This document shows positions 1 through 64,000 of a DNA stretch of 64,000 nt, piece by piece (positions within the stretch are counted from its first letter, which is position 1; every line of letters starts with the position of its first letter). The position numbers and the translations under genes are program-made. The stretch lies in the NCBI GenBank assembly GCA_902610845.1, contig CACLXJ010000002.1:18767-82766 (forward strand), in the 5' to 3' direction. Source of the stretch: an uncultured Alphaproteobacteria bacterium (lineage in GTDB: Bacteria > Pseudomonadota > Alphaproteobacteria > HIMB59 > GCA-002718135). The notes beneath the pieces are model-generated. The model did not search any database, had not been told where the DNA came from, and worked only from the letters and a program-made list of their open reading frames with translations.

Positions 1-164
1 TTGGTTGAGATCATAAACTTGTTTAGTTGATCAACTACTTGTTGTGGTACGTAACTACCTCCAGCATTTTCAAAAAAAGACCAATCTTTGCAAAGAGGAT
101 CTTTAAAAGCTGGGAATTGTGATCTTACGTAGTCTATATCAAGTTTAATATTTTCTGGTGTCAA
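1..164 (-). CDS. Partial CDS (N-terminal ~54 codons; continues beyond left edge): class V aminotransferase / cysteine desulfurase-like PLP enzyme
   Basis: Own translation of minus strand from TTG at 164: (M)TPENIKLDIDYVRSQFPAFKDPLCKDWSFFENAGGSYVPQQVVDQLNKFMIST. The FPAF...ENAGGS.VP pattern resembles class V aminotransferase N-termini. An in-frame TAA four codons upstream leaves TTG as the only start, with AGAGGA just upstream. Too short for the ORF track. Confidence 0.45.
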   Translation of the reverse strand, partial: MTPENIKLDIDYVRSQFPAFKDPLCKDWSFFENAGGSYVPQQVVDQLNKFMIST

Positions 165-242
165 TTTTTCCTCTTATCGTATATTCTTTTATTCTATTAT
201 AAAAAAAAATAAATGAATAATTAATTTAAATATTTTTTCATC

Positions 243-1673
243 ATGATTGATAAACGCAAATTTTATATAAATGGTACTTGGGTTAATCCAATTAAAAAGA
301 ATAATTTTGAGGTTATTAATCCTTCTAATGAAGAACCCTACGCTTTTATTTCTTTAGGTTCTAAAGAAGATGTAGATCTAACAGTCCATGCAGCAAAAAA
401 AGCATTCATTACATGGAGTCAGGTAGATAAAAAAGAAAAAATTAATTTACTAGAAAATTTACTGAAGATTTATAAAAGTAGATGGGATGAAATAACGCTT
501 ACAATGTCTAAGGAAATGGGAGCTCCATTAGATTGGTCTTCATCAGCACAAACTTCTTCGGGTGATGACCATATTAATGATTTCATTATGAGATTAAAAA
601 ATTTTGAATTTGAAAGAAGATTTAATAAAAATTCTAATAATTATATTGTTTATGAACCGATTGGAGTATGTGGTCTTATTACCCCATGGAATTGGCCTAT
701 CAATCAAATCACACTAAAAGTAATACCTGCACTAGCAACTGGTTGCACTATGATATTAAAACCTTCAGAAATTTCACCCATGTCAGGGATCATTTTTGCT
801 GAAATAGTTCATGATGCAGGATTTCCTCCAGGTGTATTTAATTTAGTAAATGGTGATGGAGCTGGTGTGGGCACTGATCTATCTTCTCATAAAGATATTG
901 ATATGATTTCCTTTACTGGATCAACAAGAGCAGGAAAACTTATTTCTAAAAATGCAGCTGATACAATTAAAAGAGTTTGCTTAGAATTAGGAGGTAAGGG
1001 GGGTAATATTGTTTTTGCTGATTCACATCCAGAAGCAGTAAGAGAAGGTGTTAGGAATATTATGAGTAACTCTGGCCAATCTTGTGATGCACCAACAAGA
1101 ATGCTAGTTGAAAAATCAATCTATAAAAGAGCAATTGAAGAAGCTTCAGATGAAGCAAGTAAAATCAAAGTTGATATTGCTTCTAAGAATGGAAATCATA
1201 TCGGTCCAGTTGTCTCTAAAATTCAGTATGATAAAATTATTGATCTAATTAATAGTGGTATAAATGAGGGAGCTACACTTGTAGCTGGTGGTCCTGAAAA
1301 ACCAAATGGTCTAGAAAAGGGTTATTTCGTTAAGCCAACAATTTTCACAGACGTAACCAATGATATGAGAATTGCAAAAGAAGAAATTTTTGGACCAGTA
1401 CTCTCTATAATTCAATTTGAAAATGAAGATGAAGCTGTATCAATTGTTAATGATACATCATACGGTCTTGGAAACTACGTTCAAACTCAAGATAAAGAAA
1501 AAGCGAAAAGAGTTGCAAGAAAATTTAGATCAGGAGGTGTTTATATAAATGGAAATAGCGCTGATCCGGGAACTCCCTTTGGTGGTTACAGACAATCTGG
1601 TAATGGAAGAGAGGGAGGTGATTGGGGTCTAGAAGAATATTTAGAAATTAAAACTATCTGTGGGTGGGAATGA
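243..1673 (+). CDS. NAD(P)+-dependent aldehyde dehydrogenase
   Basis: 476 aa. ALDH hallmarks present: ELGGKG, catalytic-Cys region GQSCDAPTR, EEIFGPV, PFGGYRQSGNGRE. Confidence 0.9.
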   Translation: MIDKRKFYINGTWVNPIKKNNFEVINPSNEEPYAFISLGSKEDVDLTVHAAKKAFITWSQVDKKEKINLLENLLKIYKSRWDEITLTMSKEMGAPLDWSSSAQTSSGDDHINDFIMRLKNFEFERRFNKNSNNYIVYEPIGVCGLITPWNWPINQITLKVIPALATGCTMILKPSEISPMSGIIFAEIVHDAGFPPGVFNLVNGDGAGVGTDLSSHKDIDMISFTGSTRAGKLISKNAADTIKRVCLELGGKGGNIVFADSHPEAVREGVRNIMSNSGQSCDAPTRMLVEKSIYKRAIEEASDEASKIKVDIASKNGNHIGPVVSKIQYDKIIDLINSGINEGATLVAGGPEKPNGLEKGYFVKPTIFTDVTNDMRIAKEEIFGPVLSIIQFENEDEAVSIVNDTSYGLGNYVQTQDKEKAKRVARKFRSGGVYINGNSADPGTPFGGYRQSGNGREGGDWGLEEYLEIKTICGWE

Positions 1674-1674
1674 T

Positions 1675-2835
1675 CTAAACTTTTATATTATTAAAATAAT
1701 TTAATCTTCCTATTATTTCATCTCTTTCAATATAATATCCTTGAAGATGTCTATTTCCAGAGTTTGGATCAAATTTAGTCCTTCCATGTAATACCCTTCT
1801 ATTGTTAAAACAAAATATATCACCTGCCTCTAATCTAAAATCAATTTTAAATTTTTTGTTTTGAAGCAGTGATGCAAAATATTGGTATGCATCATAAAAT
1901 TTTTTCATTTTTTTTGGATCAACATCAACTGCTCCCATTGCAGCCATACTAAATCTAATATCATTGAAATCATTATCTTTTGTAAGTGTTATTATTGGTG
2001 AATGGAGAATTCTGACAGCTTTTTGAGTATAATCAGTATCTTTGAATTTAACTTGAGTTTTTGTTAAAATATTAAAAACATCTTTTTCATTTTTTTCTAA
2101 ATAATTTGCAACTGCAAAACCATCTACAACAGATGATAATCCACCATTAGCTTCATTCACTAAACAATGAAGAAACTGATAACCAGGGGCATATTCAAAA
2201 TAAGGTAAGTCGGTATGATTTCTTAATGCATCTGCCGTATAAGCGGTGTTATTTGGCTTTGGAATGTTAATTACTTCAAATGGTGTACCAAAAAATGTTT
2301 CTCTATGATGGCTTATTCTATTTAATATTTTGAATGCTGATTTTTTGCTAGTTGGTGCATTTTTAATTAATGCAAAACCATAAGTATGGAGTAAATTTAA
2401 CCATTTACTTAATTGTTTGTCATTTTTTATTACACTATTATGATCAACAATAATTTTCTTTAAATTTTTTTTTAATTTACCATCCCAAAAAACATAAGGT
2501 GATTTATATTTTCGATTATTTATATCAGTATAACAATGATCTCTTAACCATTTTAAATTGAATTTGCTACTATGATCACCTTCACTCCAATCAATATTGA
2601 GTTTATTTTTTTCAATTTTATAATTTTTAGGAAAAATATTTTTACTAACAGTTAAAATATTAAAGACTCGCATATTTGCAGTAGGATGTATTGCTGTTGG
2701 ACAATTATCTCTTAACCACATAAAATGGAATTTACTTTCAAAATTATCTTTCCACAAAATACTTAAATGGTCATTCTTTTTTTCTAATTTTTTTACATGA
2801 TATTTACTACTCATTTTGAAATTTTTATATCTCAA
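1675..2835 (-). CDS. Fe(II)/2-oxoglutarate dioxygenase of the gamma-butyrobetaine hydroxylase (BBOX/TMLH/TmpA) clade
   Basis: 386 aa. HxD...H triad (NHTDLPYF, NNRRVLHGR) and duplicated N-terminal WLRDNC/WLRDHC segments as in BBOX-type enzymes. Start could also be the Met at residue 8. Confidence 0.75.
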   Translation of the reverse strand: MRYKNFKMSSKYHVKKLEKKNDHLSILWKDNFESKFHFMWLRDNCPTAIHPTANMRVFNILTVSKNIFPKNYKIEKNKLNIDWSEGDHSSKFNLKWLRDHCYTDINNRKYKSPYVFWDGKLKKNLKKIIVDHNSVIKNDKQLSKWLNLLHTYGFALIKNAPTSKKSAFKILNRISHHRETFFGTPFEVINIPKPNNTAYTADALRNHTDLPYFEYAPGYQFLHCLVNEANGGLSSVVDGFAVANYLEKNEKDVFNILTKTQVKFKDTDYTQKAVRILHSPIITLTKDNDFNDIRFSMAAMGAVDVDPKKMKKFYDAYQYFASLLQNKKFKIDFRLEAGDIFCFNNRRVLHGRTKFDPNSGNRHLQGYYIERDEIIGRLNYFNNIKV

Positions 2836-2864
2836 TAAATTATCTTAGTATATTTAACAAATTA

Positions 2865-3725
2865 ATGAAATCGAAAAATAATAATCTCTTGGGAATTTCT
2901 TTCATGTTATTGTCTATGTTTTGTCTAAGTATAAATGATATCACGTATAAATATTTAAGCTTTCATTTTCCTGTATGGGAATCAATATTCTTCAGAGCAC
3001 TAAGTGGAAGTATCATTGCAACTTTTTTAGCAATGTATTTTGGATTTGATAAGTTAAAAACTAAAAAACCAGTTGGACATGCTATCCGAGCTCTTTCTGC
3101 TTCTGCATGTGTTGTATTCTATATTTACGGAATTAATCATTTAATGTTATCTGAAAACATTGCTATTGCACATTCTGCTCCCATTATTGCTGCTTTTCTT
3201 GCTGTACCAATACTTGGTGAGAGAATTGGGATTTTTAGAACAACTGCAATATTAATTGGTTTTATTGGTGTGTTAATTATTGTTAAACCCGGTACTGACT
3301 TGTTCAAATTAGAAACACTCTATCCTCTAATATCTGCAGCTTTTATGGCTTCTGTTTATTTGTCAACTAGATCAGTAATGAGTACTGATTCTAGTGTCGC
3401 AATTGTTTTTTATTACTCTTTTGCATTATTAATTACATCAATAATATTTTTCCCTAATAATTTTATTATGCCAAATGAAATTCAATTAATTTTTGCTATG
3501 AGTTTAGGTGTGATGGGATCACTAGGACATTTATTTATGTCTCAAGCAGCTAAATACGCAGATGTTGCAATTACTTCACCCTTTGAATACTCATCTTTTA
3601 TATTTGTAGGAATTATGGGATATTTAATTTATTCTGAGTCTCCAACTATAAGTATTTATTTGGGGGGAACAATAATTATTAGTACTGGAATATTTATAGC
3701 TTACAGAGAAAGAAAAAATAGCTAA
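2865..3725 (+). CDS. DMT superfamily (EamA-type) permease
   Basis: 286 aa, about 10 hydrophobic segments with a two-halves architecture typical of EamA/RhaT transporters. Confidence 0.75.
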   Translation: MKSKNNNLLGISFMLLSMFCLSINDITYKYLSFHFPVWESIFFRALSGSIIATFLAMYFGFDKLKTKKPVGHAIRALSASACVVFYIYGINHLMLSENIAIAHSAPIIAAFLAVPILGERIGIFRTTAILIGFIGVLIIVKPGTDLFKLETLYPLISAAFMASVYLSTRSVMSTDSSVAIVFYYSFALLITSIIFFPNNFIMPNEIQLIFAMSLGVMGSLGHLFMSQAAKYADVAITSPFEYSSFIFVGIMGYLIYSESPTISIYLGGTIIISTGIFIAYRERKNS

Positions 3726-3726
3726 A

Positions 3727-5052
3727 TTAAAAAATTATTTCTTTTAAATTTTTCTTCTTATATTTTTGATTTCTTATTTTATTTAAAATATTTTTTTTAC
3801 CTCCACACATTAAAAATTTATTATCAATATCTTCGTCTTTTAAAGGGTTATTTTTCCCTCCTTTAATATGTGATATTTTTTCAATCAATATACTTCCATC
3901 ATTCATTATTACTTTAATTATATCAGGATACTTAGGATCATAATCTTCAAAATTATTTGGCACTTTGTACGTGACTAGTTTAATTTTTCTAGTCATGTTT
4001 AAACTTTTTTTATTTTTAGAAATATTTAAACTACTTAAATCAAATTTACCATTAATGAGAGCAGTTGCTAAACAATAACTCAATGAAAATCTAGCTTCAG
4101 TAGAATTTTTAGGTATATGAAATTTTGATACTCTGAACCAAGGTTCTGGAAACTCAATTGTAATAGATTTAATATTTTTTTTTATAAAAATTTTTTTATT
4201 TAAAATTAACCCTCCTTGTATTACTCTTTGTGAATAACTACAAACTGGCCAAAACTTAATGAAATTTGGAAATTTAATTATTGCATTTCCTAGATCTGAT
4301 TCTTTAAAATTATTATTTAATTTTTTAGAAAATTTACTACCATACAATTCAATAAATCCTCTCTCAATATTCCAAATATTTTGATTGGCTGTCCCTCCAT
4401 TTTTTGCAAGTAAGGCTGACTGTACCCCTGCTTGAGAAGCAAACCCTACATGAAAAGCTTTTATATCTGTGCCGAATTGCTGTTTTAAACCAGATGAAAA
4501 ACTTGTTGCAATAGAAATTGCATTTGCCATTTGATCTGCATTTAATTTTAACACTTTAGATACTGCTGCAGCAGTTCCAATCACGCCTATTGTATTTGCT
4601 GAATGCCATCCTTTATAATAATGATCATAGCTAAGTGCTTGTCCTAATTTTATTATTAATTCATATCCTACTAACCATCCCTGATATGTTTCCTCAATTG
4701 AGATTTTTTTCATTTGAGCAATAGATATGAGTGCTGAAAAAATTGGCGCACTAGGATGAGATCCTGCAACGTATTCGTAATCATCAAAGTCTATAGACGC
4801 TGATCTGACTCCATGTAAAAAACATGCTGAAGAAATAGATAATTTTTTTCCTCCTCCAAAAATCTTAATATTTTTTGAATAATTATTTTCTAAGCAGTAT
4901 TTTAAGGCAACCTTTGATTGTTTTTCTTTAACACCTGATAATATACAAGCTAGGGTATCTATGAATGCATTTTCTGCTCGTTTATAAGTTGCCTTATTGA
5001 TATTAATTTTTTTTTGTGATGCCCAATTACAAAATTTTTTATGAAAACTCAT
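3727..5052 (-). CDS. MmgE/PrpD family protein (2-methylcitrate dehydratase superfamily, specific function unknown)
   Basis: 441 aa. Family-like segments AFIDTLACILSG and YKGWHSANTIGVIGTAAA. Its 5' end overlaps the stop of the upstream hydratase gene by 4 nt. Confidence 0.7.
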   Translation of the reverse strand: MSFHKKFCNWASQKKININKATYKRAENAFIDTLACILSGVKEKQSKVALKYCLENNYSKNIKIFGGGKKLSISSACFLHGVRSASIDFDDYEYVAGSHPSAPIFSALISIAQMKKISIEETYQGWLVGYELIIKLGQALSYDHYYKGWHSANTIGVIGTAAAVSKVLKLNADQMANAISIATSFSSGLKQQFGTDIKAFHVGFASQAGVQSALLAKNGGTANQNIWNIERGFIELYGSKFSKKLNNNFKESDLGNAIIKFPNFIKFWPVCSYSQRVIQGGLILNKKIFIKKNIKSITIEFPEPWFRVSKFHIPKNSTEARFSLSYCLATALINGKFDLSSLNISKNKKSLNMTRKIKLVTYKVPNNFEDYDPKYPDIIKVIMNDGSILIEKISHIKGGKNNPLKDEDIDNKFLMCGGKKNILNKIRNQKYKKKNLKEIIF

Positions 5053-5867
5053 TTTTTATATTTTGCAATCATTGTAATTTCTTTTTTTTCATTAAGAATT
5101 CTTCCAATAATTTCATCATCTTGATTTTCACCAATTTCTACAAAGAAATAATTGTTATATACAAGAGGTGCTGTAGCTCTATATTCAAAAGAATTGAACT
5201 CAATCTCATTTTTTCTTGCAAGATTTAAAAGATAAGTTGCTTGAAGAGGCGCATGGACTAATAACCCCATATGACCTTCAAAATTTTTGGTATAATCATT
5301 ATCATAATGAATCTTATGTCCATTAAAAGTTAAGGCAGAATATCTAAATAGCAAAGTTGATGAACTAAAAATTTCTACTTTATCAATTATCTTTAATTCA
5401 TCTTTTATTTTAGGAGTATTGTAGTTTTTATTTATTTTTTCTCTATAAACAGCAGTTTGATCTTCTGATATTATTAATTTATCTTTATTTAAATATTCAT
5501 GATTAATATTTACAAAACATAGATTGCCTGATCTACCTTCTTTAAATTCAATACTTAAAATTGTTGAATTTTTTTTAATTTCAGATCCAATTTCAAATTC
5601 ATCAAATATTTTTATTTTACCACCAGCCCACATTCTAATTTTATAAGGTAACTCAGGTAAAAAAATTCCTAATTTTGTATTTCCATCTTTGTCTAGATGG
5701 TTTATTGAAGTCACATCTGGGCATAAACATAAAAAAATTCCCTCAGGTACAGTTTGATCACTTAAACAGTTTTGATCGATTGTCTTTTTTAAATGATCAA
5801 CTAATCGAGGAGTAATCATATCACATCTTGAAATTTTCTTTCCAATCCAATCTTTGTACTTATTCAT
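5049..5867 (-). CDS. Hotdog-fold acyl-CoA hydratase, HTD2 / itaconyl-CoA / mesaconyl-C4-CoA hydratase-like
   Basis: 272 aa. C-terminal segment TFNGHKIHYDNDYTKNFEGHMGLLVHAPLQATYLL resembles the HTD2/Meh/Ich family. Translationally coupled to the PrpD-family gene. Confidence 0.6.
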   Translation of the reverse strand: MNKYKDWIGKKISRCDMITPRLVDHLKKTIDQNCLSDQTVPEGIFLCLCPDVTSINHLDKDGNTKLGIFLPELPYKIRMWAGGKIKIFDEFEIGSEIKKNSTILSIEFKEGRSGNLCFVNINHEYLNKDKLIISEDQTAVYREKINKNYNTPKIKDELKIIDKVEIFSSSTLLFRYSALTFNGHKIHYDNDYTKNFEGHMGLLVHAPLQATYLLNLARKNEIEFNSFEYRATAPLVYNNYFFVEIGENQDDEIIGRILNEKKEITMIAKYKK

Positions 5868-5927
5868 ATTTAATTTACTCGAGTTTACTTATAAATTAAT
5901 TATTAGTATAATTTAAATTTTTAAAAA

Positions 5928-7565
5928 ATGAAAAAAACATTTGACTATATAATAGCAGGAGCCGGTTCTGCTGGCTGTACATTAGCCTCAAGATTATCTG
6001 AAAATAAAGATATAAAGGTATTACTAATAGAAGCAGGGGGGTCAGGAAAAAGTTTATTCACTCAAATGCCGGGTGGCAACGGATACATATTTGGAAATCC
6101 TAAATTTGATTGGGGTTTTGAATCAATGCCTCAACCTTCTTTAAATAACAGAAAAATTTTATACCCTAGAGGTAAAGGACTGGGAGGATCTTCTCTTTTA
6201 AACGGTATGATTTACATGAGAGGTGCCCCAGGTGATTTTAATAGGTGGAGACAAAAGGGTTTAGAAGGTTGGTCATATAATGATGTATTACCATATTTCA
6301 AAAGATCTGCTTCAGCTTTTCATAGAGAAAAAAATGAATATCACTCACATTCAGGCCCTTTAAAACTTACACCAGCTGGTAATTACAATTCTATCGATAA
6401 GGCATTTATTGATGCATGTGTTGAAGCAGGGGCAGAAATTAATAATGATTTTTATAATGGAAATCTAAATGGAGTAGGCAGATATGATGTTAAAGTATGG
6501 AATGGAAAAAGACAATCATCTGCAGAAGCTTATTTAAAATTTAAACCTAGCAACTTAACAATTTATAAAAATACATCTGTAATAAAAATTTTAATTGAGA
6601 AAAATAAAGCTAAAGGATTACTTTTATCAAATGGTAAAGTTTATGCATCATCAGAGGTAATATTATCTTTAGGAGCATTCGGTAGTCCTAAATGCTTAAT
6701 GTTATCAGGAATCGGACCAGAAGAACATTTAAAAGAAAAAAACATAGATTTATTAATTAATTTACCTGGAGTAGGTGAAAACCTTCACGATCATCCTGTT
6801 ATGCCAATGAATTGGGCTTTTCAAAATGACAGTTTAAGTTTCTCTAAATATCAAAGGATAGATAGAGCTATTATAGTTGGATTAAAATATATTTTATTTA
6901 AAAAGGGATTAGCCGCAGCTCCTTTTTGGTCAACAAATCTATTTCATGCAATAAGAGAAAAAGATATGCCTGAAATACAAGTATTCATGACACCCATGTG
7001 TTTTAAAGAGGAAAAAGATAACTGGTCTATGAGTTTAGACAATTTATTAAATTTTGGTTCTTTATTTTTTTCTAGAGGTAAAAAAGCTTTTCCGGGATTA
7101 CACTTTCAAATTAATTTATTAAGACCAAAAAGTACTGGAAATTTAAAACTTAAAAGCTCAAATCCTAATGATGAACTTAATATAAATCCTAATTGGTTCA
7201 ACGATCCATCTGATATGGAAGATATGATAGAGGGGATGAAGCATACAAGAGAAGTATTATCTAAGGCCAGTTTAGCTAAAATTGTTTCAGAAGAATTACT
7301 TCCAGGGAAAAAAATCAAAAGTGACCAAGATTTACAAGAGTCAGTTCGAAATCATGTTCAAACGGGTCATCATCCTGCATCTACTTGCGCAATGGGTTCA
7401 AGCAATAACAAAATGGCTGTACTTGATAATCAACTTAAGGTTAGAGGAATTGATAATCTTAGAGTAGTAGATGCTTCTTCATTCCCAGATATGATAAGTG
7501 GTAATATCAATGCATCTGTAATTATGTTAGCAGAAAAAGCATCAGATATGATATTAAAAAATTAA
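5928..7565 (+). CDS. GMC family FAD oxidoreductase (choline dehydrogenase-like)
   Basis: 545 aa. N-terminal FAD fold DYIIAGAGSAGCTLASRLSE; GMC signatures (PRGKGLGGSS, C-terminal HPASTCAMG). Confidence 0.85.
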   Translation: MKKTFDYIIAGAGSAGCTLASRLSENKDIKVLLIEAGGSGKSLFTQMPGGNGYIFGNPKFDWGFESMPQPSLNNRKILYPRGKGLGGSSLLNGMIYMRGAPGDFNRWRQKGLEGWSYNDVLPYFKRSASAFHREKNEYHSHSGPLKLTPAGNYNSIDKAFIDACVEAGAEINNDFYNGNLNGVGRYDVKVWNGKRQSSAEAYLKFKPSNLTIYKNTSVIKILIEKNKAKGLLLSNGKVYASSEVILSLGAFGSPKCLMLSGIGPEEHLKEKNIDLLINLPGVGENLHDHPVMPMNWAFQNDSLSFSKYQRIDRAIIVGLKYILFKKGLAAAPFWSTNLFHAIREKDMPEIQVFMTPMCFKEEKDNWSMSLDNLLNFGSLFFSRGKKAFPGLHFQINLLRPKSTGNLKLKSSNPNDELNINPNWFNDPSDMEDMIEGMKHTREVLSKASLAKIVSEELLPGKKIKSDQDLQESVRNHVQTGHHPASTCAMGSSNNKMAVLDNQLKVRGIDNLRVVDASSFPDMISGNINASVIMLAEKASDMILKN

Positions 7566-7614
7566 TTAATCACAAATAAGTTGACCAATGAAAATATTTA
7601 AGTTTAAATAAATT

Positions 7615-9087
7615 ATGTCTGAAATTCAAACCTACAAATTTTATGCAGGAAATAGATGGCATGAACCTTCTTCTGAAAAATATTTTGAAAGTGAGGATCC
7701 ATCTATAGGAAAAGTATGGGCAAAGATCCCTGATTGTAATGAAAAAGATATTAATCTTGCAGTAAGATCTGCTAAACATGCTTATTATGATGGACCTTAT
7801 AGTAAAATGCATCCAGCAGAAAGAGGGAGAATTTTAACTAGAATAGGAAATATTATAGCTAAAAATGCGGAACGTATTGGTAAAATAGAAACTAAAGACA
7901 ACGGCAAACTTCCAAAAAATATCACTCCTTCTTTAACTAGCTGGCAGACTGAGAGTTTTTATTATTATGCAGGCATGTGTGACAAGTATGAAGGTAGATT
8001 GATACCTTCAGAGGTTCCAAATATGCATAATTATTTAAAATGGGAACCTTTTGGAGTTGTCGCACTTATACTTCCATGGAACTCACCAATTGGAACATTA
8101 ATCTGGAAATTAGCGCCAGCAATAGCAGCAGGCAACACTGTTGTAATTAAACCTTCAGAAAGAGCATCATGCTCAACATTAGAGTTAATGAAAATTTTAG
8201 AAGAAGCTGACCTACCAGAAGGTTTGATTAATGTTGTTACTGGTTTTGGTCCTACCACCGGTGCACCTCTTATTGAACATAAAGATGTCAGGATGATAAG
8301 TTTTACAGGTGGAACAAAAGGGGGGAGTGCAGCAAGTTTAAGTGCATCCAAAAACGTTAAACCTATTATTATGGAGTTAGGAGGTAAATCACCACAAATT
8401 ATATTCAAAGATGCTGATTTAACTTTATCAGTAAATGGAGTTGTATCGGGTATCTTTCCAGTTTCAGGCCATAGTTGTATTTCAGGATCAAGAATATTAG
8501 TGCATAAAGATATAAAAGATAAATTTACTCATAATTTATTAGAAGTTGTTAAAAAGGCTAAAGTTGGACACCCCAATGATACAGCAACACAAATAGGACC
8601 TATAGCAAATAAAGAGCAATATGAATTTATTTTATCTAAAATAGAATCTGCAGAAAAAAGAGGTTTAAAATTACTAATTGATGGAAGAAAAGAACAAAAA
8701 TCTGAAGGGTACTATATTGGGCCAACTATTTTTGATAATGTTCCAAATGAAGATGATTTAGCTCAAAATGAAGTATTTGGACCTGTAGCCTCTATACAAT
8801 CTTGGGATAATGAAGATGAAGTAATTAAAATTGCAAACGATACTATTTATGGACTTGCAGCAGGTATTTGGACTAATGATACTAATAAAGCTATACGTTT
8901 AGCAGATAAGATAGAGGCTGGAACTGTTTATATAAATAATTATTTTAATGCTTCTACTCAATCTCCGGTTGGAGGCTTCAAGCAATCAGGATACGGTCGT
9001 GAAAATGGATGGGAGGGAATGCAAAGTTACATGCAGACCAAATCTACTTGGTTAGCTACCAATCCATATCAACCAAACCCATTTTAA
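7615..9087 (+). CDS. NAD(P)+-dependent aldehyde dehydrogenase (betaine-aldehyde dehydrogenase-like, follows GMC oxidase)
   Basis: 490 aa. MELGGKSPQIIF, Cys region SGHSCISGSR, NEVFGPV, GGFKQSGYGRE. Confidence 0.85.
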   Translation: MSEIQTYKFYAGNRWHEPSSEKYFESEDPSIGKVWAKIPDCNEKDINLAVRSAKHAYYDGPYSKMHPAERGRILTRIGNIIAKNAERIGKIETKDNGKLPKNITPSLTSWQTESFYYYAGMCDKYEGRLIPSEVPNMHNYLKWEPFGVVALILPWNSPIGTLIWKLAPAIAAGNTVVIKPSERASCSTLELMKILEEADLPEGLINVVTGFGPTTGAPLIEHKDVRMISFTGGTKGGSAASLSASKNVKPIIMELGGKSPQIIFKDADLTLSVNGVVSGIFPVSGHSCISGSRILVHKDIKDKFTHNLLEVVKKAKVGHPNDTATQIGPIANKEQYEFILSKIESAEKRGLKLLIDGRKEQKSEGYYIGPTIFDNVPNEDDLAQNEVFGPVASIQSWDNEDEVIKIANDTIYGLAAGIWTNDTNKAIRLADKIEAGTVYINNYFNASTQSPVGGFKQSGYGRENGWEGMQSYMQTKSTWLATNPYQPNPF

Positions 9088-9094
9088 GAAGTTA

Positions 9095-9886
9095 TTATTC
9101 TTTCCAGTTTGGTTCTCTTTTTTCTAAAAAAGCTTCAATACCTTCTTTGGAATCATCATGTAACATATTTTCCGTCATTACCTTTGAAGTAAAAGTATAG
9201 GCGTCTTCTAAATTCATATCTTTTTGTTTATAAAAAGCTTCTTTACCAATTTTAATAGTATTGAAAGATTTAGACGATATTTTTTTAGCAATTTGAAATA
9301 CATTTTCTTTTAAACTATCTTCTTCAAAGACATCATTTATTAAACCAATCCTTAATGCTTTATTTGCATCTATAAGATCTCCAGTGAGAAGCATTTCCAT
9401 TGCTTGCTTTTTACCTACAGTTCTTGATAATGGAACCATTGGTGTAGAACAAAATAATCCAATATTAACACCAGGAGTTGCATATTTTGCTCTGCTACTT
9501 GAGTAAGCTAAATCACAGCTAGAAATTAACTGACAGCCTGCTGCAGTAGCGATACCATTAACCATAGCTATAACTGGTTTATTATTTTTATTAATTTTAA
9601 GCATAAGTTGAGAGCACATTTGAAATATTTTTTTAAAATAGCTTTCACCTTTATCATTTTGTAATCTTTGTGAATTTAAATCTTTTAAATTATGTCCTGC
9701 ACAAAAAATATTACCTTTTGATGATAAAATAATTACTTTTACACCATTATCTTTATCAGCAATGTCTAGCGCTGATGTTAATTCATTGATCATGTTTTCG
9801 CTTAAAGTATTTTGTTTTTTCTGGTCATTAAGAATGATATTAAAAATATTATTATTTTTTTCGGTTAATATTAGATTAAAATTCAT
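9095..9886 (-). CDS. Enoyl-CoA hydratase/isomerase (crotonase) family protein
   Basis: 263 aa. Crotonase segments FCAGHNLKDL and VNGIATAAGCQL. Last gene of a tightly packed minus-strand operon. Confidence 0.85.
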   Translation of the reverse strand: MNFNLILTEKNNNIFNIILNDQKKQNTLSENMINELTSALDIADKDNGVKVIILSSKGNIFCAGHNLKDLNSQRLQNDKGESYFKKIFQMCSQLMLKINKNNKPVIAMVNGIATAAGCQLISSCDLAYSSSRAKYATPGVNIGLFCSTPMVPLSRTVGKKQAMEMLLTGDLIDANKALRIGLINDVFEEDSLKENVFQIAKKISSKSFNTIKIGKEAFYKQKDMNLEDAYTFTSKVMTENMLHDDSKEGIEAFLEKREPNWKE

Positions 9887-10333
9887 TTAATTGATTTGAA
9901 TTTCAACATCTTTTGATAGGGAATTAGCAATAAAACAATACTTATGTGATCTCTCTTTCATCTTTTTCATTTCTTCATCAGAAATAGTAAAATTATCTTC
10001 AAATACTATAGCTGGATTTAGCTCTATTTTATTGACGTACATTCTTCCCTCTGTATTTTTTCCTAAATACGATATTGCTTTATCTTTGTAATTAATAATT
10101 GGCCATTTCATTTTTGCAGCTAAAGCTAAAAATGTCATCATAAAACAACTACTTACAGCTGCAGCGAGTTTTTGCTCTGGATTAATATTAGTTTCGCTTC
10201 CTCCATAATCTGGAGATGATCCCGCATCAATAGATACATTTTCGTTAAGCATTACTGTGTGATCAGTTAAGTATTTTCCAAATTCGAGTTTTTGATCTCC
10301 TAATTCCCACTTTATTTCGATTGAATGACTCAT
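9887..10333 (-). CDS. OsmC/Ohr family protein (thiol peroxidase-like)
   Basis: ORF track gives 164 aa. I prefer the start at MSHSIEIKW (10333), which leaves a 1-nt gap to the upstream stop. Two family-typical Cys (SSCFMM, KYCFIA). Confidence 0.8.
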   Translation of the reverse strand: MSHSIEIKWELGDQKLEFGKYLTDHTVMLNENVSIDAGSSPDYGGSETNINPEQKLAAAVSSCFMMTFLALAAKMKWPIINYKDKAISYLGKNTEGRMYVNKIELNPAIVFEDNFTISDEEMKKMKERSHKYCFIANSLSKDVEIQIN

Positions 10334-10334
10334 T

Positions 10335-11456
10335 TTAAGAATAATTAAAAGGTAGTGAGCACACTTTACCTTTTCTCTCAATATTGTCTGGTGTTAATAC
10401 GATAACATCCTGCCCATCATTCCAATAATCTCTATCAACCATTGATAGCCCAATATTGGTTTTTAAAAATGGTGAATAAATACCAGAGGTGATATTACCA
10501 ATTTGAAATCTATTTTTTGAGTATACAGGAAAAGGTATTGTGCATGGAGGAGTCGGGAACCCATCAAAAGTAATTCCTTTTATTTTTTTTTCTATTCCCT
10601 TTTTTAATATTTTTTTTAGTGCATTTTTTCCAATGAAATCATGAGATAAATTTTTACAATAATTATCAAATCCACATTCAATTGGATTATTTTCTAAAGT
10701 AAATTCATTACCATAGGACAATAAACCACCTTCTATTCTATCAATTAAATTTGGACATCCAGGTGAAATATTAAAATCCTTTCCTGTTTCCCATATTGTT
10801 TCCCAAAGTTTTTTTCCTAAACCAAAACCTTTCAGATAAATCTCAAAACCATCTTGTTTGCTATAACCTGATCTTGCAATTATCTGTTTTGTTCCTTCAA
10901 ATTCAAAAAAAGAAAAATGAAAGAATTTTAATTTTTTAATTTTTTGACCAAATATAGAAGACATTAATTCTTCAGATTTTGGCCCTTGAATTGCTAAGGG
11001 GTAAACATCAGGCTCAATAATATTAACTTTAAAATTTCTTCCTACCGCTAATCCTTTTGCCCATAGTAGAACATCTGAATCTGCAACTGATAGCCAATAT
11101 TTATTTTCACTTAATTTTAAAAGAACAGGATCATTAATCATCCCTGCATTTTCATCTATCATTGGATAATAATAACACTTACCAATTGGCATGTGCTTAA
11201 TAGATCTAGGCGACATAAGCTCAACTAATTTTTCAGAATCAACCCCTTCTATTTGAACTTGCCTTTGACAAGATACATCCCATATCTGCGCATTTTGAGA
11301 TAAGTGCCAATAATCTTCTTCTACTGTTGCTTTATATGATTTTGGAAGAAGCATATGATTTACAACGGTAAAACCACTTACACCAGCTTCAATTACTTTT
11401 TCTGTATAAGGAGTTCTCCTAATACGTCTCGACATGTTTAATCCTGAATTACTCAT
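10335..11456 (-). CDS. GcvT-family THF-dependent aminomethyltransferase, DMSP demethylase (DmdA)-like
   Basis: About 373 aa from MSNSGLNMSRRIRRTPYT. The SRRIRRTP, NHMLLP, WDVSCQRQV, EPDVYPLAIQGP, ARSGYSKQDGFEIY and GLLSYGNE segments match what I remember of the DmdA clade. The family call is firm; the DmdA assignment is tentative. Confidence 0.8.
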   Translation of the reverse strand: MSNSGLNMSRRIRRTPYTEKVIEAGVSGFTVVNHMLLPKSYKATVEEDYWHLSQNAQIWDVSCQRQVQIEGVDSEKLVELMSPRSIKHMPIGKCYYYPMIDENAGMINDPVLLKLSENKYWLSVADSDVLLWAKGLAVGRNFKVNIIEPDVYPLAIQGPKSEELMSSIFGQKIKKLKFFHFSFFEFEGTKQIIARSGYSKQDGFEIYLKGFGLGKKLWETIWETGKDFNISPGCPNLIDRIEGGLLSYGNEFTLENNPIECGFDNYCKNLSHDFIGKNALKKILKKGIEKKIKGITFDGFPTPPCTIPFPVYSKNRFQIGNITSGIYSPFLKTNIGLSMVDRDYWNDGQDVIVLTPDNIERKGKVCSLPFNYS

Positions 11457-11457
11457 T

Positions 11458-11793
11458 TTATTTAGACCACCAAATTGAATAACCATTTGGTGAAATGATT
11501 AATGGTATATGATATTTTCTTTCTGAATCTTTCATTTTAAATTTAACACTTATTGAACTAATTATTTCACTAGTATTTCTAAAATACTTACCAGAATTAA
11601 TTATCATTTCATAATCACTTTCACAATCTTCTTTCGTTAATTCAAATTCTTTAAGCATTCTACCAGAGCTATCTGTTTTATCTTCTAGAAATACAACTTT
11701 GTTATCATTATTTGATTTATAAATTATAATTTCTACATCGCTTGCATGCGTACCATCTATGGAGTTTAGTAAATGTGTAGAAAAAATAGCCAT
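11458..11793 (-). CDS. Transthyretin-like / 5-hydroxyisourate hydrolase family protein with atypical C-terminus
   Basis: 111 aa. STHLLNSIDGTHA N-terminus, TDSSGRM, YHIPLIISPNGYS. Ends IWWSK instead of the usual YRGS. Confidence 0.75.
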   Translation of the reverse strand: MAIFSTHLLNSIDGTHASDVEIIIYKSNNDNKVVFLEDKTDSSGRMLKEFELTKEDCESDYEMIINSGKYFRNTSEIISSISVKFKMKDSERKYHIPLIISPNGYSIWWSK

Positions 11794-11796
11794 AAT

Positions 11797-13539
11797 TTAT
11801 TCTATAGAAGCTTTATCTCTTTTATCGCTGACTGCAGCAACTATTGGACTAATAACACCTTTTGCCTTAACATTAACACATGCAGTTTTACCACTTTCTA
11901 ACGCTCTTTTTAATGCAGGACCTAAATCTTCTCTTTTAGTAACTAATTCTCCATACCCTCCAAAACCTTCAAAAATAGAATGAAATGGAATATCTCTGAA
12001 ATCAGTTGCAAAGTGTTTCCCACTTTCAAATAACCTTTCTTGTTGTTGAGAAATACAGTCAAGACCTCCGTTATTATCTATAACTACAACAATGGGCTTT
12101 TTTTCTTGAAATGCAGCTTCAATTGATAATCCGCCAGATAAAAATGCACCATCTCCACTTATTAAAACAACATTAGATTTAGGATTAAGATTTTTTGCTG
12201 ATACTGCAAAAGGAACTCCAACACCTAACATACTGAAAGTGCCTGGATGTAATATTCCTCCAAGTTTTTTACCTTTTGATCCAGCAATATTAATTGCAAT
12301 CTCGGACCAGAAATGGGTATTACCACCATCAATTACTAACCAATCATTTTCAGTTAATAACTCTTGAACATCTAAAGCTAATTGAAGAGGATGAATTTTT
12401 CCACCATTTTTTTTGGCATCTTCAGTTTCTTCATTTAAGTCATCTAATGTTTTATCAATCCAATTTTTTTTCTCTTTTTTATTCTTATCAAACCATTCAT
12501 CATTTAATTTCCATTTACTGTTTTTCTTTAATTCTATAAGTTTATCCAAAAAGACTCCAGGATCACAAAGTAAGTTAATATCTGCAGCTCTATTCAATTC
12601 TATTTCTTCATGCGATCCATTAATACAAACAAGCTTAGTACTTTTTGGAAAAAGTGGAGGATTGCCAAAATTCATTTGATTATCAAGACGTGCACCAATC
12701 ATAAGAACCAAATCTGTTTCATTGAGGGCCATTTTCGATGGAGGATATTGATGAATATCTGCTAGACCCATGTATGTATCTGCCTCCTCTCCTAAAAGCT
12801 TTTGATGGTATGGTATATTAAATATTGGAATGTTTAATTCAAAGCCAGCTTGCTCTAATTTTTTTTCTGCATTAGACCACCAAACACCATGCCCTCCAAT
12901 AAAAACTGGTTTTTGAGCATTAATTGCTAGATTAAATATTTCATTTAAACTCTCAGGATCGGGCCAAGCTTTGGCTAATGGTTTTTTTTGATGAGTAAAA
13001 GGTCTTTCTTCTAAACCTGCATCATCAGCAAATGATGAAAACATAATATCTACAGGTACACTTAAATGTACTGCTCCTGGATAGCCATTTGTTGCAATTC
13101 TATATGCTCTATCTACAAACTCTCTTATTCTGTTGCCTTCTGTTATACTTGCACTGTATTTTGTTAACGGTGCTGCAATAGATACATCATCTATTTCCTT
13201 AAAACCGCCTGCTCCTTGTCTTTTTAAGCTACTTGATCCAGTTATAAAAATAACAGGTGATCTTTCACCCCAAGCTTCCATCATTGATGGTACTGCATTT
13301 GCAAAACCTTCTGGTCCTACAATGCAAACAGAAGGTTTTCTTAATATTCTAGTATGGCCATCAGCTAAATGACCAGCAATTTGTTCATGAGGACAATTAA
13401 TTACATTAATTTGACACTCCATAAATCCTTCAAGTGCTGGGTTACAAAAACCTCCAGAAAGCGTAAAAACATTATCAATACCTTTGTCTCTAAGAGCTCT
13501 TGCAACTAATGCCCCACCTCTAATCTTTTTGTCTCCCAT
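11797..13539 (-). CDS. Thiamine-diphosphate-dependent enzyme (acetolactate synthase / oxalyl-CoA decarboxylase / 2-hydroxyacyl-CoA lyase superfamily)
   Basis: 580 aa. Catalytic Glu region CPHEQIAGHLADGH; ThDP-binding motif GDGAFLSGGLSIEAAFQEKKPIVVVIDNNGG. Confidence 0.85.
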   Translation of the reverse strand: MGDKKIRGGALVARALRDKGIDNVFTLSGGFCNPALEGFMECQINVINCPHEQIAGHLADGHTRILRKPSVCIVGPEGFANAVPSMMEAWGERSPVIFITGSSSLKRQGAGGFKEIDDVSIAAPLTKYSASITEGNRIREFVDRAYRIATNGYPGAVHLSVPVDIMFSSFADDAGLEERPFTHQKKPLAKAWPDPESLNEIFNLAINAQKPVFIGGHGVWWSNAEKKLEQAGFELNIPIFNIPYHQKLLGEEADTYMGLADIHQYPPSKMALNETDLVLMIGARLDNQMNFGNPPLFPKSTKLVCINGSHEEIELNRAADINLLCDPGVFLDKLIELKKNSKWKLNDEWFDKNKKEKKNWIDKTLDDLNEETEDAKKNGGKIHPLQLALDVQELLTENDWLVIDGGNTHFWSEIAINIAGSKGKKLGGILHPGTFSMLGVGVPFAVSAKNLNPKSNVVLISGDGAFLSGGLSIEAAFQEKKPIVVVIDNNGGLDCISQQQERLFESGKHFATDFRDIPFHSIFEGFGGYGELVTKREDLGPALKRALESGKTACVNVKAKGVISPIVAAVSDKRDKASIE

Positions 13540-13540
13540 C

Positions 13541-14704
13541 TTAATACTTTATATCCTTAAAAAATTTCTCTGCTATAATTTTTTTATCAACTTCATTTAT
13601 ATCGGTTAATCCTACTAAGCCAAGATTTGTACTTAACTCCTCTTTAATTAAGTTTATAATTCTTCGAAGACCTCTTGAACCATCTGCGCCAATGGCATAC
13701 ATTAGAGGTCTGCCAAACATAACAAAATCAGCTCCCAGAGCTAATGCACGTAAAATATCACTACCACTTCTAATACCACTATCAAAAAGTATTGGAAAAT
13801 CGTCTCCCAAAGATTTTCGAATTAATGGTAAAGCATTAATAGAAGCAGTAGCACTATCTAATTGCCTACCACCATGATTAGATACTTGAATTGCATCAGC
13901 ACCAGCTTCTTTAATTTTTAAAGCATCTTCAGAATTCATTACACCTTTGATTATTAATTTTCCTTTCCATGTGTCTCTAACCCTTTTTAGAGTATTCCAA
14001 TCAGTTGCTCCTCTACTTTCTTTTCGTCGAAAAATTTGATCACCACTTTTAGAAGTAACATAATTCATTGGTTTTGGTGCTCCTTTAAATAAAGTTGTTA
14101 AACTCCATTGAGGATGAAGTGCAAAATCTAAAAATTGTTTTGGACCTATTTTAAATGGATAGCCAAAACCATTTCTGTCGTCTCTTGCTCTTCTTGAAAG
14201 AATAGGCACATCAACAGTAAGAATTAAAACTTTGTATCCAATATTTTCTGCTCTTTTTAATAATTCCATAATAAATTCTTCACTTTGAAAAATATATATT
14301 TGCATCCATGAATGACCTTTTGAAAAAGTAAACATATCTTCAAGTGTAGTACTGGAAGCCATTGAAACACAGGTTGGAACATTATTATGAGCACTTTCTT
14401 TAGCTATCATTTTATCTGCTTCAGGCCATGAAAGATTTGTCATTCCCATTGGAGCAAATCCAAATGGATAATTAAAATCAAAATCAAATATTTTTTTATT
14501 TAATTTTCTATTTTCAACATTTCTAAAAACCTTTGGCTCTAATCTAATTTGATCTAAAGCTGTACTATTAATTTCAGCAAGTTTATCATCTCCAGATGCT
14601 CCATCAATAAAATCAAAGACTAATTTAGGTAATCGTCTTTTAGATAATTTTATTGCATCATCAATTGTATGAATTTTAGTACTAGGTTTAATAAAATCAT
14701 TCAT
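13541..14704 (-). CDS. FMN-dependent alpha-hydroxy-acid oxidase/dehydrogenase (LldD/glycolate oxidase family)
   Basis: 387 aa. Classic VSNHGGRQLD motif and DSGIRSGSDI FMN-phosphate segment. Confidence 0.85.
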   Translation of the reverse strand: MNDFIKPSTKIHTIDDAIKLSKRRLPKLVFDFIDGASGDDKLAEINSTALDQIRLEPKVFRNVENRKLNKKIFDFDFNYPFGFAPMGMTNLSWPEADKMIAKESAHNNVPTCVSMASSTTLEDMFTFSKGHSWMQIYIFQSEEFIMELLKRAENIGYKVLILTVDVPILSRRARDDRNGFGYPFKIGPKQFLDFALHPQWSLTTLFKGAPKPMNYVTSKSGDQIFRRKESRGATDWNTLKRVRDTWKGKLIIKGVMNSEDALKIKEAGADAIQVSNHGGRQLDSATASINALPLIRKSLGDDFPILFDSGIRSGSDILRALALGADFVMFGRPLMYAIGADGSRGLRRIINLIKEELSTNLGLVGLTDINEVDKKIIAEKFFKDIKY

Positions 14705-14752
14705 TTTAATATTTGTAATCTAATACAATTTATAATTCTATTATAAAATATA

Positions 14753-15982
14753 TTAGTTTTTTGAAACACCCTTCCAAGGTATTGGAGAAGATGGAATGTC
14801 TTGTTTTATACCTCTTTGTATTTCACCTTTCTCGTCATACATTGGTAATGTGCAAATTTCTCCTTTATGGATCTTACCATCATCACAATTGATATCTACT
14901 ATTGTGCCAGGACCATATTCTTTACCATCCATGTGAACTATAGCAACACCACAAACTTGGAATGGTGACCATGTACTTGAAGTGACTATTCCAACTTTTT
15001 TATTATCAATTAAAATTTCAGAGTCAACTAATGCAAAGCTATTTTCAACTCTCATTCCCCAAGTCAAGCAGTCTTTGTTTGAATTAAGTAAAAATTCTCT
15101 TCCAATAAAATCTCCTTTAGTAAAATCAATAAACTTTCCAAGCCCAACAGAAAATGGACTTCTTTCATTTGTAAAATCTCTTCCTGCAGATAAAAGACCA
15201 GCTTCAATTCTCCTACATCTAAATCCAGGAGAAGCCGTTAAAATCATTCCCATTTCCTTTCCCTTACTTAGAATTAAATCTCCTATTTTTTTTGCATTAT
15301 TATTTGGTCTTAAATAAAGTTCCCAGCCTAATTCATTTGTAAAACCTGTTCTGCTAACTATTACTTTTTCTGAAGCTATTGAAGTTTCAATCCAATCAAA
15401 ATAATTAAATTTTTCTTTTATTGGATAATCAACTAATGCATTTAACAGTTTTAAAGATTTGGGACCTTGTATCTGACTCACCCAAACATCAGGATCTGAT
15501 ATTTGAACATCTAAATTTTTTGAATGAGCTTTATACCAACTATATAAATGTCCATCACCTTGCGCAAACCAAAATTTATTTTCATTTAATTTTAATAATA
15601 ATCCGTCAGAAATCATTCCACCATCATGATAACATGCAAATTGATATGAGCATCTTCCAGTTTTAACTTTTGAAATATCTCTAGGGAAGATTTGTTGTAG
15701 TAAATTTTTAGCATCTGGACCAGAAATTTCATATGGATGTTCACCTGTATGTCTCAAAATTATTTCTTGTCTTGCTTTCCAATACATTTCATCAGCTGTG
15801 GCATGAGATAATTTTTCGAGTGTAAATCTTCCGTCAGCATAATTGGTATATTCAGGATTTAAAGGTATTTCTTGGTAAGTTAATGGATGAATTTTCATTG
15901 GTCTCGCCAAATCGAGAGATCTACCATTTTCTTTAATTACTGGTTTAACAACAAATCTAAAATTATTTATTAAATTATCCAT
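14753..15982 (-). CDS. GcvT-family aminomethyltransferase/demethylase, substrate unknown
   Basis: 409 aa. Folate-binding GcvT-type core (DVWVSQIQGPKS, SRTGFTNELGWELY, AGLLSAGRD). Distinct N-terminus from the DmdA-like paralog. Confidence 0.75.
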   Translation of the reverse strand: MDNLINNFRFVVKPVIKENGRSLDLARPMKIHPLTYQEIPLNPEYTNYADGRFTLEKLSHATADEMYWKARQEIILRHTGEHPYEISGPDAKNLLQQIFPRDISKVKTGRCSYQFACYHDGGMISDGLLLKLNENKFWFAQGDGHLYSWYKAHSKNLDVQISDPDVWVSQIQGPKSLKLLNALVDYPIKEKFNYFDWIETSIASEKVIVSRTGFTNELGWELYLRPNNNAKKIGDLILSKGKEMGMILTASPGFRCRRIEAGLLSAGRDFTNERSPFSVGLGKFIDFTKGDFIGREFLLNSNKDCLTWGMRVENSFALVDSEILIDNKKVGIVTSSTWSPFQVCGVAIVHMDGKEYGPGTIVDINCDDGKIHKGEICTLPMYDEKGEIQRGIKQDIPSSPIPWKGVSKN

Positions 15983-16024
15983 AAAAATAAAGTCTGATTA
16001 ACATAAAATATATAAAATAAAATT

Positions 16025-16948
16025 TTAAAATAAGTCTTTTATAGCTTCAATATGTCGTGGTTTAACCTCACAACATCCACCAATTAATGTAGCTCCACTT
16101 TTAAAAGTAGAAGAAACGAAATTTTTATATTTATCAATTGTATATTCTTCTTTTCTTGTCCCAAGTAATTCTATTGGGTTAAGGTATTCAGCTTGTCCTT
16201 CAAAACCATCCGGTTCAAAATTCTCTTCATGACTTGTAGGTAATTTTTTAAATAAATTCATTTTGTATCCAAATGGAAGTTTTTGTTTCTCCAAAAATGG
16301 TAAACTTTTTTCAACAATTTCAGGTGATACACAGGCAGAAACTATACCACAACAATCGTATTGATTAATTATTTCAAATAATTGATTTAGTGTTTCACCC
16401 GATGGAAGTTTAGCATCATAGCGTAAATGAACTCCTATTAGAGCTTTTTTATTAAAACTTTTAATTGCTTCAAGAGCAATTTGTATTTCTTTAATTGAAC
16501 TCAAAACGTCTAAATAAAAAATATCAACATATTCGTTAAGATTTTTAGCAACATTATAAAAATCCTGATGCATAATCTGATCAGTTTCTAATTGTAAAGG
16601 TGAATAAGTATTACTTTGATTTGGTAACGAACCAGCAACTATAATTTTTTTATCAAATTCATCTGCAGATTTTCTTGCAATTTGCCCTGCAGATTTTATG
16701 GCATAATCTAATGAGTTATTTAAATTATATTTCCCCAAAAGTCTTCTTCTAGCACTGAAATTTGCTGTAACAATTATTTCGGAACCAGCTTTTATAAAAT
16801 TTTTGTGCATTTCTAGAACCATAGAATGATAACTTTTATCTAAAAGTGCTTGGGCAGACCAAAGATCTCCACTTGTTTGTAATCCCATTTCAAGAAGGGT
16901 TTGTCCAGAACCTCCATCAAGGATATATTTTTTATTTTTATGAAACAA
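16025..16948 (-). CDS. Homocysteine S-methyltransferase family protein (BHMT-like)
   Basis: 307 aa. N-terminal LDGGSGQTL, zinc Cys positions (SACV ... GGCCEVKPRHIEAI). Confidence 0.8.
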   Translation of the reverse strand: MFHKNKKYILDGGSGQTLLEMGLQTSGDLWSAQALLDKSYHSMVLEMHKNFIKAGSEIIVTANFSARRRLLGKYNLNNSLDYAIKSAGQIARKSADEFDKKIIVAGSLPNQSNTYSPLQLETDQIMHQDFYNVAKNLNEYVDIFYLDVLSSIKEIQIALEAIKSFNKKALIGVHLRYDAKLPSGETLNQLFEIINQYDCCGIVSACVSPEIVEKSLPFLEKQKLPFGYKMNLFKKLPTSHEENFEPDGFEGQAEYLNPIELLGTRKEEYTIDKYKNFVSSTFKSGATLIGGCCEVKPRHIEAIKDLF

Positions 16949-16968
16949 TTTAAGAGACAGTAATTTTC

Positions 16969-16994
16969 AATGGCGCATTTAAATATGCGCCATT
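16969..16994 (-). terminator. Perfect 10-bp hairpin between binding-protein gene and BHMT-like gene (attenuator or mRNA-stabilising 3' structure; no U-tract)
   Basis: AATGGCGCAT-TTAAAT-ATGCGCCATT read directly. It lies 16 nt after the binding-protein stop, and its GC-rich core stands out in AT-rich DNA. Confidence 0.5.
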
Positions 16995-17010
16995 GAATAA
17001 ATTTATATTT

Positions 17011-18639
17011 TTATGCAAACCACCAACGTTCAGATAATTTGTTACCATCACTTTCCCAGTTACCAGCAACATCTTCATCGTGAGCAAGTTTTTTAGAACC
17101 CGCACCAACATATTGGTTAAATGCATAAACAATTGCACCACCATCGTAGTTACAAAGAGCTTGTGCTTCCCAGTACATTGACTTTCTTTTTTCTGCATCT
17201 AGCTCAGATCTAGCTGATCTAACTAGTTCGTTAAAGCGAACAGTTGAATCAGTTTGAACTAAATTACCCCAAGCGGCTTCATTCCACTCAGTGTCATCAG
17301 TAAATGCTGCAGACCACATCATATCTTCCGTAGGTCTTCCACCCCAAGAACTCATACTGAAACCTTTGGTATTCCAAACGTTACTCCAGTAACCATCTTC
17401 AGGTTCTTTTTTAACTCGAAGATCGATACCACATTCTTGAGCAGATGCTGCTATCAAGTTAGTTGCATCTGTACAGCCTGCATAAGGAACCTCAGAAGTA
17501 CTAATTTCAATTGGTCCACTTATTCCTGATTTTTTCCAGTGATAAGAAGCTTTATCAGCATCAAACTCTCTTTGCTCTAAAGCACCATTGTGATATGGGT
17601 GAGCGGTAGAGATCGGATGATCATTACCAACAGTACCATATCCAAGCATGATTTTATCAACAATTTCCTGCCTTTTGATTGCAAACTTCAACGCCATACG
17701 AACATCAAAGTTATCATACGGTGGAACATTTAATCTCATTGGCGCTGTATAGTGAGCGTAACCAGAAGCTGCTGTGATTTCTACACTAGGATTTCTAGTT
17801 AATAGATTTGCAGTTCTAAGATCAACACCATTCATCCAATCAATTTCACCATTTAATAAAGCTGCTTGTCTTGTTGCAGGATCATTAATTCCAATGACTT
17901 CAACTGAATCAAAGTGTGCAACACCATCACCTTTAAAATAATTTGGATTTCTTTTTCCAAATTTTGCACCAACACCTGGATTGAATTCATCCATAATATA
18001 TGGACCTGTTCCAATTGTAGATTGAGCATCAACAACTCCATCTTTTGTTGGTTTAATCATGATATGATAGTCTGTAGTTATTGCAGGCCAATCGGCATTA
18101 GCTCCTTTTAGCTTAAAAATAACTCTGTCATTTCCATCAGCTGAAATTGTATCAATTTGAGATAACAATCCACCTGCTGCAGAAGCAGTATCTGGATTCA
18201 TATGATACTGATAGTTGAGTACAACATCTTCTGCAGTCATTGATTTACCATTATGAAATTCAATTCCTTTACGAAGATTATATACCCAAGTTTGAGCATC
18301 ATCTGATTCAATTGACTCAGCGAGTTCTCCAACAATAGTATGATCTGAATCAACTACTGTTAGACAGTTCTGATAAGACCACGCAGTAGCTTGCATAAAT
18401 GAGCTCTGATAAGTTGCTGGATCTAGGGTATCAGTTGCATCTGCTGCACTATTACCCCATCTTAAATGTCCACCTTTTTTAGGTGTAGCTGCAACTGCCT
18501 TATCTGCTAAAGATAATGCAATTGGAAGCGTAACCCCAGTAGCAAGGACAGACATCATGAACTGTCTTCTATCAATAAGCCCTTTTATAAGCTTTGAAGA
18601 CTGTTCCTCAATGTATTTGTCTATTTTCTTATTTTTCAT
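17011..18639 (-). CDS. ABC transporter substrate-binding protein, family 5 (peptide/opine/nickel type), Tat signal peptide
   Basis: Start chosen at MKNKKIDKY (18639), preceded by AAGGGAGGACAA. Twin-arginine signal DRRQFMMSVLATGVTLPIALSLADKAVAA. About 542 aa. Confidence 0.9.
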   Translation of the reverse strand: MKNKKIDKYIEEQSSKLIKGLIDRRQFMMSVLATGVTLPIALSLADKAVAATPKKGGHLRWGNSAADATDTLDPATYQSSFMQATAWSYQNCLTVVDSDHTIVGELAESIESDDAQTWVYNLRKGIEFHNGKSMTAEDVVLNYQYHMNPDTASAAGGLLSQIDTISADGNDRVIFKLKGANADWPAITTDYHIMIKPTKDGVVDAQSTIGTGPYIMDEFNPGVGAKFGKRNPNYFKGDGVAHFDSVEVIGINDPATRQAALLNGEIDWMNGVDLRTANLLTRNPSVEITAASGYAHYTAPMRLNVPPYDNFDVRMALKFAIKRQEIVDKIMLGYGTVGNDHPISTAHPYHNGALEQREFDADKASYHWKKSGISGPIEISTSEVPYAGCTDATNLIAASAQECGIDLRVKKEPEDGYWSNVWNTKGFSMSSWGGRPTEDMMWSAAFTDDTEWNEAAWGNLVQTDSTVRFNELVRSARSELDAEKRKSMYWEAQALCNYDGGAIVYAFNQYVGAGSKKLAHDEDVAGNWESDGNKLSERWWFA

Positions 18640-18656
18640 TTGTCCTCCCTTATAAT

Positions 18657-18683
18657 TGAACAAAAACCTAAGATTTTTGTTCA
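18657..18683. promoter_or_regulatory. Perfect 10-bp inverted repeat in the divergent promoter/5' leader region (candidate operator or leader hairpin)
   Basis: TGAACAAAAA-CCTAAGA-TTTTTGTTCA, located 18-44 nt upstream of the binding-protein ATG. Confidence 0.4.
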
Positions 18684-18876
18684 TAATTTCTAGAAATTTA
18701 ACAAAAAACAAACTTAAGTTAATATATAAAAACATATATAACGTTTTAATTCAACGTATAAATTATTAATTTTAGCTTGTATGTTGGTCTAATTTAGACA
18801 AAACTCTAAAAATTAAAATTGTATCTTCAAGGAGGGCAACATTACTAGAATTCATCCAATATTTAGAACAATTTTA

Positions 18877-19839
18877 TTGAGACTTAGTCTTGGTCTTGTT
18901 ACAGTTTTTGCATTTTCTGTAATTATATTTAGCACATTCTCTTTTTTACCTGGAGATTTTGCTACAGAAATATTGGGTCAAAGTGCAACAAAATCTTCTG
19001 TTAAAGCTCTTAGAGCTGAATTAGGTTTAGATAAACCTCCTGTAACTAGATATTTTGATTGGTTAGGGAATGTTTTTCAGGGAGATTTTGGTAGCTCTTT
19101 CTCTGGAAGATCTAAAGTACAAGGAGATCAAGGTGATAGATCTAGGGAAGTTGTAGGCTTAATTATTCCTAGGTTAAAAAATACATTATTTTTAACAGGA
19201 GTTGCAGCAGCATTGGCTATTCCTCTGTCTTTAATGTTAGGTATATCTTCAGCATTATATAGAAACTCTTATTATGATAGGTCAGCAACTGGTGTTAGTT
19301 TAGTGACCGTATCATCACCTGAATTTTTTACTGCATATATTTTTATTCTTTTATTAGCGACTCTATTTCCGGTGTTTCCAACAATTTCTAATGTGGATGA
19401 AGATACAAGTTTAGTGGAAAGATTTTATAGAACTGCACTTCCGGTTTTTACATTAACACTGATAACAATGGGTCACATGATGAGAATGACAAGGTCAGCA
19501 ATTATAAATATCTTATCAAGTGAATATATTGAAATGGCTAAATTATCAGGAGCTTCAAGATATGAAGTAATAGTTAAGCATGCACTTCCAAATGCATGGG
19601 CTCCCATTTCTCAAGTAATTGCAATAAACTTAGCTTATATGCTGATTGGTTCAGTAGTTGTTGAATATGTTTTTAATTATCAAGGTATTGGCAGACTGAT
19701 GGTTGGCTCGGTTTACAATCGAGATCTTCCTGTCGTACAAGCTTGTGCGTTAATTTTTGCATCAACATATGTAATATTAAATCTAATTGCTGACTTGATT
19801 GGTATTATTTCTAATCCAAGGTTGTTATATCCAAAATGA
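18877..19839 (+). CDS. ABC transporter permease (DppB/OppB-like)
   Basis: 320 aa from TTG at 18877 (ORF track). The frame is open from 18793, and a canonical AAGGAGG at 18829-18835 sits 5 nt before an in-frame ATT at 18841, so the true start may be 18841. Confidence 0.85.
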   Translation: MRLSLGLVTVFAFSVIIFSTFSFLPGDFATEILGQSATKSSVKALRAELGLDKPPVTRYFDWLGNVFQGDFGSSFSGRSKVQGDQGDRSREVVGLIIPRLKNTLFLTGVAAALAIPLSLMLGISSALYRNSYYDRSATGVSLVTVSSPEFFTAYIFILLLATLFPVFPTISNVDEDTSLVERFYRTALPVFTLTLITMGHMMRMTRSAIINILSSEYIEMAKLSGASRYEVIVKHALPNAWAPISQVIAINLAYMLIGSVVVEYVFNYQGIGRLMVGSVYNRDLPVVQACALIFASTYVILNLIADLIGIISNPRLLYPK

Positions 19840-20756
19840 GTGAAAATTTATCTTATTCTGCAAAAAGTGAAGTTGCAAATTTAATTAAAAGAAGAACTAG
19901 AGTTGAAAGATTAAAAATAGCATTATCAAAAGCTCCAATTTCTGCATGGTTTGGAATGTCTGTTTTATTTGTTTATTTTTTTGCTGCTATATTTGCTCCC
20001 TTAATTGCACCACATGGAGAAGCGGAAATATTTCCTGTTGCCTACGCTCCTTGGGGTGACGGGCATATATTTGGAACTGATCAGATTGGAAGAGATATTT
20101 TTTCCCGAATAATTTATGCTGCGAGAAATACAATTGGTATTTGTTTGTTGGCTACATTTATTGCTCTAGGGATAGGAACAGTTTTAGGAATTATTGCAGC
20201 TCTTGATAGAAGGTATTTAGATCAGTTGTTAAGCAGAATAGTAGATACTTTAATGGCTATACCTGTAATGATTTTTACTTTTATACTTTTATCAGTTTTT
20301 GGACCAACAAATTTTAATTTGATTGTTATTTTAGGAATTTTAGAATCTACTAGATTTTTTAGAATTTCTAGATCAGTTGCTGTAGGTCAAGTTGTTTTAG
20401 AATATGTAGAAGTAGCAAGATTAAGAGGTGAAAATTTACCATATATAATCTTTAAAGAAATTCTTCCTAATATATCATCACCTTTAATTATTGAATTTGG
20501 ATTGAGATTTATATTTATAATTTTTACAATATCTAGTCTTAGTTTTTTAGGAATAGGAATCCAACCTCCTTCTGCGGATTGGGCATCAATGGTAAGAGAA
20601 AATGCAATACTTATTCAATACGCTCAATACGATTTAACAGCAGGCTTAACACCATTAATTCCAGCTTTTGCAATTGCTTTACTTTGTGTATCAATCAATT
20701 TTGTTGTTGATTGGTATCTATATATTACTAGTGGATTAAAAGATGACGTCAAATAA
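19836..20756 (+). CDS. ABC transporter permease (DppC/OppC-like)
   Basis: 306 aa. Overlaps the upstream permease by 4 nt (ATGA). Multi-TM BPD_transp_1-type protein. Confidence 0.9.
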   Translation: MSENLSYSAKSEVANLIKRRTRVERLKIALSKAPISAWFGMSVLFVYFFAAIFAPLIAPHGEAEIFPVAYAPWGDGHIFGTDQIGRDIFSRIIYAARNTIGICLLATFIALGIGTVLGIIAALDRRYLDQLLSRIVDTLMAIPVMIFTFILLSVFGPTNFNLIVILGILESTRFFRISRSVAVGQVVLEYVEVARLRGENLPYIIFKEILPNISSPLIIEFGLRFIFIIFTISSLSFLGIGIQPPSADWASMVRENAILIQYAQYDLTAGLTPLIPAFAIALLCVSINFVVDWYLYITSGLKDDVK

Positions 20757-22356
20757 ATCAAAAGAACTTTTACTTGAAATGAAAAATATCCATATTGATG
20801 GATTTTCAGATGAGAGATGGCATAAAATTTTAAAGGGTGTAGATTTGACTTTATACAGAGGTGAAATACTAGGATTAATAGGGGAGAGCGGTGCTGGTAA
20901 ATCAACTATGGGTAAAGCTGCTATGGGCTATACACAACCAGGTTGTAAGATTATAAAGGGAGAGGTTAACTTTAATGGTACAGACCTTGCAAAATTAACT
21001 GAATTTGAGAAGAGAAAAATTTGGGGCACGAAAATTTCTTATGTTGCTCAATCAGCAGCTGCATCTTTTAATCCCGCTCATAGATTAATGGATCAAACAA
21101 TAAGTGCATCAAATAGATTAAAAATAAATCCTACTGATGTACTAAAAAAAGATGCTGTTCAACTTTATGAATCACTACAACTTCCTGATGCAGAAAATAT
21201 AGGAGATAGGTACCCACACCAAGTATCGGGAGGTCAACTTCAAAGAATAATGACTGCAATGGCTATGTCACCAAGACCAGAGCTAATAATATTTGATGAA
21301 CCTACAACCGCCTTAGACGTAACTACTCAAGTTGAAGTATTATCCGCTATGAGATCTATAGTAGATAAATTTAATACAGCAGCAATTTATATCACCCATG
21401 ATTTAGCAGTAGTTGCACAAATGGCTGATAGAATAAAAGTTTTAAGATACGGTGAAGAAGTTGAAGAAGCTGAAACAAGAGATATGTTATCTAATCCAAA
21501 AGAAGAATACACAAAATCTCTATGGTCTGTTAGATCACTTATTAAACCCGAAGAAACAAATCAAGACTATATTTTATCAATAAAAAATATTGATGCAGCA
21601 TATGGCTCATCAAAGGTTCTGCACAATGTTTCTATAGATATTCCAATGGGTAAAACAGTAGCCATAGTTGGCGAAAGTGGATCAGGAAAATCAACAACAG
21701 CAAGAGTAATTACAGGCTTACTTCCTCAATTAAAAGGAGAAATAATTTTTGATGGAAAAAAATTGTCTCCAAAACTTGAACAAAGATCAAAAGAAGAATT
21801 AAGAAAAATTCAAATAATTTTTCAAATGCCAGATACTGCAATGAATCCCCGTCAAACTGTTGATGAAATAATTGGAAGGCCAATAGAATTTTATCAAGGC
21901 ATAAAAGGCAAAGAAAGAGAATCAAAAGTAATTGAATTATTAAAAATGATCGAGTTAGATGAAACTTTTTTAGATAGATTGCCATCAGAATTATCGGGAG
22001 GTCAAAAGCAGAGAATTTGTATTGCACGAGCTTTAGCAGCAAACCCAGATTTAATTATTTGTGATGAAGTGACATCAGCACTAGATCAAATAGTTCAAGA
22101 AGGAATATTAAAATTACTCCAAAAATTACAAAAAGATCTTGGTGTAACTTATATTTTTATAACCCATGATATAGCAACTGTAAAAGCTATTTCAGATGAA
22201 ATAGTAGTTATGTATCAAGGTGAAGTAGTAGAGCAGGGTTTAAAAAATAAAATTTTAAATCCACCACATCCTGAATATACAGAACTACTATTGTCTTCAG
22301 TCCCAGAAATGGATCCTGATTGGTTAACTAATCTCTTGAATAAAAGATCTTCATAG
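20743..22356 (+). CDS. ABC transporter ATP-binding protein, fused duplicated ATPase (DppD/DppF-like)
   Basis: 537 aa. Two Walker A motifs (GESGAGKST, GESGSGKST) and two ABC signatures (VSGGQLQR, LSGGQKQR). Confidence 0.9.
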   Translation: MTSNKSKELLLEMKNIHIDGFSDERWHKILKGVDLTLYRGEILGLIGESGAGKSTMGKAAMGYTQPGCKIIKGEVNFNGTDLAKLTEFEKRKIWGTKISYVAQSAAASFNPAHRLMDQTISASNRLKINPTDVLKKDAVQLYESLQLPDAENIGDRYPHQVSGGQLQRIMTAMAMSPRPELIIFDEPTTALDVTTQVEVLSAMRSIVDKFNTAAIYITHDLAVVAQMADRIKVLRYGEEVEEAETRDMLSNPKEEYTKSLWSVRSLIKPEETNQDYILSIKNIDAAYGSSKVLHNVSIDIPMGKTVAIVGESGSGKSTTARVITGLLPQLKGEIIFDGKKLSPKLEQRSKEELRKIQIIFQMPDTAMNPRQTVDEIIGRPIEFYQGIKGKERESKVIELLKMIELDETFLDRLPSELSGGQKQRICIARALAANPDLIICDEVTSALDQIVQEGILKLLQKLQKDLGVTYIFITHDIATVKAISDEIVVMYQGEVVEQGLKNKILNPPHPEYTELLLSSVPEMDPDWLTNLLNKRSS

Positions 22357-22375
22357 TCAATTTATATTTTAAATA

Positions 22376-22642
22376 ATGAATATTTTAAAATTTTTATCTA
22401 ATTTTTTTTCTAGCAAAGAAAATAGAATAGAAAATCTTGAAGCTCAAAATATAATGATCAGTGAGAATTATTTTAATAAAGATAGTTTAACATTAGGTTC
22501 TATTTTTAAAGTAAATCAAAATATAAAACTAAAAAATTTTAAAAATAAAATTCTTTCAGAGAATTTAACAATAGTAGTTACTGACAATAAAGGCAAAACT
22601 ATTGGATATATTTCTAAAAAAGAGATAGATAATATTCAATAA
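22376..22642 (+). CDS. Hypothetical small protein (88 aa)
   Basis: Open frame in about 15-20% GC DNA. Its stop abuts the SDR start (TAAATG). No recognisable motif. Confidence 0.5.
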   Translation: MNILKFLSNFFSSKENRIENLEAQNIMISENYFNKDSLTLGSIFKVNQNIKLKNFKNKILSENLTIVVTDNKGKTIGYISKKEIDNIQ

Positions 22643-23425
22643 ATGAAAATCAATCTGAGTAAAAAAAAATATGTAATTTCTGCTGGTGCAGATGGTTTAG
22701 GTTTTGCTATAGCTAATAAAATAATCAGTTCAGGTGGTAAAGTATATTTATCTGATATAAATAAATCAAAAATCGATAAAATAAATTCAAATAAAAAATA
22801 TCATAATAAAATATTTGCCCAACACTTAGATTGTACAAATCCAAAAGATATAAAAGAATATTTTAATTCTCTAACTAACTTAAAAAAAATAGATGGATTA
22901 ATAAATAACATAGGTATTGCAGGACCTACAAAGTATCTTCAGAATATTTCTATTGATGAATGGGATAACACAATAAAAACTAATTTAAGTTCGCATTTTT
23001 ATTTTACGAAATTTGCAATTCCATTTTTAAAAAAAAATAAAAATGGATCTATTATTAATTTATCATCAACCGCTGGTTTACATGGTTTTGCTCAACGTTC
23101 ACCATATGCATCAAGTAAATGGGCAGTAATTGGATTAACCAAAACATTAGCTGTTGAATTAGGAAAATTTAAAATACGTGTGAATGCAATTTGTCCTGGT
23201 TCTGTTAATGGTGATAGGATGGATAGAGTAATAAATGCAAAGGCCAAATTAATTAATTCTTCAAATAAAAAAGTAAGAAAAGAATTAGAGTCAATGGTTT
23301 CATTAAACATATTTGTAGAAAAAGAAGATGTTGCCTCAATGGCTGTATTTTTATTAAGTGATGCATCAAAAAATGTATCAGGTCAAATAATGACTGTTGA
23401 CGGAAATACTGAAAGAATGAATTAG
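22643..23425 (+). CDS. Short-chain dehydrogenase/reductase (SDR)
   Basis: 260 aa. Catalytic YASSK and the NNIG segment typical of classical SDRs. Confidence 0.9.
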   Translation: MKINLSKKKYVISAGADGLGFAIANKIISSGGKVYLSDINKSKIDKINSNKKYHNKIFAQHLDCTNPKDIKEYFNSLTNLKKIDGLINNIGIAGPTKYLQNISIDEWDNTIKTNLSSHFYFTKFAIPFLKKNKNGSIINLSSTAGLHGFAQRSPYASSKWAVIGLTKTLAVELGKFKIRVNAICPGSVNGDRMDRVINAKAKLINSSNKKVRKELESMVSLNIFVEKEDVASMAVFLLSDASKNVSGQIMTVDGNTERMN

Positions 23426-25017
23426 TGAATAACAACGCTGACTACATCATAATTGGTGCAGGGTCAGCAGGTTGTGTTTTAGCTAACAGATTGTCTTCAC
23501 AATCAAAGAATTCTGTAATTTTATTAGAAGCTGGCCCGTCGAGTAAAACTTGGAAAGTTGATATGCCAAGCGCACTTCTATATGCAATGCATGATCCAAA
23601 ATATAATTGGAAATATTATACAGAGCCTGAACCATACTTAAATAACAGATCTTTATATTGCCCGAGAGGTAAAATGATTGGGGGGTGCTCATCACATAAC
23701 GGGATGGTATTTGCTAGAGGTCATAAAGAGGATTTTGATAGATGGTCTTCAACGGGTTTAACAAATTGGTCATATGAAAAAGTTTTACCCTATTTCAAAA
23801 AATTAGAGACATGGTCTCAAAATGGTAATGATAGAGGAAAAAATGGGCCATTGAGAGTAAATAAATCAAAAATAGATAAAAAATATCCATTATTCAAAAA
23901 AGTTTTAGATGCTACAAAAGAAGCTGGATATAAAATATTTAATGACTCAAATAATATTAATAATGAAGGATTTGGAACTTTTGATGTAACAATAAACAAA
24001 GGTGTAAGACAAAGTGTTGCTAAAGCATATCTAGAACCAATCCAAAGTAGAAAAAATCTTAGAATAATAAATAATATTGATGTAAAAAAAATTCTTTTTA
24101 AAAATAAAACCGCAATTGGTGTTGAAACAATCAAACACAATAAATCTTATAAATATATAGCTAATAAAGAAGTTATACTATGTGCAGGTTCTATTAATTC
24201 ACCTAAAATCCTTCAACTATCTGGAATTGGTAATGAAAAACATCTTAAAAATTTAGGGATAGAAGTTATTCATAATTTAATTGGAGTTGGAGAAAATTTA
24301 CAAGATCATTTAGAGATGTATATTCAGTATAGATCCAAAAAAAATGAAACTTTACATAAGTTAGCAACAAATTATTTTTGTCAAGCAATTGAAGGATCAA
24401 AATGGTTTTTATTTAAAAAAGGTAAGTTAGCACATTCTCATTTAGAGTTAGGAGGGTTTGTCAAATCTGACAAATCATATAATCACCCAAATTTACAATT
24501 TCATTTTTTTCCATACCTAGTTATTAATCACGGTTTGGAAAATTCTAAGTTTGAAGCTTTTCAATTTCATGTTTGTCCAAATAGACCAAAAAGTAGAGGG
24601 TTTGTTAAAATTGAAACAAATAATTATAAGGATGATCCTAAAATACAATTTAATTATCTTAAGCATAAAGATGATTTAAAACAAATGAGAGAAGGAGTTA
24701 AAATTGCAAAAAATATTTTATCTCAAAAATCATTAGAAGAATATGTTGGGGTAGAAATAAGGCCTGGAAAAAATGTGTCTAATCAAACAGAGTTAGATGA
24801 AATTATTAAAAATACATCAGAATCGGCTTATCACCCATCATGTACAAATAAAATGGGTGAGGACATAACTTCAGTTGTAGACCAAAGTTTAAAGGTTCAT
24901 GGAATCAAAAATTTAAGAGTTGTTGATGCTTCAGTTATGCCTGATATCGTCAGCGCTAATCTAAATGCAACAACTATAATGATTGCCGAAAAAGCGTACG
25001 ACGAAATAAAGAGTTAG
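23425..25017 (+). CDS. GMC family FAD oxidoreductase (choline dehydrogenase-like), GTG start
   Basis: 530 aa. DYIIIGAGSAGCVLANRLS, PRGKMIGGCSS, C-terminal HPSCTNKMG. Confidence 0.85.
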   Translation: MNNNADYIIIGAGSAGCVLANRLSSQSKNSVILLEAGPSSKTWKVDMPSALLYAMHDPKYNWKYYTEPEPYLNNRSLYCPRGKMIGGCSSHNGMVFARGHKEDFDRWSSTGLTNWSYEKVLPYFKKLETWSQNGNDRGKNGPLRVNKSKIDKKYPLFKKVLDATKEAGYKIFNDSNNINNEGFGTFDVTINKGVRQSVAKAYLEPIQSRKNLRIINNIDVKKILFKNKTAIGVETIKHNKSYKYIANKEVILCAGSINSPKILQLSGIGNEKHLKNLGIEVIHNLIGVGENLQDHLEMYIQYRSKKNETLHKLATNYFCQAIEGSKWFLFKKGKLAHSHLELGGFVKSDKSYNHPNLQFHFFPYLVINHGLENSKFEAFQFHVCPNRPKSRGFVKIETNNYKDDPKIQFNYLKHKDDLKQMREGVKIAKNILSQKSLEEYVGVEIRPGKNVSNQTELDEIIKNTSESAYHPSCTNKMGEDITSVVDQSLKVHGIKNLRVVDASVMPDIVSANLNATTIMIAEKAYDEIKS

Positions 25018-25047
25018 AGTTTGTTAGAGAACCAAAATCTAATGTAA

Positions 25048-25227
25048 TTAGATAGTTTTTCTTCTAAGAGTCCAACCGTATCTTTCGCTGTAGTATGCTT
25101 CGATACCATCAGCAAGATTAAGGTCATAATTTGAGTCTATAGATCCTTCAAGAACCTTATTCTCAATAGAACTCTGCTCTAGGCTGTCTTTTTGATTATT
25201 AATATTTTCTGTTAATTTACTGTTCAT
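25048..25227 (-). CDS. Candidate small protein (59 aa), not in ORF track
   Basis: Own translation: MNSKLTENINNQKDSLEQSSIENKVLEGSIDSNYDLNLADGIEAYYSERYGWTLRRKTI. A 60-codon open frame is unlikely by chance in this stop-rich AT-rich DNA. No SD; local G+C is higher than the surrounding spacer. Confidence 0.35.
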   Translation of the reverse strand: MNSKLTENINNQKDSLEQSSIENKVLEGSIDSNYDLNLADGIEAYYSERYGWTLRRKTI

Positions 25228-25228
25228 A

Positions 25229-25336
25229 TTTACAGATTTTACAAATATACAACAATATAAAAAAAAACTAGAGTTTTCTGTAGTTTTAATGTAAAGAAAA
25301 TTACTTTGAATTTATTAATTTTGTAAATTTTGTAAA
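25229..25336. promoter_or_regulatory. Cluster of TTTACA / TGTAAA hexamers including tandem (TTTTGTAAA)x2 abutting the regulator ATG (candidate operator)
   Basis: TTTACA at 25229-25234 and 25238-25243. TGTAAA at 25290-25295, 25322-25327 and 25331-25336. The tandem 9-mer spans 25319-25336. Confidence 0.4.
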
Positions 25337-26775
25337 TGAATATTGAATCTGACATAAATTTTGGCCCTAGGTTTAAAAAACAAAGGATAAGCAGAGGTAT
25401 TTCACAAGCTGAATTATCAAAAACTATTGGAATATCTGCTAGTTATTTAAATTTAATTGAAAGTGGAAAAAGAAAAATACCGCTTTCCTTACTAATTAAA
25501 GCAGCTGATAAATTAGATTTATCAATTAAAGACTTCTCAACAGAATCTAGTAAACGACTTCTTTCAGACGTAATGGATGTTTTAAGCAATGAAATTTTTG
25601 ATGATTTAAAGATAACCAATCACGACACAAGTGACTTCATTGGTTCAAATCCTAACATAGCTAAAGCATTACTGACAATAAATGATTCTTTAAAAAGCTA
25701 TAAAGAAGATATGCAAAATCGACTTGAAACGATGGATGTCAATGCAAATCAAATTGAAAAACCAACAAGACTACCTGTAGAAATCGTTTCAGATATTCTT
25801 CAAGAAAATAAAAATTACTTTCATGATTTAGAAATAAGTTCTGAAAATCTAAGAAAAGAAATAGGTCTTGAAACTGGACCTAACATTGGTTCTGGATCTA
25901 AATTGTCACTTTATCTCAAAGAAAAACATGGAATTGAAGTTAAAATAGTAACCATAAACGAAGATGAAAAAATAGTTAAAAGATTTGATGAAAATTCAAA
26001 GATTTTTTATCTTTCTGAAATGTTAACTTATACATCAAGAAACTTTCATTTAGCATCACAAGTTGCTTATTTAGAGGCTAATGATGTTATCAATAAAGTT
26101 ATTAAAGATAATAACGTTGAATCAGAAGAAGTAGAACCTTTGCTTAAACTATCTTTACTAAATTATTATGCTGCTGCTTTTATGATGCCATATAACGATT
26201 TTTTAAAGAGTGCTAAATTACATAAATATGATGTAGAAATTTTGATGCACCATTATGCTTGTAGTTTTGAACAAGTTACACATAGATTAACAAATCTTCA
26301 AAGACCTGGAAACGAAGGAGTGCCATTTCATTTTTTAAAAACAGATATTGCTGGAAATGTGTCAAAGCGATTTTCTTTATCTGGTATTCATATACCAAGA
26401 CATGGCGGTTCTTGTCCTAGATGGAATGTGTATACTGCATTTTTAAATCCTGGAAAAATTCATCCTCAAATATCTAAGATGCCTGATGGACAAGTATATT
26501 TTTGTATCGCTAGAGCTTTTGAGAAAGGAATTGAAAAACATGGAATGCCTAAAAGTTTTGTTTCGATTGGTCTAGGTTGTGATATGAAATACGCTAAAGA
26601 TCTAATTTATTCTGAAGGAATTGATCTAAATAATAAAAAATTACAAATGCCAATTGGAGTTTCTTGCAGGATATGCCCTAGAGTGGAATGTCAGCAAAGA
26701 GCTTTTCCCCCAATTGATAAAGAACTTAAATTAGATATAAAATATCGAGGGACGTCTCCTTACGTTACAATTTAG
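25336..26775 (+). CDS. XRE-family HTH regulator with ImmA/IrrE-like and DUF2083-type C-terminal domains (PrpR/RamB/ScfR short-chain acyl-CoA regulator family)
   Basis: 479 aa. HTH ISQAELSKTIGISASYLNLIESGKR; degenerate peptidase motif region FHLASQVAY; Cys-rich C-terminus (GGSCPRW, CRICPRVEC). Confidence 0.8.
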   Translation: MNIESDINFGPRFKKQRISRGISQAELSKTIGISASYLNLIESGKRKIPLSLLIKAADKLDLSIKDFSTESSKRLLSDVMDVLSNEIFDDLKITNHDTSDFIGSNPNIAKALLTINDSLKSYKEDMQNRLETMDVNANQIEKPTRLPVEIVSDILQENKNYFHDLEISSENLRKEIGLETGPNIGSGSKLSLYLKEKHGIEVKIVTINEDEKIVKRFDENSKIFYLSEMLTYTSRNFHLASQVAYLEANDVINKVIKDNNVESEEVEPLLKLSLLNYYAAAFMMPYNDFLKSAKLHKYDVEILMHHYACSFEQVTHRLTNLQRPGNEGVPFHFLKTDIAGNVSKRFSLSGIHIPRHGGSCPRWNVYTAFLNPGKIHPQISKMPDGQVYFCIARAFEKGIEKHGMPKSFVSIGLGCDMKYAKDLIYSEGIDLNNKKLQMPIGVSCRICPRVECQQRAFPPIDKELKLDIKYRGTSPYVTI

Positions 26776-27781
26776 TTAAATTTTGACTAACATTTTACCT
26801 AAATTTTTACCATTAAGTAGATCTATAAATGCTTTAGGAGCATTTTCTATATTTTCATAAATTGTTTCTTTAAATTTTATTTTTCCTTCTGAAATCCAAT
26901 TTCGCATATCAGTTTCAAAAGGCTCATTATCATTTTCATGATCAAAAATTAAAAAACCTTTAATTGTTAATCTTTTGACTAATACGTGCGCCATATTTTT
27001 TAGTCCAGCAGGAGCAGAAGTTGAATTCATTTGAGATATTCTTCCACAAATAATGATTCTTCCAAAATTTTTCATTCGAAAAATTGCAGACTCTAAAAAA
27101 TCACCTCCAACATTATCAAAGTATAAGTCAAATCCTTCAGGACAAATTTCTTTTAAGTGAAGAACAAGGTTATCAATTTTTTTATAATTAAATGCTACAT
27201 CAATATTTAATTCATTTTTTAACCAATCAACTTTTTCATCTGATCCTGTACTAGCATAAACTTTACATCCTAAATTTTTTGCAATTTGACAAACTGTTGA
27301 TCCAACACTTCCACCTGCTGAAGATACAAGAATACTTTGTCCCCTTTGTATTTTTCCATGATTAAAAAGACCTATATGCAGTCTGCCCTGTCATTCCTAA
27401 AGGTCCTAGATAAGTTTGTAATGGAAGATCAGAATTTTTTATTTTTTTTAAATCACTTCTTTTGCAAATAAAGTTATCTCTCATACCAAAATTACTGAAA
27501 ACAATATCTCCTTCTTTAAATTCTGAATCTTTCGATTTTTGGACTGAACCAATTGCATAACCTTCCATTTCCTCTCCTAGTAAAAAGGGCGGTTTATAAT
27601 TTTTACGTTCTGTCATTCTTGCTCTCATATATGGATCAACAGATATCCATGAATTAAGAACATGAATATTATTTGTTTCATCTAATTCTAAAGTTTTAGA
27701 TTTAATTTCAAAATCATCTTCTTTAGGTAATCCAGTTGGTATATAATTTTTTAAAGCTACATATTTTGAGATTATTGTCAT
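26776..27781 (-). pseudogene. NADP-dependent oxidoreductase (MDR superfamily, PTGR1/CurA/YncB enone-reductase type) disrupted by a frameshift near 27371-27379
   Basis: The N-terminal 139-aa ORF ends ...LGPLGMTGQTAYRSF*. Shifting frame right after TAY gives IGLFNHGKIQRGQSILVSSAGGSVGSTVCQIAKNLGCKVYASTGSDEKV..., which runs in frame into the 99-aa C-terminal ORF. Combined length is about 340 aa. Confidence 0.8.
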
Positions 27782-27783
27782 AA

Positions 27784-28704
27784 TTATAATTTATATTTTT
27801 TCTTTAATTCTAGCAAATCTATTAAGAAATTATCTCTTATGTTACTTAAATCTTTTATAGAATGATTCTTTGATTGTTTTTTTGTTCCTTTGATGATTTT
27901 TTCTTTAAGTTTTTTTGTTAGTTCTGGAGATTTCAGTTTAGTCCATGGAAGTTTCAATGCTGGCCCAAATTGATCTAACATGTGTTTCATGCCCATTTCT
28001 CCTCCAGCTAGATGAAATGTAAGAAAAGTTCCCATTAGAGCCCACCTCATACCAGGACCATAGGTAATCGCTTCATCTAAATCTTTTGTTGAAGCAAATC
28101 CATCATTTACAATATGTAATCCTTCTCTCCACAGAGCTTCCTGTAATCTATCTGATAAAAAGCCTGGCAATTCTTTTTCTACCAGCAATGTTTTCATTTT
28201 AATTTTTTGATAAAATTTTTTTGCTCTATTAAGATATAAATTTGTAGTTTTTTTACCTTTTACAATTTCAACCAATGGGAGAATATATACAGGGTTAAAG
28301 GGATGAGCTATGATTAATCTTTTTGGATTAATACATTTCGATTGTAAATCTGATGGAAGTAGACCAGATGAACTAGAAGCAATTATTGAATTTTTGGGTG
28401 CATATTTACTTATATTTTTTATAATATCTTTTTTTAAAGATAGTCGTTCAGGTACATTTTCCTGAATTAAATCTGCATTTTTCACTGCTTCCTCAATATT
28501 GTCTGCGATTTCCAAATTTTTGAAATCGACCTTTGTATTATATAATTTTTTTATAATTAAGTTTGTCCTTGTTATTTCATCTTTTAGAAAATTTAATTGC
28601 TGAGAATTTTTATCACATGCTTTGACTTTTATACCATTAGCCAGAAATCTAAGTATCCAGCCGGCACCAATTACACCAGTTCCAATGACAGCAATATTTT
28701 TCAA
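27784..28704 (-). CDS. L-carnitine dehydrogenase-like 3-hydroxyacyl-CoA dehydrogenase family protein
   Basis: 306 aa. Rossmann VIGTGVIGAGW; HPFNPVYILPLVEIV; GGEMGMKHMLDQFGPALKLPWTKL. Adjacent to a BKACE gene. Confidence 0.75.
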   Translation of the reverse strand: MKNIAVIGTGVIGAGWILRFLANGIKVKACDKNSQQLNFLKDEITRTNLIIKKLYNTKVDFKNLEIADNIEEAVKNADLIQENVPERLSLKKDIIKNISKYAPKNSIIASSSSGLLPSDLQSKCINPKRLIIAHPFNPVYILPLVEIVKGKKTTNLYLNRAKKFYQKIKMKTLLVEKELPGFLSDRLQEALWREGLHIVNDGFASTKDLDEAITYGPGMRWALMGTFLTFHLAGGEMGMKHMLDQFGPALKLPWTKLKSPELTKKLKEKIIKGTKKQSKNHSIKDLSNIRDNFLIDLLELKKKYKL

Positions 28705-28705
28705 A

Positions 28706-29596
28706 TTAAAAATGTTTTTTTAGTTTTAATTTCTCTCTTGTCTGTTGCGGGGATAAAATAGACGCTCCCATATCTTCAACAATACATCTTGCCTTTTCAA
28801 CCAACTGTGCATTTGATGCAAAAACTCCTTTTTTTAAATAAAGATTATCCTCCAGTCCTACACGAACATTTCCTCCCAAAATAACTGCCTGTGCAGCCAT
28901 AGGCATTTGCGATCTTCCTATGCCAAATCCAGACCAAATACCTTCAGAAGGTACCATTTCAGCCATAGCTTTCATTGCGCTAGTAGTTGCAGGTGATCCC
29001 CAAGGTATGCCAAGGCATATTTGATAAAAAGGAGGGCCATCAATTAAACCTTCTTTATAAAGTTGGTTAGCAAACCATAAATGACCCATTTCAAAAGCTT
29101 CCATTTCTGGTTTCACTCCAAGCTCCTGCATTTTTTTTGCTGCAGTTCTTAGTTGTATCGGTGTATGAATAAATGTCATGTTTGAGTCACCAAAATTTAG
29201 TGATCCGCAGTCTAAAGTACAAATTTCAGGTAATAACTCTTCAACATGTTCTAATCTGCTTAATGCATGGATCATATCTGTATTTGCTCCTACTGGATTT
29301 AAAGGATCTTTACCTGTTCCAACTTCAAAATCACCACCCATACCTGTAGTAAAATTTAAAACTACATCAGTTTCAGAAGAGCGAATTCTATCTGCTACTT
29401 CTTTATAATAATTTAAATTTCTAGTAGGTTTGCCATCAGGTTCCCTTACATGTACATGAGCAATTGCTGCACCCGCTTTGGCAGCTTCAATTGAAGCATC
29501 AGCAATTTGTTTTGGTGTTATAGGTAATTCAGGATGTTTACCTGCTGTATCTCCTGATCCAGTTACGGCACACGAAATTATTACTTCATTATTCAT
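28706..29596 (-). CDS. Beta-keto acid cleavage enzyme (BKACE/DUF849), dehydrocarnitine cleavage enzyme-like
   Basis: 296 aa. N-terminal [13 protein letters not shown] and AHVHVRE segments typical of 3-keto-5-aminohexanoate cleavage enzyme family proteins. Confidence 0.8.
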
Positions 29597-29638
29597 TATA
29601 TTAAACTACTATATTTTTTGAATTAATAAAGAAAAACA

Positions 29639-30106
29639 ATGAAGATATATTTAAATTCAGGAAGAGTTAAAAAGGAATGGACCGATTACAATGGTCATAT
29701 GAATTTAGCATTTTATATTCATCTTTTTGATGCTGGATGGGAAGTTCTTTTACAAAAATTTAATATGGGGGAAACTTCTGCAAAAACAGAGAAGAAAACT
29801 ACTTTTGCCGTAGAGTCACACACAACTTATGACAAAGAGGTGAAAGAGGGTGATGAAGTAGATATTAATTTATTATTTCTTGATAGGGATAAAAAAAGAT
29901 TAATTTATAAATTAGAAATGACACATAAGATTGAAGGTTATAGAGCAGCAACAACAGAGGTTTGTTCTTTGTATGTTGATTTAAATGTTAGAAAAGTTTC
30001 TGAATTAGAATTAGAAAAGCAAAAAGATATAGATAAATTTATTCAAGAAAATAAAAATAACTTTGATCCAGGTAATCTTACACTAATCAACAAGCTAAAA
30101 AAATAA
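29639..30106 (+). CDS. Hotdog-fold (4HBT/YbgC-type) acyl-CoA thioesterase, betainyl-CoA thioesterase-like
   Basis: 155 aa. EWTDYNGHMNLAFYIHLFD active-site region. Divergent from the BKACE operon with a 42-nt spacer. Confidence 0.7.
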   Translation: MKIYLNSGRVKKEWTDYNGHMNLAFYIHLFDAGWEVLLQKFNMGETSAKTEKKTTFAVESHTTYDKEVKEGDEVDINLLFLDRDKKRLIYKLEMTHKIEGYRAATTEVCSLYVDLNVRKVSELELEKQKDIDKFIQENKNNFDPGNLTLINKLKK

Positions 30107-30685
30107 TTATAAATTTCTATAAGGTGTTCTATTAAATATTCTTTGAACCATTGGAACAAATTCTTTTAAAGGAATTGTATCATAATTTGGATCAAATGAT
30201 GCTTGATCCCATCTTTCACAAAAATCTATAGTGTCTTTAAAGTATTCATGACCTTTGAATTTATCTCTTAGATTTCTATCTTTTCCATAATAATGATTAT
30301 AGTAGTAGGCTTGAAATAAACCGTGTTGTTCTACAATCCATCTTGTTTTTTCAGAAACAAAAGGTTTTAAAACTGCAGCTGCAAGTTCAGAATGATTAAG
30401 AGGTGCGATTTCATCACCTATATCATGCAATAAGGAAGCCACCACCATTTCTTCAGAAGCTTGTTCACGTAACGCTCTTGATGCAGTTTGAAGAGAGTGT
30501 TCTAACCTAGATACCTTATAACCACCTAAAGAATTGTCTAAACTTTCTAGCACTCTCACTATTCTATCAGATGTACCTTCAATAAATTTGTCTTCAAAAT
30601 TAGCAAGAAGTTCATAATCCTCTTTATCACCATGTTTCATTTCAGTGAATTTTACTTCATCTTTAGACATGAAATAATTATACAT
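30107..30685 (-). CDS. HD-domain protein, PhnZ/TmpB/MIOX-like putative diiron oxygenase (COG4341-type)
   Basis: 192 aa. H...HD...H...H...D pattern (SRLEHSLQ, LLHDIGD, LNHSE, VEQHGLF, ERWDQAS). Confidence 0.7.
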   Translation of the reverse strand: MYNYFMSKDEVKFTEMKHGDKEDYELLANFEDKFIEGTSDRIVRVLESLDNSLGGYKVSRLEHSLQTASRALREQASEEMVVASLLHDIGDEIAPLNHSELAAAVLKPFVSEKTRWIVEQHGLFQAYYYNHYYGKDRNLRDKFKGHEYFKDTIDFCERWDQASFDPNYDTIPLKEFVPMVQRIFNRTPYRNL

Positions 30686-30698
30686 ATTTTTAAATTTT

Positions 30699-31682
30699 AT
30701 GAAACTAATTCCTGAATGGTATGAACACCAATACTGTTTGATTGCTTGGCCATGTAATAAAGATCTTTATGGTAAAATTATTAATAAAGCTAGAGACGAA
30801 GTTGCAAATGTAATTAATGAAATTGCAAAAACTGAGCATGTTATTGTATTGTCAAATAAAGAAGACATTAATGAAATTGAAAATAAAACTGATCATAAAA
30901 ATATAGATATTGTAGAATGTAAATTAGATGATTCTTGGATGCGAGATATTGCGCCAATTTTTTATAACGAAAATGAAAAATTAAAATCAATTAGTTTTGA
31001 ATTTAATGGTTATGGAAAGTATCCAGATTATTTAAATGATAATAAAATATCAAAATTTATTTCAAACTTTTTAAATATCCCAACAAAAATTTCTGACTTA
31101 GTCATTGAAGGAGGGGCAATAACTTATGATGATAAAAAAAATTTATTTAGCACTAAAAATGTAATATTTAATAAAAATAGAAAACAAAAACATAATAGTG
31201 AACATATTATTAAAGAATTAAAGCTCTTGTTTGATTTAAATTATATTTTTTTATTTGAAAATGGATTAATGGAGGATGATACAGATGGTCATGTAGATAA
31301 TTTATTATGCCCTATAGGAAAAAATAAATATTTAATTACTACAACTCACAAATTAGATCCTAATTATGAAATATTAGAAAAAAACAAAGATGATCTTATT
31401 AAATTTTTTAAAGATACTAATCAGACATTTGATTTAATTGAAGTTCCTTTACCTACAAGAAAAAAAATTAATAATAAGAATATTATTAGCTCATATATAA
31501 ATTTCTATTTCAGTAAAAATAAAATTATCTTACCTAAATTCAATGTTAAGGAAGACAATGAGGTAAAATTAACTTTTGAAAAGTTATTCCCAAATCGAGA
31601 AATTATAATGTTAGAAACAGAAAATATAAATTATGGTGGAGGAAATATTCATTGTATAACAATGAATGTACCAAAAATATGA
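30699..31682 (+). CDS. aguA: Agmatine deiminase
   Basis: 327 aa. SWMRDIAP and C-terminal catalytic-Cys segment GGGNIHCITMNVP. Confidence 0.85.
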   Translation: MKLIPEWYEHQYCLIAWPCNKDLYGKIINKARDEVANVINEIAKTEHVIVLSNKEDINEIENKTDHKNIDIVECKLDDSWMRDIAPIFYNENEKLKSISFEFNGYGKYPDYLNDNKISKFISNFLNIPTKISDLVIEGGAITYDDKKNLFSTKNVIFNKNRKQKHNSEHIIKELKLLFDLNYIFLFENGLMEDDTDGHVDNLLCPIGKNKYLITTTHKLDPNYEILEKNKDDLIKFFKDTNQTFDLIEVPLPTRKKINNKNIISSYINFYFSKNKIILPKFNVKEDNEVKLTFEKLFPNREIIMLETENINYGGGNIHCITMNVPKI

Positions 31683-32536
31683 AAGTAAAAGTAGCAACAT
31701 CACAATTTAAGGCTCTTAAGGGAGACTTTGACGCTAATTTAAATAAAGCAATTAGTTTAGTTGAAAAAGCTTCAAATGAAAATGTTGATATTTTACTTTT
31801 GCAAGAATTATTTCAAGATTATTATTTTTGTTCAACTAAAAATGATAAATTTTTTGATCTTGCAATTGATTTTCCTTCTCATCCAATGTTCGAAAAATTA
31901 TCTAATATTTGTAAAGATAAAAAGATTTCATTACCAATTAGTTTTTTTCAAAAAAAAGAAAATAAGTTTTTTAACTCTCTAGTTATGATTGATTATTTTG
32001 GTAAAATAAGTGAAGTTTATAATAAATCTCACATCCCTGAAGGGCCTGGATATAATGAGAAGTATTATTTTGAAAAAGGCAACACAGGTTTTATGGTTTT
32101 TGACACCCCTCTAGCAAAAGTTGGCTGTGCAATTTGTTGGGATCAGTGGTTTCCTGAATGTGCAAGAATACTAACGTTGAAAGGTGCTGATTTAATTTTA
32201 TATCCATCAGCAATTGGTTCTGAGCCACACATGCCTGAATTAAATTCAAAAGATCATTGGATCAACACAATGGTAGGACATGCTGCTGCAAATCAAATCC
32301 CTATAATAACTTCGAATAGAATAGGGAAGGAGATCGAAGCTGATATTGAATTAAATTTCTATGGTAATTCTTTTATATTGGATCATCTTGGAAATGTAAT
32401 AAATCGTATGAATGATAAGGATGAGGGAATAATAACTGCGACTTTAGATTTGTTAATTTCTAGAGAATATAGAAAATTATGGGGTAATTTTAGAGACAGA
32501 AGACCCGATCTATATAAAAAAATTCTCGATTTTTAA
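31679..32536 (+). CDS. aguB: N-carbamoylputrescine amidase (CN-hydrolase)
   Basis: Start taken at MKVKVATSQF, which overlaps the aguA stop as ATGA. Catalytic Cys in GCAICWDQWFPE. Confidence 0.85.
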   Translation: MKVKVATSQFKALKGDFDANLNKAISLVEKASNENVDILLLQELFQDYYFCSTKNDKFFDLAIDFPSHPMFEKLSNICKDKKISLPISFFQKKENKFFNSLVMIDYFGKISEVYNKSHIPEGPGYNEKYYFEKGNTGFMVFDTPLAKVGCAICWDQWFPECARILTLKGADLILYPSAIGSEPHMPELNSKDHWINTMVGHAAANQIPIITSNRIGKEIEADIELNFYGNSFILDHLGNVINRMNDKDEGIITATLDLLISREYRKLWGNFRDRRPDLYKKILDF

Positions 32537-32576
32537 TTTATTTTATTTAATGTAATTTTTATTTAGGAGGGGAATA

Positions 32577-33623
32577 ATGCTTAAGTATTTTATATCTCTA
32601 TTAGTTTTTATTTCTTTTTCAGCTCAGGCTAAAGAAGAATTATTTATTTACAATTGGTCTGACTACATTGCCGAAGATACAATTGAAAATTTTGAAAATG
32701 AATTTGGCATTGATGTAACTTATGATGTTTTTGATTCAAATGAGGTTCTTGAAGCTAAACTTTTAGCTGGTGGGTCTGGTTATGATATTGTGGTGCCTTC
32801 AGGTTCTTTTTTAGAAAACCAAATCAAGGCTGGAGTTTTTCAAAAACTTGATAAATCTGAATTATCGAACTTAGGAAATTTAGATCCAGAAGTTTTATTA
32901 AAGATAGACGCACATGATCCAGGCGGTCAGTATTCTGTAAACTATATGTATGGCACAACTGGCATTGGTTACAATACTGATAAGGTTGATGAAGATGAGG
33001 TTACTAGTTGGAGCGTTTTATTTGACCCAGCAATAGCTTCTAAATATGAAGATTGTGGTATAGCAATGTTAGATGCACCATCTGAAGTAATGGAAATTGC
33101 CTTAAAATATGTAGGTAAAGATCCTAACACCGAAGACGAAAATGATTATAAGGCTGCTCTTTCAATGTTGCAGGAAATTAGACCTTTTATTAGGTATTTT
33201 GATTCTTCTCAATATATAGATGATCTTGCTAATGGTGAAATTTGTCTAGCTATGGGATGGTCAGGTGATGTTTTTATTGCCGCTTATGAAGAAATAGAAC
33301 CAGTTTGGTATTCTATTCCTTCAGAGGGAACTGTAATTTGGTTTGATATGATGGCAATTCCAGCTGATGCAAAAAATGTTTTAAATGCACATAAGTTTAT
33401 AAATTATATTTTACGCCCTGAAGTTGCTGCAGATATTACAAACTATGTTTGGTATTCTAATCCAAACAAAGCAGCTAATGAGCTAGTTGATCCAGAAATT
33501 TTAGGAGACCCAGCTATTTATCCAGATGAAGCAACTTTAGGTATGCTATTTGCTGATACTGCTGACTCACCTAAAAAAGCACAATTATCAACTAAATATT
33601 TTAATAAATTTAAATCAAATTAA
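32577..33623 (+). CDS. Polyamine (putrescine/spermidine) ABC transporter substrate-binding protein, PotD/PotF family
   Basis: 348 aa. Signal peptide, YNWSDYIAEDTIENFE start of the mature protein, strong RBS AGGAGGGG. Confidence 0.9.
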   Translation: MLKYFISLLVFISFSAQAKEELFIYNWSDYIAEDTIENFENEFGIDVTYDVFDSNEVLEAKLLAGGSGYDIVVPSGSFLENQIKAGVFQKLDKSELSNLGNLDPEVLLKIDAHDPGGQYSVNYMYGTTGIGYNTDKVDEDEVTSWSVLFDPAIASKYEDCGIAMLDAPSEVMEIALKYVGKDPNTEDENDYKAALSMLQEIRPFIRYFDSSQYIDDLANGEICLAMGWSGDVFIAAYEEIEPVWYSIPSEGTVIWFDMMAIPADAKNVLNAHKFINYILRPEVAADITNYVWYSNPNKAANELVDPEILGDPAIYPDEATLGMLFADTADSPKKAQLSTKYFNKFKSN

Positions 33624-33639
33624 AAAATATACTTCATTT

Positions 33640-33667
33640 CAGCACTAATATATTAATATTAGTGCTG
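33640..33667 (+). terminator. Perfect 12-bp hairpin between binding-protein gene and ATPase gene (attenuator or mRNA-stabilising structure; weak U-tract)
   Basis: CAGCACTAATAT-ATTA-ATATTAGTGCTG read directly. It lies 16 nt after the stop and 7 nt before the next ATG. Confidence 0.5.
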
Positions 33668-33674
33668 ATTTAAG

Positions 33675-34742
33675 ATGGATAATAATTTTCTTGTAATTGA
33701 AAATATCTCTAAATCCTTTGGAGATAACAAAGTTTTAGAAAATATTAATTTAAATATTTCAAAATCTGAATTTTTTGGTCTCTTAGGATCTTCGGGTTCA
33801 GGCAAAACTACCTTACTAAGAATACTAGGCGGATTCGAGAAGCCAGATACAGGACGTGTAATACTCGACGGAACGGACATAACAAACCTTGAACCTTTTG
33901 ACAGACCATTAAACTATATGTTTCAATCGTATGCTTTATTTCCTCACTTAAACGTATTTAATAATTTAGCTTTTGGAATAAAAGAAAATTTTACCCAAAA
34001 AGAAATTGAAATAAATGTAAGAAATATTGCCAAACTTTTATCTATTGAACATTTATTAAATAGAAGAATTAAGCAACTATCAGGCGGAGAGCAGCAACGA
34101 GTTGCCCTTGGAAGGTGCTTAATAAAAAAACCTAAGTTATTATTATTAGATGAGCCTCTTGCAGCACTAGATAAAAAACTAAGATCAAAAACACAATTAG
34201 AGTTAACAACACTCCAAAAGAAACTAAAAATTACATTTGTTTTCGTCACCCATGATCAGGAAGAAGCAATGTCCTTATCTGATAGAATGGCAATAATGAA
34301 GAATGGTCTTATTTTGGAATGTTCTAGCCCTGAAGAGATTTATGAAAATCCTAAAAGTCTTTATACTGCCAATTTTATAGGAATTGCAAATATAATTGAG
34401 ATTTATAAGAAAGATGAAAATTTTTATTCTGATGATTTAGGTATAAATTTTAAATTAAACAGAGAATTAAAAAATACAAAAACTAATATTTTACTAAGAC
34501 CAGAGAAAATAAAAATACAATCAACAAATTATTTGAAAACAAGTTCATTTAATTCCTTTAGTGGAGAAATTTTAGAAAAATCATATTTGGGAAGCTTTAC
34601 ACGTTATGAAATTAAAATTAAAAATATGATAATTTCAGTTTTAGATCAGAATTTTAACTCCAGCTCAAATTATAATTTCCCAAAAGGGGAAAAAGTCATT
34701 TGTAGTTGGGAAAGTGAATCAATTAAGGTTTTAGAGGGTTAA
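33675..34742 (+). CDS. Polyamine ABC transporter ATP-binding protein (PotA/PotG-like)
   Basis: 355 aa. Walker A GSSGSGKTT, signature LSGGEQQR, C-terminal TOBE-like domain. Confidence 0.9.
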   Translation: MDNNFLVIENISKSFGDNKVLENINLNISKSEFFGLLGSSGSGKTTLLRILGGFEKPDTGRVILDGTDITNLEPFDRPLNYMFQSYALFPHLNVFNNLAFGIKENFTQKEIEINVRNIAKLLSIEHLLNRRIKQLSGGEQQRVALGRCLIKKPKLLLLDEPLAALDKKLRSKTQLELTTLQKKLKITFVFVTHDQEEAMSLSDRMAIMKNGLILECSSPEEIYENPKSLYTANFIGIANIIEIYKKDENFYSDDLGINFKLNRELKNTKTNILLRPEKIKIQSTNYLKTSSFNSFSGEILEKSYLGSFTRYEIKIKNMIISVLDQNFNSSSNYNFPKGEKVICSWESESIKVLEG

Positions 34743-35630
34743 TTGAAAAATAAATTATTTGAAAAATATTTTGTTTTTAGTCCTTATTTTTGGCTTGTTC
34801 TATTTTTTTTTATACCATTAGCTATAATTTTTAAAATATCAATTTCGGTATCAGAATGGGGGATGCCTCCTTATCAAGATATTTTTCTTTTTGATAATGG
34901 TTTTAAGATCAATACTACATTTGAAAACTATGTTTATATATTTAGTGATTATTACTACATTGGATCTTTTGTAAATTCTTTGATACTAGCTCTAATATCT
35001 ACTTTTTTTTGTTTACTTATTGGTTTCCCATTAGCTTTTTATATTGCGACTTCGAATATCAGATTAAGAAATATCCTATTAGTTTTAGTAGTTATTCCTT
35101 TTTGGTCATCATTTTTATTAAGAGTATATGCATGGAAAATAATTTTACAGAATAATGGAATTTTAAATGTAATACTTCTAAACTTAGGTATAATATCAGA
35201 ACCACTTCAATTATTATACAATCAATATGCTGTCATTATGGGAATTGTATACACTTATTTACCTTTGATGATCTTACCACTCTATGGATACTTAAATAAA
35301 TTTGATTTAAATTTAATTGAAGCATCAAAAGATTTAGGACTAAATCGTATTAAAACCTTTTTTAAAGTTATACTTCCCTTGTCTTTGCCAGGAATTGTTG
35401 CTGGATCTTTATTAGTTTTTATACCTGTTGTTGGAGAATTTATTATACCTGAAATGTTAGGTGGTAGTGATAGATTGTATTATGGAAAAATATTATGGGA
35501 GGAATTCTTTGTTAATAGAAATTGGCCAGGTGCTAGTGCTTTAGCTTTTAGTGGAATTATTATTTTGGTTTTGCCAATTGTTATTTTTCAAATACTTTAT
35601 TCTCGTTGGAGTCAAAAAAATGAAATCTAG
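34743..35630 (+). CDS. Polyamine ABC transporter permease (PotB/PotH-like), TTG start
   Basis: 295 aa multi-TM protein with an EAS.DLG loop (IEASKDLGLNRIKTFF). Confidence 0.85.
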   Translation: MKNKLFEKYFVFSPYFWLVLFFFIPLAIIFKISISVSEWGMPPYQDIFLFDNGFKINTTFENYVYIFSDYYYIGSFVNSLILALISTFFCLLIGFPLAFYIATSNIRLRNILLVLVVIPFWSSFLLRVYAWKIILQNNGILNVILLNLGIISEPLQLLYNQYAVIMGIVYTYLPLMILPLYGYLNKFDLNLIEASKDLGLNRIKTFFKVILPLSLPGIVAGSLLVFIPVVGEFIIPEMLGGSDRLYYGKILWEEFFVNRNWPGASALAFSGIIILVLPIVIFQILYSRWSQKNEI

Positions 35631-36414
35631 TTTAATCAAAAGTACAGTTATTTTTTTAGGTTTATTTTTTTTATATTTCCCAATTTTAGTTTTAATTTTT
35701 TACTCATTTAATGAAAATAAGAGAGTAATGGTTTGGAAAGGATTTTCTTTAAAATGGTACAATGAATTATTTAATAATGAACAAATAATTGAGGCATTTA
35801 TTATTAGTATTAAAATTGCAGCTTTGTCTGCAACTTTTGCTACAATTTTAGGAGTTATGATTGGATATTCACTTGTAAGAATAAGAAAAATTCCTTTTAA
35901 ATCATTTTATATTTTTCTTTCTTCAACACCTTTGGTTTTACCAGAATTAATTTTAGGTCTTTCAATGTTACTTTTTTTTATAAGCTTAAATAATATTATT
36001 GGATTTCCATCATCTAGAGGACAATTAACTATTTTTATATCGCACGTTACTTTTTGTATTGCATTTGTCGCAATTATTATTCAAGCAAGATTAACTGACT
36101 TTAACAAAAATATTGAGGAGGCTGCTATGGATCTCGGTTACAATTATACCAAAGTACTCTATAAGATAACTTTACCAATAATTTTGCCTTCTATTATTGC
36201 TGGTTGGTTATTGGCATTTACAATTTCTTTAGATGATCTAGTTGTTGCGAGTTTTACTACTGGGCCTGGAGCTAACACATTGCCAATTGTAGTTTTTTCT
36301 AAAGTTAGATTAGGACTGAGTCCTGAAGTAAACGCATTATCAGCAATTTTAATGTTTGCTTTAATAATAATTGGTTTATTTTATTTTTATTGTAATAAAA
36401 AATTTAAACATTAA
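35620..36414 (+). CDS. Polyamine ABC transporter permease (PotC/PotI-like)
   Basis: Start taken at MKSSLIKS (35620), overlapping the upstream permease by 11 nt. EAA loop EEAAMDLGYNYTKVLY. Confidence 0.85.
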   Translation: MKSSLIKSTVIFLGLFFLYFPILVLIFYSFNENKRVMVWKGFSLKWYNELFNNEQIIEAFIISIKIAALSATFATILGVMIGYSLVRIRKIPFKSFYIFLSSTPLVLPELILGLSMLLFFISLNNIIGFPSSRGQLTIFISHVTFCIAFVAIIIQARLTDFNKNIEEAAMDLGYNYTKVLYKITLPIILPSIIAGWLLAFTISLDDLVVASFTTGPGANTLPIVVFSKVRLGLSPEVNALSAILMFALIIIGLFYFYCNKKFKH

Positions 36415-37771
36415 GTAATAAATATTCTCGTTCCCAAGAACTTATTACTGATAAATAAGCTTGATACTCAACTCTTCTTATCGCAGCAATCGACCTTACA
36501 AATTTTTCATTAAATATCGATTTTATATCTTCATCATTTTCAAAGAGAGTTAACGATTCATCCATATTTTTAGGTAGATTAGAATTTTTATCTTTAAATG
36601 CACTATCTTTGGTTTCTGGATTTGGTTTTAAATTGTTTTTCATTCCTAAATATCCTGAAGCTAAATTAGCTGCAAAAACTAGATATGGATTTGTATCAGA
36701 TCCAGGAATTCTATTTTCAATACGCATATTCCTTTCCTCAATTGATGGAATTCTAAATCCACAGCTTCTATTACCTATTCCCCATTTAACATTTTTAGGA
36801 GCACCCCAAGTTGCAAACAACCTTCTAAATGAATTTATATTTGGAGCGTATATTGGCATTAATAATGGAGTATATTTTTCCAAACCACCTAAATAGTTTT
36901 TCATTTTTTTTGAAATTTTAGAAGATTGATTAAAAAAAATATTTTTATTTTTTTCATTATATATCGATTGATGTATGTGCATTGCGCTACCAGGTTGGTT
37001 CTCCATTGGTTTTGCCATAAATGTTGCATGAAGTTTGTGTTTCAAAGCTGACTGTCTTAGAGTTCGTTTAAATAAAAATACCTGGTCTGCTAGATCTAAA
37101 GGATCACCATGCTGAAAATTTATTTCCATCTGAGCTGAGCCAGACTCATGATTAATAGTATCAATTTCAATATTTTGAGCTTCACAATAATTATATACAT
37201 CCTCAAAAAGATGATCAAATTCGTTCACAGCATCTATACCCAAGGCTTGCTTACCTGTTTCTTGTCTGCCTGATTGACCCACTGGCACTTCAAGGGGGTA
37301 GTCTGAGTCAGCATTAGGTTTAACTAAATAAAATTCTAACTCTGGCGAAACAATTGGAGTTAATTTATCTTTTTTATAAAGTTTAAGAATATTTTTTAGA
37401 GCATTCCTGCTAGAATTTATAACATCATCTCCGTTAAGATTTATTGCATCACAGATAATTTGTGCAGTAGGGTCGTCGTACCATGGCACTACTCTCATTG
37501 TATCAAAATCTGGTTTTAAAATTACATCAATATCAGTTGGATTGTAAACACTTCTTGGTAAAGCACCAGCCGAGTCCTCAGTTGCATAATCTCCTGATAT
37601 CGTTTGAATAAAAGTTGACTGTGGTAATCTGTGACTTTCATCTTCCAGTCCTTTTAAAAATTTATTTGTTGGTAAAATTTTTCCCCTTGCTATACCTCCA
37701 AGATCTGGAACTAAACATTCAACTTCTGTAATAGAGTTTTCGTGAAACCAATTTTGAAATTTTTCAATCAT
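36404..37771 (-). CDS. puuA: Glutamine synthetase family protein, gamma-glutamylpolyamine (putrescine) synthetase-like
   Basis: 455 aa GS-type catalytic domain (PELEFYLV, FMAKPM, SAMHIHQS). Adjacent to polyamine transport and an FAD oxidase gene. Symbol tentative. Confidence 0.7.
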   Translation of the reverse strand: MIEKFQNWFHENSITEVECLVPDLGGIARGKILPTNKFLKGLEDESHRLPQSTFIQTISGDYATEDSAGALPRSVYNPTDIDVILKPDFDTMRVVPWYDDPTAQIICDAINLNGDDVINSSRNALKNILKLYKKDKLTPIVSPELEFYLVKPNADSDYPLEVPVGQSGRQETGKQALGIDAVNEFDHLFEDVYNYCEAQNIEIDTINHESGSAQMEINFQHGDPLDLADQVFLFKRTLRQSALKHKLHATFMAKPMENQPGSAMHIHQSIYNEKNKNIFFNQSSKISKKMKNYLGGLEKYTPLLMPIYAPNINSFRRLFATWGAPKNVKWGIGNRSCGFRIPSIEERNMRIENRIPGSDTNPYLVFAANLASGYLGMKNNLKPNPETKDSAFKDKNSNLPKNMDESLTLFENDEDIKSIFNEKFVRSIAAIRRVEYQAYLSVISSWEREYLLLNV

Positions 37772-37821
37772 ATTGAGACTGTTTGTTTACTAATTATTGT
37801 TAAACCATTAAAGATAAGTAA

Positions 37822-39144
37822 ATGTTTACTACAAAAAAAAGGACCTTTTATCAACATGATAATGAAAAAGAGAGTTTTTATAATTTTTCAGCACCTAATT
37901 TTTCTAATCAAAATAAATTAAATGATAATATTTCAACTGATGTATGTATTATTGGAGGTGGTTTAACAGGTATTTCTTCAGCATTAAATTTATCTAATCA
38001 AGGTTTATCAATAACTATTTTGGAAGCAAATAAAGTTGGATCTGGTGCTTCTGGTAGGAATGGTGGTCAACTAGGAATTGGGATGAGAAAAGATCAATTC
38101 TACTTAGAAAAAAAATTTGGTATTGAAAAAGCAAAATTTTTTTGGAAAGTTGGATTAGATGCTGTTTCAAATGTAGTTAATTTAATTGAAAAATACAAAA
38201 TTGATTGTGCACTTAGACAAGGTGTTCTTCATGTAGGCAACACAAAAAAAGATTATAAATATTTTCAAGATGAAATTGAGCATATGCAGAAGAATTATAA
38301 TTATAATAACTATGAATACTTTGACCACAATTCAATAAGAGATGAAGTTAATAGTGAGAGATATTTTTCTGGAATGCTTTTAAAGGATTCTTATCATTTA
38401 AACCCATTAAAACTAACATACGGCTTAGCAGAACAGTGTTTGGCAAATGGTATAAATATATATGAAAATTCTCCAGCTCATAAAATTGTTGATAATCAAA
38501 AAGAAGTTATAATTCACTCTGGAAAAAATATTATTAAAGCGAAGAAAGTAATTATTGGTTGCAATGGTTATCTTGACAATCTTTTAGGATCAAAGAGAAA
38601 TTATTTTATGCCTATAAATAATTATATTATTGCAACAGAACCTCTCGGAAAAGATCTAGCAAGTAAATTAATCAAAAGAAATTGTGGTGTAATAGATTCT
38701 AGATTTATGATTGATTACTATAGATTTTCAGAAGACTATAGACTTCTTTTTGGAGGACCTGAAACAATTACATCGCATTTTGTAAAAGATGCAAAGAGTT
38801 TTGTATCTAAACGAATGTATAAAGTTTTTCCTGAATTAAAAAAATTTAAAATTGAATTTTCTTGGGGAGGTACCTTAGCAATATCAATTAATAGATTACC
38901 TATTTTTGGAACTATTATGAATCAAAAGTTATATTATGCTCATGCTTACTCTGGGCATGGGTTAGCTATGAGTATTATGGGAGGAAAAATGGTAGCTGAA
39001 AAAATTTTAAATAAATCAAATAACTTTGATATGTTTGAGCAAATTAATCATTTTAAAATTCCAGGTGGCAACATGTTTAGAAGACCATTGTATTCCTCTG
39101 CCATTATTTATTATAGGTTAATGGATTATTTAAATAGATTATAA
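37822..39144 (+). CDS. puuB: FAD-dependent (DAO family) oxidoreductase, gamma-glutamylputrescine oxidase-like
   Basis: 440 aa. Dinucleotide fold VCIIGGGLTGISSAL. Divergent from the puuA-like gene. Symbol tentative. Confidence 0.65.
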   Translation: MFTTKKRTFYQHDNEKESFYNFSAPNFSNQNKLNDNISTDVCIIGGGLTGISSALNLSNQGLSITILEANKVGSGASGRNGGQLGIGMRKDQFYLEKKFGIEKAKFFWKVGLDAVSNVVNLIEKYKIDCALRQGVLHVGNTKKDYKYFQDEIEHMQKNYNYNNYEYFDHNSIRDEVNSERYFSGMLLKDSYHLNPLKLTYGLAEQCLANGINIYENSPAHKIVDNQKEVIIHSGKNIIKAKKVIIGCNGYLDNLLGSKRNYFMPINNYIIATEPLGKDLASKLIKRNCGVIDSRFMIDYYRFSEDYRLLFGGPETITSHFVKDAKSFVSKRMYKVFPELKKFKIEFSWGGTLAISINRLPIFGTIMNQKLYYAHAYSGHGLAMSIMGGKMVAEKILNKSNNFDMFEQINHFKIPGGNMFRRPLYSSAIIYYRLMDYLNRL

Positions 39145-40062
39145 TTACTTAATTGCTCTTCTTAATCTGTCATTTATAGTTTTGCCAAGTCCTTTATCAG
39201 GTATTTCTACTACAGCAATTCTTTTGCATCTACTTTGATCTAATTTATGAAGATAATGATAATAATTTTTTGCTGCTTCATTTAAATTTTTTTTATTACT
39301 CAAATTTAAATTAATTATTTTAGACTTTAATTTATTATTTCCAAAATTTAATAAACCTTCATTTTTAAGTATTCTTTTAGCATTCATTCTTATTGGCTTT
39401 AAAGTTGAATAATGTTTTTTTAAATTGCCAGGAGAAATAGAGGATTTCTTTTTAATTTTTACTTTTGCATATTTATTTAGTTCTTCAACAGTGATGCTGC
39501 CATATCTTAATACTTCAATTTTATTATTGGTATCTATTCGAACAACTGTAGATTCTAGTCCATGAGAAGACTGTCTATCTTTTAAAACAAAAATTTTTTT
39601 TTCTAGAATAGGGTCGATATCCATAATATTGGTTACAGAGGTTCTTTCTGACAGATTAGCACTAGGAGCTGCAATAGGTAGGTCAAATAAAGTTATTAAT
39701 TTTTTAGCCAATTTATTACTGGGAATTCTGCAGCCAACTAAAGTTGAGTTATTAGAGACTAATTTTGATATTTTAGAATTTTTCTTTTTCTTTAATATTA
39801 TTGTCAAAGGACCAGGCCAAAATTTTGAACCTAATTTTTTTTCAAATTTATTTAAAATAAAATATTTTTCTATTTGTTTAATACTTTTAAAGTGACAGAT
39901 AATTGGATTACTTCGTGGTCTTTTTTTCACTTTAAAAATAGATTTTACAGCCTCATCATTTGTTGCATCTGCCCCAAGACCAAATACTGTTTCTGTGGGA
40001 AATATTACAAGTTCTCCACTGCTTAATAAATTTTTTGCAATATCTAACTTATTTTTTTTCAT
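39145..40062 (-). CDS. tsaC: L-threonylcarbamoyladenylate synthase (YrdC + Sua5 domains)
   Basis: 305 aa. FPTETVFGLGADA, KKRPRSNPII, SANLS motifs. Confidence 0.8.
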   Translation of the reverse strand: MKKNKLDIAKNLLSSGELVIFPTETVFGLGADATNDEAVKSIFKVKKRPRSNPIICHFKSIKQIEKYFILNKFEKKLGSKFWPGPLTIILKKKKNSKISKLVSNNSTLVGCRIPSNKLAKKLITLFDLPIAAPSANLSERTSVTNIMDIDPILEKKIFVLKDRQSSHGLESTVVRIDTNNKIEVLRYGSITVEELNKYAKVKIKKKSSISPGNLKKHYSTLKPIRMNAKRILKNEGLLNFGNNKLKSKIINLNLSNKKNLNEAAKNYYHYLHKLDQSRCKRIAVVEIPDKGLGKTINDRLRRAIK

Positions 40063-40119
40063 ATTTTTTTATAAAATGTTTCCATCTATCTTTAAAATAG
40101 TTATTATCAATACTTGTAT

Positions 40120-40752
40120 ATGGGAAAAGTTATAGCATTTTCGAATCAAAAAGGTGGTTCAGGTAAATCGACTCTTTCAGCAAATTTATCAGTTTTGTGG
40201 AGCAATAGTGGTTACAAAGTAGCTGTTATAGATGCTGATGCACAAAAAAGTCTATCATATTGGCTTGAAGCTAGAAAATCTTATTATGGTGAAGATGATA
40301 TTGGAATAACTCAATTAAATTTTGATATAAGGAATTTAATAGATGAAATTAAAGCAATAAAAAGAAAATATGATTTTATAATAATTGATAGCCCTCCATC
40401 TATTACTTTTGAAACAATGCAGGTTGTAAAAGCTTCTGACAGGGTATTTGTTCCAGTACAACCAAGTCCAGTAGATTTAATGGCTACACTGCCTTTTTTA
40501 AAAATCGCAAAACAAGAAAGAAAAAATCCAATAATTATTCTTAATAGAGTGATGCCGAGAGCAAAATTAACTGACGCAATGATTTTGCGCTTAAGATATG
40601 CTGGTGCTAAAATTGCTCGCTCCCGACTGTCTAGCAAAGTATTATTTGCAGAAACATTCTCAGTTGGAAGGGGTGTAGTTGATATAAGTGTTACATCAGA
40701 CGCCTCAAAAGAAATAATTAATGTTGGAAACGAAATTTTAAGAAATTTCTAA
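40120..40752 (+). CDS. ParA/MinD-like P-loop ATPase (small, orphan)
   Basis: Deviant Walker A NQKGGSGKST. About 210 aa from ATG at 40120 (the ORF track starts at TTG 40114). No ParB-like gene follows. Confidence 0.8.
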   Translation: MGKVIAFSNQKGGSGKSTLSANLSVLWSNSGYKVAVIDADAQKSLSYWLEARKSYYGEDDIGITQLNFDIRNLIDEIKAIKRKYDFIIIDSPPSITFETMQVVKASDRVFVPVQPSPVDLMATLPFLKIAKQERKNPIIILNRVMPRAKLTDAMILRLRYAGAKIARSRLSSKVLFAETFSVGRGVVDISVTSDASKEIINVGNEILRNF

Positions 40753-40757
40753 CTTTA

Positions 40758-42056
40758 ATGTCTGATATTACAACTGTTATACTTGCTGCAGGCAATAGTA
40801 CCAGATTTAAAGCAAGTAAATCAAAGCTTGTTTATCCATTATGTGGGTTACCAATTGTTTCACATATTTTTAATATTGCAAAAAAAATATCAGGTAAAAA
40901 TATATTAATTGTATCTAATGAAAAAAATAAAGAAGAATTAAAGTTAATATTAAATACCTCTAAGTTAGTTGTTCAAAAAAAACAAAAAGGAACTGCTGAT
41001 GCAATTGAACAAGTTAAAAAATATGTAAAATCAAAAAATATTTTAATTTTATTTGGTGATACACCTTTAGTTGAAGTTAAAGATATAAGAAAACTAATAA
41101 GTAAATTTAAAAAAAGTAAAGCGAAAGCTTCATTAATTGCATTTAATACTTCAGAACCGCATGGATATGGCAGGTTATTATTAAATAATAACTACGTTGA
41201 AGAAATAATTGAGCAAATCAATTTAAAACCTGAACAAAAAAAAATCAATTTATGTAATTCTGGTATTTTGATAGCAAATACTAAATTATTATTTGATAAT
41301 TTAAAAAATATTAAAGAAAATAAAATTAAAAAAGAAAGATATCTTCCTGATATATGCAAAATTTTTTCAAAAAAAAATATTCCTATCAATTATATTGAGT
41401 GTAACAAAGAAACAATGTTGGGCATAAATACATTGGATGATTTTAATGTTATACAAAATATCTTGCAAAAAAAATACGTAAAAAATTTTATAAAAAACGG
41501 AGTCAATTTTTTAAAACCCAATACTTGTTATTTAAGCTATGACACCAAAATTGAACCCACTGTTACGATTGAAAGTAATGTTACAATCAAGGAAAAAACA
41601 ATTATAAAAAAAGGCTCAATAGTTAAAAGCAATTCATACTTAGAAGAAGTTACAATAGATGAAAATTCACATATTGGTCCAAGTGCTAGATTAAGGCCAA
41701 AAACAAAAATCGGAAAAAAATCAAAGATTGGTAACTTTGTTGAAATTAAAAATTCTAAAATTGGAAATAATGTTTCTATTGCTCATCTTTCATATGTTGG
41801 AGATTCAAAAATAGGAAATAATGTAAATATAGGTGCTGGTACAATAACTTGTAACTATGATGGAAAGAAAAAACACAAAACAATAATAAAAGATAATGTA
41901 TTTATTGGTTCAAACACATCACTCATTGCTCCAATTGTAATTGAATCAAAATCTAGAATTGGCGCAGGTAGTGTTATCACTAAAAATATTCCCAAAAATT
42001 CACTTGCTATTGAAAGATCAGCCTTAAAAATTCTAAGAAATAAAAGGTCTAAATAA
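40758..42056 (+). CDS. glmU: Bifunctional UDP-N-acetylglucosamine pyrophosphorylase / glucosamine-1-phosphate N-acetyltransferase
   Basis: 432 aa. N-terminal ILAAGNSTRF nucleotidyltransferase fold; C-terminal left-handed beta-helix hexapeptide repeats. Confidence 0.85.
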   Translation: MSDITTVILAAGNSTRFKASKSKLVYPLCGLPIVSHIFNIAKKISGKNILIVSNEKNKEELKLILNTSKLVVQKKQKGTADAIEQVKKYVKSKNILILFGDTPLVEVKDIRKLISKFKKSKAKASLIAFNTSEPHGYGRLLLNNNYVEEIIEQINLKPEQKKINLCNSGILIANTKLLFDNLKNIKENKIKKERYLPDICKIFSKKNIPINYIECNKETMLGINTLDDFNVIQNILQKKYVKNFIKNGVNFLKPNTCYLSYDTKIEPTVTIESNVTIKEKTIIKKGSIVKSNSYLEEVTIDENSHIGPSARLRPKTKIGKKSKIGNFVEIKNSKIGNNVSIAHLSYVGDSKIGNNVNIGAGTITCNYDGKKKHKTIIKDNVFIGSNTSLIAPIVIESKSRIGAGSVITKNIPKNSLAIERSALKILRNKRSK

Positions 42057-42103
42057 TAACCCTTGTTTCAAGATATATTAGGGTTTATGAGCCTTTTCAA
42101 ATT

Positions 42104-43477
42104 ATGAGCGATAAATGGTCACCAAATAGCTGGAGAAATAAAGATGCTCTTCATATGCCAAACTATCAGAATGAAGATCATCTAAATAAAACCCTGAATG
42201 AAATTTCCAAATATCCACCTTTAGTTTTTGCTGGAGAAGCAAGACTATTAAAAAAGAAACTGGGAGAAGTTGCAAACGGAAATGCTTTCTTATTACAAGG
42301 TGGAGATTGTGCAGAAAGTTTTGCAGATTTTCATCCAGATAATATTAGAGATACATTTAAAGTTATTTTACAAATGGCTGTTGTTTTGACGTTTGGTGCT
42401 TCTTGCCCAATTGTTAAAGTAGGAAGAATTGCCGGACAATTTGCAAAGCCAAGATCATCTGCCACAGAAGTTATTAATGATTTAGAACTTGAGTCTTATA
42501 AAGGAGATATAATTAATGGGATAGACTTCAATCAAAAAGACAGAGATCCTAATCCAGATAGATTAATTCAGGCCTACAATCAGTCTGCATCTACACTTAA
42601 TCTTTTAAGAGCTTTTTCTCAAGGTGGTTTTGCCAATTTAAATAAAATACATCAATGGAATCTAAATTTTGTTAAAGGTGAGAATGCAGCTAAATTTAGA
42701 GAGATATCTTCTAGAATTGACGAATGCCTATCTTTTATGGAAGCATGTGGAATAAATGGAAACAGTGTAAGACAATTAAATGAAACAGACTTCTTTACAA
42801 GTCATGAAGCTTTACTTCTTCAATATGAGGAAGCATTAACAAGAATAGATAGTACTTCAGGTAAGTGGTATGATGTTTCAGCTCACATGTTGTGGGTAGG
42901 TGACAGAACACGACAACTGGATGGAGCACATATTGAATTTTTAAGAGGTATTGAGAACCCTTTAGGTATTAAAGTGGGTCCAAGCACAAAGACAGAAGAA
43001 CTATTAAAGATATTAGATGTGTTGAATCCTAATAATGAAGCTGGAAAAATAACGCTGATATGTAGAATGGGTCATGAAAAAGTTAGTGGAATACTTCCAA
43101 AAATAATTAGGTCAATTAATTCAGCTGGTAAAAATGTGGTTTGGACTTGTGACCCCATGCATGGAAATACTATAAAATCTAACACGGGTTTTAAAACTAG
43201 GCCATTAAAAGATATAATTTCTGAAATTCAGCAATTTTTTCAAATTCACAGAAGTGAAGGAACATATCCTGGCGGCGTTCATTTAGAAATGACTGGTCAA
43301 GATGTTACAGAATGTATGGGAGGTCTTCAAGAAATAACTGATGAAGATCTAAAAAATAGATATCATACATATTGTGATCCGAGACTAAATGCCTCGCAGT
43401 CTCTAGAATTGGCTTTTTTATTATCAGATTTTTTAAAAGAAGAAAAATTGCTTTCAAAGCAATCTTCAAATTTATAA
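42104..43477 (+). CDS. 3-deoxy-7-phosphoheptulonate (DAHP) synthase, class II
   Basis: 457 aa. QGGDCAESF, GQFAKPRS and CDPMHGNT motifs of class II DAHP synthases. Confidence 0.9.
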   Translation: MSDKWSPNSWRNKDALHMPNYQNEDHLNKTLNEISKYPPLVFAGEARLLKKKLGEVANGNAFLLQGGDCAESFADFHPDNIRDTFKVILQMAVVLTFGASCPIVKVGRIAGQFAKPRSSATEVINDLELESYKGDIINGIDFNQKDRDPNPDRLIQAYNQSASTLNLLRAFSQGGFANLNKIHQWNLNFVKGENAAKFREISSRIDECLSFMEACGINGNSVRQLNETDFFTSHEALLLQYEEALTRIDSTSGKWYDVSAHMLWVGDRTRQLDGAHIEFLRGIENPLGIKVGPSTKTEELLKILDVLNPNNEAGKITLICRMGHEKVSGILPKIIRSINSAGKNVVWTCDPMHGNTIKSNTGFKTRPLKDIISEIQQFFQIHRSEGTYPGGVHLEMTGQDVTECMGGLQEITDEDLKNRYHTYCDPRLNASQSLELAFLLSDFLKEEKLLSKQSSNL

Positions 43478-43498
43478 ATTTATATTTATATACTACTT

Positions 43499-44239
43499 AT
43501 GAATTCAAAAGATAAAATTTTATACATTTCGAACTGGATTAAAGATTACGCTAAATCTATAAATAATAATCCAATTACCCTAGTAATAGGAGTGTCAGGA
43601 GGAGTTGACTCAGCTCTTACTAGCACCTTATGTGCTCAAACTGGTTTAAAAACTATAGCTGTTTCAATGCCTATTAAGCAAAATTCATTACAACATGATT
43701 TAAGTTTAAGACATTTAGAATTTTTAGAGCAAAATTACCCAAATGTAGAAACAAAAATAATCGAGTTAGATAATGTTTTTAAAACATTTCAAAATACGAT
43801 GCAAAATTTTGATAGTGAGTTAGCTTTTGCAAATTCAAGATCTAGACTAAGAATGGTAACTCTATACCAAATAGCTCAAAGTAATAATGGTATAGTTGTT
43901 GGTACTGGAAATAAAGTTGAAGATTTTGGTGTTGGATTTTATACAAAATATGGTGATGGAGGCGTAGATATATCACCAATAGCAGATTGCACTAAAACTG
44001 AGGTGTGGGAATTAGCCGAAGAAATTGGGGTTATAAAAGATATTATTAGCGCAGCACCAACAGATGGTTTATGGGATGATAGTAGAAATGATGAAAGCCA
44101 GCTTGGTCTTTCGTATAAGCAATTAGAAGAAGCAATGGAAAATAAGTCTAGTGAATACTTCAGTAGATACGAAGAAATTAGAAAGCCAAATCTCCATAAG
44201 ATGAAGCCTATTCCCGTTTGCGAAATTCCTAAAGAATAA
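43499..44239 (+). CDS. nadE: NH3-dependent NAD+ synthetase
   Basis: 246 aa. PP-loop GVSGGVDSAL. Confidence 0.85.
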   Translation: MNSKDKILYISNWIKDYAKSINNNPITLVIGVSGGVDSALTSTLCAQTGLKTIAVSMPIKQNSLQHDLSLRHLEFLEQNYPNVETKIIELDNVFKTFQNTMQNFDSELAFANSRSRLRMVTLYQIAQSNNGIVVGTGNKVEDFGVGFYTKYGDGGVDISPIADCTKTEVWELAEEIGVIKDIISAAPTDGLWDDSRNDESQLGLSYKQLEEAMENKSSEYFSRYEEIRKPNLHKMKPIPVCEIPKE

Positions 44240-44240
44240 C

Positions 44241-45575
44241 ATGAAGTGTAGGTTCGCTCCTAGCCCTACAGGAAAAATACATATCGGTAATGCTAGATCA
44301 GCAATTTTGAATTGGATTTTTTGTCAAAAAAATCAAGGTGAGTTTGTATTAAGAATTGATGATACTGATGCCAATAGGAGTTCTAAAGAATATGAGACAA
44401 GTATCAAAGATGATCTTAAATGGCTTGGATTAAATTGGAGTTACACTTTTAATCAGTCCTCTAGACAAAATATTTACAATGAGAAAATCCAAATTCTAAA
44501 ACAAAAGAAAAGACTTTATCCATGTTTTGAAACAGAAGAGGAATTAGCTTTAAAGAAAAAATCTTTGTTATCATCTGGGAAACCACCTATTTATGATAGA
44601 TCATCATTAAATCTAAGTGATGAAGAAGTAGAAAAAAAAATAGAATCTGGAATCCAACCCCATTGGAGATTCAAATTAGACGATGAAAATATTAGTTGGA
44701 AAGATATTATTAAAGGAGATGTTTCATTTGATGCAAAAAATTTGAGTGATCCTGTTTTAATTAGAGCTGATGGAACATTATTATACCATTTACCTTCAGT
44801 CATTGATGATATTGAAGAAAAAATTACACATATTATTAGAGGGGAAGATCACATAGCTAATACTGCTTATCATATTCAAATTTTTAAGGCTCTTGAATCT
44901 TCTATTCCATCATTTGCTCATCATCCATTCTTAATTGATGAAACTGGTAAGGGTTTTAGCAAAAGACTTGGAAGTCTTTCAATTGAAAATTTTAGAGACG
45001 AAGGATACGAAAATATATCTTTACTTAATTATTTTCTTTTTATTGGTTCGAGTAGTAATATTGATCCAATCAAAGACTTAAATGAAATAGTAAAAAAATT
45101 TGATATTCAAAGCTTATCTAGATCTTCTGCTAAATTTTCAATTGAGTCCTTAAGAAATCTTAATGAAAATACCATTAAATTATTTAATTATAATGAGATT
45201 AGTCATAAGTTAAAAAATATAAAATCAAATTTTCAAAAAGAGAGTTTTTGGCGTTTTATTAAAAATAATATTTCATTTGTTAATCAAGCTAAAGAATGGG
45301 AAGAAGTAATTACAAAAATAAATAATGCTAAAGATTTAAATATTGATGATAATTTTATTATTACAGCAATTGATGAATTGCCCGAGGATCCTTTTGATGA
45401 AACAACATGGGATAATTGGACATCAAAAATTAACAAAAAAACTGGGCTTAAAGGAAAAGATTTATTTATGCCTTTGAGGTTGATTTTGACAGGAAAATCT
45501 CATGGACCCGAATTAAAATATCTACTACCATTATTTGATAGAGACGAAATCTTGCAAAAACTAGGAAAAATCTAG
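44241..45575 (+). CDS. gltX: Glutamyl-tRNA synthetase
   Basis: 444 aa. CRFAPSPTGKIHIGNARSA (HIGH-type) and KGFSKRLGS (KMSKS-type). Confidence 0.9.
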   Translation: MKCRFAPSPTGKIHIGNARSAILNWIFCQKNQGEFVLRIDDTDANRSSKEYETSIKDDLKWLGLNWSYTFNQSSRQNIYNEKIQILKQKKRLYPCFETEEELALKKKSLLSSGKPPIYDRSSLNLSDEEVEKKIESGIQPHWRFKLDDENISWKDIIKGDVSFDAKNLSDPVLIRADGTLLYHLPSVIDDIEEKITHIIRGEDHIANTAYHIQIFKALESSIPSFAHHPFLIDETGKGFSKRLGSLSIENFRDEGYENISLLNYFLFIGSSSNIDPIKDLNEIVKKFDIQSLSRSSAKFSIESLRNLNENTIKLFNYNEISHKLKNIKSNFQKESFWRFIKNNISFVNQAKEWEEVITKINNAKDLNIDDNFIITAIDELPEDPFDETTWDNWTSKINKKTGLKGKDLFMPLRLILTGKSHGPELKYLLPLFDRDEILQKLGKI

Positions 45576-45613
45576 TAAATTTTAATTTATACTCTATTAG
45601 CGATCTAGTAATT

Positions 45614-47200
45614 ATGGAAGATAAAGTATATTTATTCGATACCACACTTAGAGATGGTCAGCAAACAACAGGAGTTAATTTTTCTGTTAGTGATAAAATG
45701 AATATATCCCAACATCTTGATGATTTAGGAATAGATTACATTGAAGGTGGATGGCCGGGAGCAAATCCCACCGATAATGATTTTTTTTCAAGAAATACAA
45801 AATTTTCAAAAAGTAAATTGACTGCATTTGGTATGACAAGAAGACCAGGTAGAAGTGCAGATAACGATCCAGGATTAAATGCACTTATTAATTCAAGCGC
45901 AAGTTGTGTTTGTATTGTAGGTAAATCATCATCATTTCACGTAAAAAATGCTTTAGAGATATCTGAAGATGAAAATTTAAAAATGATCAGTGATAGTATT
46001 CAATCAATAAAAAATAAAAACAAAGAGCCAATTTTTGATGCAGAACATTTTTTTGATGGCTTTAAAGAAAATAAAGAGTTTGCATTGAATTGTATTAAAG
46101 CAGCGTATGAGGCTGGTGCAAGATGGGTTGTTCTTTGTGATACAAATGGGGGAACTCTTCCAGATGAAATTTACAATATTGTTTCAGAAGTAGTAAAGGA
46201 TATACCAGGTCAAAATGTTGGTATACATGCTCACAATGATACTGATAATGCAGTTGCAAATGCATTAGCAGCTATTAATGCTGGAGCAAGACAGATACAG
46301 GGAACGATTAATGGTTTAGGAGAAAGATGTGGAAATACAAATTTAATTTCCTTAATTCCATCTTTGGTTTTAAAAACAAAATATAAAACTAATATTTCAA
46401 AAGATAAATTAAAAAATTTAATTCATATTTCTAGAACATTAAATGATATTCTTAACATGCCTTCAAGAAAAAATGCTCCTTATGTTGGAGATCATGCTTT
46501 CTCTCACAAAGGCGGATTGCATGCATCTGCAATAGAAAAAAACTCTTCAACTTATGAACATATTGAGCCAGAAATAGTTGGAAATTCTAGAAACGTCGTA
46601 ATTTCTAATCAGGCAGGAAGATCTAATATATTAAATCAATTAAATAAGATTAATATTGATCTGCCTAAAAATGAAATCAACAATATCTTAGAGATTATCA
46701 AGGAAAAAGAATCAGAAGGATATTCATTTGATACTGCTTTAGCTAGTTTTGAATTATTAGTAAGACGTCACCTTGGTCATTTTAAGGATTTTTATAACTT
46801 AGAAAAATTTAGAGTCACAGACGAAAGAAGATGGAATGCTAAAGGTGAAGTTGTTACTGAAGCAGAGGCTACAGTATTTTTAAAAGTTAAAGATTCAAGT
46901 ATGATGACAGTGGGCACGGGAAATGGTCCAGTCAATGCTATTGATAGTGCATTAAGAAAAGCTCTAATTGATTATTATCCTAATCTCAAAGATTTAAAGT
47001 TAACTGATTACAAAGTTATGATTCTTTCTTCAGAAAAAGGCACTGGCGCTATCACAAGAGTTTTAATTGAATCATCTGATTCTACAAATACACATTGGAC
47101 AACTATTGGCGTATCTCCAAATATTATTGATGCATCTTATAGCGCTATTTTTGATAGCATTACTTTTAAGTTGTATAATGATTCAAAGAATAAAAATTGA
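45614..47200 (+). CDS. cimA: Citramalate synthase (2-isopropylmalate synthase family)
   Basis: 528 aa. LFDTTLRDGQQTTGVNFSVSDK...IDYIEGGWPGANPTDNDFF N-terminus typical of CimA-type enzymes, plus a LeuA-dimer-like C-domain. Confidence 0.8.
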   Translation: MEDKVYLFDTTLRDGQQTTGVNFSVSDKMNISQHLDDLGIDYIEGGWPGANPTDNDFFSRNTKFSKSKLTAFGMTRRPGRSADNDPGLNALINSSASCVCIVGKSSSFHVKNALEISEDENLKMISDSIQSIKNKNKEPIFDAEHFFDGFKENKEFALNCIKAAYEAGARWVVLCDTNGGTLPDEIYNIVSEVVKDIPGQNVGIHAHNDTDNAVANALAAINAGARQIQGTINGLGERCGNTNLISLIPSLVLKTKYKTNISKDKLKNLIHISRTLNDILNMPSRKNAPYVGDHAFSHKGGLHASAIEKNSSTYEHIEPEIVGNSRNVVISNQAGRSNILNQLNKINIDLPKNEINNILEIIKEKESEGYSFDTALASFELLVRRHLGHFKDFYNLEKFRVTDERRWNAKGEVVTEAEATVFLKVKDSSMMTVGTGNGPVNAIDSALRKALIDYYPNLKDLKLTDYKVMILSSEKGTGAITRVLIESSDSTNTHWTTIGVSPNIIDASYSAIFDSITFKLYNDSKNKN

Positions 47201-47907
47201 CTTCAAAAAATCCAAGCATAATTTTAGTTAGACCTCAACTTCCTGAAAATATTGGAATGGTTGCTCGTGTAATGCACAACTTTGGTCTAAAAGATCTAAT
47301 TGTTGTTTCGCCAAGAAATAACTGGTTAAACAATAAATCAATAAATGCAGCAAAAAAAGCAACTAAAATTATTAAGAATATTAAAGTTTATGATGATTTA
47401 GAAATTGCACTTTCTAACTTTTCTTATGTTGTGGCCACGACTAATAGAAAAAGATATTTGGAAAAAAATTCCACAAACAATTTTAAATTCATTAAAAGAA
47501 AAATTATTGTTAATAAAAAAACAGCAATACTTTTTGGCCCTGAAAATTCAGGACTTTCAAATGAGGATTTGAGATTATCTGATATTATTTTTACTATTGA
47601 AACAAGTAGTAAAAGTAATTCATTAAACCTATCTCATGCAGTTACTGTTTTAAGTCATAAATTATTTGAATTGAATAATTTTAAAATTACTAATTCAACA
47701 CCAATTGAAAAGGATAACATTAGTAAATATCAATTATCTAAATTCTTAAATTATATGATTGAAAAACTTGAAAATAAAAAATTTTTTACACCAAATGAAA
47801 AAAAAGAAAGCATGAAAAATAATATTTATAGCATTTTCACAAAAATCCCTCTTAAGAAGAAAGAATTGCAGACTTTATGGGGAATTACTAAAAAACTTAA
47901 CAAATAA
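47197..47907 (+). CDS. SpoU/TrmH family RNA 2'-O-methyltransferase (TrmJ-like), TTG start
   Basis: 236 aa. IILVRPQLPENIGMVARVMHNFGL and FGPENSGLSNEDL. Overlaps the cimA stop by 4 nt. Confidence 0.75.
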   Translation: MTSKNPSIILVRPQLPENIGMVARVMHNFGLKDLIVVSPRNNWLNNKSINAAKKATKIIKNIKVYDDLEIALSNFSYVVATTNRKRYLEKNSTNNFKFIKRKIIVNKKTAILFGPENSGLSNEDLRLSDIIFTIETSSKSNSLNLSHAVTVLSHKLFELNNFKITNSTPIEKDNISKYQLSKFLNYMIEKLENKKFFTPNEKKESMKNNIYSIFTKIPLKKKELQTLWGITKKLNK

Positions 47908-47930
47908 GCCAAAAATTGAGTATATTAAAT

Positions 47931-47958
47931 TTGACATAGTACTTTAAATCACTATATA
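47931..47958 (+). promoter_or_regulatory. Candidate sigma70-type promoter for rpsD
   Basis: Consensus TTGACA at 47931-47936, a 16-nt spacer, then TATATA at 47953-47958. This implies a very short leader before the ATG at 47971. -10-like strings are common in AT-rich DNA. Confidence 0.3.
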
Positions 47959-47970
47959 GCCCTCATAATA

Positions 47971-48591
47971 ATGACAAAAAGACATAACTCTAAATACAAA
48001 ATTGATAGAAGGTTGGGTGTTAACTTGTGGGGTAGACCTAAAAGTCCTTTTAATAGAAGAAACTCAAAGCCTGGTCAGCATGGTGTGCAGGGACAAAGAA
48101 AAAAACTATCAGATTATGGAAATCAGTTATTTGCTAAGCAAAAACTTAAATTTTATTACGGTGATTTGACTGAAAGACAATTCAGAAATATCTTTAAAAA
48201 AGCTTCTAATATTAAAGGTGACACAAGTCAGATTTTAATTGAGCTTTTAGAAAGAAGATTGGATGCTACAGTTTATAGAATGAAATTTGTACCTACAATT
48301 TTTTCTGCAAGACAGTTAGTTAATCATGGTCATGTAAAGGTCAATGGAAAAAGAGTTAACATTCCATCTTACAATGTTAGCGACGGAGATGAAATCTCTA
48401 TAAGAGATAAAAGTAAAGAAATTAACTTAGTTGTAGAATCAGTTAGTTCTCAAGAAAGAGAAATTCCAGAATACTTAGAAGTTGACGCAAAAGAGTTGAA
48501 AGGTCGTTTTTTAAGAGCACCTTTAATTCATGATGTTCCTTATCCTGTAACTATGGAACCTAATTTAGTTATTGAGTATTATTCTAGATAA
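47971..48591 (+). CDS. rpsD: 30S ribosomal protein S4
   Basis: 206 aa. Typical S4 N-terminus ([19 protein letters not shown]) and S4 RNA-binding domain ([31 protein letters not shown]). Confidence 0.95.
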
Positions 48592-49468
48592 TTTCTTTTT
48601 TATAACTATCATAAATATAAATTATTATTGCTACCCAAATAATTACAAATGATACCAACTTAATTTGTAAAATTTCTTCATTAAGAATAAATACTGAAGT
48701 TATAAAATGAAATGTTGGTGCTAAGTAAAACAAAACCCCAGCAAGACCTAATTGAATAAATTTTAAACCCAAATTAAAAAAAAATAGTGGAAAAATTGTT
48801 ACAGCCCCTGTTAGAATTAAAAATAATGATGTCTTAAAATCAATACTAAAGATACTATTTTCATTTTGTAAAAATAAAAAAACTAAATATGGGATGGATA
48901 TTAAAGATATTATGAAAGTCTCATAAAGTAAACCAATTGAAGGATTAACATTGACTTGTTTTCTTAATAATCCATATATTGCCCATGAAGTACCAATCCA
49001 AATTATTAGGAATGGAAATTGATTTAAATTAATAAATAAGAATAATATACCTGAAAACATAAGACATACAGATGCAAATTTAGGCTTAGTTATTTTTTCA
49101 TTTAAAAAAAAATAACCAAGAACAATACTTATCATTGGAGTAATAAAGTAACCCATTGATGCATCCTGAACTCTTTCTTGTCCTACAGAATAAATAAAGC
49201 CTGCCCAGTTACCTGCAATTAGAAAAGCTGTAATTGTTAAAATAAAAATTCTTTTTCTAGATTTAAATATTTCAATAAAATCACTTATGTTTGAAATTAA
49301 AATTAATAATAAAAATAAAAAAATAAATGACCAGAAACCTCTATGAGCTACTACTTCAATAGTCTCAACGTGGTTTAATTCATTAAAAAAAAGGGGTTGT
49401 GGAAGCCCCCAAAAAATTGCTGCAATACAGGAAAATATTACACCTTTAGAAAATTTATTATTTAACAA
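48584..49468 (-). CDS. rarD: RarD/EamA-type DMT permease
   Basis: 294 aa, 10 hydrophobic segments, N-terminal [14 protein letters not shown] pattern. The 3' end overlaps the rpsD 3' end by 8 nt. Confidence 0.65.
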
Positions 49469-49469
49469 A

Positions 49470-49811
49470 CTAAGATGGGTTTACGTCTATTCCATTTGTA
49501 TTTAATAATTCTAATAATTCACCACTTTCAAACATTTCAGTTATAATATCACACCCACCTATAAATTCTTTCTTAACATAAAGTTGTGGTATAGTTGGCC
49601 AATTAGAATATGTTTTAATACCTTCTCTCATTTCATCACTCTCTAATACATTCAAACTTCCAAATTTAACACCTACTTTATTTAATATTTCAACTACTCT
49701 TGCAGAAAATCCACACATTGGAAATACGGGTGTACCCTTCATGAAAAGCATTACATCATTAGAGTTAATTTCATTTTCTATATTTTGAGATACATGGTCG
49801 TTATTATTCAT
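49470..49811 (-). CDS. grxD: Monothiol glutaredoxin (Grx4 family)
   Basis: 113 aa. CGFS active site (PMCGFSARV), WPTIPQLYV. Confidence 0.9.
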   Translation of the reverse strand: MNNNDHVSQNIENEINSNDVMLFMKGTPVFPMCGFSARVVEILNKVGVKFGSLNVLESDEMREGIKTYSNWPTIPQLYVKKEFIGGCDIITEMFESGELLELLNTNGIDVNPS

Positions 49812-49813
49812 AA

Positions 49814-50044
49814 TTACTCCGATACAGTTTTTAGCTTAAGTGCGTGCAAATCACTACCCATTTTACCATTAAAAGCATCATAAACCATCTTATGCTGTTC
49901 TACTCTTGTTTTTCCAGAAAAAGATTTTGATGTTACTGTAGCACTGTAATGATCACCATCTCCTTTAAGATCTTCAATTTCAACAGTTGCATCTGGTATA
50001 GCTTCTTTAATAAATTGCTTAATTTGTTCAACAGTCATTGGCAT
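49814..50044 (-). CDS. BolA family protein
   Basis: 76 aa. GDGDHYSATVTS...RVEQHKMVY pattern. Classic pairing with a monothiol Grx. Confidence 0.8.
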   Translation of the reverse strand: MPMTVEQIKQFIKEAIPDATVEIEDLKGDGDHYSATVTSKSFSGKTRVEQHKMVYDAFNGKMGSDLHALKLKTVSE

Positions 50045-50081
50045 AACTATAAAATAGTTCAGATATTAGTAAAAATAAAGA

Positions 50082-51375
50082 CTATTTAATTTTATTTTTA
50101 AAAATCCAATCTATTTTCTTTAAATCATTATCATCTTTAATGATTTTCACGATTTCTTTTGAATTTAATATTTTATTTAATTCTTTATTTTTTTGAAAAA
50201 CTTGGGAAAAATTCTTATTATTATTCCATGTTTCCATGGCACTTTCTTGAACAATTTTATAAGCTTGTTGTCTTTTCAGTCCTTTTTCAATTAATTTTAA
50301 CATAATATTGTGAGTTCTATGTAAGCCTCCAAGCATATTCAAATTTTTCAACATATTTTTTGGATAGACTTTTAAATTCTTTATTATTCCATTTAAACGA
50401 TTCAGTGCAAAATCAGTTGCAATTGAAATATCTGGAGTCATAATTCTTTCCACACTAGAATGACTAATATCTCTCTCGTGCCAAAGTACGACATTTTCTA
50501 GTGAAGGTATTACACCACTTCTAATATATCGTGAAATACCAGTTAAGTTCTCACTCAATACTGGATTACGTTTGTGCGGCATTGCAGAAGAACCTTTTTG
50601 GTTAGAAGAAAAACTTTCTTCAACTTCTAATACCTCTGTTTTTTGTAGATTTCGAATTTCCACAGCAAATCTCTCAATAGAAGATGCTAAAATTCCTAGT
50701 ACTGAGAAAAAATACGCATGCCTGTCTCTTGGAATTACTTGAGTTGATACATCTTCAGAATTTAGTTTAAGTTTTTTTTGCTACATAATCTTGAACTCGT
50801 GGGTCTATAGAATTAAAGGTTCCAACAGGTCCAGAAATAGCACAAACAGATATTTCGTTGATTGCCTGATCAAGTCTTTCTAAATTTCTTTTAAACTCAA
50901 AATAAAAGGAAGATAATTTTAATCCAAAGGTAATAGGTTCAGCATGTATCCCATGACTTCTTCCGATCATTAATGTGTCTTTATATTTTTTAGATTTGAT
51001 TTTTAAACTTTGAATACATTCTACTAAATTTTTTCTTATTATTTCTGAGGTTTGCTTAAGTTGTACAGAAAATGAAGTATCAATAATATCACTTGATGTT
51101 ACACCAAAATGAAAATACTTTGATGAGTCGCCAATATATTTGCTTACATTATTAATATAAGCAACAACATCATGTTTTGTTTCTTTTTCAATTTTTTCTA
51201 TTTCTTTAACATTAAATTTTGCTTTATTTCTTATTTCTTTTGAAGCTTTTTTAGGAATAACTCCAAGCATTGCTTGTTTTTCTGCAATCAAACACTCAAT
51301 CTCTGTCCAAATTGTAAATTTATTTTCTAAAGACCAAATCTTTTCAATTTTAGGCCTATTATATCTAGGTATCAT
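50082..51375 (-). pseudogene. purB: Adenylosuccinate lyase interrupted by a 1-nt frameshift in an A8 run (T8 on plus strand, 50772-50779); possibly functional via slippage, or a sequencing artefact
   Basis: The N-terminal ORF (202 aa) ends ...QDYVAKKT*. The overlapping frame reads QKKLKLNSEDVSTQVIPRDRHAYFFSVLGILASSIERFAVEIRNLQKTEV... into the 193-aa C-terminal ORF, which carries the fumarate-lyase signature GSSAMPHKRNP. The joined length is about 430 aa. Confidence 0.9.
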
Positions 51376-51384
51376 TAAATATAC

Positions 51385-52179
51385 TTATACATCCTTTATT
51401 GGAAAAGATGTATTATTTTTAGATAATGTAAATATTTCATTTCCTTCCTCTGTTATTCCAATTGTATGCTCGAATTGAGCAGATAAAGATTTATCTTTTG
51501 TTACAGCTGTCCATCCATCATTTAGTATTTTTGTTTGCCACCCACCTAAATTAATCATTGGTTCAATTGTTAAAAACATTCCAGGCTCTAACATTGGTCC
51601 CTCACCTGGTTCCCCAAAGTGTAAAACACTAGGTGAAGTATGAAATTCTTTTCCAATTCCATGACCACAAAAATCTCTTACTACAGAATAACCTTTTCCT
51701 TCAGCAAGTTTCTGAATTTTATTTCCAATATCACCAATATGCTTTCCAGGTTTAGCTTCACTAATACCAATTAATAAAGATTCATAAGTTATTTTTAAAA
51801 ATTCATAATTTTTTTTATTTGTCTTGCCTGCAACAAACATTCTGGAACTATCACCATGCCAACCATTTAGAATAACTGTTACATCTACATTTACTATATC
51901 ACCATCAGATAGAATTTTTCTTTCAGAAGGAATTCCATGACAAACAACATGATTTACAGATGTACAAACTGATTTTGGGAAACCTTTATAATTTAAAGGA
52001 GCTGGTATTGCTTTGTTTTGAATAATTTGATCATGACATATGTCATTTATTTCTTGAGTACTTATTCCTGGAACAATTTTTTCACTTAAAGAATCTAGAA
52101 CATCAGCAGCTAAAGAGCCAGCCTCCCTCATGCCCTCAAAATCTTTTTTCGTATGTATTGGGATATTGTTGTTTCTCAT
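51385..52179 (-). CDS. map: Type I methionine aminopeptidase
   Basis: 264 aa. Metal-ligand segments (DIVNVDVT, GHGIG, TIEPM, FEHT). Confidence 0.9.
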   Translation of the reverse strand: MRNNNIPIHTKKDFEGMREAGSLAADVLDSLSEKIVPGISTQEINDICHDQIIQNKAIPAPLNYKGFPKSVCTSVNHVVCHGIPSERKILSDGDIVNVDVTVILNGWHGDSSRMFVAGKTNKKNYEFLKITYESLLIGISEAKPGKHIGDIGNKIQKLAEGKGYSVVRDFCGHGIGKEFHTSPSVLHFGEPGEGPMLEPGMFLTIEPMINLGGWQTKILNDGWTAVTKDKSLSAQFEHTIGITEEGNEIFTLSKNNTSFPIKDV

Positions 52180-52236
52180 TTAAAAAATAATTACTTACGA
52201 TTAATAAATAATATATAGAAAATATCAATTAATCTT

Positions 52237-52983
52237 ATGAGTTCTTTTACTGCAGGAATTATTGTTATTGGTGATGAAATACTTTCTGGTAGAACTCAAG
52301 ATACAAACTCAAATTATATTGCAAAAAAATTATTAGAAGCTGGTATTAAGTTAGATGAAGTTATTGTTATTCAGGATGATAAAAAAACAATAATAGAAAA
52401 TGTTTTAAAATATAGTTCAAAATATTCTTATGTTTTTACTACTGGAGGAATTGGACCAACTCATGATGACATAACTTCAGAAAGTATATCTGAAGCCTTT
52501 AATTTACAATATGAAACAAATAAAATGGCTTTTGAGATTCTTGAAAATTATTATCCAAAAGGTGAATTTAATGAAAGTAGGCAAAGAATGGCCAAAATGC
52601 CATTTGGTTCAGAGCTTATTTTAAATCCAATGACTGCTGCACCAGGATTTATTGTAAAAAATATTTATGTTTTACCTGGTGTGCCAGAAATAATGCAAGT
52701 TATGTTTGAGGAATTAATGAAAAAAATTAAAAAAGGTGACCCAAAACTTGTTACAACAATTAATACTAATTTATACGAAAGTAAAATTGCAAAAAATTTA
52801 AAAAATATTCAAAACAATTATACAAATGCATCAATCGGTAGTTACCCATATTTTAATCTTGCAGCTAAAACAGGTGGTGTTAACATAGTTGTTTCATCAT
52901 GGGATATGAAATCTATCCAACCAATAGTTGATGATATAACTAAGATGATTGAATTAAATGGTGGAAAAAGTTTTATAGTTTGA
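52237..52983 (+). CDS. CinA-like molybdopterin-binding (MoCF_biosynth) domain protein
   Basis: 248 aa. IIVIGDEILSGRTQDTNSNYIAKKL, TTGGIGPTHDDIT. Confidence 0.75.
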   Translation: MSSFTAGIIVIGDEILSGRTQDTNSNYIAKKLLEAGIKLDEVIVIQDDKKTIIENVLKYSSKYSYVFTTGGIGPTHDDITSESISEAFNLQYETNKMAFEILENYYPKGEFNESRQRMAKMPFGSELILNPMTAAPGFIVKNIYVLPGVPEIMQVMFEELMKKIKKGDPKLVTTINTNLYESKIAKNLKNIQNNYTNASIGSYPYFNLAAKTGGVNIVVSSWDMKSIQPIVDDITKMIELNGGKSFIV

Positions 52984-52999
52984 TATTAATCCAAAATTA

Positions 53000-53084
53000 G
53001 GCCTCGTGGTGGAATGGTAGACACAAAGGACTTAAAATCCTTGCCCTTTTGGGAGTGCCGGTTCAAGTCCGGCCGAGGCTACCA
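53000..53084 (+). tRNA. tRNA-Leu (anticodon UAA), type II with long variable arm, CCA encoded
   Basis: Folded by hand. Acceptor GGCCTCG/CGAGGCT (G1-U72 wobble), U8 G9, D-stem GTG/CAC with GAATGGTAGA loop. Anticodon stem AAGGA/TCCTT with loop CTTAAAA, variable arm CCC-TTTT-GGG, T-arm GCCGG-TTCAAGT-CCGGC, then A-CCA. Confidence 0.9.
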
Positions 53085-53095
53085 ATTTCTAAATT

Positions 53096-53470
53096 ATGTT
53101 TGCTTTTATTACCATTGGAACGAATAATTTAAAAAAATCATCTGTATTTTATAGTAAAATTTTAAAACCTTTAAAAATTAAAAAAGTTTTATCTCATAAT
53201 CGTTATTATGGTTATGCTAAAAAAGAAACTCCTAAAAAAATAGAATTATACTTGATTAGACCTCATAACAAAAAAAAAGCAACCATAGGAAATGGTACAA
53301 TGATTACTTTTAAAGCTAATTCTAAAAAAACTGTTAATGAATTTTATAAAATTGGAATTAGTCTTGGAGCAAAAGATGAAGGAATGCCTGGGCCCAGACA
53401 TGGTAAAGATTATTATGCATATTTAAGGGATTTAGATGGCAACAAGATTTGTATTTTTAAAAAAATTTGA
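53096..53470 (+). CDS. VOC (glyoxalase/bleomycin resistance/dioxygenase) family protein
   Basis: 124 aa. C-terminal YYAYLRDLDGNKICIF typical of the VOC fold. Starts 11 nt after the tRNA. Confidence 0.7.
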   Translation: MFAFITIGTNNLKKSSVFYSKILKPLKIKKVLSHNRYYGYAKKETPKKIELYLIRPHNKKKATIGNGTMITFKANSKKTVNEFYKIGISLGAKDEGMPGPRHGKDYYAYLRDLDGNKICIFKKI

Positions 53471-53472
53471 TC

Positions 53473-54231
53473 TTAAAAATTAAATTGTTCATTCAAAATT
53501 TTATCTTCAATAGAGTGTTTACTATCGAACAATACAGTGCATTTATTTTCATCTGAAGAAACAATATTAACTCTACTAATATCCCTAAATTCAACATTGT
53601 CTGCAGTTACGCTAGATGAGCGTTCATCATTATTTAAGACTTCAAAATCAATTTTACTAATTTCAGATAAAAGAGCACCTCTCCATCTCCTTGGTCTAAA
53701 GGCACTGATTGGAGTTAATGCAAGTATATTTGAGTCTAAAGGTAGAATACTACCATGTGCGGATAGATTATAAGCTGTACTTCCCGCTGATGTAGATAAC
53801 AAAACGCCATCACATATCAACTCTTCCATTTTTACTTTCTCATTTATTTTGATTTTAATTTTTGATGCCAAATGAGTCTGTCTCATAAGAGAAACTTCAT
53901 TATATGCATATGCTTCAAAGATTTCATTATTAACACTTTGTGCAGTCATTTTTAATGGTTTAAAAGTAGATTTTTTAGCATTAGTAATCATGTCATTTAA
54001 ATTTTCATTACTAAGATTATTCATTAAAAACCCAATTGAACCAAAGTTTATTCCAAAAAATGGTTTGTTTAATTTATTAAAATTATGCAGTGATTTTAAT
54101 AATAATCCATCGCCTCCAATTGGAATAATGTAGTCGGCATCTTCAACAGAATTTTGACCAAATAATTCTGTTAGTTTCTTCTCTGTATTTTTAGCTTCAG
54201 GATTGTTTGATGATAAAAAATGAAATCTCAT
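53473..54231 (-). CDS. nadK: NAD+ kinase
   Basis: 252 aa. GGDGLLL motif, CDGVLLSTSAGSTAYNLSAHG. Confidence 0.85.
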   Translation of the reverse strand: MRFHFLSSNNPEAKNTEKKLTELFGQNSVEDADYIIPIGGDGLLLKSLHNFNKLNKPFFGINFGSIGFLMNNLSNENLNDMITNAKKSTFKPLKMTAQSVNNEIFEAYAYNEVSLMRQTHLASKIKIKINEKVKMEELICDGVLLSTSAGSTAYNLSAHGSILPLDSNILALTPISAFRPRRWRGALLSEISKIDFEVLNNDERSSSVTADNVEFRDISRVNIVSSDENKCTVLFDSKHSIEDKILNEQFNF

Positions 54232-55223
54232 TATCCACCTGTTACGTTCATGTGTCTTTTCATATATTTATTAATCTTTGCTCCAATCATAAAATCATGT
54301 TGTTTTGGTTTAATATTAAGAGCAAACTTAATTTTTTCTTTTATATAATCATCACTATAATCTTTTCTCATTATATCTCTAAAATCAACAAAGTCATTCT
54401 GACCAAGGCACATAAAAAGTTTACCAGTGCTTGATATTCTTACCCTATTGCAGGAGGCACAAAAATTATTTGTTAAAGGACTTATGAACCCAATTTTATT
54501 AGATACTAAATCACTAGTATAAAATGTAGCTGGACCTCCGGTACTGTAATCAATTTTAGAAAATTTATATATTTTGTCTAGTTTTGCAAAAGTATCAGAT
54601 AGTGAGATAAACTGATATTCTCTCGATATATCAGTTTCTTCCATTGGCATTACTTCAATAAATGTAAGATCAATTTTTTTATTACTAGTCCAATTAATTA
54701 ATTCTTCAATTTCATTCTCATTAAAATCTTTAATTACTACAGTATTAATTTTAATTTTTATATTGGCATCTAGTGCTTCATTAATTCCATCAAATACTTT
54801 TTCAATATTTCCAAATCTTGTTATTTTATTGTATTTTTCAGGGTTAATTGTATCTAGAGAAACATTAATCCTATTAACACCATTTAGTTTAAGTTGTTTT
54901 GCATATTTTTTTAATAGCGTACCATTTGTTGTGAGTGTAATCTCTTTTAGATTTGTTTTCTCTTTTTTATTGTTAATTTTTTCGATTAATTTTATAATAT
55001 CATTTCTTACCAAAGGCTCACCCCCGGTTAATCTAATTTTTTCAACTCCGAGTTCTATAAAGTTGTCACACAATCTTTCAATCTCTTCTAAAGTCAGTAT
55101 GTCTTTTCGTGGAAGAAATTGCATTTTTTCTTTCATACAATAAACACATCTCAAATCGCATCTATCTGTAACAGATACTCTTAGGTAATTTACTTTTCTT
55201 AAATACTGATCAATTAGTTGCAT
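54231..55223 (-). CDS. moaA: GTP 3',8-cyclase (radical SAM, molybdenum cofactor biosynthesis)
   Basis: 330 aa. CDLRCVYC radical-SAM cluster motif, C-terminal Cys motif CASCNRVR and terminal GG. Confidence 0.9.
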   Translation of the reverse strand: MQLIDQYLRKVNYLRVSVTDRCDLRCVYCMKEKMQFLPRKDILTLEEIERLCDNFIELGVEKIRLTGGEPLVRNDIIKLIEKINNKKEKTNLKEITLTTNGTLLKKYAKQLKLNGVNRINVSLDTINPEKYNKITRFGNIEKVFDGINEALDANIKIKINTVVIKDFNENEIEELINWTSNKKIDLTFIEVMPMEETDISREYQFISLSDTFAKLDKIYKFSKIDYSTGGPATFYTSDLVSNKIGFISPLTNNFCASCNRVRISSTGKLFMCLGQNDFVDFRDIMRKDYSDDYIKEKIKFALNIKPKQHDFMIGAKINKYMKRHMNVTGG

Positions 55224-55407
55224 TTATATTTATTATTTTTAATTCAACTTCTTTAGGGTTAATAGTTTTTTTTCCAACATTTTCAAAATTTATTGTAACG
55301 ATATTGTTAATACATGACTGGACTTGACCAATTCCCCATTCTTTTTCTTTGCTAACATTTACAACAAAAGTACCTGGTGTAAGATCACCTATATAAAAAT
55401 CTGACAT
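55210..55407 (-). CDS. Small conserved-looking hypothetical protein (65 aa, possibly DUF3553-like)
   Basis: GTFVVNVSKEKEWGIGQVQS...VTINFENVGKKTI pattern. Overlaps the moaA start by 14 nt. Confidence 0.45.
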   Translation of the reverse strand: MSDFYIGDLTPGTFVVNVSKEKEWGIGQVQSCINNIVTINFENVGKKTINPKEVELKIININATN

Positions 55408-55418
55408 TTAAAATAAAA

Positions 55419-55826
55419 TTAGCTTATTCTTTTTTCTGCTTTTTCATGCATTTCTTGAGCTTCTAAACTCAATGTTGCAACTGGTCTTGCTTCTAATCTT
55501 TTGATACTTATTGGATCGCCTGTTTCATCACAATACCCATAAGAACCATCTTCAATTCTTTGAAGGGCAGCATCAATTTTATTAATTAGCTTTCTTTCTC
55601 TATCTCTAGTTCTAAGTTCGAAAGATCTATCTATTTCCTCAGAAGCTCTATCAGTTATGTCGGGTTTTGCTTCATTCTCATTCTGAAGATTATTTAAAGT
55701 TTGAGATGACTCCTTGAGTAAATCTTGTTTCCAACTTACTAATTTTTGCCTAAAATATTCTTTCATTTTGGCATTCATGAATTTTTCTTTCTGAGTTGGT
55801 TTATAATTTTTAGGTAATTTATTCAT
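55419..55826 (-). CDS. dksA: RNA polymerase-binding transcription factor DksA (variant with a single Cys instead of the four-Cys zinc finger)
   Basis: Start taken at MNKLPKNYKP. Coiled-coil tip DITDRAS. C-terminal GYCDETGDPISIKRLEARPVATLSLEAQ aligns with E. coli [28 protein letters not shown] but keeps only 1 of the 4 Cys. Confidence 0.85.
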   Translation of the reverse strand: MNKLPKNYKPTQKEKFMNAKMKEYFRQKLVSWKQDLLKESSQTLNNLQNENEAKPDITDRASEEIDRSFELRTRDRERKLINKIDAALQRIEDGSYGYCDETGDPISIKRLEARPVATLSLEAQEMHEKAEKRIS

Positions 55827-55940
55827 AATTTTAAAAAGTAGCTGATTTATCAAATGATTTTATTTATTCAAGCAATATTGAAATTTTATTAATTATAAAT
55901 AATTCATATTTTTCAATATTTTAATCAAATTTTCATAAAA

Positions 55941-55981
55941 GAACAAAAATAGAACTTTTAAAAATAGAACAAAACGTGTAC
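55941..55981. promoter_or_regulatory. Candidate alphaproteobacterial-type LexA (SOS) boxes upstream of recA
   Basis: GAACAAAAATAGAAC (GAAC-N7-GAAC, 55941-55955) and GAACAAAACGTGTAC (GAAC-N7-GTAC, 55967-55981), 60-100 nt upstream of the recA ATG. Confidence 0.45.
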
Positions 55982-56040
55982 AAGTAAACATGATTTGCAA
56001 GAATCTTAATAAAAACATAGGAAATTAATGGAGAAATGAA

Positions 56041-57153
56041 ATGTCTCAAGCTAAATTAAAAGTAGTAAATAACGAAAATTCAATGGATAAAGAAAACAGA
56101 AGTAAATCTCTAGAAGCCGCTGTAAGCCTAATTGAGAAAAATTATGGAAAAGGCTCAATAATGAAGTTGGGCTCTAAAACAAACGTAGATATAGAGTCTA
56201 TATCCACCGGTTCATTAGGACTTGATATAGCTCTCGGAATTGGTGGAGTTCCAAAAGGAAGAATTGTTGAAATTTATGGACCAGAAAGTTCTGGAAAAAC
56301 TACTTTAGCTACTCATATCGTTGCAGAATCACAAAAACAAGGTGGTAATTGTGCATTTATAGATGCAGAGCATGCTTTAGATCCAGCATATGCAAAGAAA
56401 TTGGGTGTAAATCTAGAAGAGTTATTAATTTCCCAGCCTGATACAGGGGAACAAGGTTTAGAAATAGCTGATTCGTTGATAAAATCTGGAGGTATTGATG
56501 TGCTAGTTATTGACTCAGTTGCTGCACTTGTGCCAAGAGCTGAACTAGAAGGCGATATGGGAGATTCGTTACCTGGCTTACAAGCAAGATTGATGAGTCA
56601 GGCTTTAAGAAAACTCACAAGTTCTATAGCTCAATCAAATACTCTAGTTGTATTCATAAATCAACTTAGAATGAAAATTGGCGTTATGTTTGGTAGTCCT
56701 GAGACAACTACAGGTGGTAATGCTTTAAAATTTTATTCTTCAGTAAGAATGGATATTAGAAGAATTGGCGCAATAAAAGATAAAGATGAAATCATTGGAA
56801 ACCAAACTAGAGTAAAAATAGTTAAAAATAAAGTTGCACCTCCATTCAAAGTTGTTGAATTTGATATAATGTATGGAGAGGGGATATCTAAATTAGGTGA
56901 ATTAGTTGATTTAGGTGTTAAAGCAGAAATCATTGATAAATCAGGATCATGGTTTGCCTATAAAAATACTAAAATAGGACAAGGTAGAGAAAACGTTAAA
57001 AACTTTCTTAACGATAATCCTACTATAGCAAAAGAGATTGAAAATCAGATTTTGCAAAATGCCGGAATAGTTGAAAAAGCTATGATGGAAGGAAAAGTAG
57101 AGAATAAAGAAAAAGAAAAAGAATCTAAAGAAGCTGAAGAAATAAAAGAATAG
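56041..57153 (+). CDS. recA: Recombinase RecA
   Basis: 370 aa. Walker [27 protein letters not shown], plus a Lys/Glu-rich C-terminal tail. Confidence 0.97.
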
Positions 57154-57171
57154 TAAATATTATTTTTGTCT

Positions 57172-57200
57172 GGCGCCTATTTAATAATGGGCGCTTTTTT
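57172..57200 (+). terminator. Rho-independent terminator after recA
   Basis: GC-rich stem GGCGCC...GGGCGC (core GCGCC/GGCGC) with an approximately 10-nt AT loop, followed by TTTTTT. Confidence 0.6.
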
Positions 57201-57238
57201 ATTTAGACATTAGAGTTTTCAAGTTATAATACCTTTTA

Positions 57239-59911
57239 ATGAATTCAAATCAGATTAGGTCAACATTTCTTAATTATTTTAAAAAAAATGGGCATGAGAT
57301 TATTCATTCAAGCTCTCTAGTACCAGATAATGATCCTACTCTAATGTTCGCTAACTCTGGAATGGTTCAATTTAAAAATATTTTTACAGGTAAAGAGACA
57401 AGAGATTATAAAAGAGCAACTACTGCTCAAAAGTGTGTAAGAGCAGGCGGTAAGCACAATGATTTAGAAAATGTAGGATACACGACAAGACACCATACTT
57501 TTTTTGAAATGTTAGGCAATTTTTCTTTTGGAGATTATTTTAAAGAACTAGCTATAGAACTAGCTTGGAATCTAATAACCAAAGAATATTCAATAAATAA
57601 AGATAGATTATTAGTAACTGTTTATTCTGATGATCAGGAAGCTTTTGATTTATGGAAAAAAATAGCTGGTTTGTCTGAAAATAAAATTATTAAAATAAGT
57701 ACATCTGATAATTTTTGGTCAATGGGTGAAACCGGTCCTTGTGGTCCATGCTCTGAAGTATTTTATGATCACGGTGATAAATACGAAGGAGGTCCTCCAG
57801 GTTCTCCAAATGAAGATGGTGATAGATTTATTGAAATATGGAATTTAGTATTTATGCAATATGAGCAGATATCTAAATCTGAGAGAATAAATTTACCAAA
57901 ACCCTCCATTGATACTGGAATGGGATTAGAGAGAATGACAGCTCTTCTAGATGGTTCTAATGATAATTATTCAACAGATTTATTTCAACCGATTATAAAT
58001 GAATCAACAAAACTTTGCGGCGATGAAAGTTCAATAACAAATCCTAGTCACAGAGTAATTGCAGATCACTTAAAATCTTCCTCTTTTTTAATTGCTGATG
58101 GAGTCATGCCTTCAAATGAAGGTAGAGGATACGTCTTACGAAGAATAATGAGAAGGGGAATGCGACACGCTCATTCTTTAGGCAATAAAGAGCCTGTATT
58201 TTATAAGCTATTCCCTATTTTTTTAGATGGAATTAAAAATTCATATCCTGAATTAGATAGAGCAAAAGATCTCATTACTAATACATTAATGAATGAAGAA
58301 ATTAAATTCAAGGAAACTGTTGAAAAAGGAATAAAAATTTTAGATGAGGAAATTTCTAACTCAACAAATATATTTAATGGAGAAGTAGCATTTAAATTAT
58401 ACGATACCTATGGATTTCCATTAGATCTAACACAAGATTATTTGAAAAATAAAAATATTGAAGTCGATATAAAAACATTTGAGCAAAAAATGTTAAATCA
58501 AAAGGAAAGAGCGAGACAAAGCTGGAAAGGTACAGGAGACATCGAGGATGAAGGCATTTGGTTTGAAATAACTTCTAAAATAGAGCCAACAGAATTTTTA
58601 GGATATTCTGATATGGAAGCTGATTGTAATATAATTTCAATCATATCAGAAAGTAAGTCAGTAGATAAAATAAAAAAAGATCAAGAAGCAATTATAATAT
58701 TAAATCAAACACCTTTTTATGGAGAAAGTGGTGGTCAGGTGGGAGATCAGGGTTTTTTTGAAAATGATAACTTTAAGTTTGAAGTTATGAATACTACAAA
58801 AATATTTGGAAACTATTTTCTTCACAAAGGTAAAGTAATTAGTGGTGAATGCAAAATTGAAGATACCATTAAAGCAAGCATTAATATAGTGAATAGAGAT
58901 TTTATTAAATATAATCATTCTTCAACTCATTTATTACATGCTGCTCTAAGAAAAATACTAGGTAAGCATGTCACGCAGAAGGGTTCACTTGTAAATTCAG
59001 AAAAACTTAGATTTGATTTTAGTCACAATAATCCAATTGAAAAAGATCAACTCATAAATGTAGAAGAAATTATAAATGATCAAATTCAAAAAAATGGAAT
59101 TGTTGAAATTAAAATTGTTGATCAAAAAAAAGCTATTGAAGAAGGTGCGATGGCATTATTTGGAGAAAAATATAGCGATGAAGTAAGAGTAGTAACAATG
59201 GGTCAAGACAATGAATCATTTTTTTCAAAAGAATTATGTGGAGGAACTCATGTTGTTAAATTAGGGGAAATAAGTAAATTTAAAATAACTAATCAATCTA
59301 GTGTTGCGTCCGGAATTAGAAGAATAGAGGCTGTATCAAATGTTGCAGTAGATAAATATATTAAAGAAATAGAAATAAATTTATTAGAAAAAAATAAAAA
59401 CCAAGATAATCAAATTGAAGATTTAAAGAATAAAATTAAAAAGATTAATACTGATTATAATTTTAAAAATCAATCTGAAGACAAAGGTTTATTAATTAAA
59501 GAATTAATTCAGATACACGAAAAATTAAAACAAAATATCTCTATATCAAAAAATATTGATAATATTGTTGTAAAAAAAATCAAAGAATTAAATTTTATAT
59601 ACTTGATTGCTAAAGACTACCCTAATAAATCTTTGAAAACATTCATTGATGAGCAAAAAAAACAATATAATAAAAATAGTGTTTCATTAATAATTTCAAA
59701 TAATGAAAACAAACTATCTATAGTGCTAGGAGTTACAGAAGATATCACAGATCTTTTCGATGCTTCAAAAGAAATAAGAGAAATCTCGATTATTCTAGGT
59801 GGAAAGGGCGGTGGTGGCAGAAAAGATCTTGCTCAAGGAGGAGGATCAGATGTAAATCAAATTAATGAAAGTATAAAATACGTAGAAAATAAATTAAATT
59901 CTATTAGTTAA
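57239..59911 (+). CDS. alaS: Alanyl-tRNA synthetase
   Basis: 890 aa. [31 protein letters not shown], editing-domain HSSTHLLH and CGGTH. Confidence 0.95.
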
Positions 59912-61112
59912 TTTGAAAATTATTTTTTATTGCGCTTAAAAAATCTTGAGTGTTTAACCATTTCTGATCTTTATTAATTAATATTGCTAAATCTTTTGTC
60001 ATTTCACCACTTTCTACAGTTTTAATACACGTTTCTTCCAATTTTTTAGCAAAATTTATTAATTCGTTATTACCATCATATTCTCCTCTAAAACTTAAAC
60101 CCCTTGTCCAAGCAAAAATTGATGCAATTGGATTAGTTGAAGTTTCTATACCTTTCTGATGATTTCTATAATGTCTTGTAACAGTGCCATGTGCAGCTTC
60201 AGCCTCTACTGTTTTACCATCTGGGGTCATTAACACACTTGTCATTAAACCTAGTGATCCAAATCCTTGAGCTACAGAATCTGATTGAACATCTCCATCA
60301 TAATTTTTACAAGCCCAAATAAAATTACCTTCCCATTTTAATGCTGAGGCCACCATATCATCGATTAATCTGTGTTCATAAACTATATCTTTTTCTTTAA
60401 ACTTATTTTTAAATTCTGTATCAAATACATCCTGAAATAAATCTTTAAATCTTCCATCATAGATTTTTAAAATAGTATTTTTAGTAGAAAGGTAAACTGG
60501 CCAACCAAGGTTAAGTCCATAATTAAAACAAGCTCTAGCAAAGTCTTTAATTGAATTATCTAAATTATACATTGATAGGGCTACACCAGATTTTTCAAAT
60601 TCAAATACATCTTTTGTAAATCCTTCAGATCCATCTTTAGGTTCAAAAACCATTTTAAGTGTTCCTGGTTTATTAATTAATGTGTCAGTTGCTCTATATT
60701 GATCACCAAAGGCATGTCTAGCAACTACAATTGGATGGTTCCAGTTTGTGATTATTCTTGGAACATTCTTGCATATAATTGGCTGTCTAAATATAGTTCC
60801 TCCTAGTATATTTCTTATTGTTCCATTCGGAGAACGCCACATTTGTTTTAATTTGAATTCCTCTACTCGATTTTCATCAGGAGTAATTGTTGCACATTTT
60901 ATTCCTACACCATATTTTTTTACCGCCTCGGCAGCATCTATTGTAATTTGATCATTTGTTTCATCTCTTTTAATCACTCCAAGATCAAAATATTTAATAT
61001 CTATATCAAGATAGGGCAAAATTAATTGCTCTTTGATGTACTCCCAGATGATTCTGGTCATTTCATCTCCATCCATCTCAACTACAGGGTTTTTAACTTT
61101 TATTTTTGCCAT
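59904..61112 (-). CDS. icd: NADP-dependent isocitrate dehydrogenase (eukaryote-like homodimeric subfamily)
   Basis: 402 aa. [24 protein letters not shown]-terminus, [23 protein letters not shown]. Confidence 0.92.
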
Positions 61113-61651
61113 TTAATTAATATATTTTTTAATTGATCAACTGTATCTATAATGTGAAAACTATTTTGTAAATTTTTATTTGAAAATTTTTCATCTTCAA
61201 AAAATTTAAATTGTTGAAATAGATTATCCCAAAAATTATTTTTATTAAAAAATATTATAGACTTATTATGAAGCCCCATTATTTTCCAAGATAAAACTTC
61301 TACAATTTCTTCTAAAGTTCCTGTTCCTCCTGGTAATGCTAAATACGCATCACCTAACTCAAAGAGTAATTTTTTTCTTTCAGACATATTATCCACTACT
61401 TTTAACTCATCTATATTTTCTAAAATTATCTCTCTCTCAGATAAAAAATTAGGAATTACTCCAATAACTCTATTTTTATATTTTTTTGCTGTCTTAGCAA
61501 CCACACCCATAATACCAACTTTTGCTCCACCATAGACTATATTTATTTTAAATGATGATATTAATTTGCTAATTTCTTCAGCATCTTGATAATATTTATT
61601 ACTTAATTTATCTGAAGATGAACAATAGATAGTAATTGATTTAATTGTCAT
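61100..61651 (-). CDS. LOG family protein (TIGR00730; nucleotide 5'-monophosphate nucleosidase / cytokinin riboside phosphoribohydrolase-like)
   Basis: 183 aa. GGAKVGIMG and PGGTGTLEE motifs. Overlaps the icd start by 13 nt. Confidence 0.85.
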
Positions 61652-61678
61652 AGATTTAAAAGTTTATTTAAAAAAAAT

Positions 61679-64000
61679 TTAATTAGAAATTTTTTTCTTA
61701 TACCAATTCTTCATGTTTTCTCTAAACATTAAAGCAGATGGTGTAACAACTAATGTAAGAAAAGTTGCAAAGAGAAGTCCAAATACTATAGCTGTTGATA
61801 ATTGAACCCACCACTGAGTATCAGGTGACCCTCTTGTTATTTCTCTAGATATAAAGTCAACATTTGTCATTGTTACCATAGGTAATAAACCTAGTACTGT
61901 TGTAGTTGTTGTAAGTAAAACTGGTCTCAGTCTCTGTGCTCCTGTTTTGATAATAGCCTCTCTAATATTTGATGTTTTAGTCTTTAAAAAATCAAATGTA
62001 TCAATCAATATAATATTGTTATTCACAACTATTCCGGCTAAAGCAATAACTCCAACTCCTGACATAACAATACCAAATGGCTGTGCTGTTACAATTAAAC
62101 CTATAAATACACCAGCTGTGGACATTACTACTGCAAAAAGAATTAAGAATGCACTATAAAAGCTATTAAATTGCAAAAGAAGTATCATTAGCATTAAAAA
62201 CAAAGCTACACCAAAAGCTCCTGTTAAAAACTCTTGAGCTTCTTTTTGGTCTTCATTTTCTCCAATAAGTTCTGCCCTCACTTTATTGTTTATTTCATAA
62301 CGTGGTAAATCTAATGTTCTTCCTCTCCAAGACGGGGCAGTGTCTGAAATTCCTAATACGTACTCAAGTTCTTTTACTTTTCCATCCGGATAAGTTCCAG
62401 GCTCTACATCTGCTTGAATATTTATAGCATTTTTTGAGTCTACTCTAATTATATTTCCTGTTCTACTATTTGGAACAATTTCCACAAAATTGGATATTGG
62501 AACTAAGCCATTTGAAGTAGTTACTCTTAAGTTATCAATTCTATCTAATGTTCTTCCTTCGTTTGGATAACGCAGATAAAGTGGTATACTTTCATTACTA
62601 TCATCTGGCCTATATTCGCCAAGTTTAAGACCGTTTGTTGCAAGTTTAATCACATTACCAATTGATGTAATGTTAGCTCCAAATTTAGATGCTTGTTTTC
62701 TATCTACATTAATTTCCCATTCAATCCCAGGTGCTGGTAAATTATCTTCAACATTCATTAATTTTGGATAACTATCCATAAATTTTTTAAGCTTAATTCC
62801 TTCAGCAATTAAAAGTTGTTTGTTATCACCGGTTAATTTAATATTAATTGGCTTACCTTCACCAGGACCACCTTGTTGTTCTCTTGATTCTACTTTGATT
62901 CCATTTATACTTTTTGTGGCTTCCAAAATTTCTGCTAGAATTATTTTTGATTTTCTTCTTTTATCCCAATCTGTATATTCCAAACTTATTGATCCTATAA
63001 AGTCTTCTGATGACTCTGATTGTTCACTTACATTTCCACTTAAAGAATAAATATTTTTAAATTCCTGTCTTTCCGATTGAAGCTTTAAAATAATATTCTC
63101 AACTCTTGATACATAACCTTTTTTTTCTTCAACAGAGAGATTACCTCTCGCAAAAACTACGATTTTTGCAAGATCTGGCTCAACATCTGGGAAAAATTCT
63201 ACACCTTCTCCAACTTGAGTATAGGTGTAGTTTACAGCAATTAATATTACCAAAGCACTAATCATCACCTTCAAAGGATGAAATAATAAGAAGTTTAATA
63301 TTTTTGCATAAAATCCAACAAAACCAGTTACGTTTAAAACAGGTTCATTTGATTCTGAAGATAAGATTTTTGCATTTTTAGAAACTAATTTATCTGTAGA
63401 GTTTACATTTTCTGAAATTTTATAAACCCTTGGTATAATTCTTATAAATACGAATATAAATAAAGCAAAGCATAGTGAATATTTTCCAATTGTTATAAAT
63501 ATACTAAATCCTTGAAGGTTTAATAATCCAAATCCATAAGATAACAGATTGTAAAAAATTAATGATATTAGTAATGGTACAATAAATTGTAGAAGTATTC
63601 TTGATACGGTATTTAGAATAGATCCTAAAACTGGGACAAACAGTAGTGCCATAAACAAAGAAGAAATAAGCACACATATAAGTGTTATTGGTAAATATTT
63701 CATAAATTCACCAGCTATACCAGGCCAGAATATTAACGGTAAAAAGGCTGCTAGGGTAGTTGCAGTCGATGATATAATTGGTAGTGACATTTTTTTTGAT
63801 GCGTTTGCGAAAGCATCTTTTACACCAAGACCTTCTTTCATTTTTCTATCCGCATATTCCACAACAACAATTGCTCCATCGACTAATAGTCCTACAGATA
63901 AAATTAGAGCAAATAATACTACTATATTAATAGTAAAACCCATTACAGACAGAGCTAATAAACCTGATAAAAATGATCCTGGAATAGATACACCAACTAA
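61679..64000 (-). CDS. RND (AcrB/HAE1-type) efflux transporter, partial: the N-terminus lies beyond the right edge
   Basis: The frame is open to position 64000. The 754-aa ORF-track entry starts at an internal Met. It has large periplasmic loops and TM bundles typical of AcrB-family pumps. Confidence 0.9.
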   Translation of the reverse strand, partial: LVGVSIPGSFLSGLLALSVMGFTINIVVLFALILSVGLLVDGAIVVVEYADRKMKEGLGVKDAFANASKKMSLPIISSTATTLAAFLPLIFWPGIAGEFMKYLPITLICVLISSLFMALLFVPVLGSILNTVSRILLQFIVPLLISLIFYNLLSYGFGLLNLQGFSIFITIGKYSLCFALFIFVFIRIIPRVYKISENVNSTDKLVSKNAKILSSESNEPVLNVTGFVGFYAKILNFLLFHPLKVMISALVILIAVNYTYTQVGEGVEFFPDVEPDLAKIVVFARGNLSVEEKKGYVSRVENIILKLQSERQEFKNIYSLSGNVSEQSESSEDFIGSISLEYTDWDKRRKSKIILAEILEATKSINGIKVESREQQGGPGEGKPINIKLTGDNKQLLIAEGIKLKKFMDSYPKLMNVEDNLPAPGIEWEINVDRKQASKFGANITSIGNVIKLATNGLKLGEYRPDDSNESIPLYLRYPNEGRTLDRIDNLRVTTSNGLVPISNFVEIVPNSRTGNIIRVDSKNAINIQADVEPGTYPDGKVKELEYVLGISDTAPSWRGRTLDLPRYEINNKVRAELIGENEDQKEAQEFLTGAFGVALFLMLMILLLQFNSFYSAFLILFAVVMSTAGVFIGLIVTAQPFGIVMSGVGVIALAGIVVNNNIILIDTFDFLKTKTSNIREAIIKTGAQRLRPVLLTTTTTVLGLLPMVTMTNVDFISREITRGSPDTQWWVQLSTAIVFGLLFATFLTLVVTPSALMFRENMKNWYKKKISN

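Follow-up and report, generated by a model that had tools for sequence, protein, structure and literature searches.

Gene content and organization of the locus

The window, a 64,000-nucleotide stretch from an uncultured alphaproteobacterium, contains six minus-strand genes at positions 9095-14704, which we analyzed together with their flanking genes (Table 1). The open reading frame list bore out the close packing noted in the preliminary description, with spacers of 1, 3, 1, 1, and 0 nt from FMN_dh to the crotonase gene, and likewise the 48 nt between GcvT2 and FMN_dh and the 42 nt between the BHMT-type gene and GcvT2. A spacer of 7 nt lies between the crotonase stop codon and the end of a convergent aldehyde dehydrogenase gene. 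For the DmdA-like gene, the longest open reading frame begins at 11486; we took the ATG at 11456 as the start because it fits position 2 of the DmdA model profile and the gene calls of relatives. Gene order and spacing were identical in 33 close relatives. Scanning this 30% GC DNA for consensus promoters and terminators gave counts at or below shuffled expectation, and no Rfam elements were found in the region. Pfam and NCBIfam upheld all of the previously proposed family assignments, and every motif quoted for them was found (VSNHGGRQLD in FMN_dh, PHEQ and GDGAF...NNGG in the ThDP enzyme, and the twin-arginine motif DRRQFM in the family-5 binding protein).

Table 1. Genes of the cluster and its flanks, with positions in the window
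Gene product	Position	Strand	Size and family
Aldehyde dehydrogenase, convergent, possible accessory gene	7615-9087	+	PF00171
Crotonase-fold protein, ECHDC3 ortholog (by sequence)	9095-9886	-	263 aa; NF006008 (PRK08139)
OsmC/Ohr-fold protein	9887-10333	-	148 aa counted from ATG; PF02566
DmdA-like protein, DmdA-family THF-dependent methyltransferase	10335-11456	-	NF009133
Transthyretin-like (HIUase-fold) protein	11458-11793	-	111 aa; PF00576
ThDP-dependent enzyme	11797-13539	-	580 aa; three TPP domains
FMN_dh, FMN-dependent 2-hydroxy-acid dehydrogenase (MdlB/LldD type)	13541-14704	-	387 aa; PF01070
GcvT2, second GcvT-family protein	14753-15982	-	PF01571 + PF08669
Homocysteine S-methyltransferase, BHMT/MmuM-type	16025-16948	-	PF02574
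Family-5 solute-binding protein, twin-arginine motif	17011-18735	-	PF00496
ABC permeases and ATPase of the family-5 binding protein	18877-22356	+	

The dehydrogenase, the ThDP enzyme, and the transthyretin-like protein

FMN_dh matched PF01070 at 394 bits, and its best NCBIfam match was LldD (PRK11197; 272 bits against a cutoff of 376). Compared with full-length (S)-mandelate dehydrogenase (6bfg) it reached 236 bits, but only 198 bits with a chimera lacking the membrane segment; it aligned through the membrane-binding segment without gaps, and kept the Gly81 equivalent. We therefore assign FMN_dh to the membrane-bound mandelate/L-lactate dehydrogenase type, which implies that its electrons probably pass to quinone and not to H2O2. 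This assignment weakens the earlier argument that the OsmC-like protein deals with peroxide made by the flavoenzyme. Equivalents of the catalytic residues Tyr131, Arg165, Lys, His274, and Arg277 are retained. In contrast, Tyr26, a carboxylate-binding residue of classical 2-hydroxy-acid enzymes, is replaced by Phe (D-F-[IV]-D-G-A) in 56 of 56 matched SAR11 orthologs.

The ThDP enzyme scored well below the NCBIfam cutoffs for ALS (266 against 587), HACL (238 against 600), Oxc (203 against 557), and Xsc (186 against 620), and its best PDB matches were HACL/S and Oxc (188 bits), with benzaldehyde lyase at 160 bits. The FQE of HACL/S is changed to G-G-F-K-E in the enzyme studied here, and this change is conserved. 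Family members were 68, 48, and 35% identical before identities dropped straight to those of generic 30% relatives. These comparisons place the protein as an orphan enzyme of the ALS/HACL/Oxc/BAL superfamily. With all NCBIfam scores far under cutoff, both it and FMN_dh fall outside curated orthologous groups of known function, as had been anticipated. The ThDP enzyme occurs in more than 561 GTDB species representatives.

The transthyretin-like protein matched PF00576 at 70 bits and the HIUase model TIGR02962 at 71 bits (cutoff, 87.45), and like the two preceding enzymes it stays under all curated family cutoffs. When aligned to E. coli HiuH, it retains the equivalents of His7, Arg45, and His95, whereas the C-terminal Y-R-G-S of HIUases is replaced by S-x-W-W-S. 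Across 52 unique sequences, the elements H, G-x-H, D-x-G-R, Y-H-x-P, and S-x-W show conservation of at least 95%, and the C-terminal WWS is retained in SAR11, in locus L091, and in one 60% GC locus. No signal peptide was found. We classify this protein as a distinct subfamily of the transthyretin/HIUase fold with an altered C-terminal pocket.

The DmdA-like methyltransferase and flanking proteins

The DmdA-like protein scored 527 bits against the NCBIfam DmdA equivalog NF009133 (cutoff, 410), compared with 637 bits for HTCC1062 DmdA. Its identity to Pelagibacter DmdA (PDB 3TFH) was 45-50% in all 80 genome loci, and a neighbor-joining tree put every module-linked copy in one clade, sister to canonical DmdA. 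The canonical dmdC-dmdB-mhpC-dmdA operon lies elsewhere and has none of these neighbors; a preprint reports that the canonical block is kept in at least 121 of 135 complete Pelagibacter genomes (10.64898/2026.04.03.716430). Thus, the original assignment to the DmdA family holds, but the protein belongs to a distinct paralog clade and not to characterized DmdA. The module is probably miscounted at present as ordinary DMSP demethylation.

The crotonase passed NF006008 (PRK08139; 366 bits against a cutoff of 313) and matched human ECHDC3 (PDB 2vx2) at 240 bits, which supports its assignment as an ECHDC3 ortholog. In a manual alignment to rat ECH, AAGCQL and TPGVNIG occupy what we take to be the positions of the two catalytic glutamates of hydratases, both of which appear to be missing. 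Homologs with 40% identity directly follow the DmdA-like gene in L125 and L130 (56-57% GC), and more distant homologs occur within the L096 and L100 clusters, so the crotonase is a recurrent but nonuniversal partner in a few lineages. The OsmC-like protein matched PF02566 at 57 bits, fell far under the cutoff of every OsmC/Ohr subfamily model, and contains two cysteines (SSCF and KYCF). No clade other than that of the window has it after the DmdA-like gene, which makes it a lineage-specific passenger.

GcvT2 matched no equivalog; its top scores were to the Tdm C-terminal domain (177 bits) and DmdA (176 bits). It adjoins the module in both SAR11 architectures, with 62-65% identity in type-B loci, and in SAR116 an MttB-family gene occupies its position. 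The BHMT-type protein (PF02574, 142 bits) scored under NCBIfam cutoffs; the window's clade and a few type-B loci have its gene upstream of the module. An ABC system of the family-5 binding protein type (PF00496, 224 bits, in the window) lies beside the module in both SAR11 types (A and B), SAR116, and a 40% GC lineage. The aldehyde dehydrogenase (PF00171, 529 bits; BADH TIGR01804, 460 bits against a cutoff of 669) is conserved in position only in the window's clade.

A conserved three-gene core

GcvT2, FMN_dh, and the genes for the ThDP enzyme, the transthyretin-like protein, and the DmdA-like protein occurred together in 80 of 80 SAR11-type genome loci, which show two architectures (types A and B). 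Shared ancestry explains part of the neighbor associations within SAR11. The last three genes were also found together in about 52 of 56 informative metagenome loci on contigs spanning 31-70% GC, SAR116 among them, and four loci (L123, L139, L152, and L154) had the first two of the three without an adjacent DmdA-like gene. The ThDP enzyme is the most conserved product, with 66-75% identity between 31% GC and 70% GC loci. Upstream of its gene in the metagenome loci lay FMN_dh (40 of 52) or an SDR gene (5 of 52), the latter a nonhomologous replacement for FMN_dh in L091-L099. The remaining 7 of 52 loci had no adjacent dehydrogenase, indicating that a hydroxy-to-oxo step is not obligatory.

These findings identify the ThDP, transthyretin-like, and DmdA-like genes, usually with an upstream dehydrogenase, as the evolutionary unit and the six-gene cluster as a composite. 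The expected co-conservation of six families was thus observed for the core; the crotonase joins it only occasionally, and OsmC only in the window's clade. A literature search found no paper on the cluster or module, and the view that this gene set lacks a characterized pathway stands: the genes are co-conserved yet uncharacterized. This three-gene module has not been described before. It is old and widespread: besides SAR11 and SAR116, many aquatic bacteria carry it.

The DmdA-like protein may simply be a second genuine DMSP demethylase, with its FMN, ThDP, and transthyretin-like neighbors unrelated and merely cotranscribed. Beyond its score above the equivalog cutoff, the protein is labeled "dimethylsulfoniopropionate demethylase" by PGAP, the 135 Pelagibacter genomes reportedly hold one to three dmdA copies each (10.64898/2026.04.03.716430), and its 48% identity to P. 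ubique DmdA exceeds the 35-40% of several experimentally ratified DmdAs (PMC10746254). However, the core adjacency, with spacers of 1-20 nt, persists across contigs of 31-70% GC while every other neighbor varies, and the paralog forms a clade of its own that tracks the module. Tight operons of unrelated genes are rare in streamlined SAR11 genomes, and there are documented cases, SPO1648 and the SAR92 H455 protein, of DmdA-like proteins that do not act on DMSP. We consider a second DMSP demethylase distinctly unlikely.

Proposed function of the module

We tentatively favor, with slightly less than even confidence, a model in which the module and its usual dehydrogenase together break down a methylated osmolyte, an onium hydroxy-acid, by a route separate from canonical DmdABCD. 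Either a dimethylsulfonium or an ammonium, quaternary or protonated tertiary, could serve as the onium group, and the order of steps given here is guesswork. The substrate would be taken up by the neighboring family-5 ABC system. The membrane-type FMN dehydrogenase would then convert the hydroxyl beside the carboxylate into an oxo group and pass electrons to the respiratory chain, a step suggested by its family and by the fact that another lineage has an unrelated NAD-dependent SDR in its place. From its superfamily, the ThDP enzyme may decarboxylate or cleave beside the carbonyl. By homology, the DmdA paralog would move the onium methyl to tetrahydrofolate, yielding 5-methyl-THF, and this transfer is supported by the MetF-like, FolD, Fhs, and PurU genes adjoining in other lineages. 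In the 60-70% GC loci, MTHFR-like and PurU genes follow the DmdA-like gene, the MTHFR-like match being weak (24 bits). The transthyretin-like protein, with its catalytic His/Arg/His kept, may perform some hydrolytic step, and the ECHDC3-type crotonase may process a CoA-level or beta-keto product, for which a thiolase or BKACE with carnitine dehydrogenase::thioesterase may substitute elsewhere.

A specific substrate suggested earlier, 4-dimethylsulfonio-2-hydroxybutyrate (DMSHB), is pure speculation. FMN_dh would form its 2-oxo acid, the ThDP enzyme DMSP-aldehyde, and the adjacent aldehyde dehydrogenase DMSP for demethylation by the paralog; alternatively, the paralog would first demethylate DMSHB to MTHB, to be oxidized to MTOB and transaminated to methionine. 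Such schemes would account for the linkage among a DmdA-family enzyme, a ThDP enzyme, and a 2-hydroxy-acid dehydrogenase, for the adjoining aldehyde dehydrogenase in the window's clade, and for IlvE after the cluster in many type-B loci. In addition, most organisms have no enzyme assigned to DMSHB decarboxylation, the one known being DsyD, a ureidoglycolate-lyase-like domain (PMC11306096), and SAR11 requires reduced sulfur (PMC5069961). However, no lineage examined had dmdB/C/D or ddd genes near the module, leaving no link to other DMSP genes, and the module is also found beside C1-folate genes on contigs of 57-70% GC and within carnitine/betaine operons. The aldehyde dehydrogenase is clade specific, the scheme leaves the transthyretin-like protein without a role, and the Tyr-to-Phe change in FMN_dh removes a carboxylate-binding residue of classical 2-hydroxy-acid enzymes. 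Together, the two DMSHB routes seem very unlikely.

Betaine and carnitine gene context

The preliminary description proposed a methylated N- or S-substrate; the neighbors across lineages speak for quaternary-amine (betaine/carnitine) metabolism no less strongly than for sulfonium compounds. In L092-L099, genes for BKACE and carnitine dehydrogenase::thioesterase (CDH::TE) belong to the same operon as the module; in L096 they lie downstream, with SoxBDAG-Fhs-FolD upstream. In L100-L111, it adjoins genes for a GATR-type (CdhR/GbdR-like) regulator, BKACE, CDH::TE, ACAD, acyl-CoA synthetase, and ECH. Within 20 kb, the window holds a 3HCDH-BKACE-4HBT set, a GBBH-like gene, two GMC oxidoreductase genes, and two aldehyde dehydrogenase genes.

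These surroundings, with MttB inside the SAR116 cluster and the BHMT-type gene 1.3 kb upstream in the window, raise the possibility that the module serves carnitine, gamma-butyrobetaine, or glycine-betaine catabolism. The paralog would then be a THF-dependent methyltransferase whose methyl donor is a betaine or a protonated dimethylamino acid, an isostere of dimethylsulfonium (glycine betaine, dimethylglycine, and beta-alanine betaine being candidates), and would complement BHMT, MttB, or GcvT2. Nevertheless, the paralog passes the curated DMSP-demethylase model, and we know of no GcvT-family enzyme that demethylates an ammonium nitrogen directly. This reading does not explain the roles of the ThDP enzyme, the transthyretin-like protein, and FMN_dh, and adjacency is weak evidence because osmolyte catabolic islands often mix N- and S-onium genes. 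We regard this function as unlikely.

The same BKACE and 3HCDH::thioesterase genes, joined to the module operon in L092-L111 and 13 kb away in the window, might instead act on gonyol (5-dimethylsulfonio-3-hydroxypentanoate), a documented phytoplankton sulfonium reported to interfere with DMSP cycling (PMC7221440). By analogy, a carnitine-dehydrogenase-like enzyme, BKACE, and a thioesterase would release DMSP and acetoacetate, with the paralog demethylating the DMSP. We consider this highly improbable, as most loci lack the BKACE/CDH set and the conserved ThDP, transthyretin-like, and FMN_dh partners are given no role. In addition, carnitine genes typically have this kind of regulator and a fused CDH::TE, as in the P. 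aeruginosa cdh system, which also argues against gonyol.

Anatomy of the six-gene unit

The open reading frame (ORF) list contained the six minus-strand genes that the preliminary description had reported as one unit, at the same positions, and Pfam searches agreed with its family calls: FMN_dh, a three-domain thiamine diphosphate (ThDP) enzyme, a Transthyretin/HIUase (TTR-like) protein, a GCV_T plus GCV_T_C (DmdA-like) methyltransferase, OsmC, and an ECH_1 crotonase. The spacers, said to be 0 to 3 nt, measured 1, 3, 1, 1, and 0 nt once two starts were adjusted. For the DmdA-like gene, the most likely start is the ATG at 11456 rather than 11486, because profile position 2 and the 373-amino-acid gene calls of relatives agree with that ATG; for the OsmC-like gene, the most likely start is the ATG at 10333. 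The quoted motifs, the upstream spacers of 48 and 42 nt, and the twin-arginine motif of the binding protein were all correct, and every part of the unit was assignable to a known superfamily. Rfam detected no riboswitch or other RNA element within the six-gene region, and a scan of the region for promoter and terminator consensus sequences was uninformative. The GC content of the window is about 30%. The window as a whole is a close match to single-cell genomes labeled "uncultured Alphaproteobacteria AG-9xx"; its ThDP protein, for instance, was 99% identical to that of locus L003.

A ThDP, TTR-like, and DmdA-like triad is conserved within and beyond SAR11

A scan with the ThDP protein of one genome per GTDB species detected at least 561 relatives, and the 80 loci retained were all of SAR11 type. 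Mapping the window proteins onto these loci revealed two architectures. Type A (n = 33; the window's clade) consists of SBP5, BHMT-type, GcvT2, FMN, ThDP, TTR, DmdA-like, OsmC, and ECH genes with a convergent aldehyde dehydrogenase (ALDH) gene. Type B (n = 47; Pelagibacteraceae) consists of a divergent SBP5 ABC system, GcvT2, an S51 peptidase, FMN, ThDP, TTR, DmdA-like, and thiolase genes, often with IlvE; the cultured Pelagibacter sp. Uisw_090, HIMB1709, and HIMB1623 are among its carriers. Identities between the two types were 80 to 87% for ThDP, 66 to 73% for FMN, 62 to 65% for GcvT2, 61 to 70% for the DmdA-like protein, and 48 to 64% for TTR. The FMN-ThDP-TTR-DmdA-like series was found wherever the contig extended far enough.

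A search of representatives clustered at 50% identity yielded one tight ThDP family, followed by 48% and 35% relatives in unrelated contexts and then by generic 30% matches. No records were found for two fragmentary ThDP relatives (P0126 and P0135). The representative of the family, 68% identical to the window protein, lies on a 38% GC contig in the context SDR-ThDP-TTR-DmdA-like-BKACE. When we scanned metagenomes with this representative and clustered the adjoining ORFs, we found the genes on contigs of 31 to 70% GC, including a SAR116/Puniceispirillaceae group (around locus L148). The 38 to 70% GC contigs and SAR116 rule out a SAR11-specific family, which the genome scan and the sharp drop in the cluster search had indicated. 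Relative to the 38 to 70% GC loci, the window proteins were 66 to 75% (ThDP), 51 to 61% (DmdA-like), and 30 to 44% (TTR) identical.

Among metagenome loci with enough downstream sequence, the TTR gene was present in 56 of 56 and the DmdA-like gene in 52 of 56. In three of the 56, the ORF picker had missed TTR; we verified it by translation in one (L167), and its two sister loci have the same artifact, a spurious antisense ORF. Of 52 metagenome loci, 40 had FMN_dh upstream of ThDP, 5 had an NAD-dependent SDR of unrelated family there, and 7 had a divergent gene. Since the triad is present across loci in which the first gene changes, the invariant unit consists of the ThDP, TTR-like, and DmdA-like genes (here, the module), frequently preceded by a dehydrogenase gene that is interchangeable. 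Thus, the proposed co-conservation of all six families holds for the widely kept triad, but OsmC was limited to type A among the 80 SAR11-type loci and the first gene can be swapped.

Four loci (L123, L139, and the approximately 32% GC loci L152 and L154) kept FMN-ThDP-TTR with no adjoining DmdA-like gene, and in L152 and L154 a thiolase gene directly follows TTR. Hence, the ThDP-TTR pair may be able to function in the absence of the methyltransferase. The nearest outgroup ThDP protein (P0123, 48% identical) is found in an SDR-ThDP-4HBT thioesterase-split transketolase/E1-like arrangement with LacI regulators (L083 to L085), so a dehydrogenase can be paired with a ThDP enzyme, alongside an enzyme for CoA thioesters, where TTR and DmdA-like genes are lacking. 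We also observed the ThDP protein of this 30% GC SAR11-type genome to be 70 to 75% identical to those of four 54 to 70% GC contigs (L109, L115, L148, and L160), while its operon partners were only 30 to 60% identical. This unusual conservation implies strong constraint or lateral spread.

The module methyltransferase is a paralog of the characterized DMSP demethylase

PGAP labels the DmdA-like gene a DMSP demethylase. In the NCBIfam DmdA equivalog model (NF009133; cutoff, 410 bits), the window protein scored 527, the Uisw_090 copy (L047) scored 564, and DmdA of Pelagibacter ubique HTCC1062 scored 637. The module-linked copies of all 80 genome loci were 45 to 50% identical to the crystallized HTCC1062 DmdA (3TFH), and a neighbor-joining tree, built without the ratified DmdAs of Roseobacter and SAR92, placed every module-linked copy in one clade, sister to the clade with HTCC1062 DmdA. 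Proteins 83 to 94% identical to HTCC1062 DmdA were abundant in metagenomes. For two of these (P0279, 89%; P0343, 84%), three long loci contained the canonical dmdC-dmdB-mhpC-dmdA operon between leuB and asd-sdhCDAB, and none of the three had an FMN, ThDP, or TTR gene near it. On the identity level, the tree, and the distinct operon in which the canonical gene lies, we rejected canonical DmdA as the identity of the module copy and regard it instead as a paralog of the characterized enzyme. In 135 complete Pelagibacter genomes, one to three dmdA copies were reported in each, and at least 121 of these genomes keep the canonical block (2026 preprint, 10.64898/2026.04.03.716430). In a Pelagibacterales metagenome-assembled genome (L039, 13270-18734), the end of the type-B cluster is convergent with leuB-leuD-leuC-L19-trmD, and the usual site of the canonical operon is after leuB. 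This suggests that the type-B cluster has replaced the canonical dmd operon in position in some genomes.

The module enzyme might still be a plain DMSP demethylase isozyme with hitchhiking neighbors, a reading that we consider quite unlikely. An identity of 45 to 50% alone leaves room for activity on DMSP, since identity among ratified DmdAs is only 35 to 40%, and DmdA-like proteins without activity, such as SPO1648 of Ruegeria pomeroyi, are documented as well (PMC10746254). Ratified DmdAs include SPO1913, that of HTCC1062, and those of SAR92 HTCC2207, H921, and H231. The known DMSP pathway (DmdA plus DmdB, DmdC, and DmdD/AcuH of P. ubique HTCC1062 and Ruegeria pomeroyi) resembles the window operon in having a GcvT-fold tetrahydrofolate (THF)-dependent methyltransferase that scores above the DmdA cutoff and, downstream of it, a crotonase-fold gene. 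In contrast, the module demethylase occupies a separate sister clade without linked dmdB or dmdC, homologs of which we detected neither in the window nor beside the module among the annotated neighbor families. Furthermore, the constant partners of the module, the ThDP and TTR-like proteins, have no place in the known route.

The FMN and ThDP enzymes fall outside curated families

No gaps interrupted the alignment of the FMN enzyme with full-length (S)-mandelate dehydrogenase (6bfg), including membrane-binding residues ~177 to 215, and the FMN enzyme scored 236 bits against the full-length protein versus 198 against the soluble chimera. It keeps the equivalents of Gly81 and of the catalytic Tyr131, Arg165, Lys, His274, and Arg277, but the carboxylate-binding Tyr (Tyr26 in mandelate dehydrogenase; Tyr24 in GOX) is replaced by Phe, as it is in all 56 of the SAR11 orthologs that were matched. 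The alignment across the membrane segment, the kept catalytic residues, and the Phe indicate that the protein is probably a membrane-type dehydrogenase whose substrate pocket is altered rather than an H2O2-forming oxidase. The earlier idea that OsmC scavenges peroxide made by this flavoenzyme is weakened, because the enzyme appears to belong with the dehydrogenases and because OsmC is clade specific.

In line with the preliminary description, whose reading would fail if they belonged to groups of known, unrelated function, both the FMN and ThDP enzymes scored below all curated cutoffs. The FMN enzyme was below those for LldD (PRK11197, 272 bits with a cutoff of 376; NF033901, 227 with a cutoff of 550). 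For the ThDP enzyme, scores and cutoffs were 238 and 600 (NF058623), 203 and 557 (PRK09259), and 186 and 739 (TIGR03254) in the HACL/Oxc models, and 266 and 587 (PRK05858, the best) and 225 and 538 (TIGR00118) in the acetolactate synthase (ALS) models. No ALS small-subunit gene adjoins the ThDP gene. We rejected Xsc, glyoxylate carboligase, IolD-type enzymes, and ALS as identities for the ThDP enzyme on scores far below cutoff or on partial alignment only. Its best relatives of solved structure are HACL/S, Oxc, and benzaldehyde lyase (188 and 160 bits), with which it shares a three-domain layout, the cofactor Glu (HEQ), and GDG...NN. Relative to HACL/Oxc, it differs in its scores far below cutoff, in an active-site G-G-F-K-E in place of the G-A-F-Q-E of HACL/S (8vzc), and in the lack of a CoA ligase or transferase in the conserved core of the module. 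The corresponding Oxc motif is Y-E.

The mandelate pathway (MdlB, MdlC, and MdlD) offers a parallel, with a membrane-type FMN dehydrogenase directly upstream of a ThDP enzyme and an ALDH nearby, and the module FMN enzyme counts (S)-mandelate dehydrogenase among its best relatives of solved structure. However, the module ThDP enzyme is more distant from benzoylformate decarboxylase than from HACL/Oxc/benzaldehyde lyase and ALS. The FMN enzyme carries Phe for Tyr26 and is swapped for an SDR in one lineage and missing in another, and a THF methyltransferase and a transthyretin-like protein are linked to the pair.

TTR-like protein, crotonase, and OsmC

The TTR-like protein resembles 5-hydroxyisourate hydrolase (HIUase; E. 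coli HiuH and B. subtilis PucM) in fold, length, and catalytic His/Arg/His, with the equivalents of His7, Arg45, and His95 at least 95% conserved in 52 unique module-linked sequences. In contrast, it scored 71 bits in the HIUase model TIGR02962 (cutoff, 87.45), and its C terminus (...GYSIWWSK in the window) has Ser-x-Trp-Trp-Ser in place of the family-defining Tyr-Arg-Gly-Ser, with S-x-W-[WILV]-S conserved in the same 52 sequences. The gene always adjoins that of the ThDP enzyme, and we saw no urate oxidase or OHCU decarboxylase gene among its neighbors. The missing signature, the subcutoff score, and this neighborhood rule out a true HIUase and a role in purine catabolism.

The crotonase scored 366 bits in NF006008 (PRK08139; cutoff, 313) and 240 bits over residues 12 to 262 against the structure of human ECHDC3 (2vx2), and by these scores it is evidently a clear ortholog of that mitochondrial protein. 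In a comparison by eye, its AAGCQL and TPGVNIG, which human ECHDC3 shares, line up with GGGCEL and QPEILLG of rat ECH, which would place Gln and Gly at the positions of the catalytic Glu144 and Glu164. An ECHDC3 ortholog apparently without the pair of hydratase glutamates is unlike the DmdD/AcuH type and is unlikely to act as MTA-CoA hydratase. Crotonase copies with 40% identity follow the DmdA-like gene in two 56 to 57% GC loci. Human ECHDC3 is not known to have an assigned reaction, and its setting in a bacterial operon might give a clue to the class of substrate.

The OsmC protein scored 57 bits in Pfam OsmC and has two Cys but was far below all subfamily cutoffs (e.g., Ohr, 34.5 with a cutoff of 88.85; OsmC, 29 with a cutoff of 85.8). 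Its second Cys is in a K-Y-C-F context, whereas the usual context is C-P.

Variable neighbors point to onium and C1 metabolism

In the window, the module is accompanied by BHMT-type and GcvT2 genes, and in SAR116 by genes for an MttB-family methyltransferase, an S51 peptidase, and a LysR regulator. Loci L092 to L111 contain BKACE and a carnitine dehydrogenase::thioesterase fusion in the module's own operon, to which L100 to L111 add a GATR-type AraC/DJ-1 regulator, ACAD, an ADP-forming acyl-CoA synthetase, and ECH. In L096, soxBDAG-fhs-folD lies directly upstream of the module, and in 60 to 70% GC loci a weak MTHFR-like gene and PurU directly follow the DmdA-like gene. These variable neighbors all point to onium and C1 metabolism, and the C1-folate genes among them support a methyl-to-THF reaction.

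Genes for conversion of carnitine to glycine betaine (carnitine dehydrogenase, BKACE, and betainyl-CoA thioesterase) and for betaine demethylation (BHMT, MttB-family, and SoxBDAG) are the most frequent variable neighbors of the module, sometimes within its operon (L092 to L111) and also elsewhere in the window. The betaine and carnitine neighbors raise the possibility of an N-onium instead of an S-onium substrate. A quaternary-amine role for the module is credible on this context but on balance unlikely. No core module protein belongs to these systems, and the association is positional only.

A proposed route for a methylated onium compound

We tentatively favor, with slightly less than even confidence, a reading in which the module is an uncharacterized catabolic route for a methylated onium hydroxy acid, distinct from canonical DMSP demethylation. 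In this proposal, we infer each catalytic step, the order of the steps, and the nature of the substrate. Its kinship would be with THF-dependent onium demethylation pathways. A broader version, which we regard as possible but more doubtful, would make ThDP-TTR-DmdA-like the signature of a very widespread, unrecognized pathway shared by SAR11, SAR116, and numerous aquatic bacteria of higher GC for an abundant non-DMSP methylated onium metabolite (e.g., 4-dimethylsulfonio-2-hydroxybutyrate [DMSHB], gonyol, beta-alanine betaine, or a carnitine/betaine derivative). Such a pathway would use C-C cleavage of a new kind by the ThDP enzyme and a TTR-fold hydrolase with an aromatic Trp-Trp onium pocket, and a sizeable share of the "dmdA" tallied in ocean metagenomes and in annotated genomes would then not be DMSP demethylase.

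DMSHB, the substrate suggested in the preliminary description, fits the logic of FMN, ThDP, ALDH, and DmdA enzymes and would address a real gap, as DsyD alone is known to carry out the decarboxylation of DMSHB (PMC11306096). However, it provides no role for the TTR protein and ignores the betaine/carnitine context, and we consider it improbable. Gonyol catabolism, taken singly from among the example substrates, is a very remote prospect. Homarine catabolism is ruled out because the homABCDER families (FAD protein, partner protein, peptidase, and ALDH; PMC13236597) differ from those of the module. A literature search on this gene combination, the surroundings of HTCC1062 dmdA, and DmdA-like proteins found no description of the module.

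The module matters by its abundance in SAR11 and SAR116, by its annotation as DMSP demethylase, and by the cultured strains that bear it and make it testable. The abundance of dmdA is the standard proxy for marine DMSP routed away from climate-active DMS, and SAR11 is the main contributor to dmdA counts. If the substrate is not DMSP, estimates of sulfur flux from gene counts would be inflated, and the module would be a major osmolyte sink in the most abundant marine heterotrophs. Should DMSP or one of its precursors be the substrate, the linked enzymes would be new organosulfur steps, among them perhaps the long-missing processing of DMSHB. In both cases, three orphan enzyme subfamilies whose active sites carry conserved changes are open to direct test, and one of these, the ECHDC3-type crotonase, has an uncharacterized ortholog in humans.

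Other genes of the window

Other genes of the window are listed in the table. The window BKACE and dehydrogenase were 50 to 55% and 42 to 44% identical, respectively, to copies in module operons of other lineages. The genes at the start of the window suggest gamma-butyrobetaine or trimethylammonio-aldehyde metabolism. The 3HCDH-BKACE-4HBT set, the GBBH-like dioxygenase, the two GMC oxidoreductases, and two aldehyde dehydrogenases are of the same onium- and C1-related kind as the variable neighbors of the module. The two GMC oxidoreductases are syntenic in the window's clade; the second is preceded by a conserved 88-amino-acid ORF with no Pfam match and an SDR gene, directly downstream of the ABC transporter. 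A PrpD-ALDH-SDR set also occurs near P0123. Across the 64 kb, Rfam matched nothing but a single tRNA gene, which is followed by recA and alaS.

Coordinates of the six-gene unit and other features of the window
Feature	Position (nt)	Remarks
Block at start of window	243-3725	ALDH, dioxygenase, and transporter
ALDH	243-1673	
GBBH-like TauD-family dioxygenase	1675-2835	with GBBH_N
EamA transporter	2865-3725	
MmgE/PrpD-family protein and 272-amino-acid protein	3727-5867	translationally coupled; second protein without Pfam match
First GMC oxidoreductase	5928-7565	choline dehydrogenase-like
Six-gene unit	9095-14704	minus strand
Crotonase	9095-9886	in six-gene unit
ThDP enzyme	11797-13539	in six-gene unit
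Second GMC oxidoreductase	22376-25017	choline dehydrogenase-like
Carnitine-to-glycine-betaine gene set	25336-30106	ScfR-type regulator (HTH, M78 peptidase, and PF09856), then 3HCDH, BKACE, and 4HBT
3-Hydroxyacyl-CoA dehydrogenase (3HCDH)	27784-28704	
BKACE	28706-29596	
4HBT thioesterase	29639-30106	
Polyamine block	30699-39144	agmatine deiminase (PAD_porph), N-carbamoylputrescine amidase (CN_hydrolase), PotF-type ABC system, glutamine synthetase-like (PuuA-like), DAO oxidoreductase (PuuB/OrdL-like)
tRNA gene	53000-53081	
recA	56041-57153	
alaS	57239-59911
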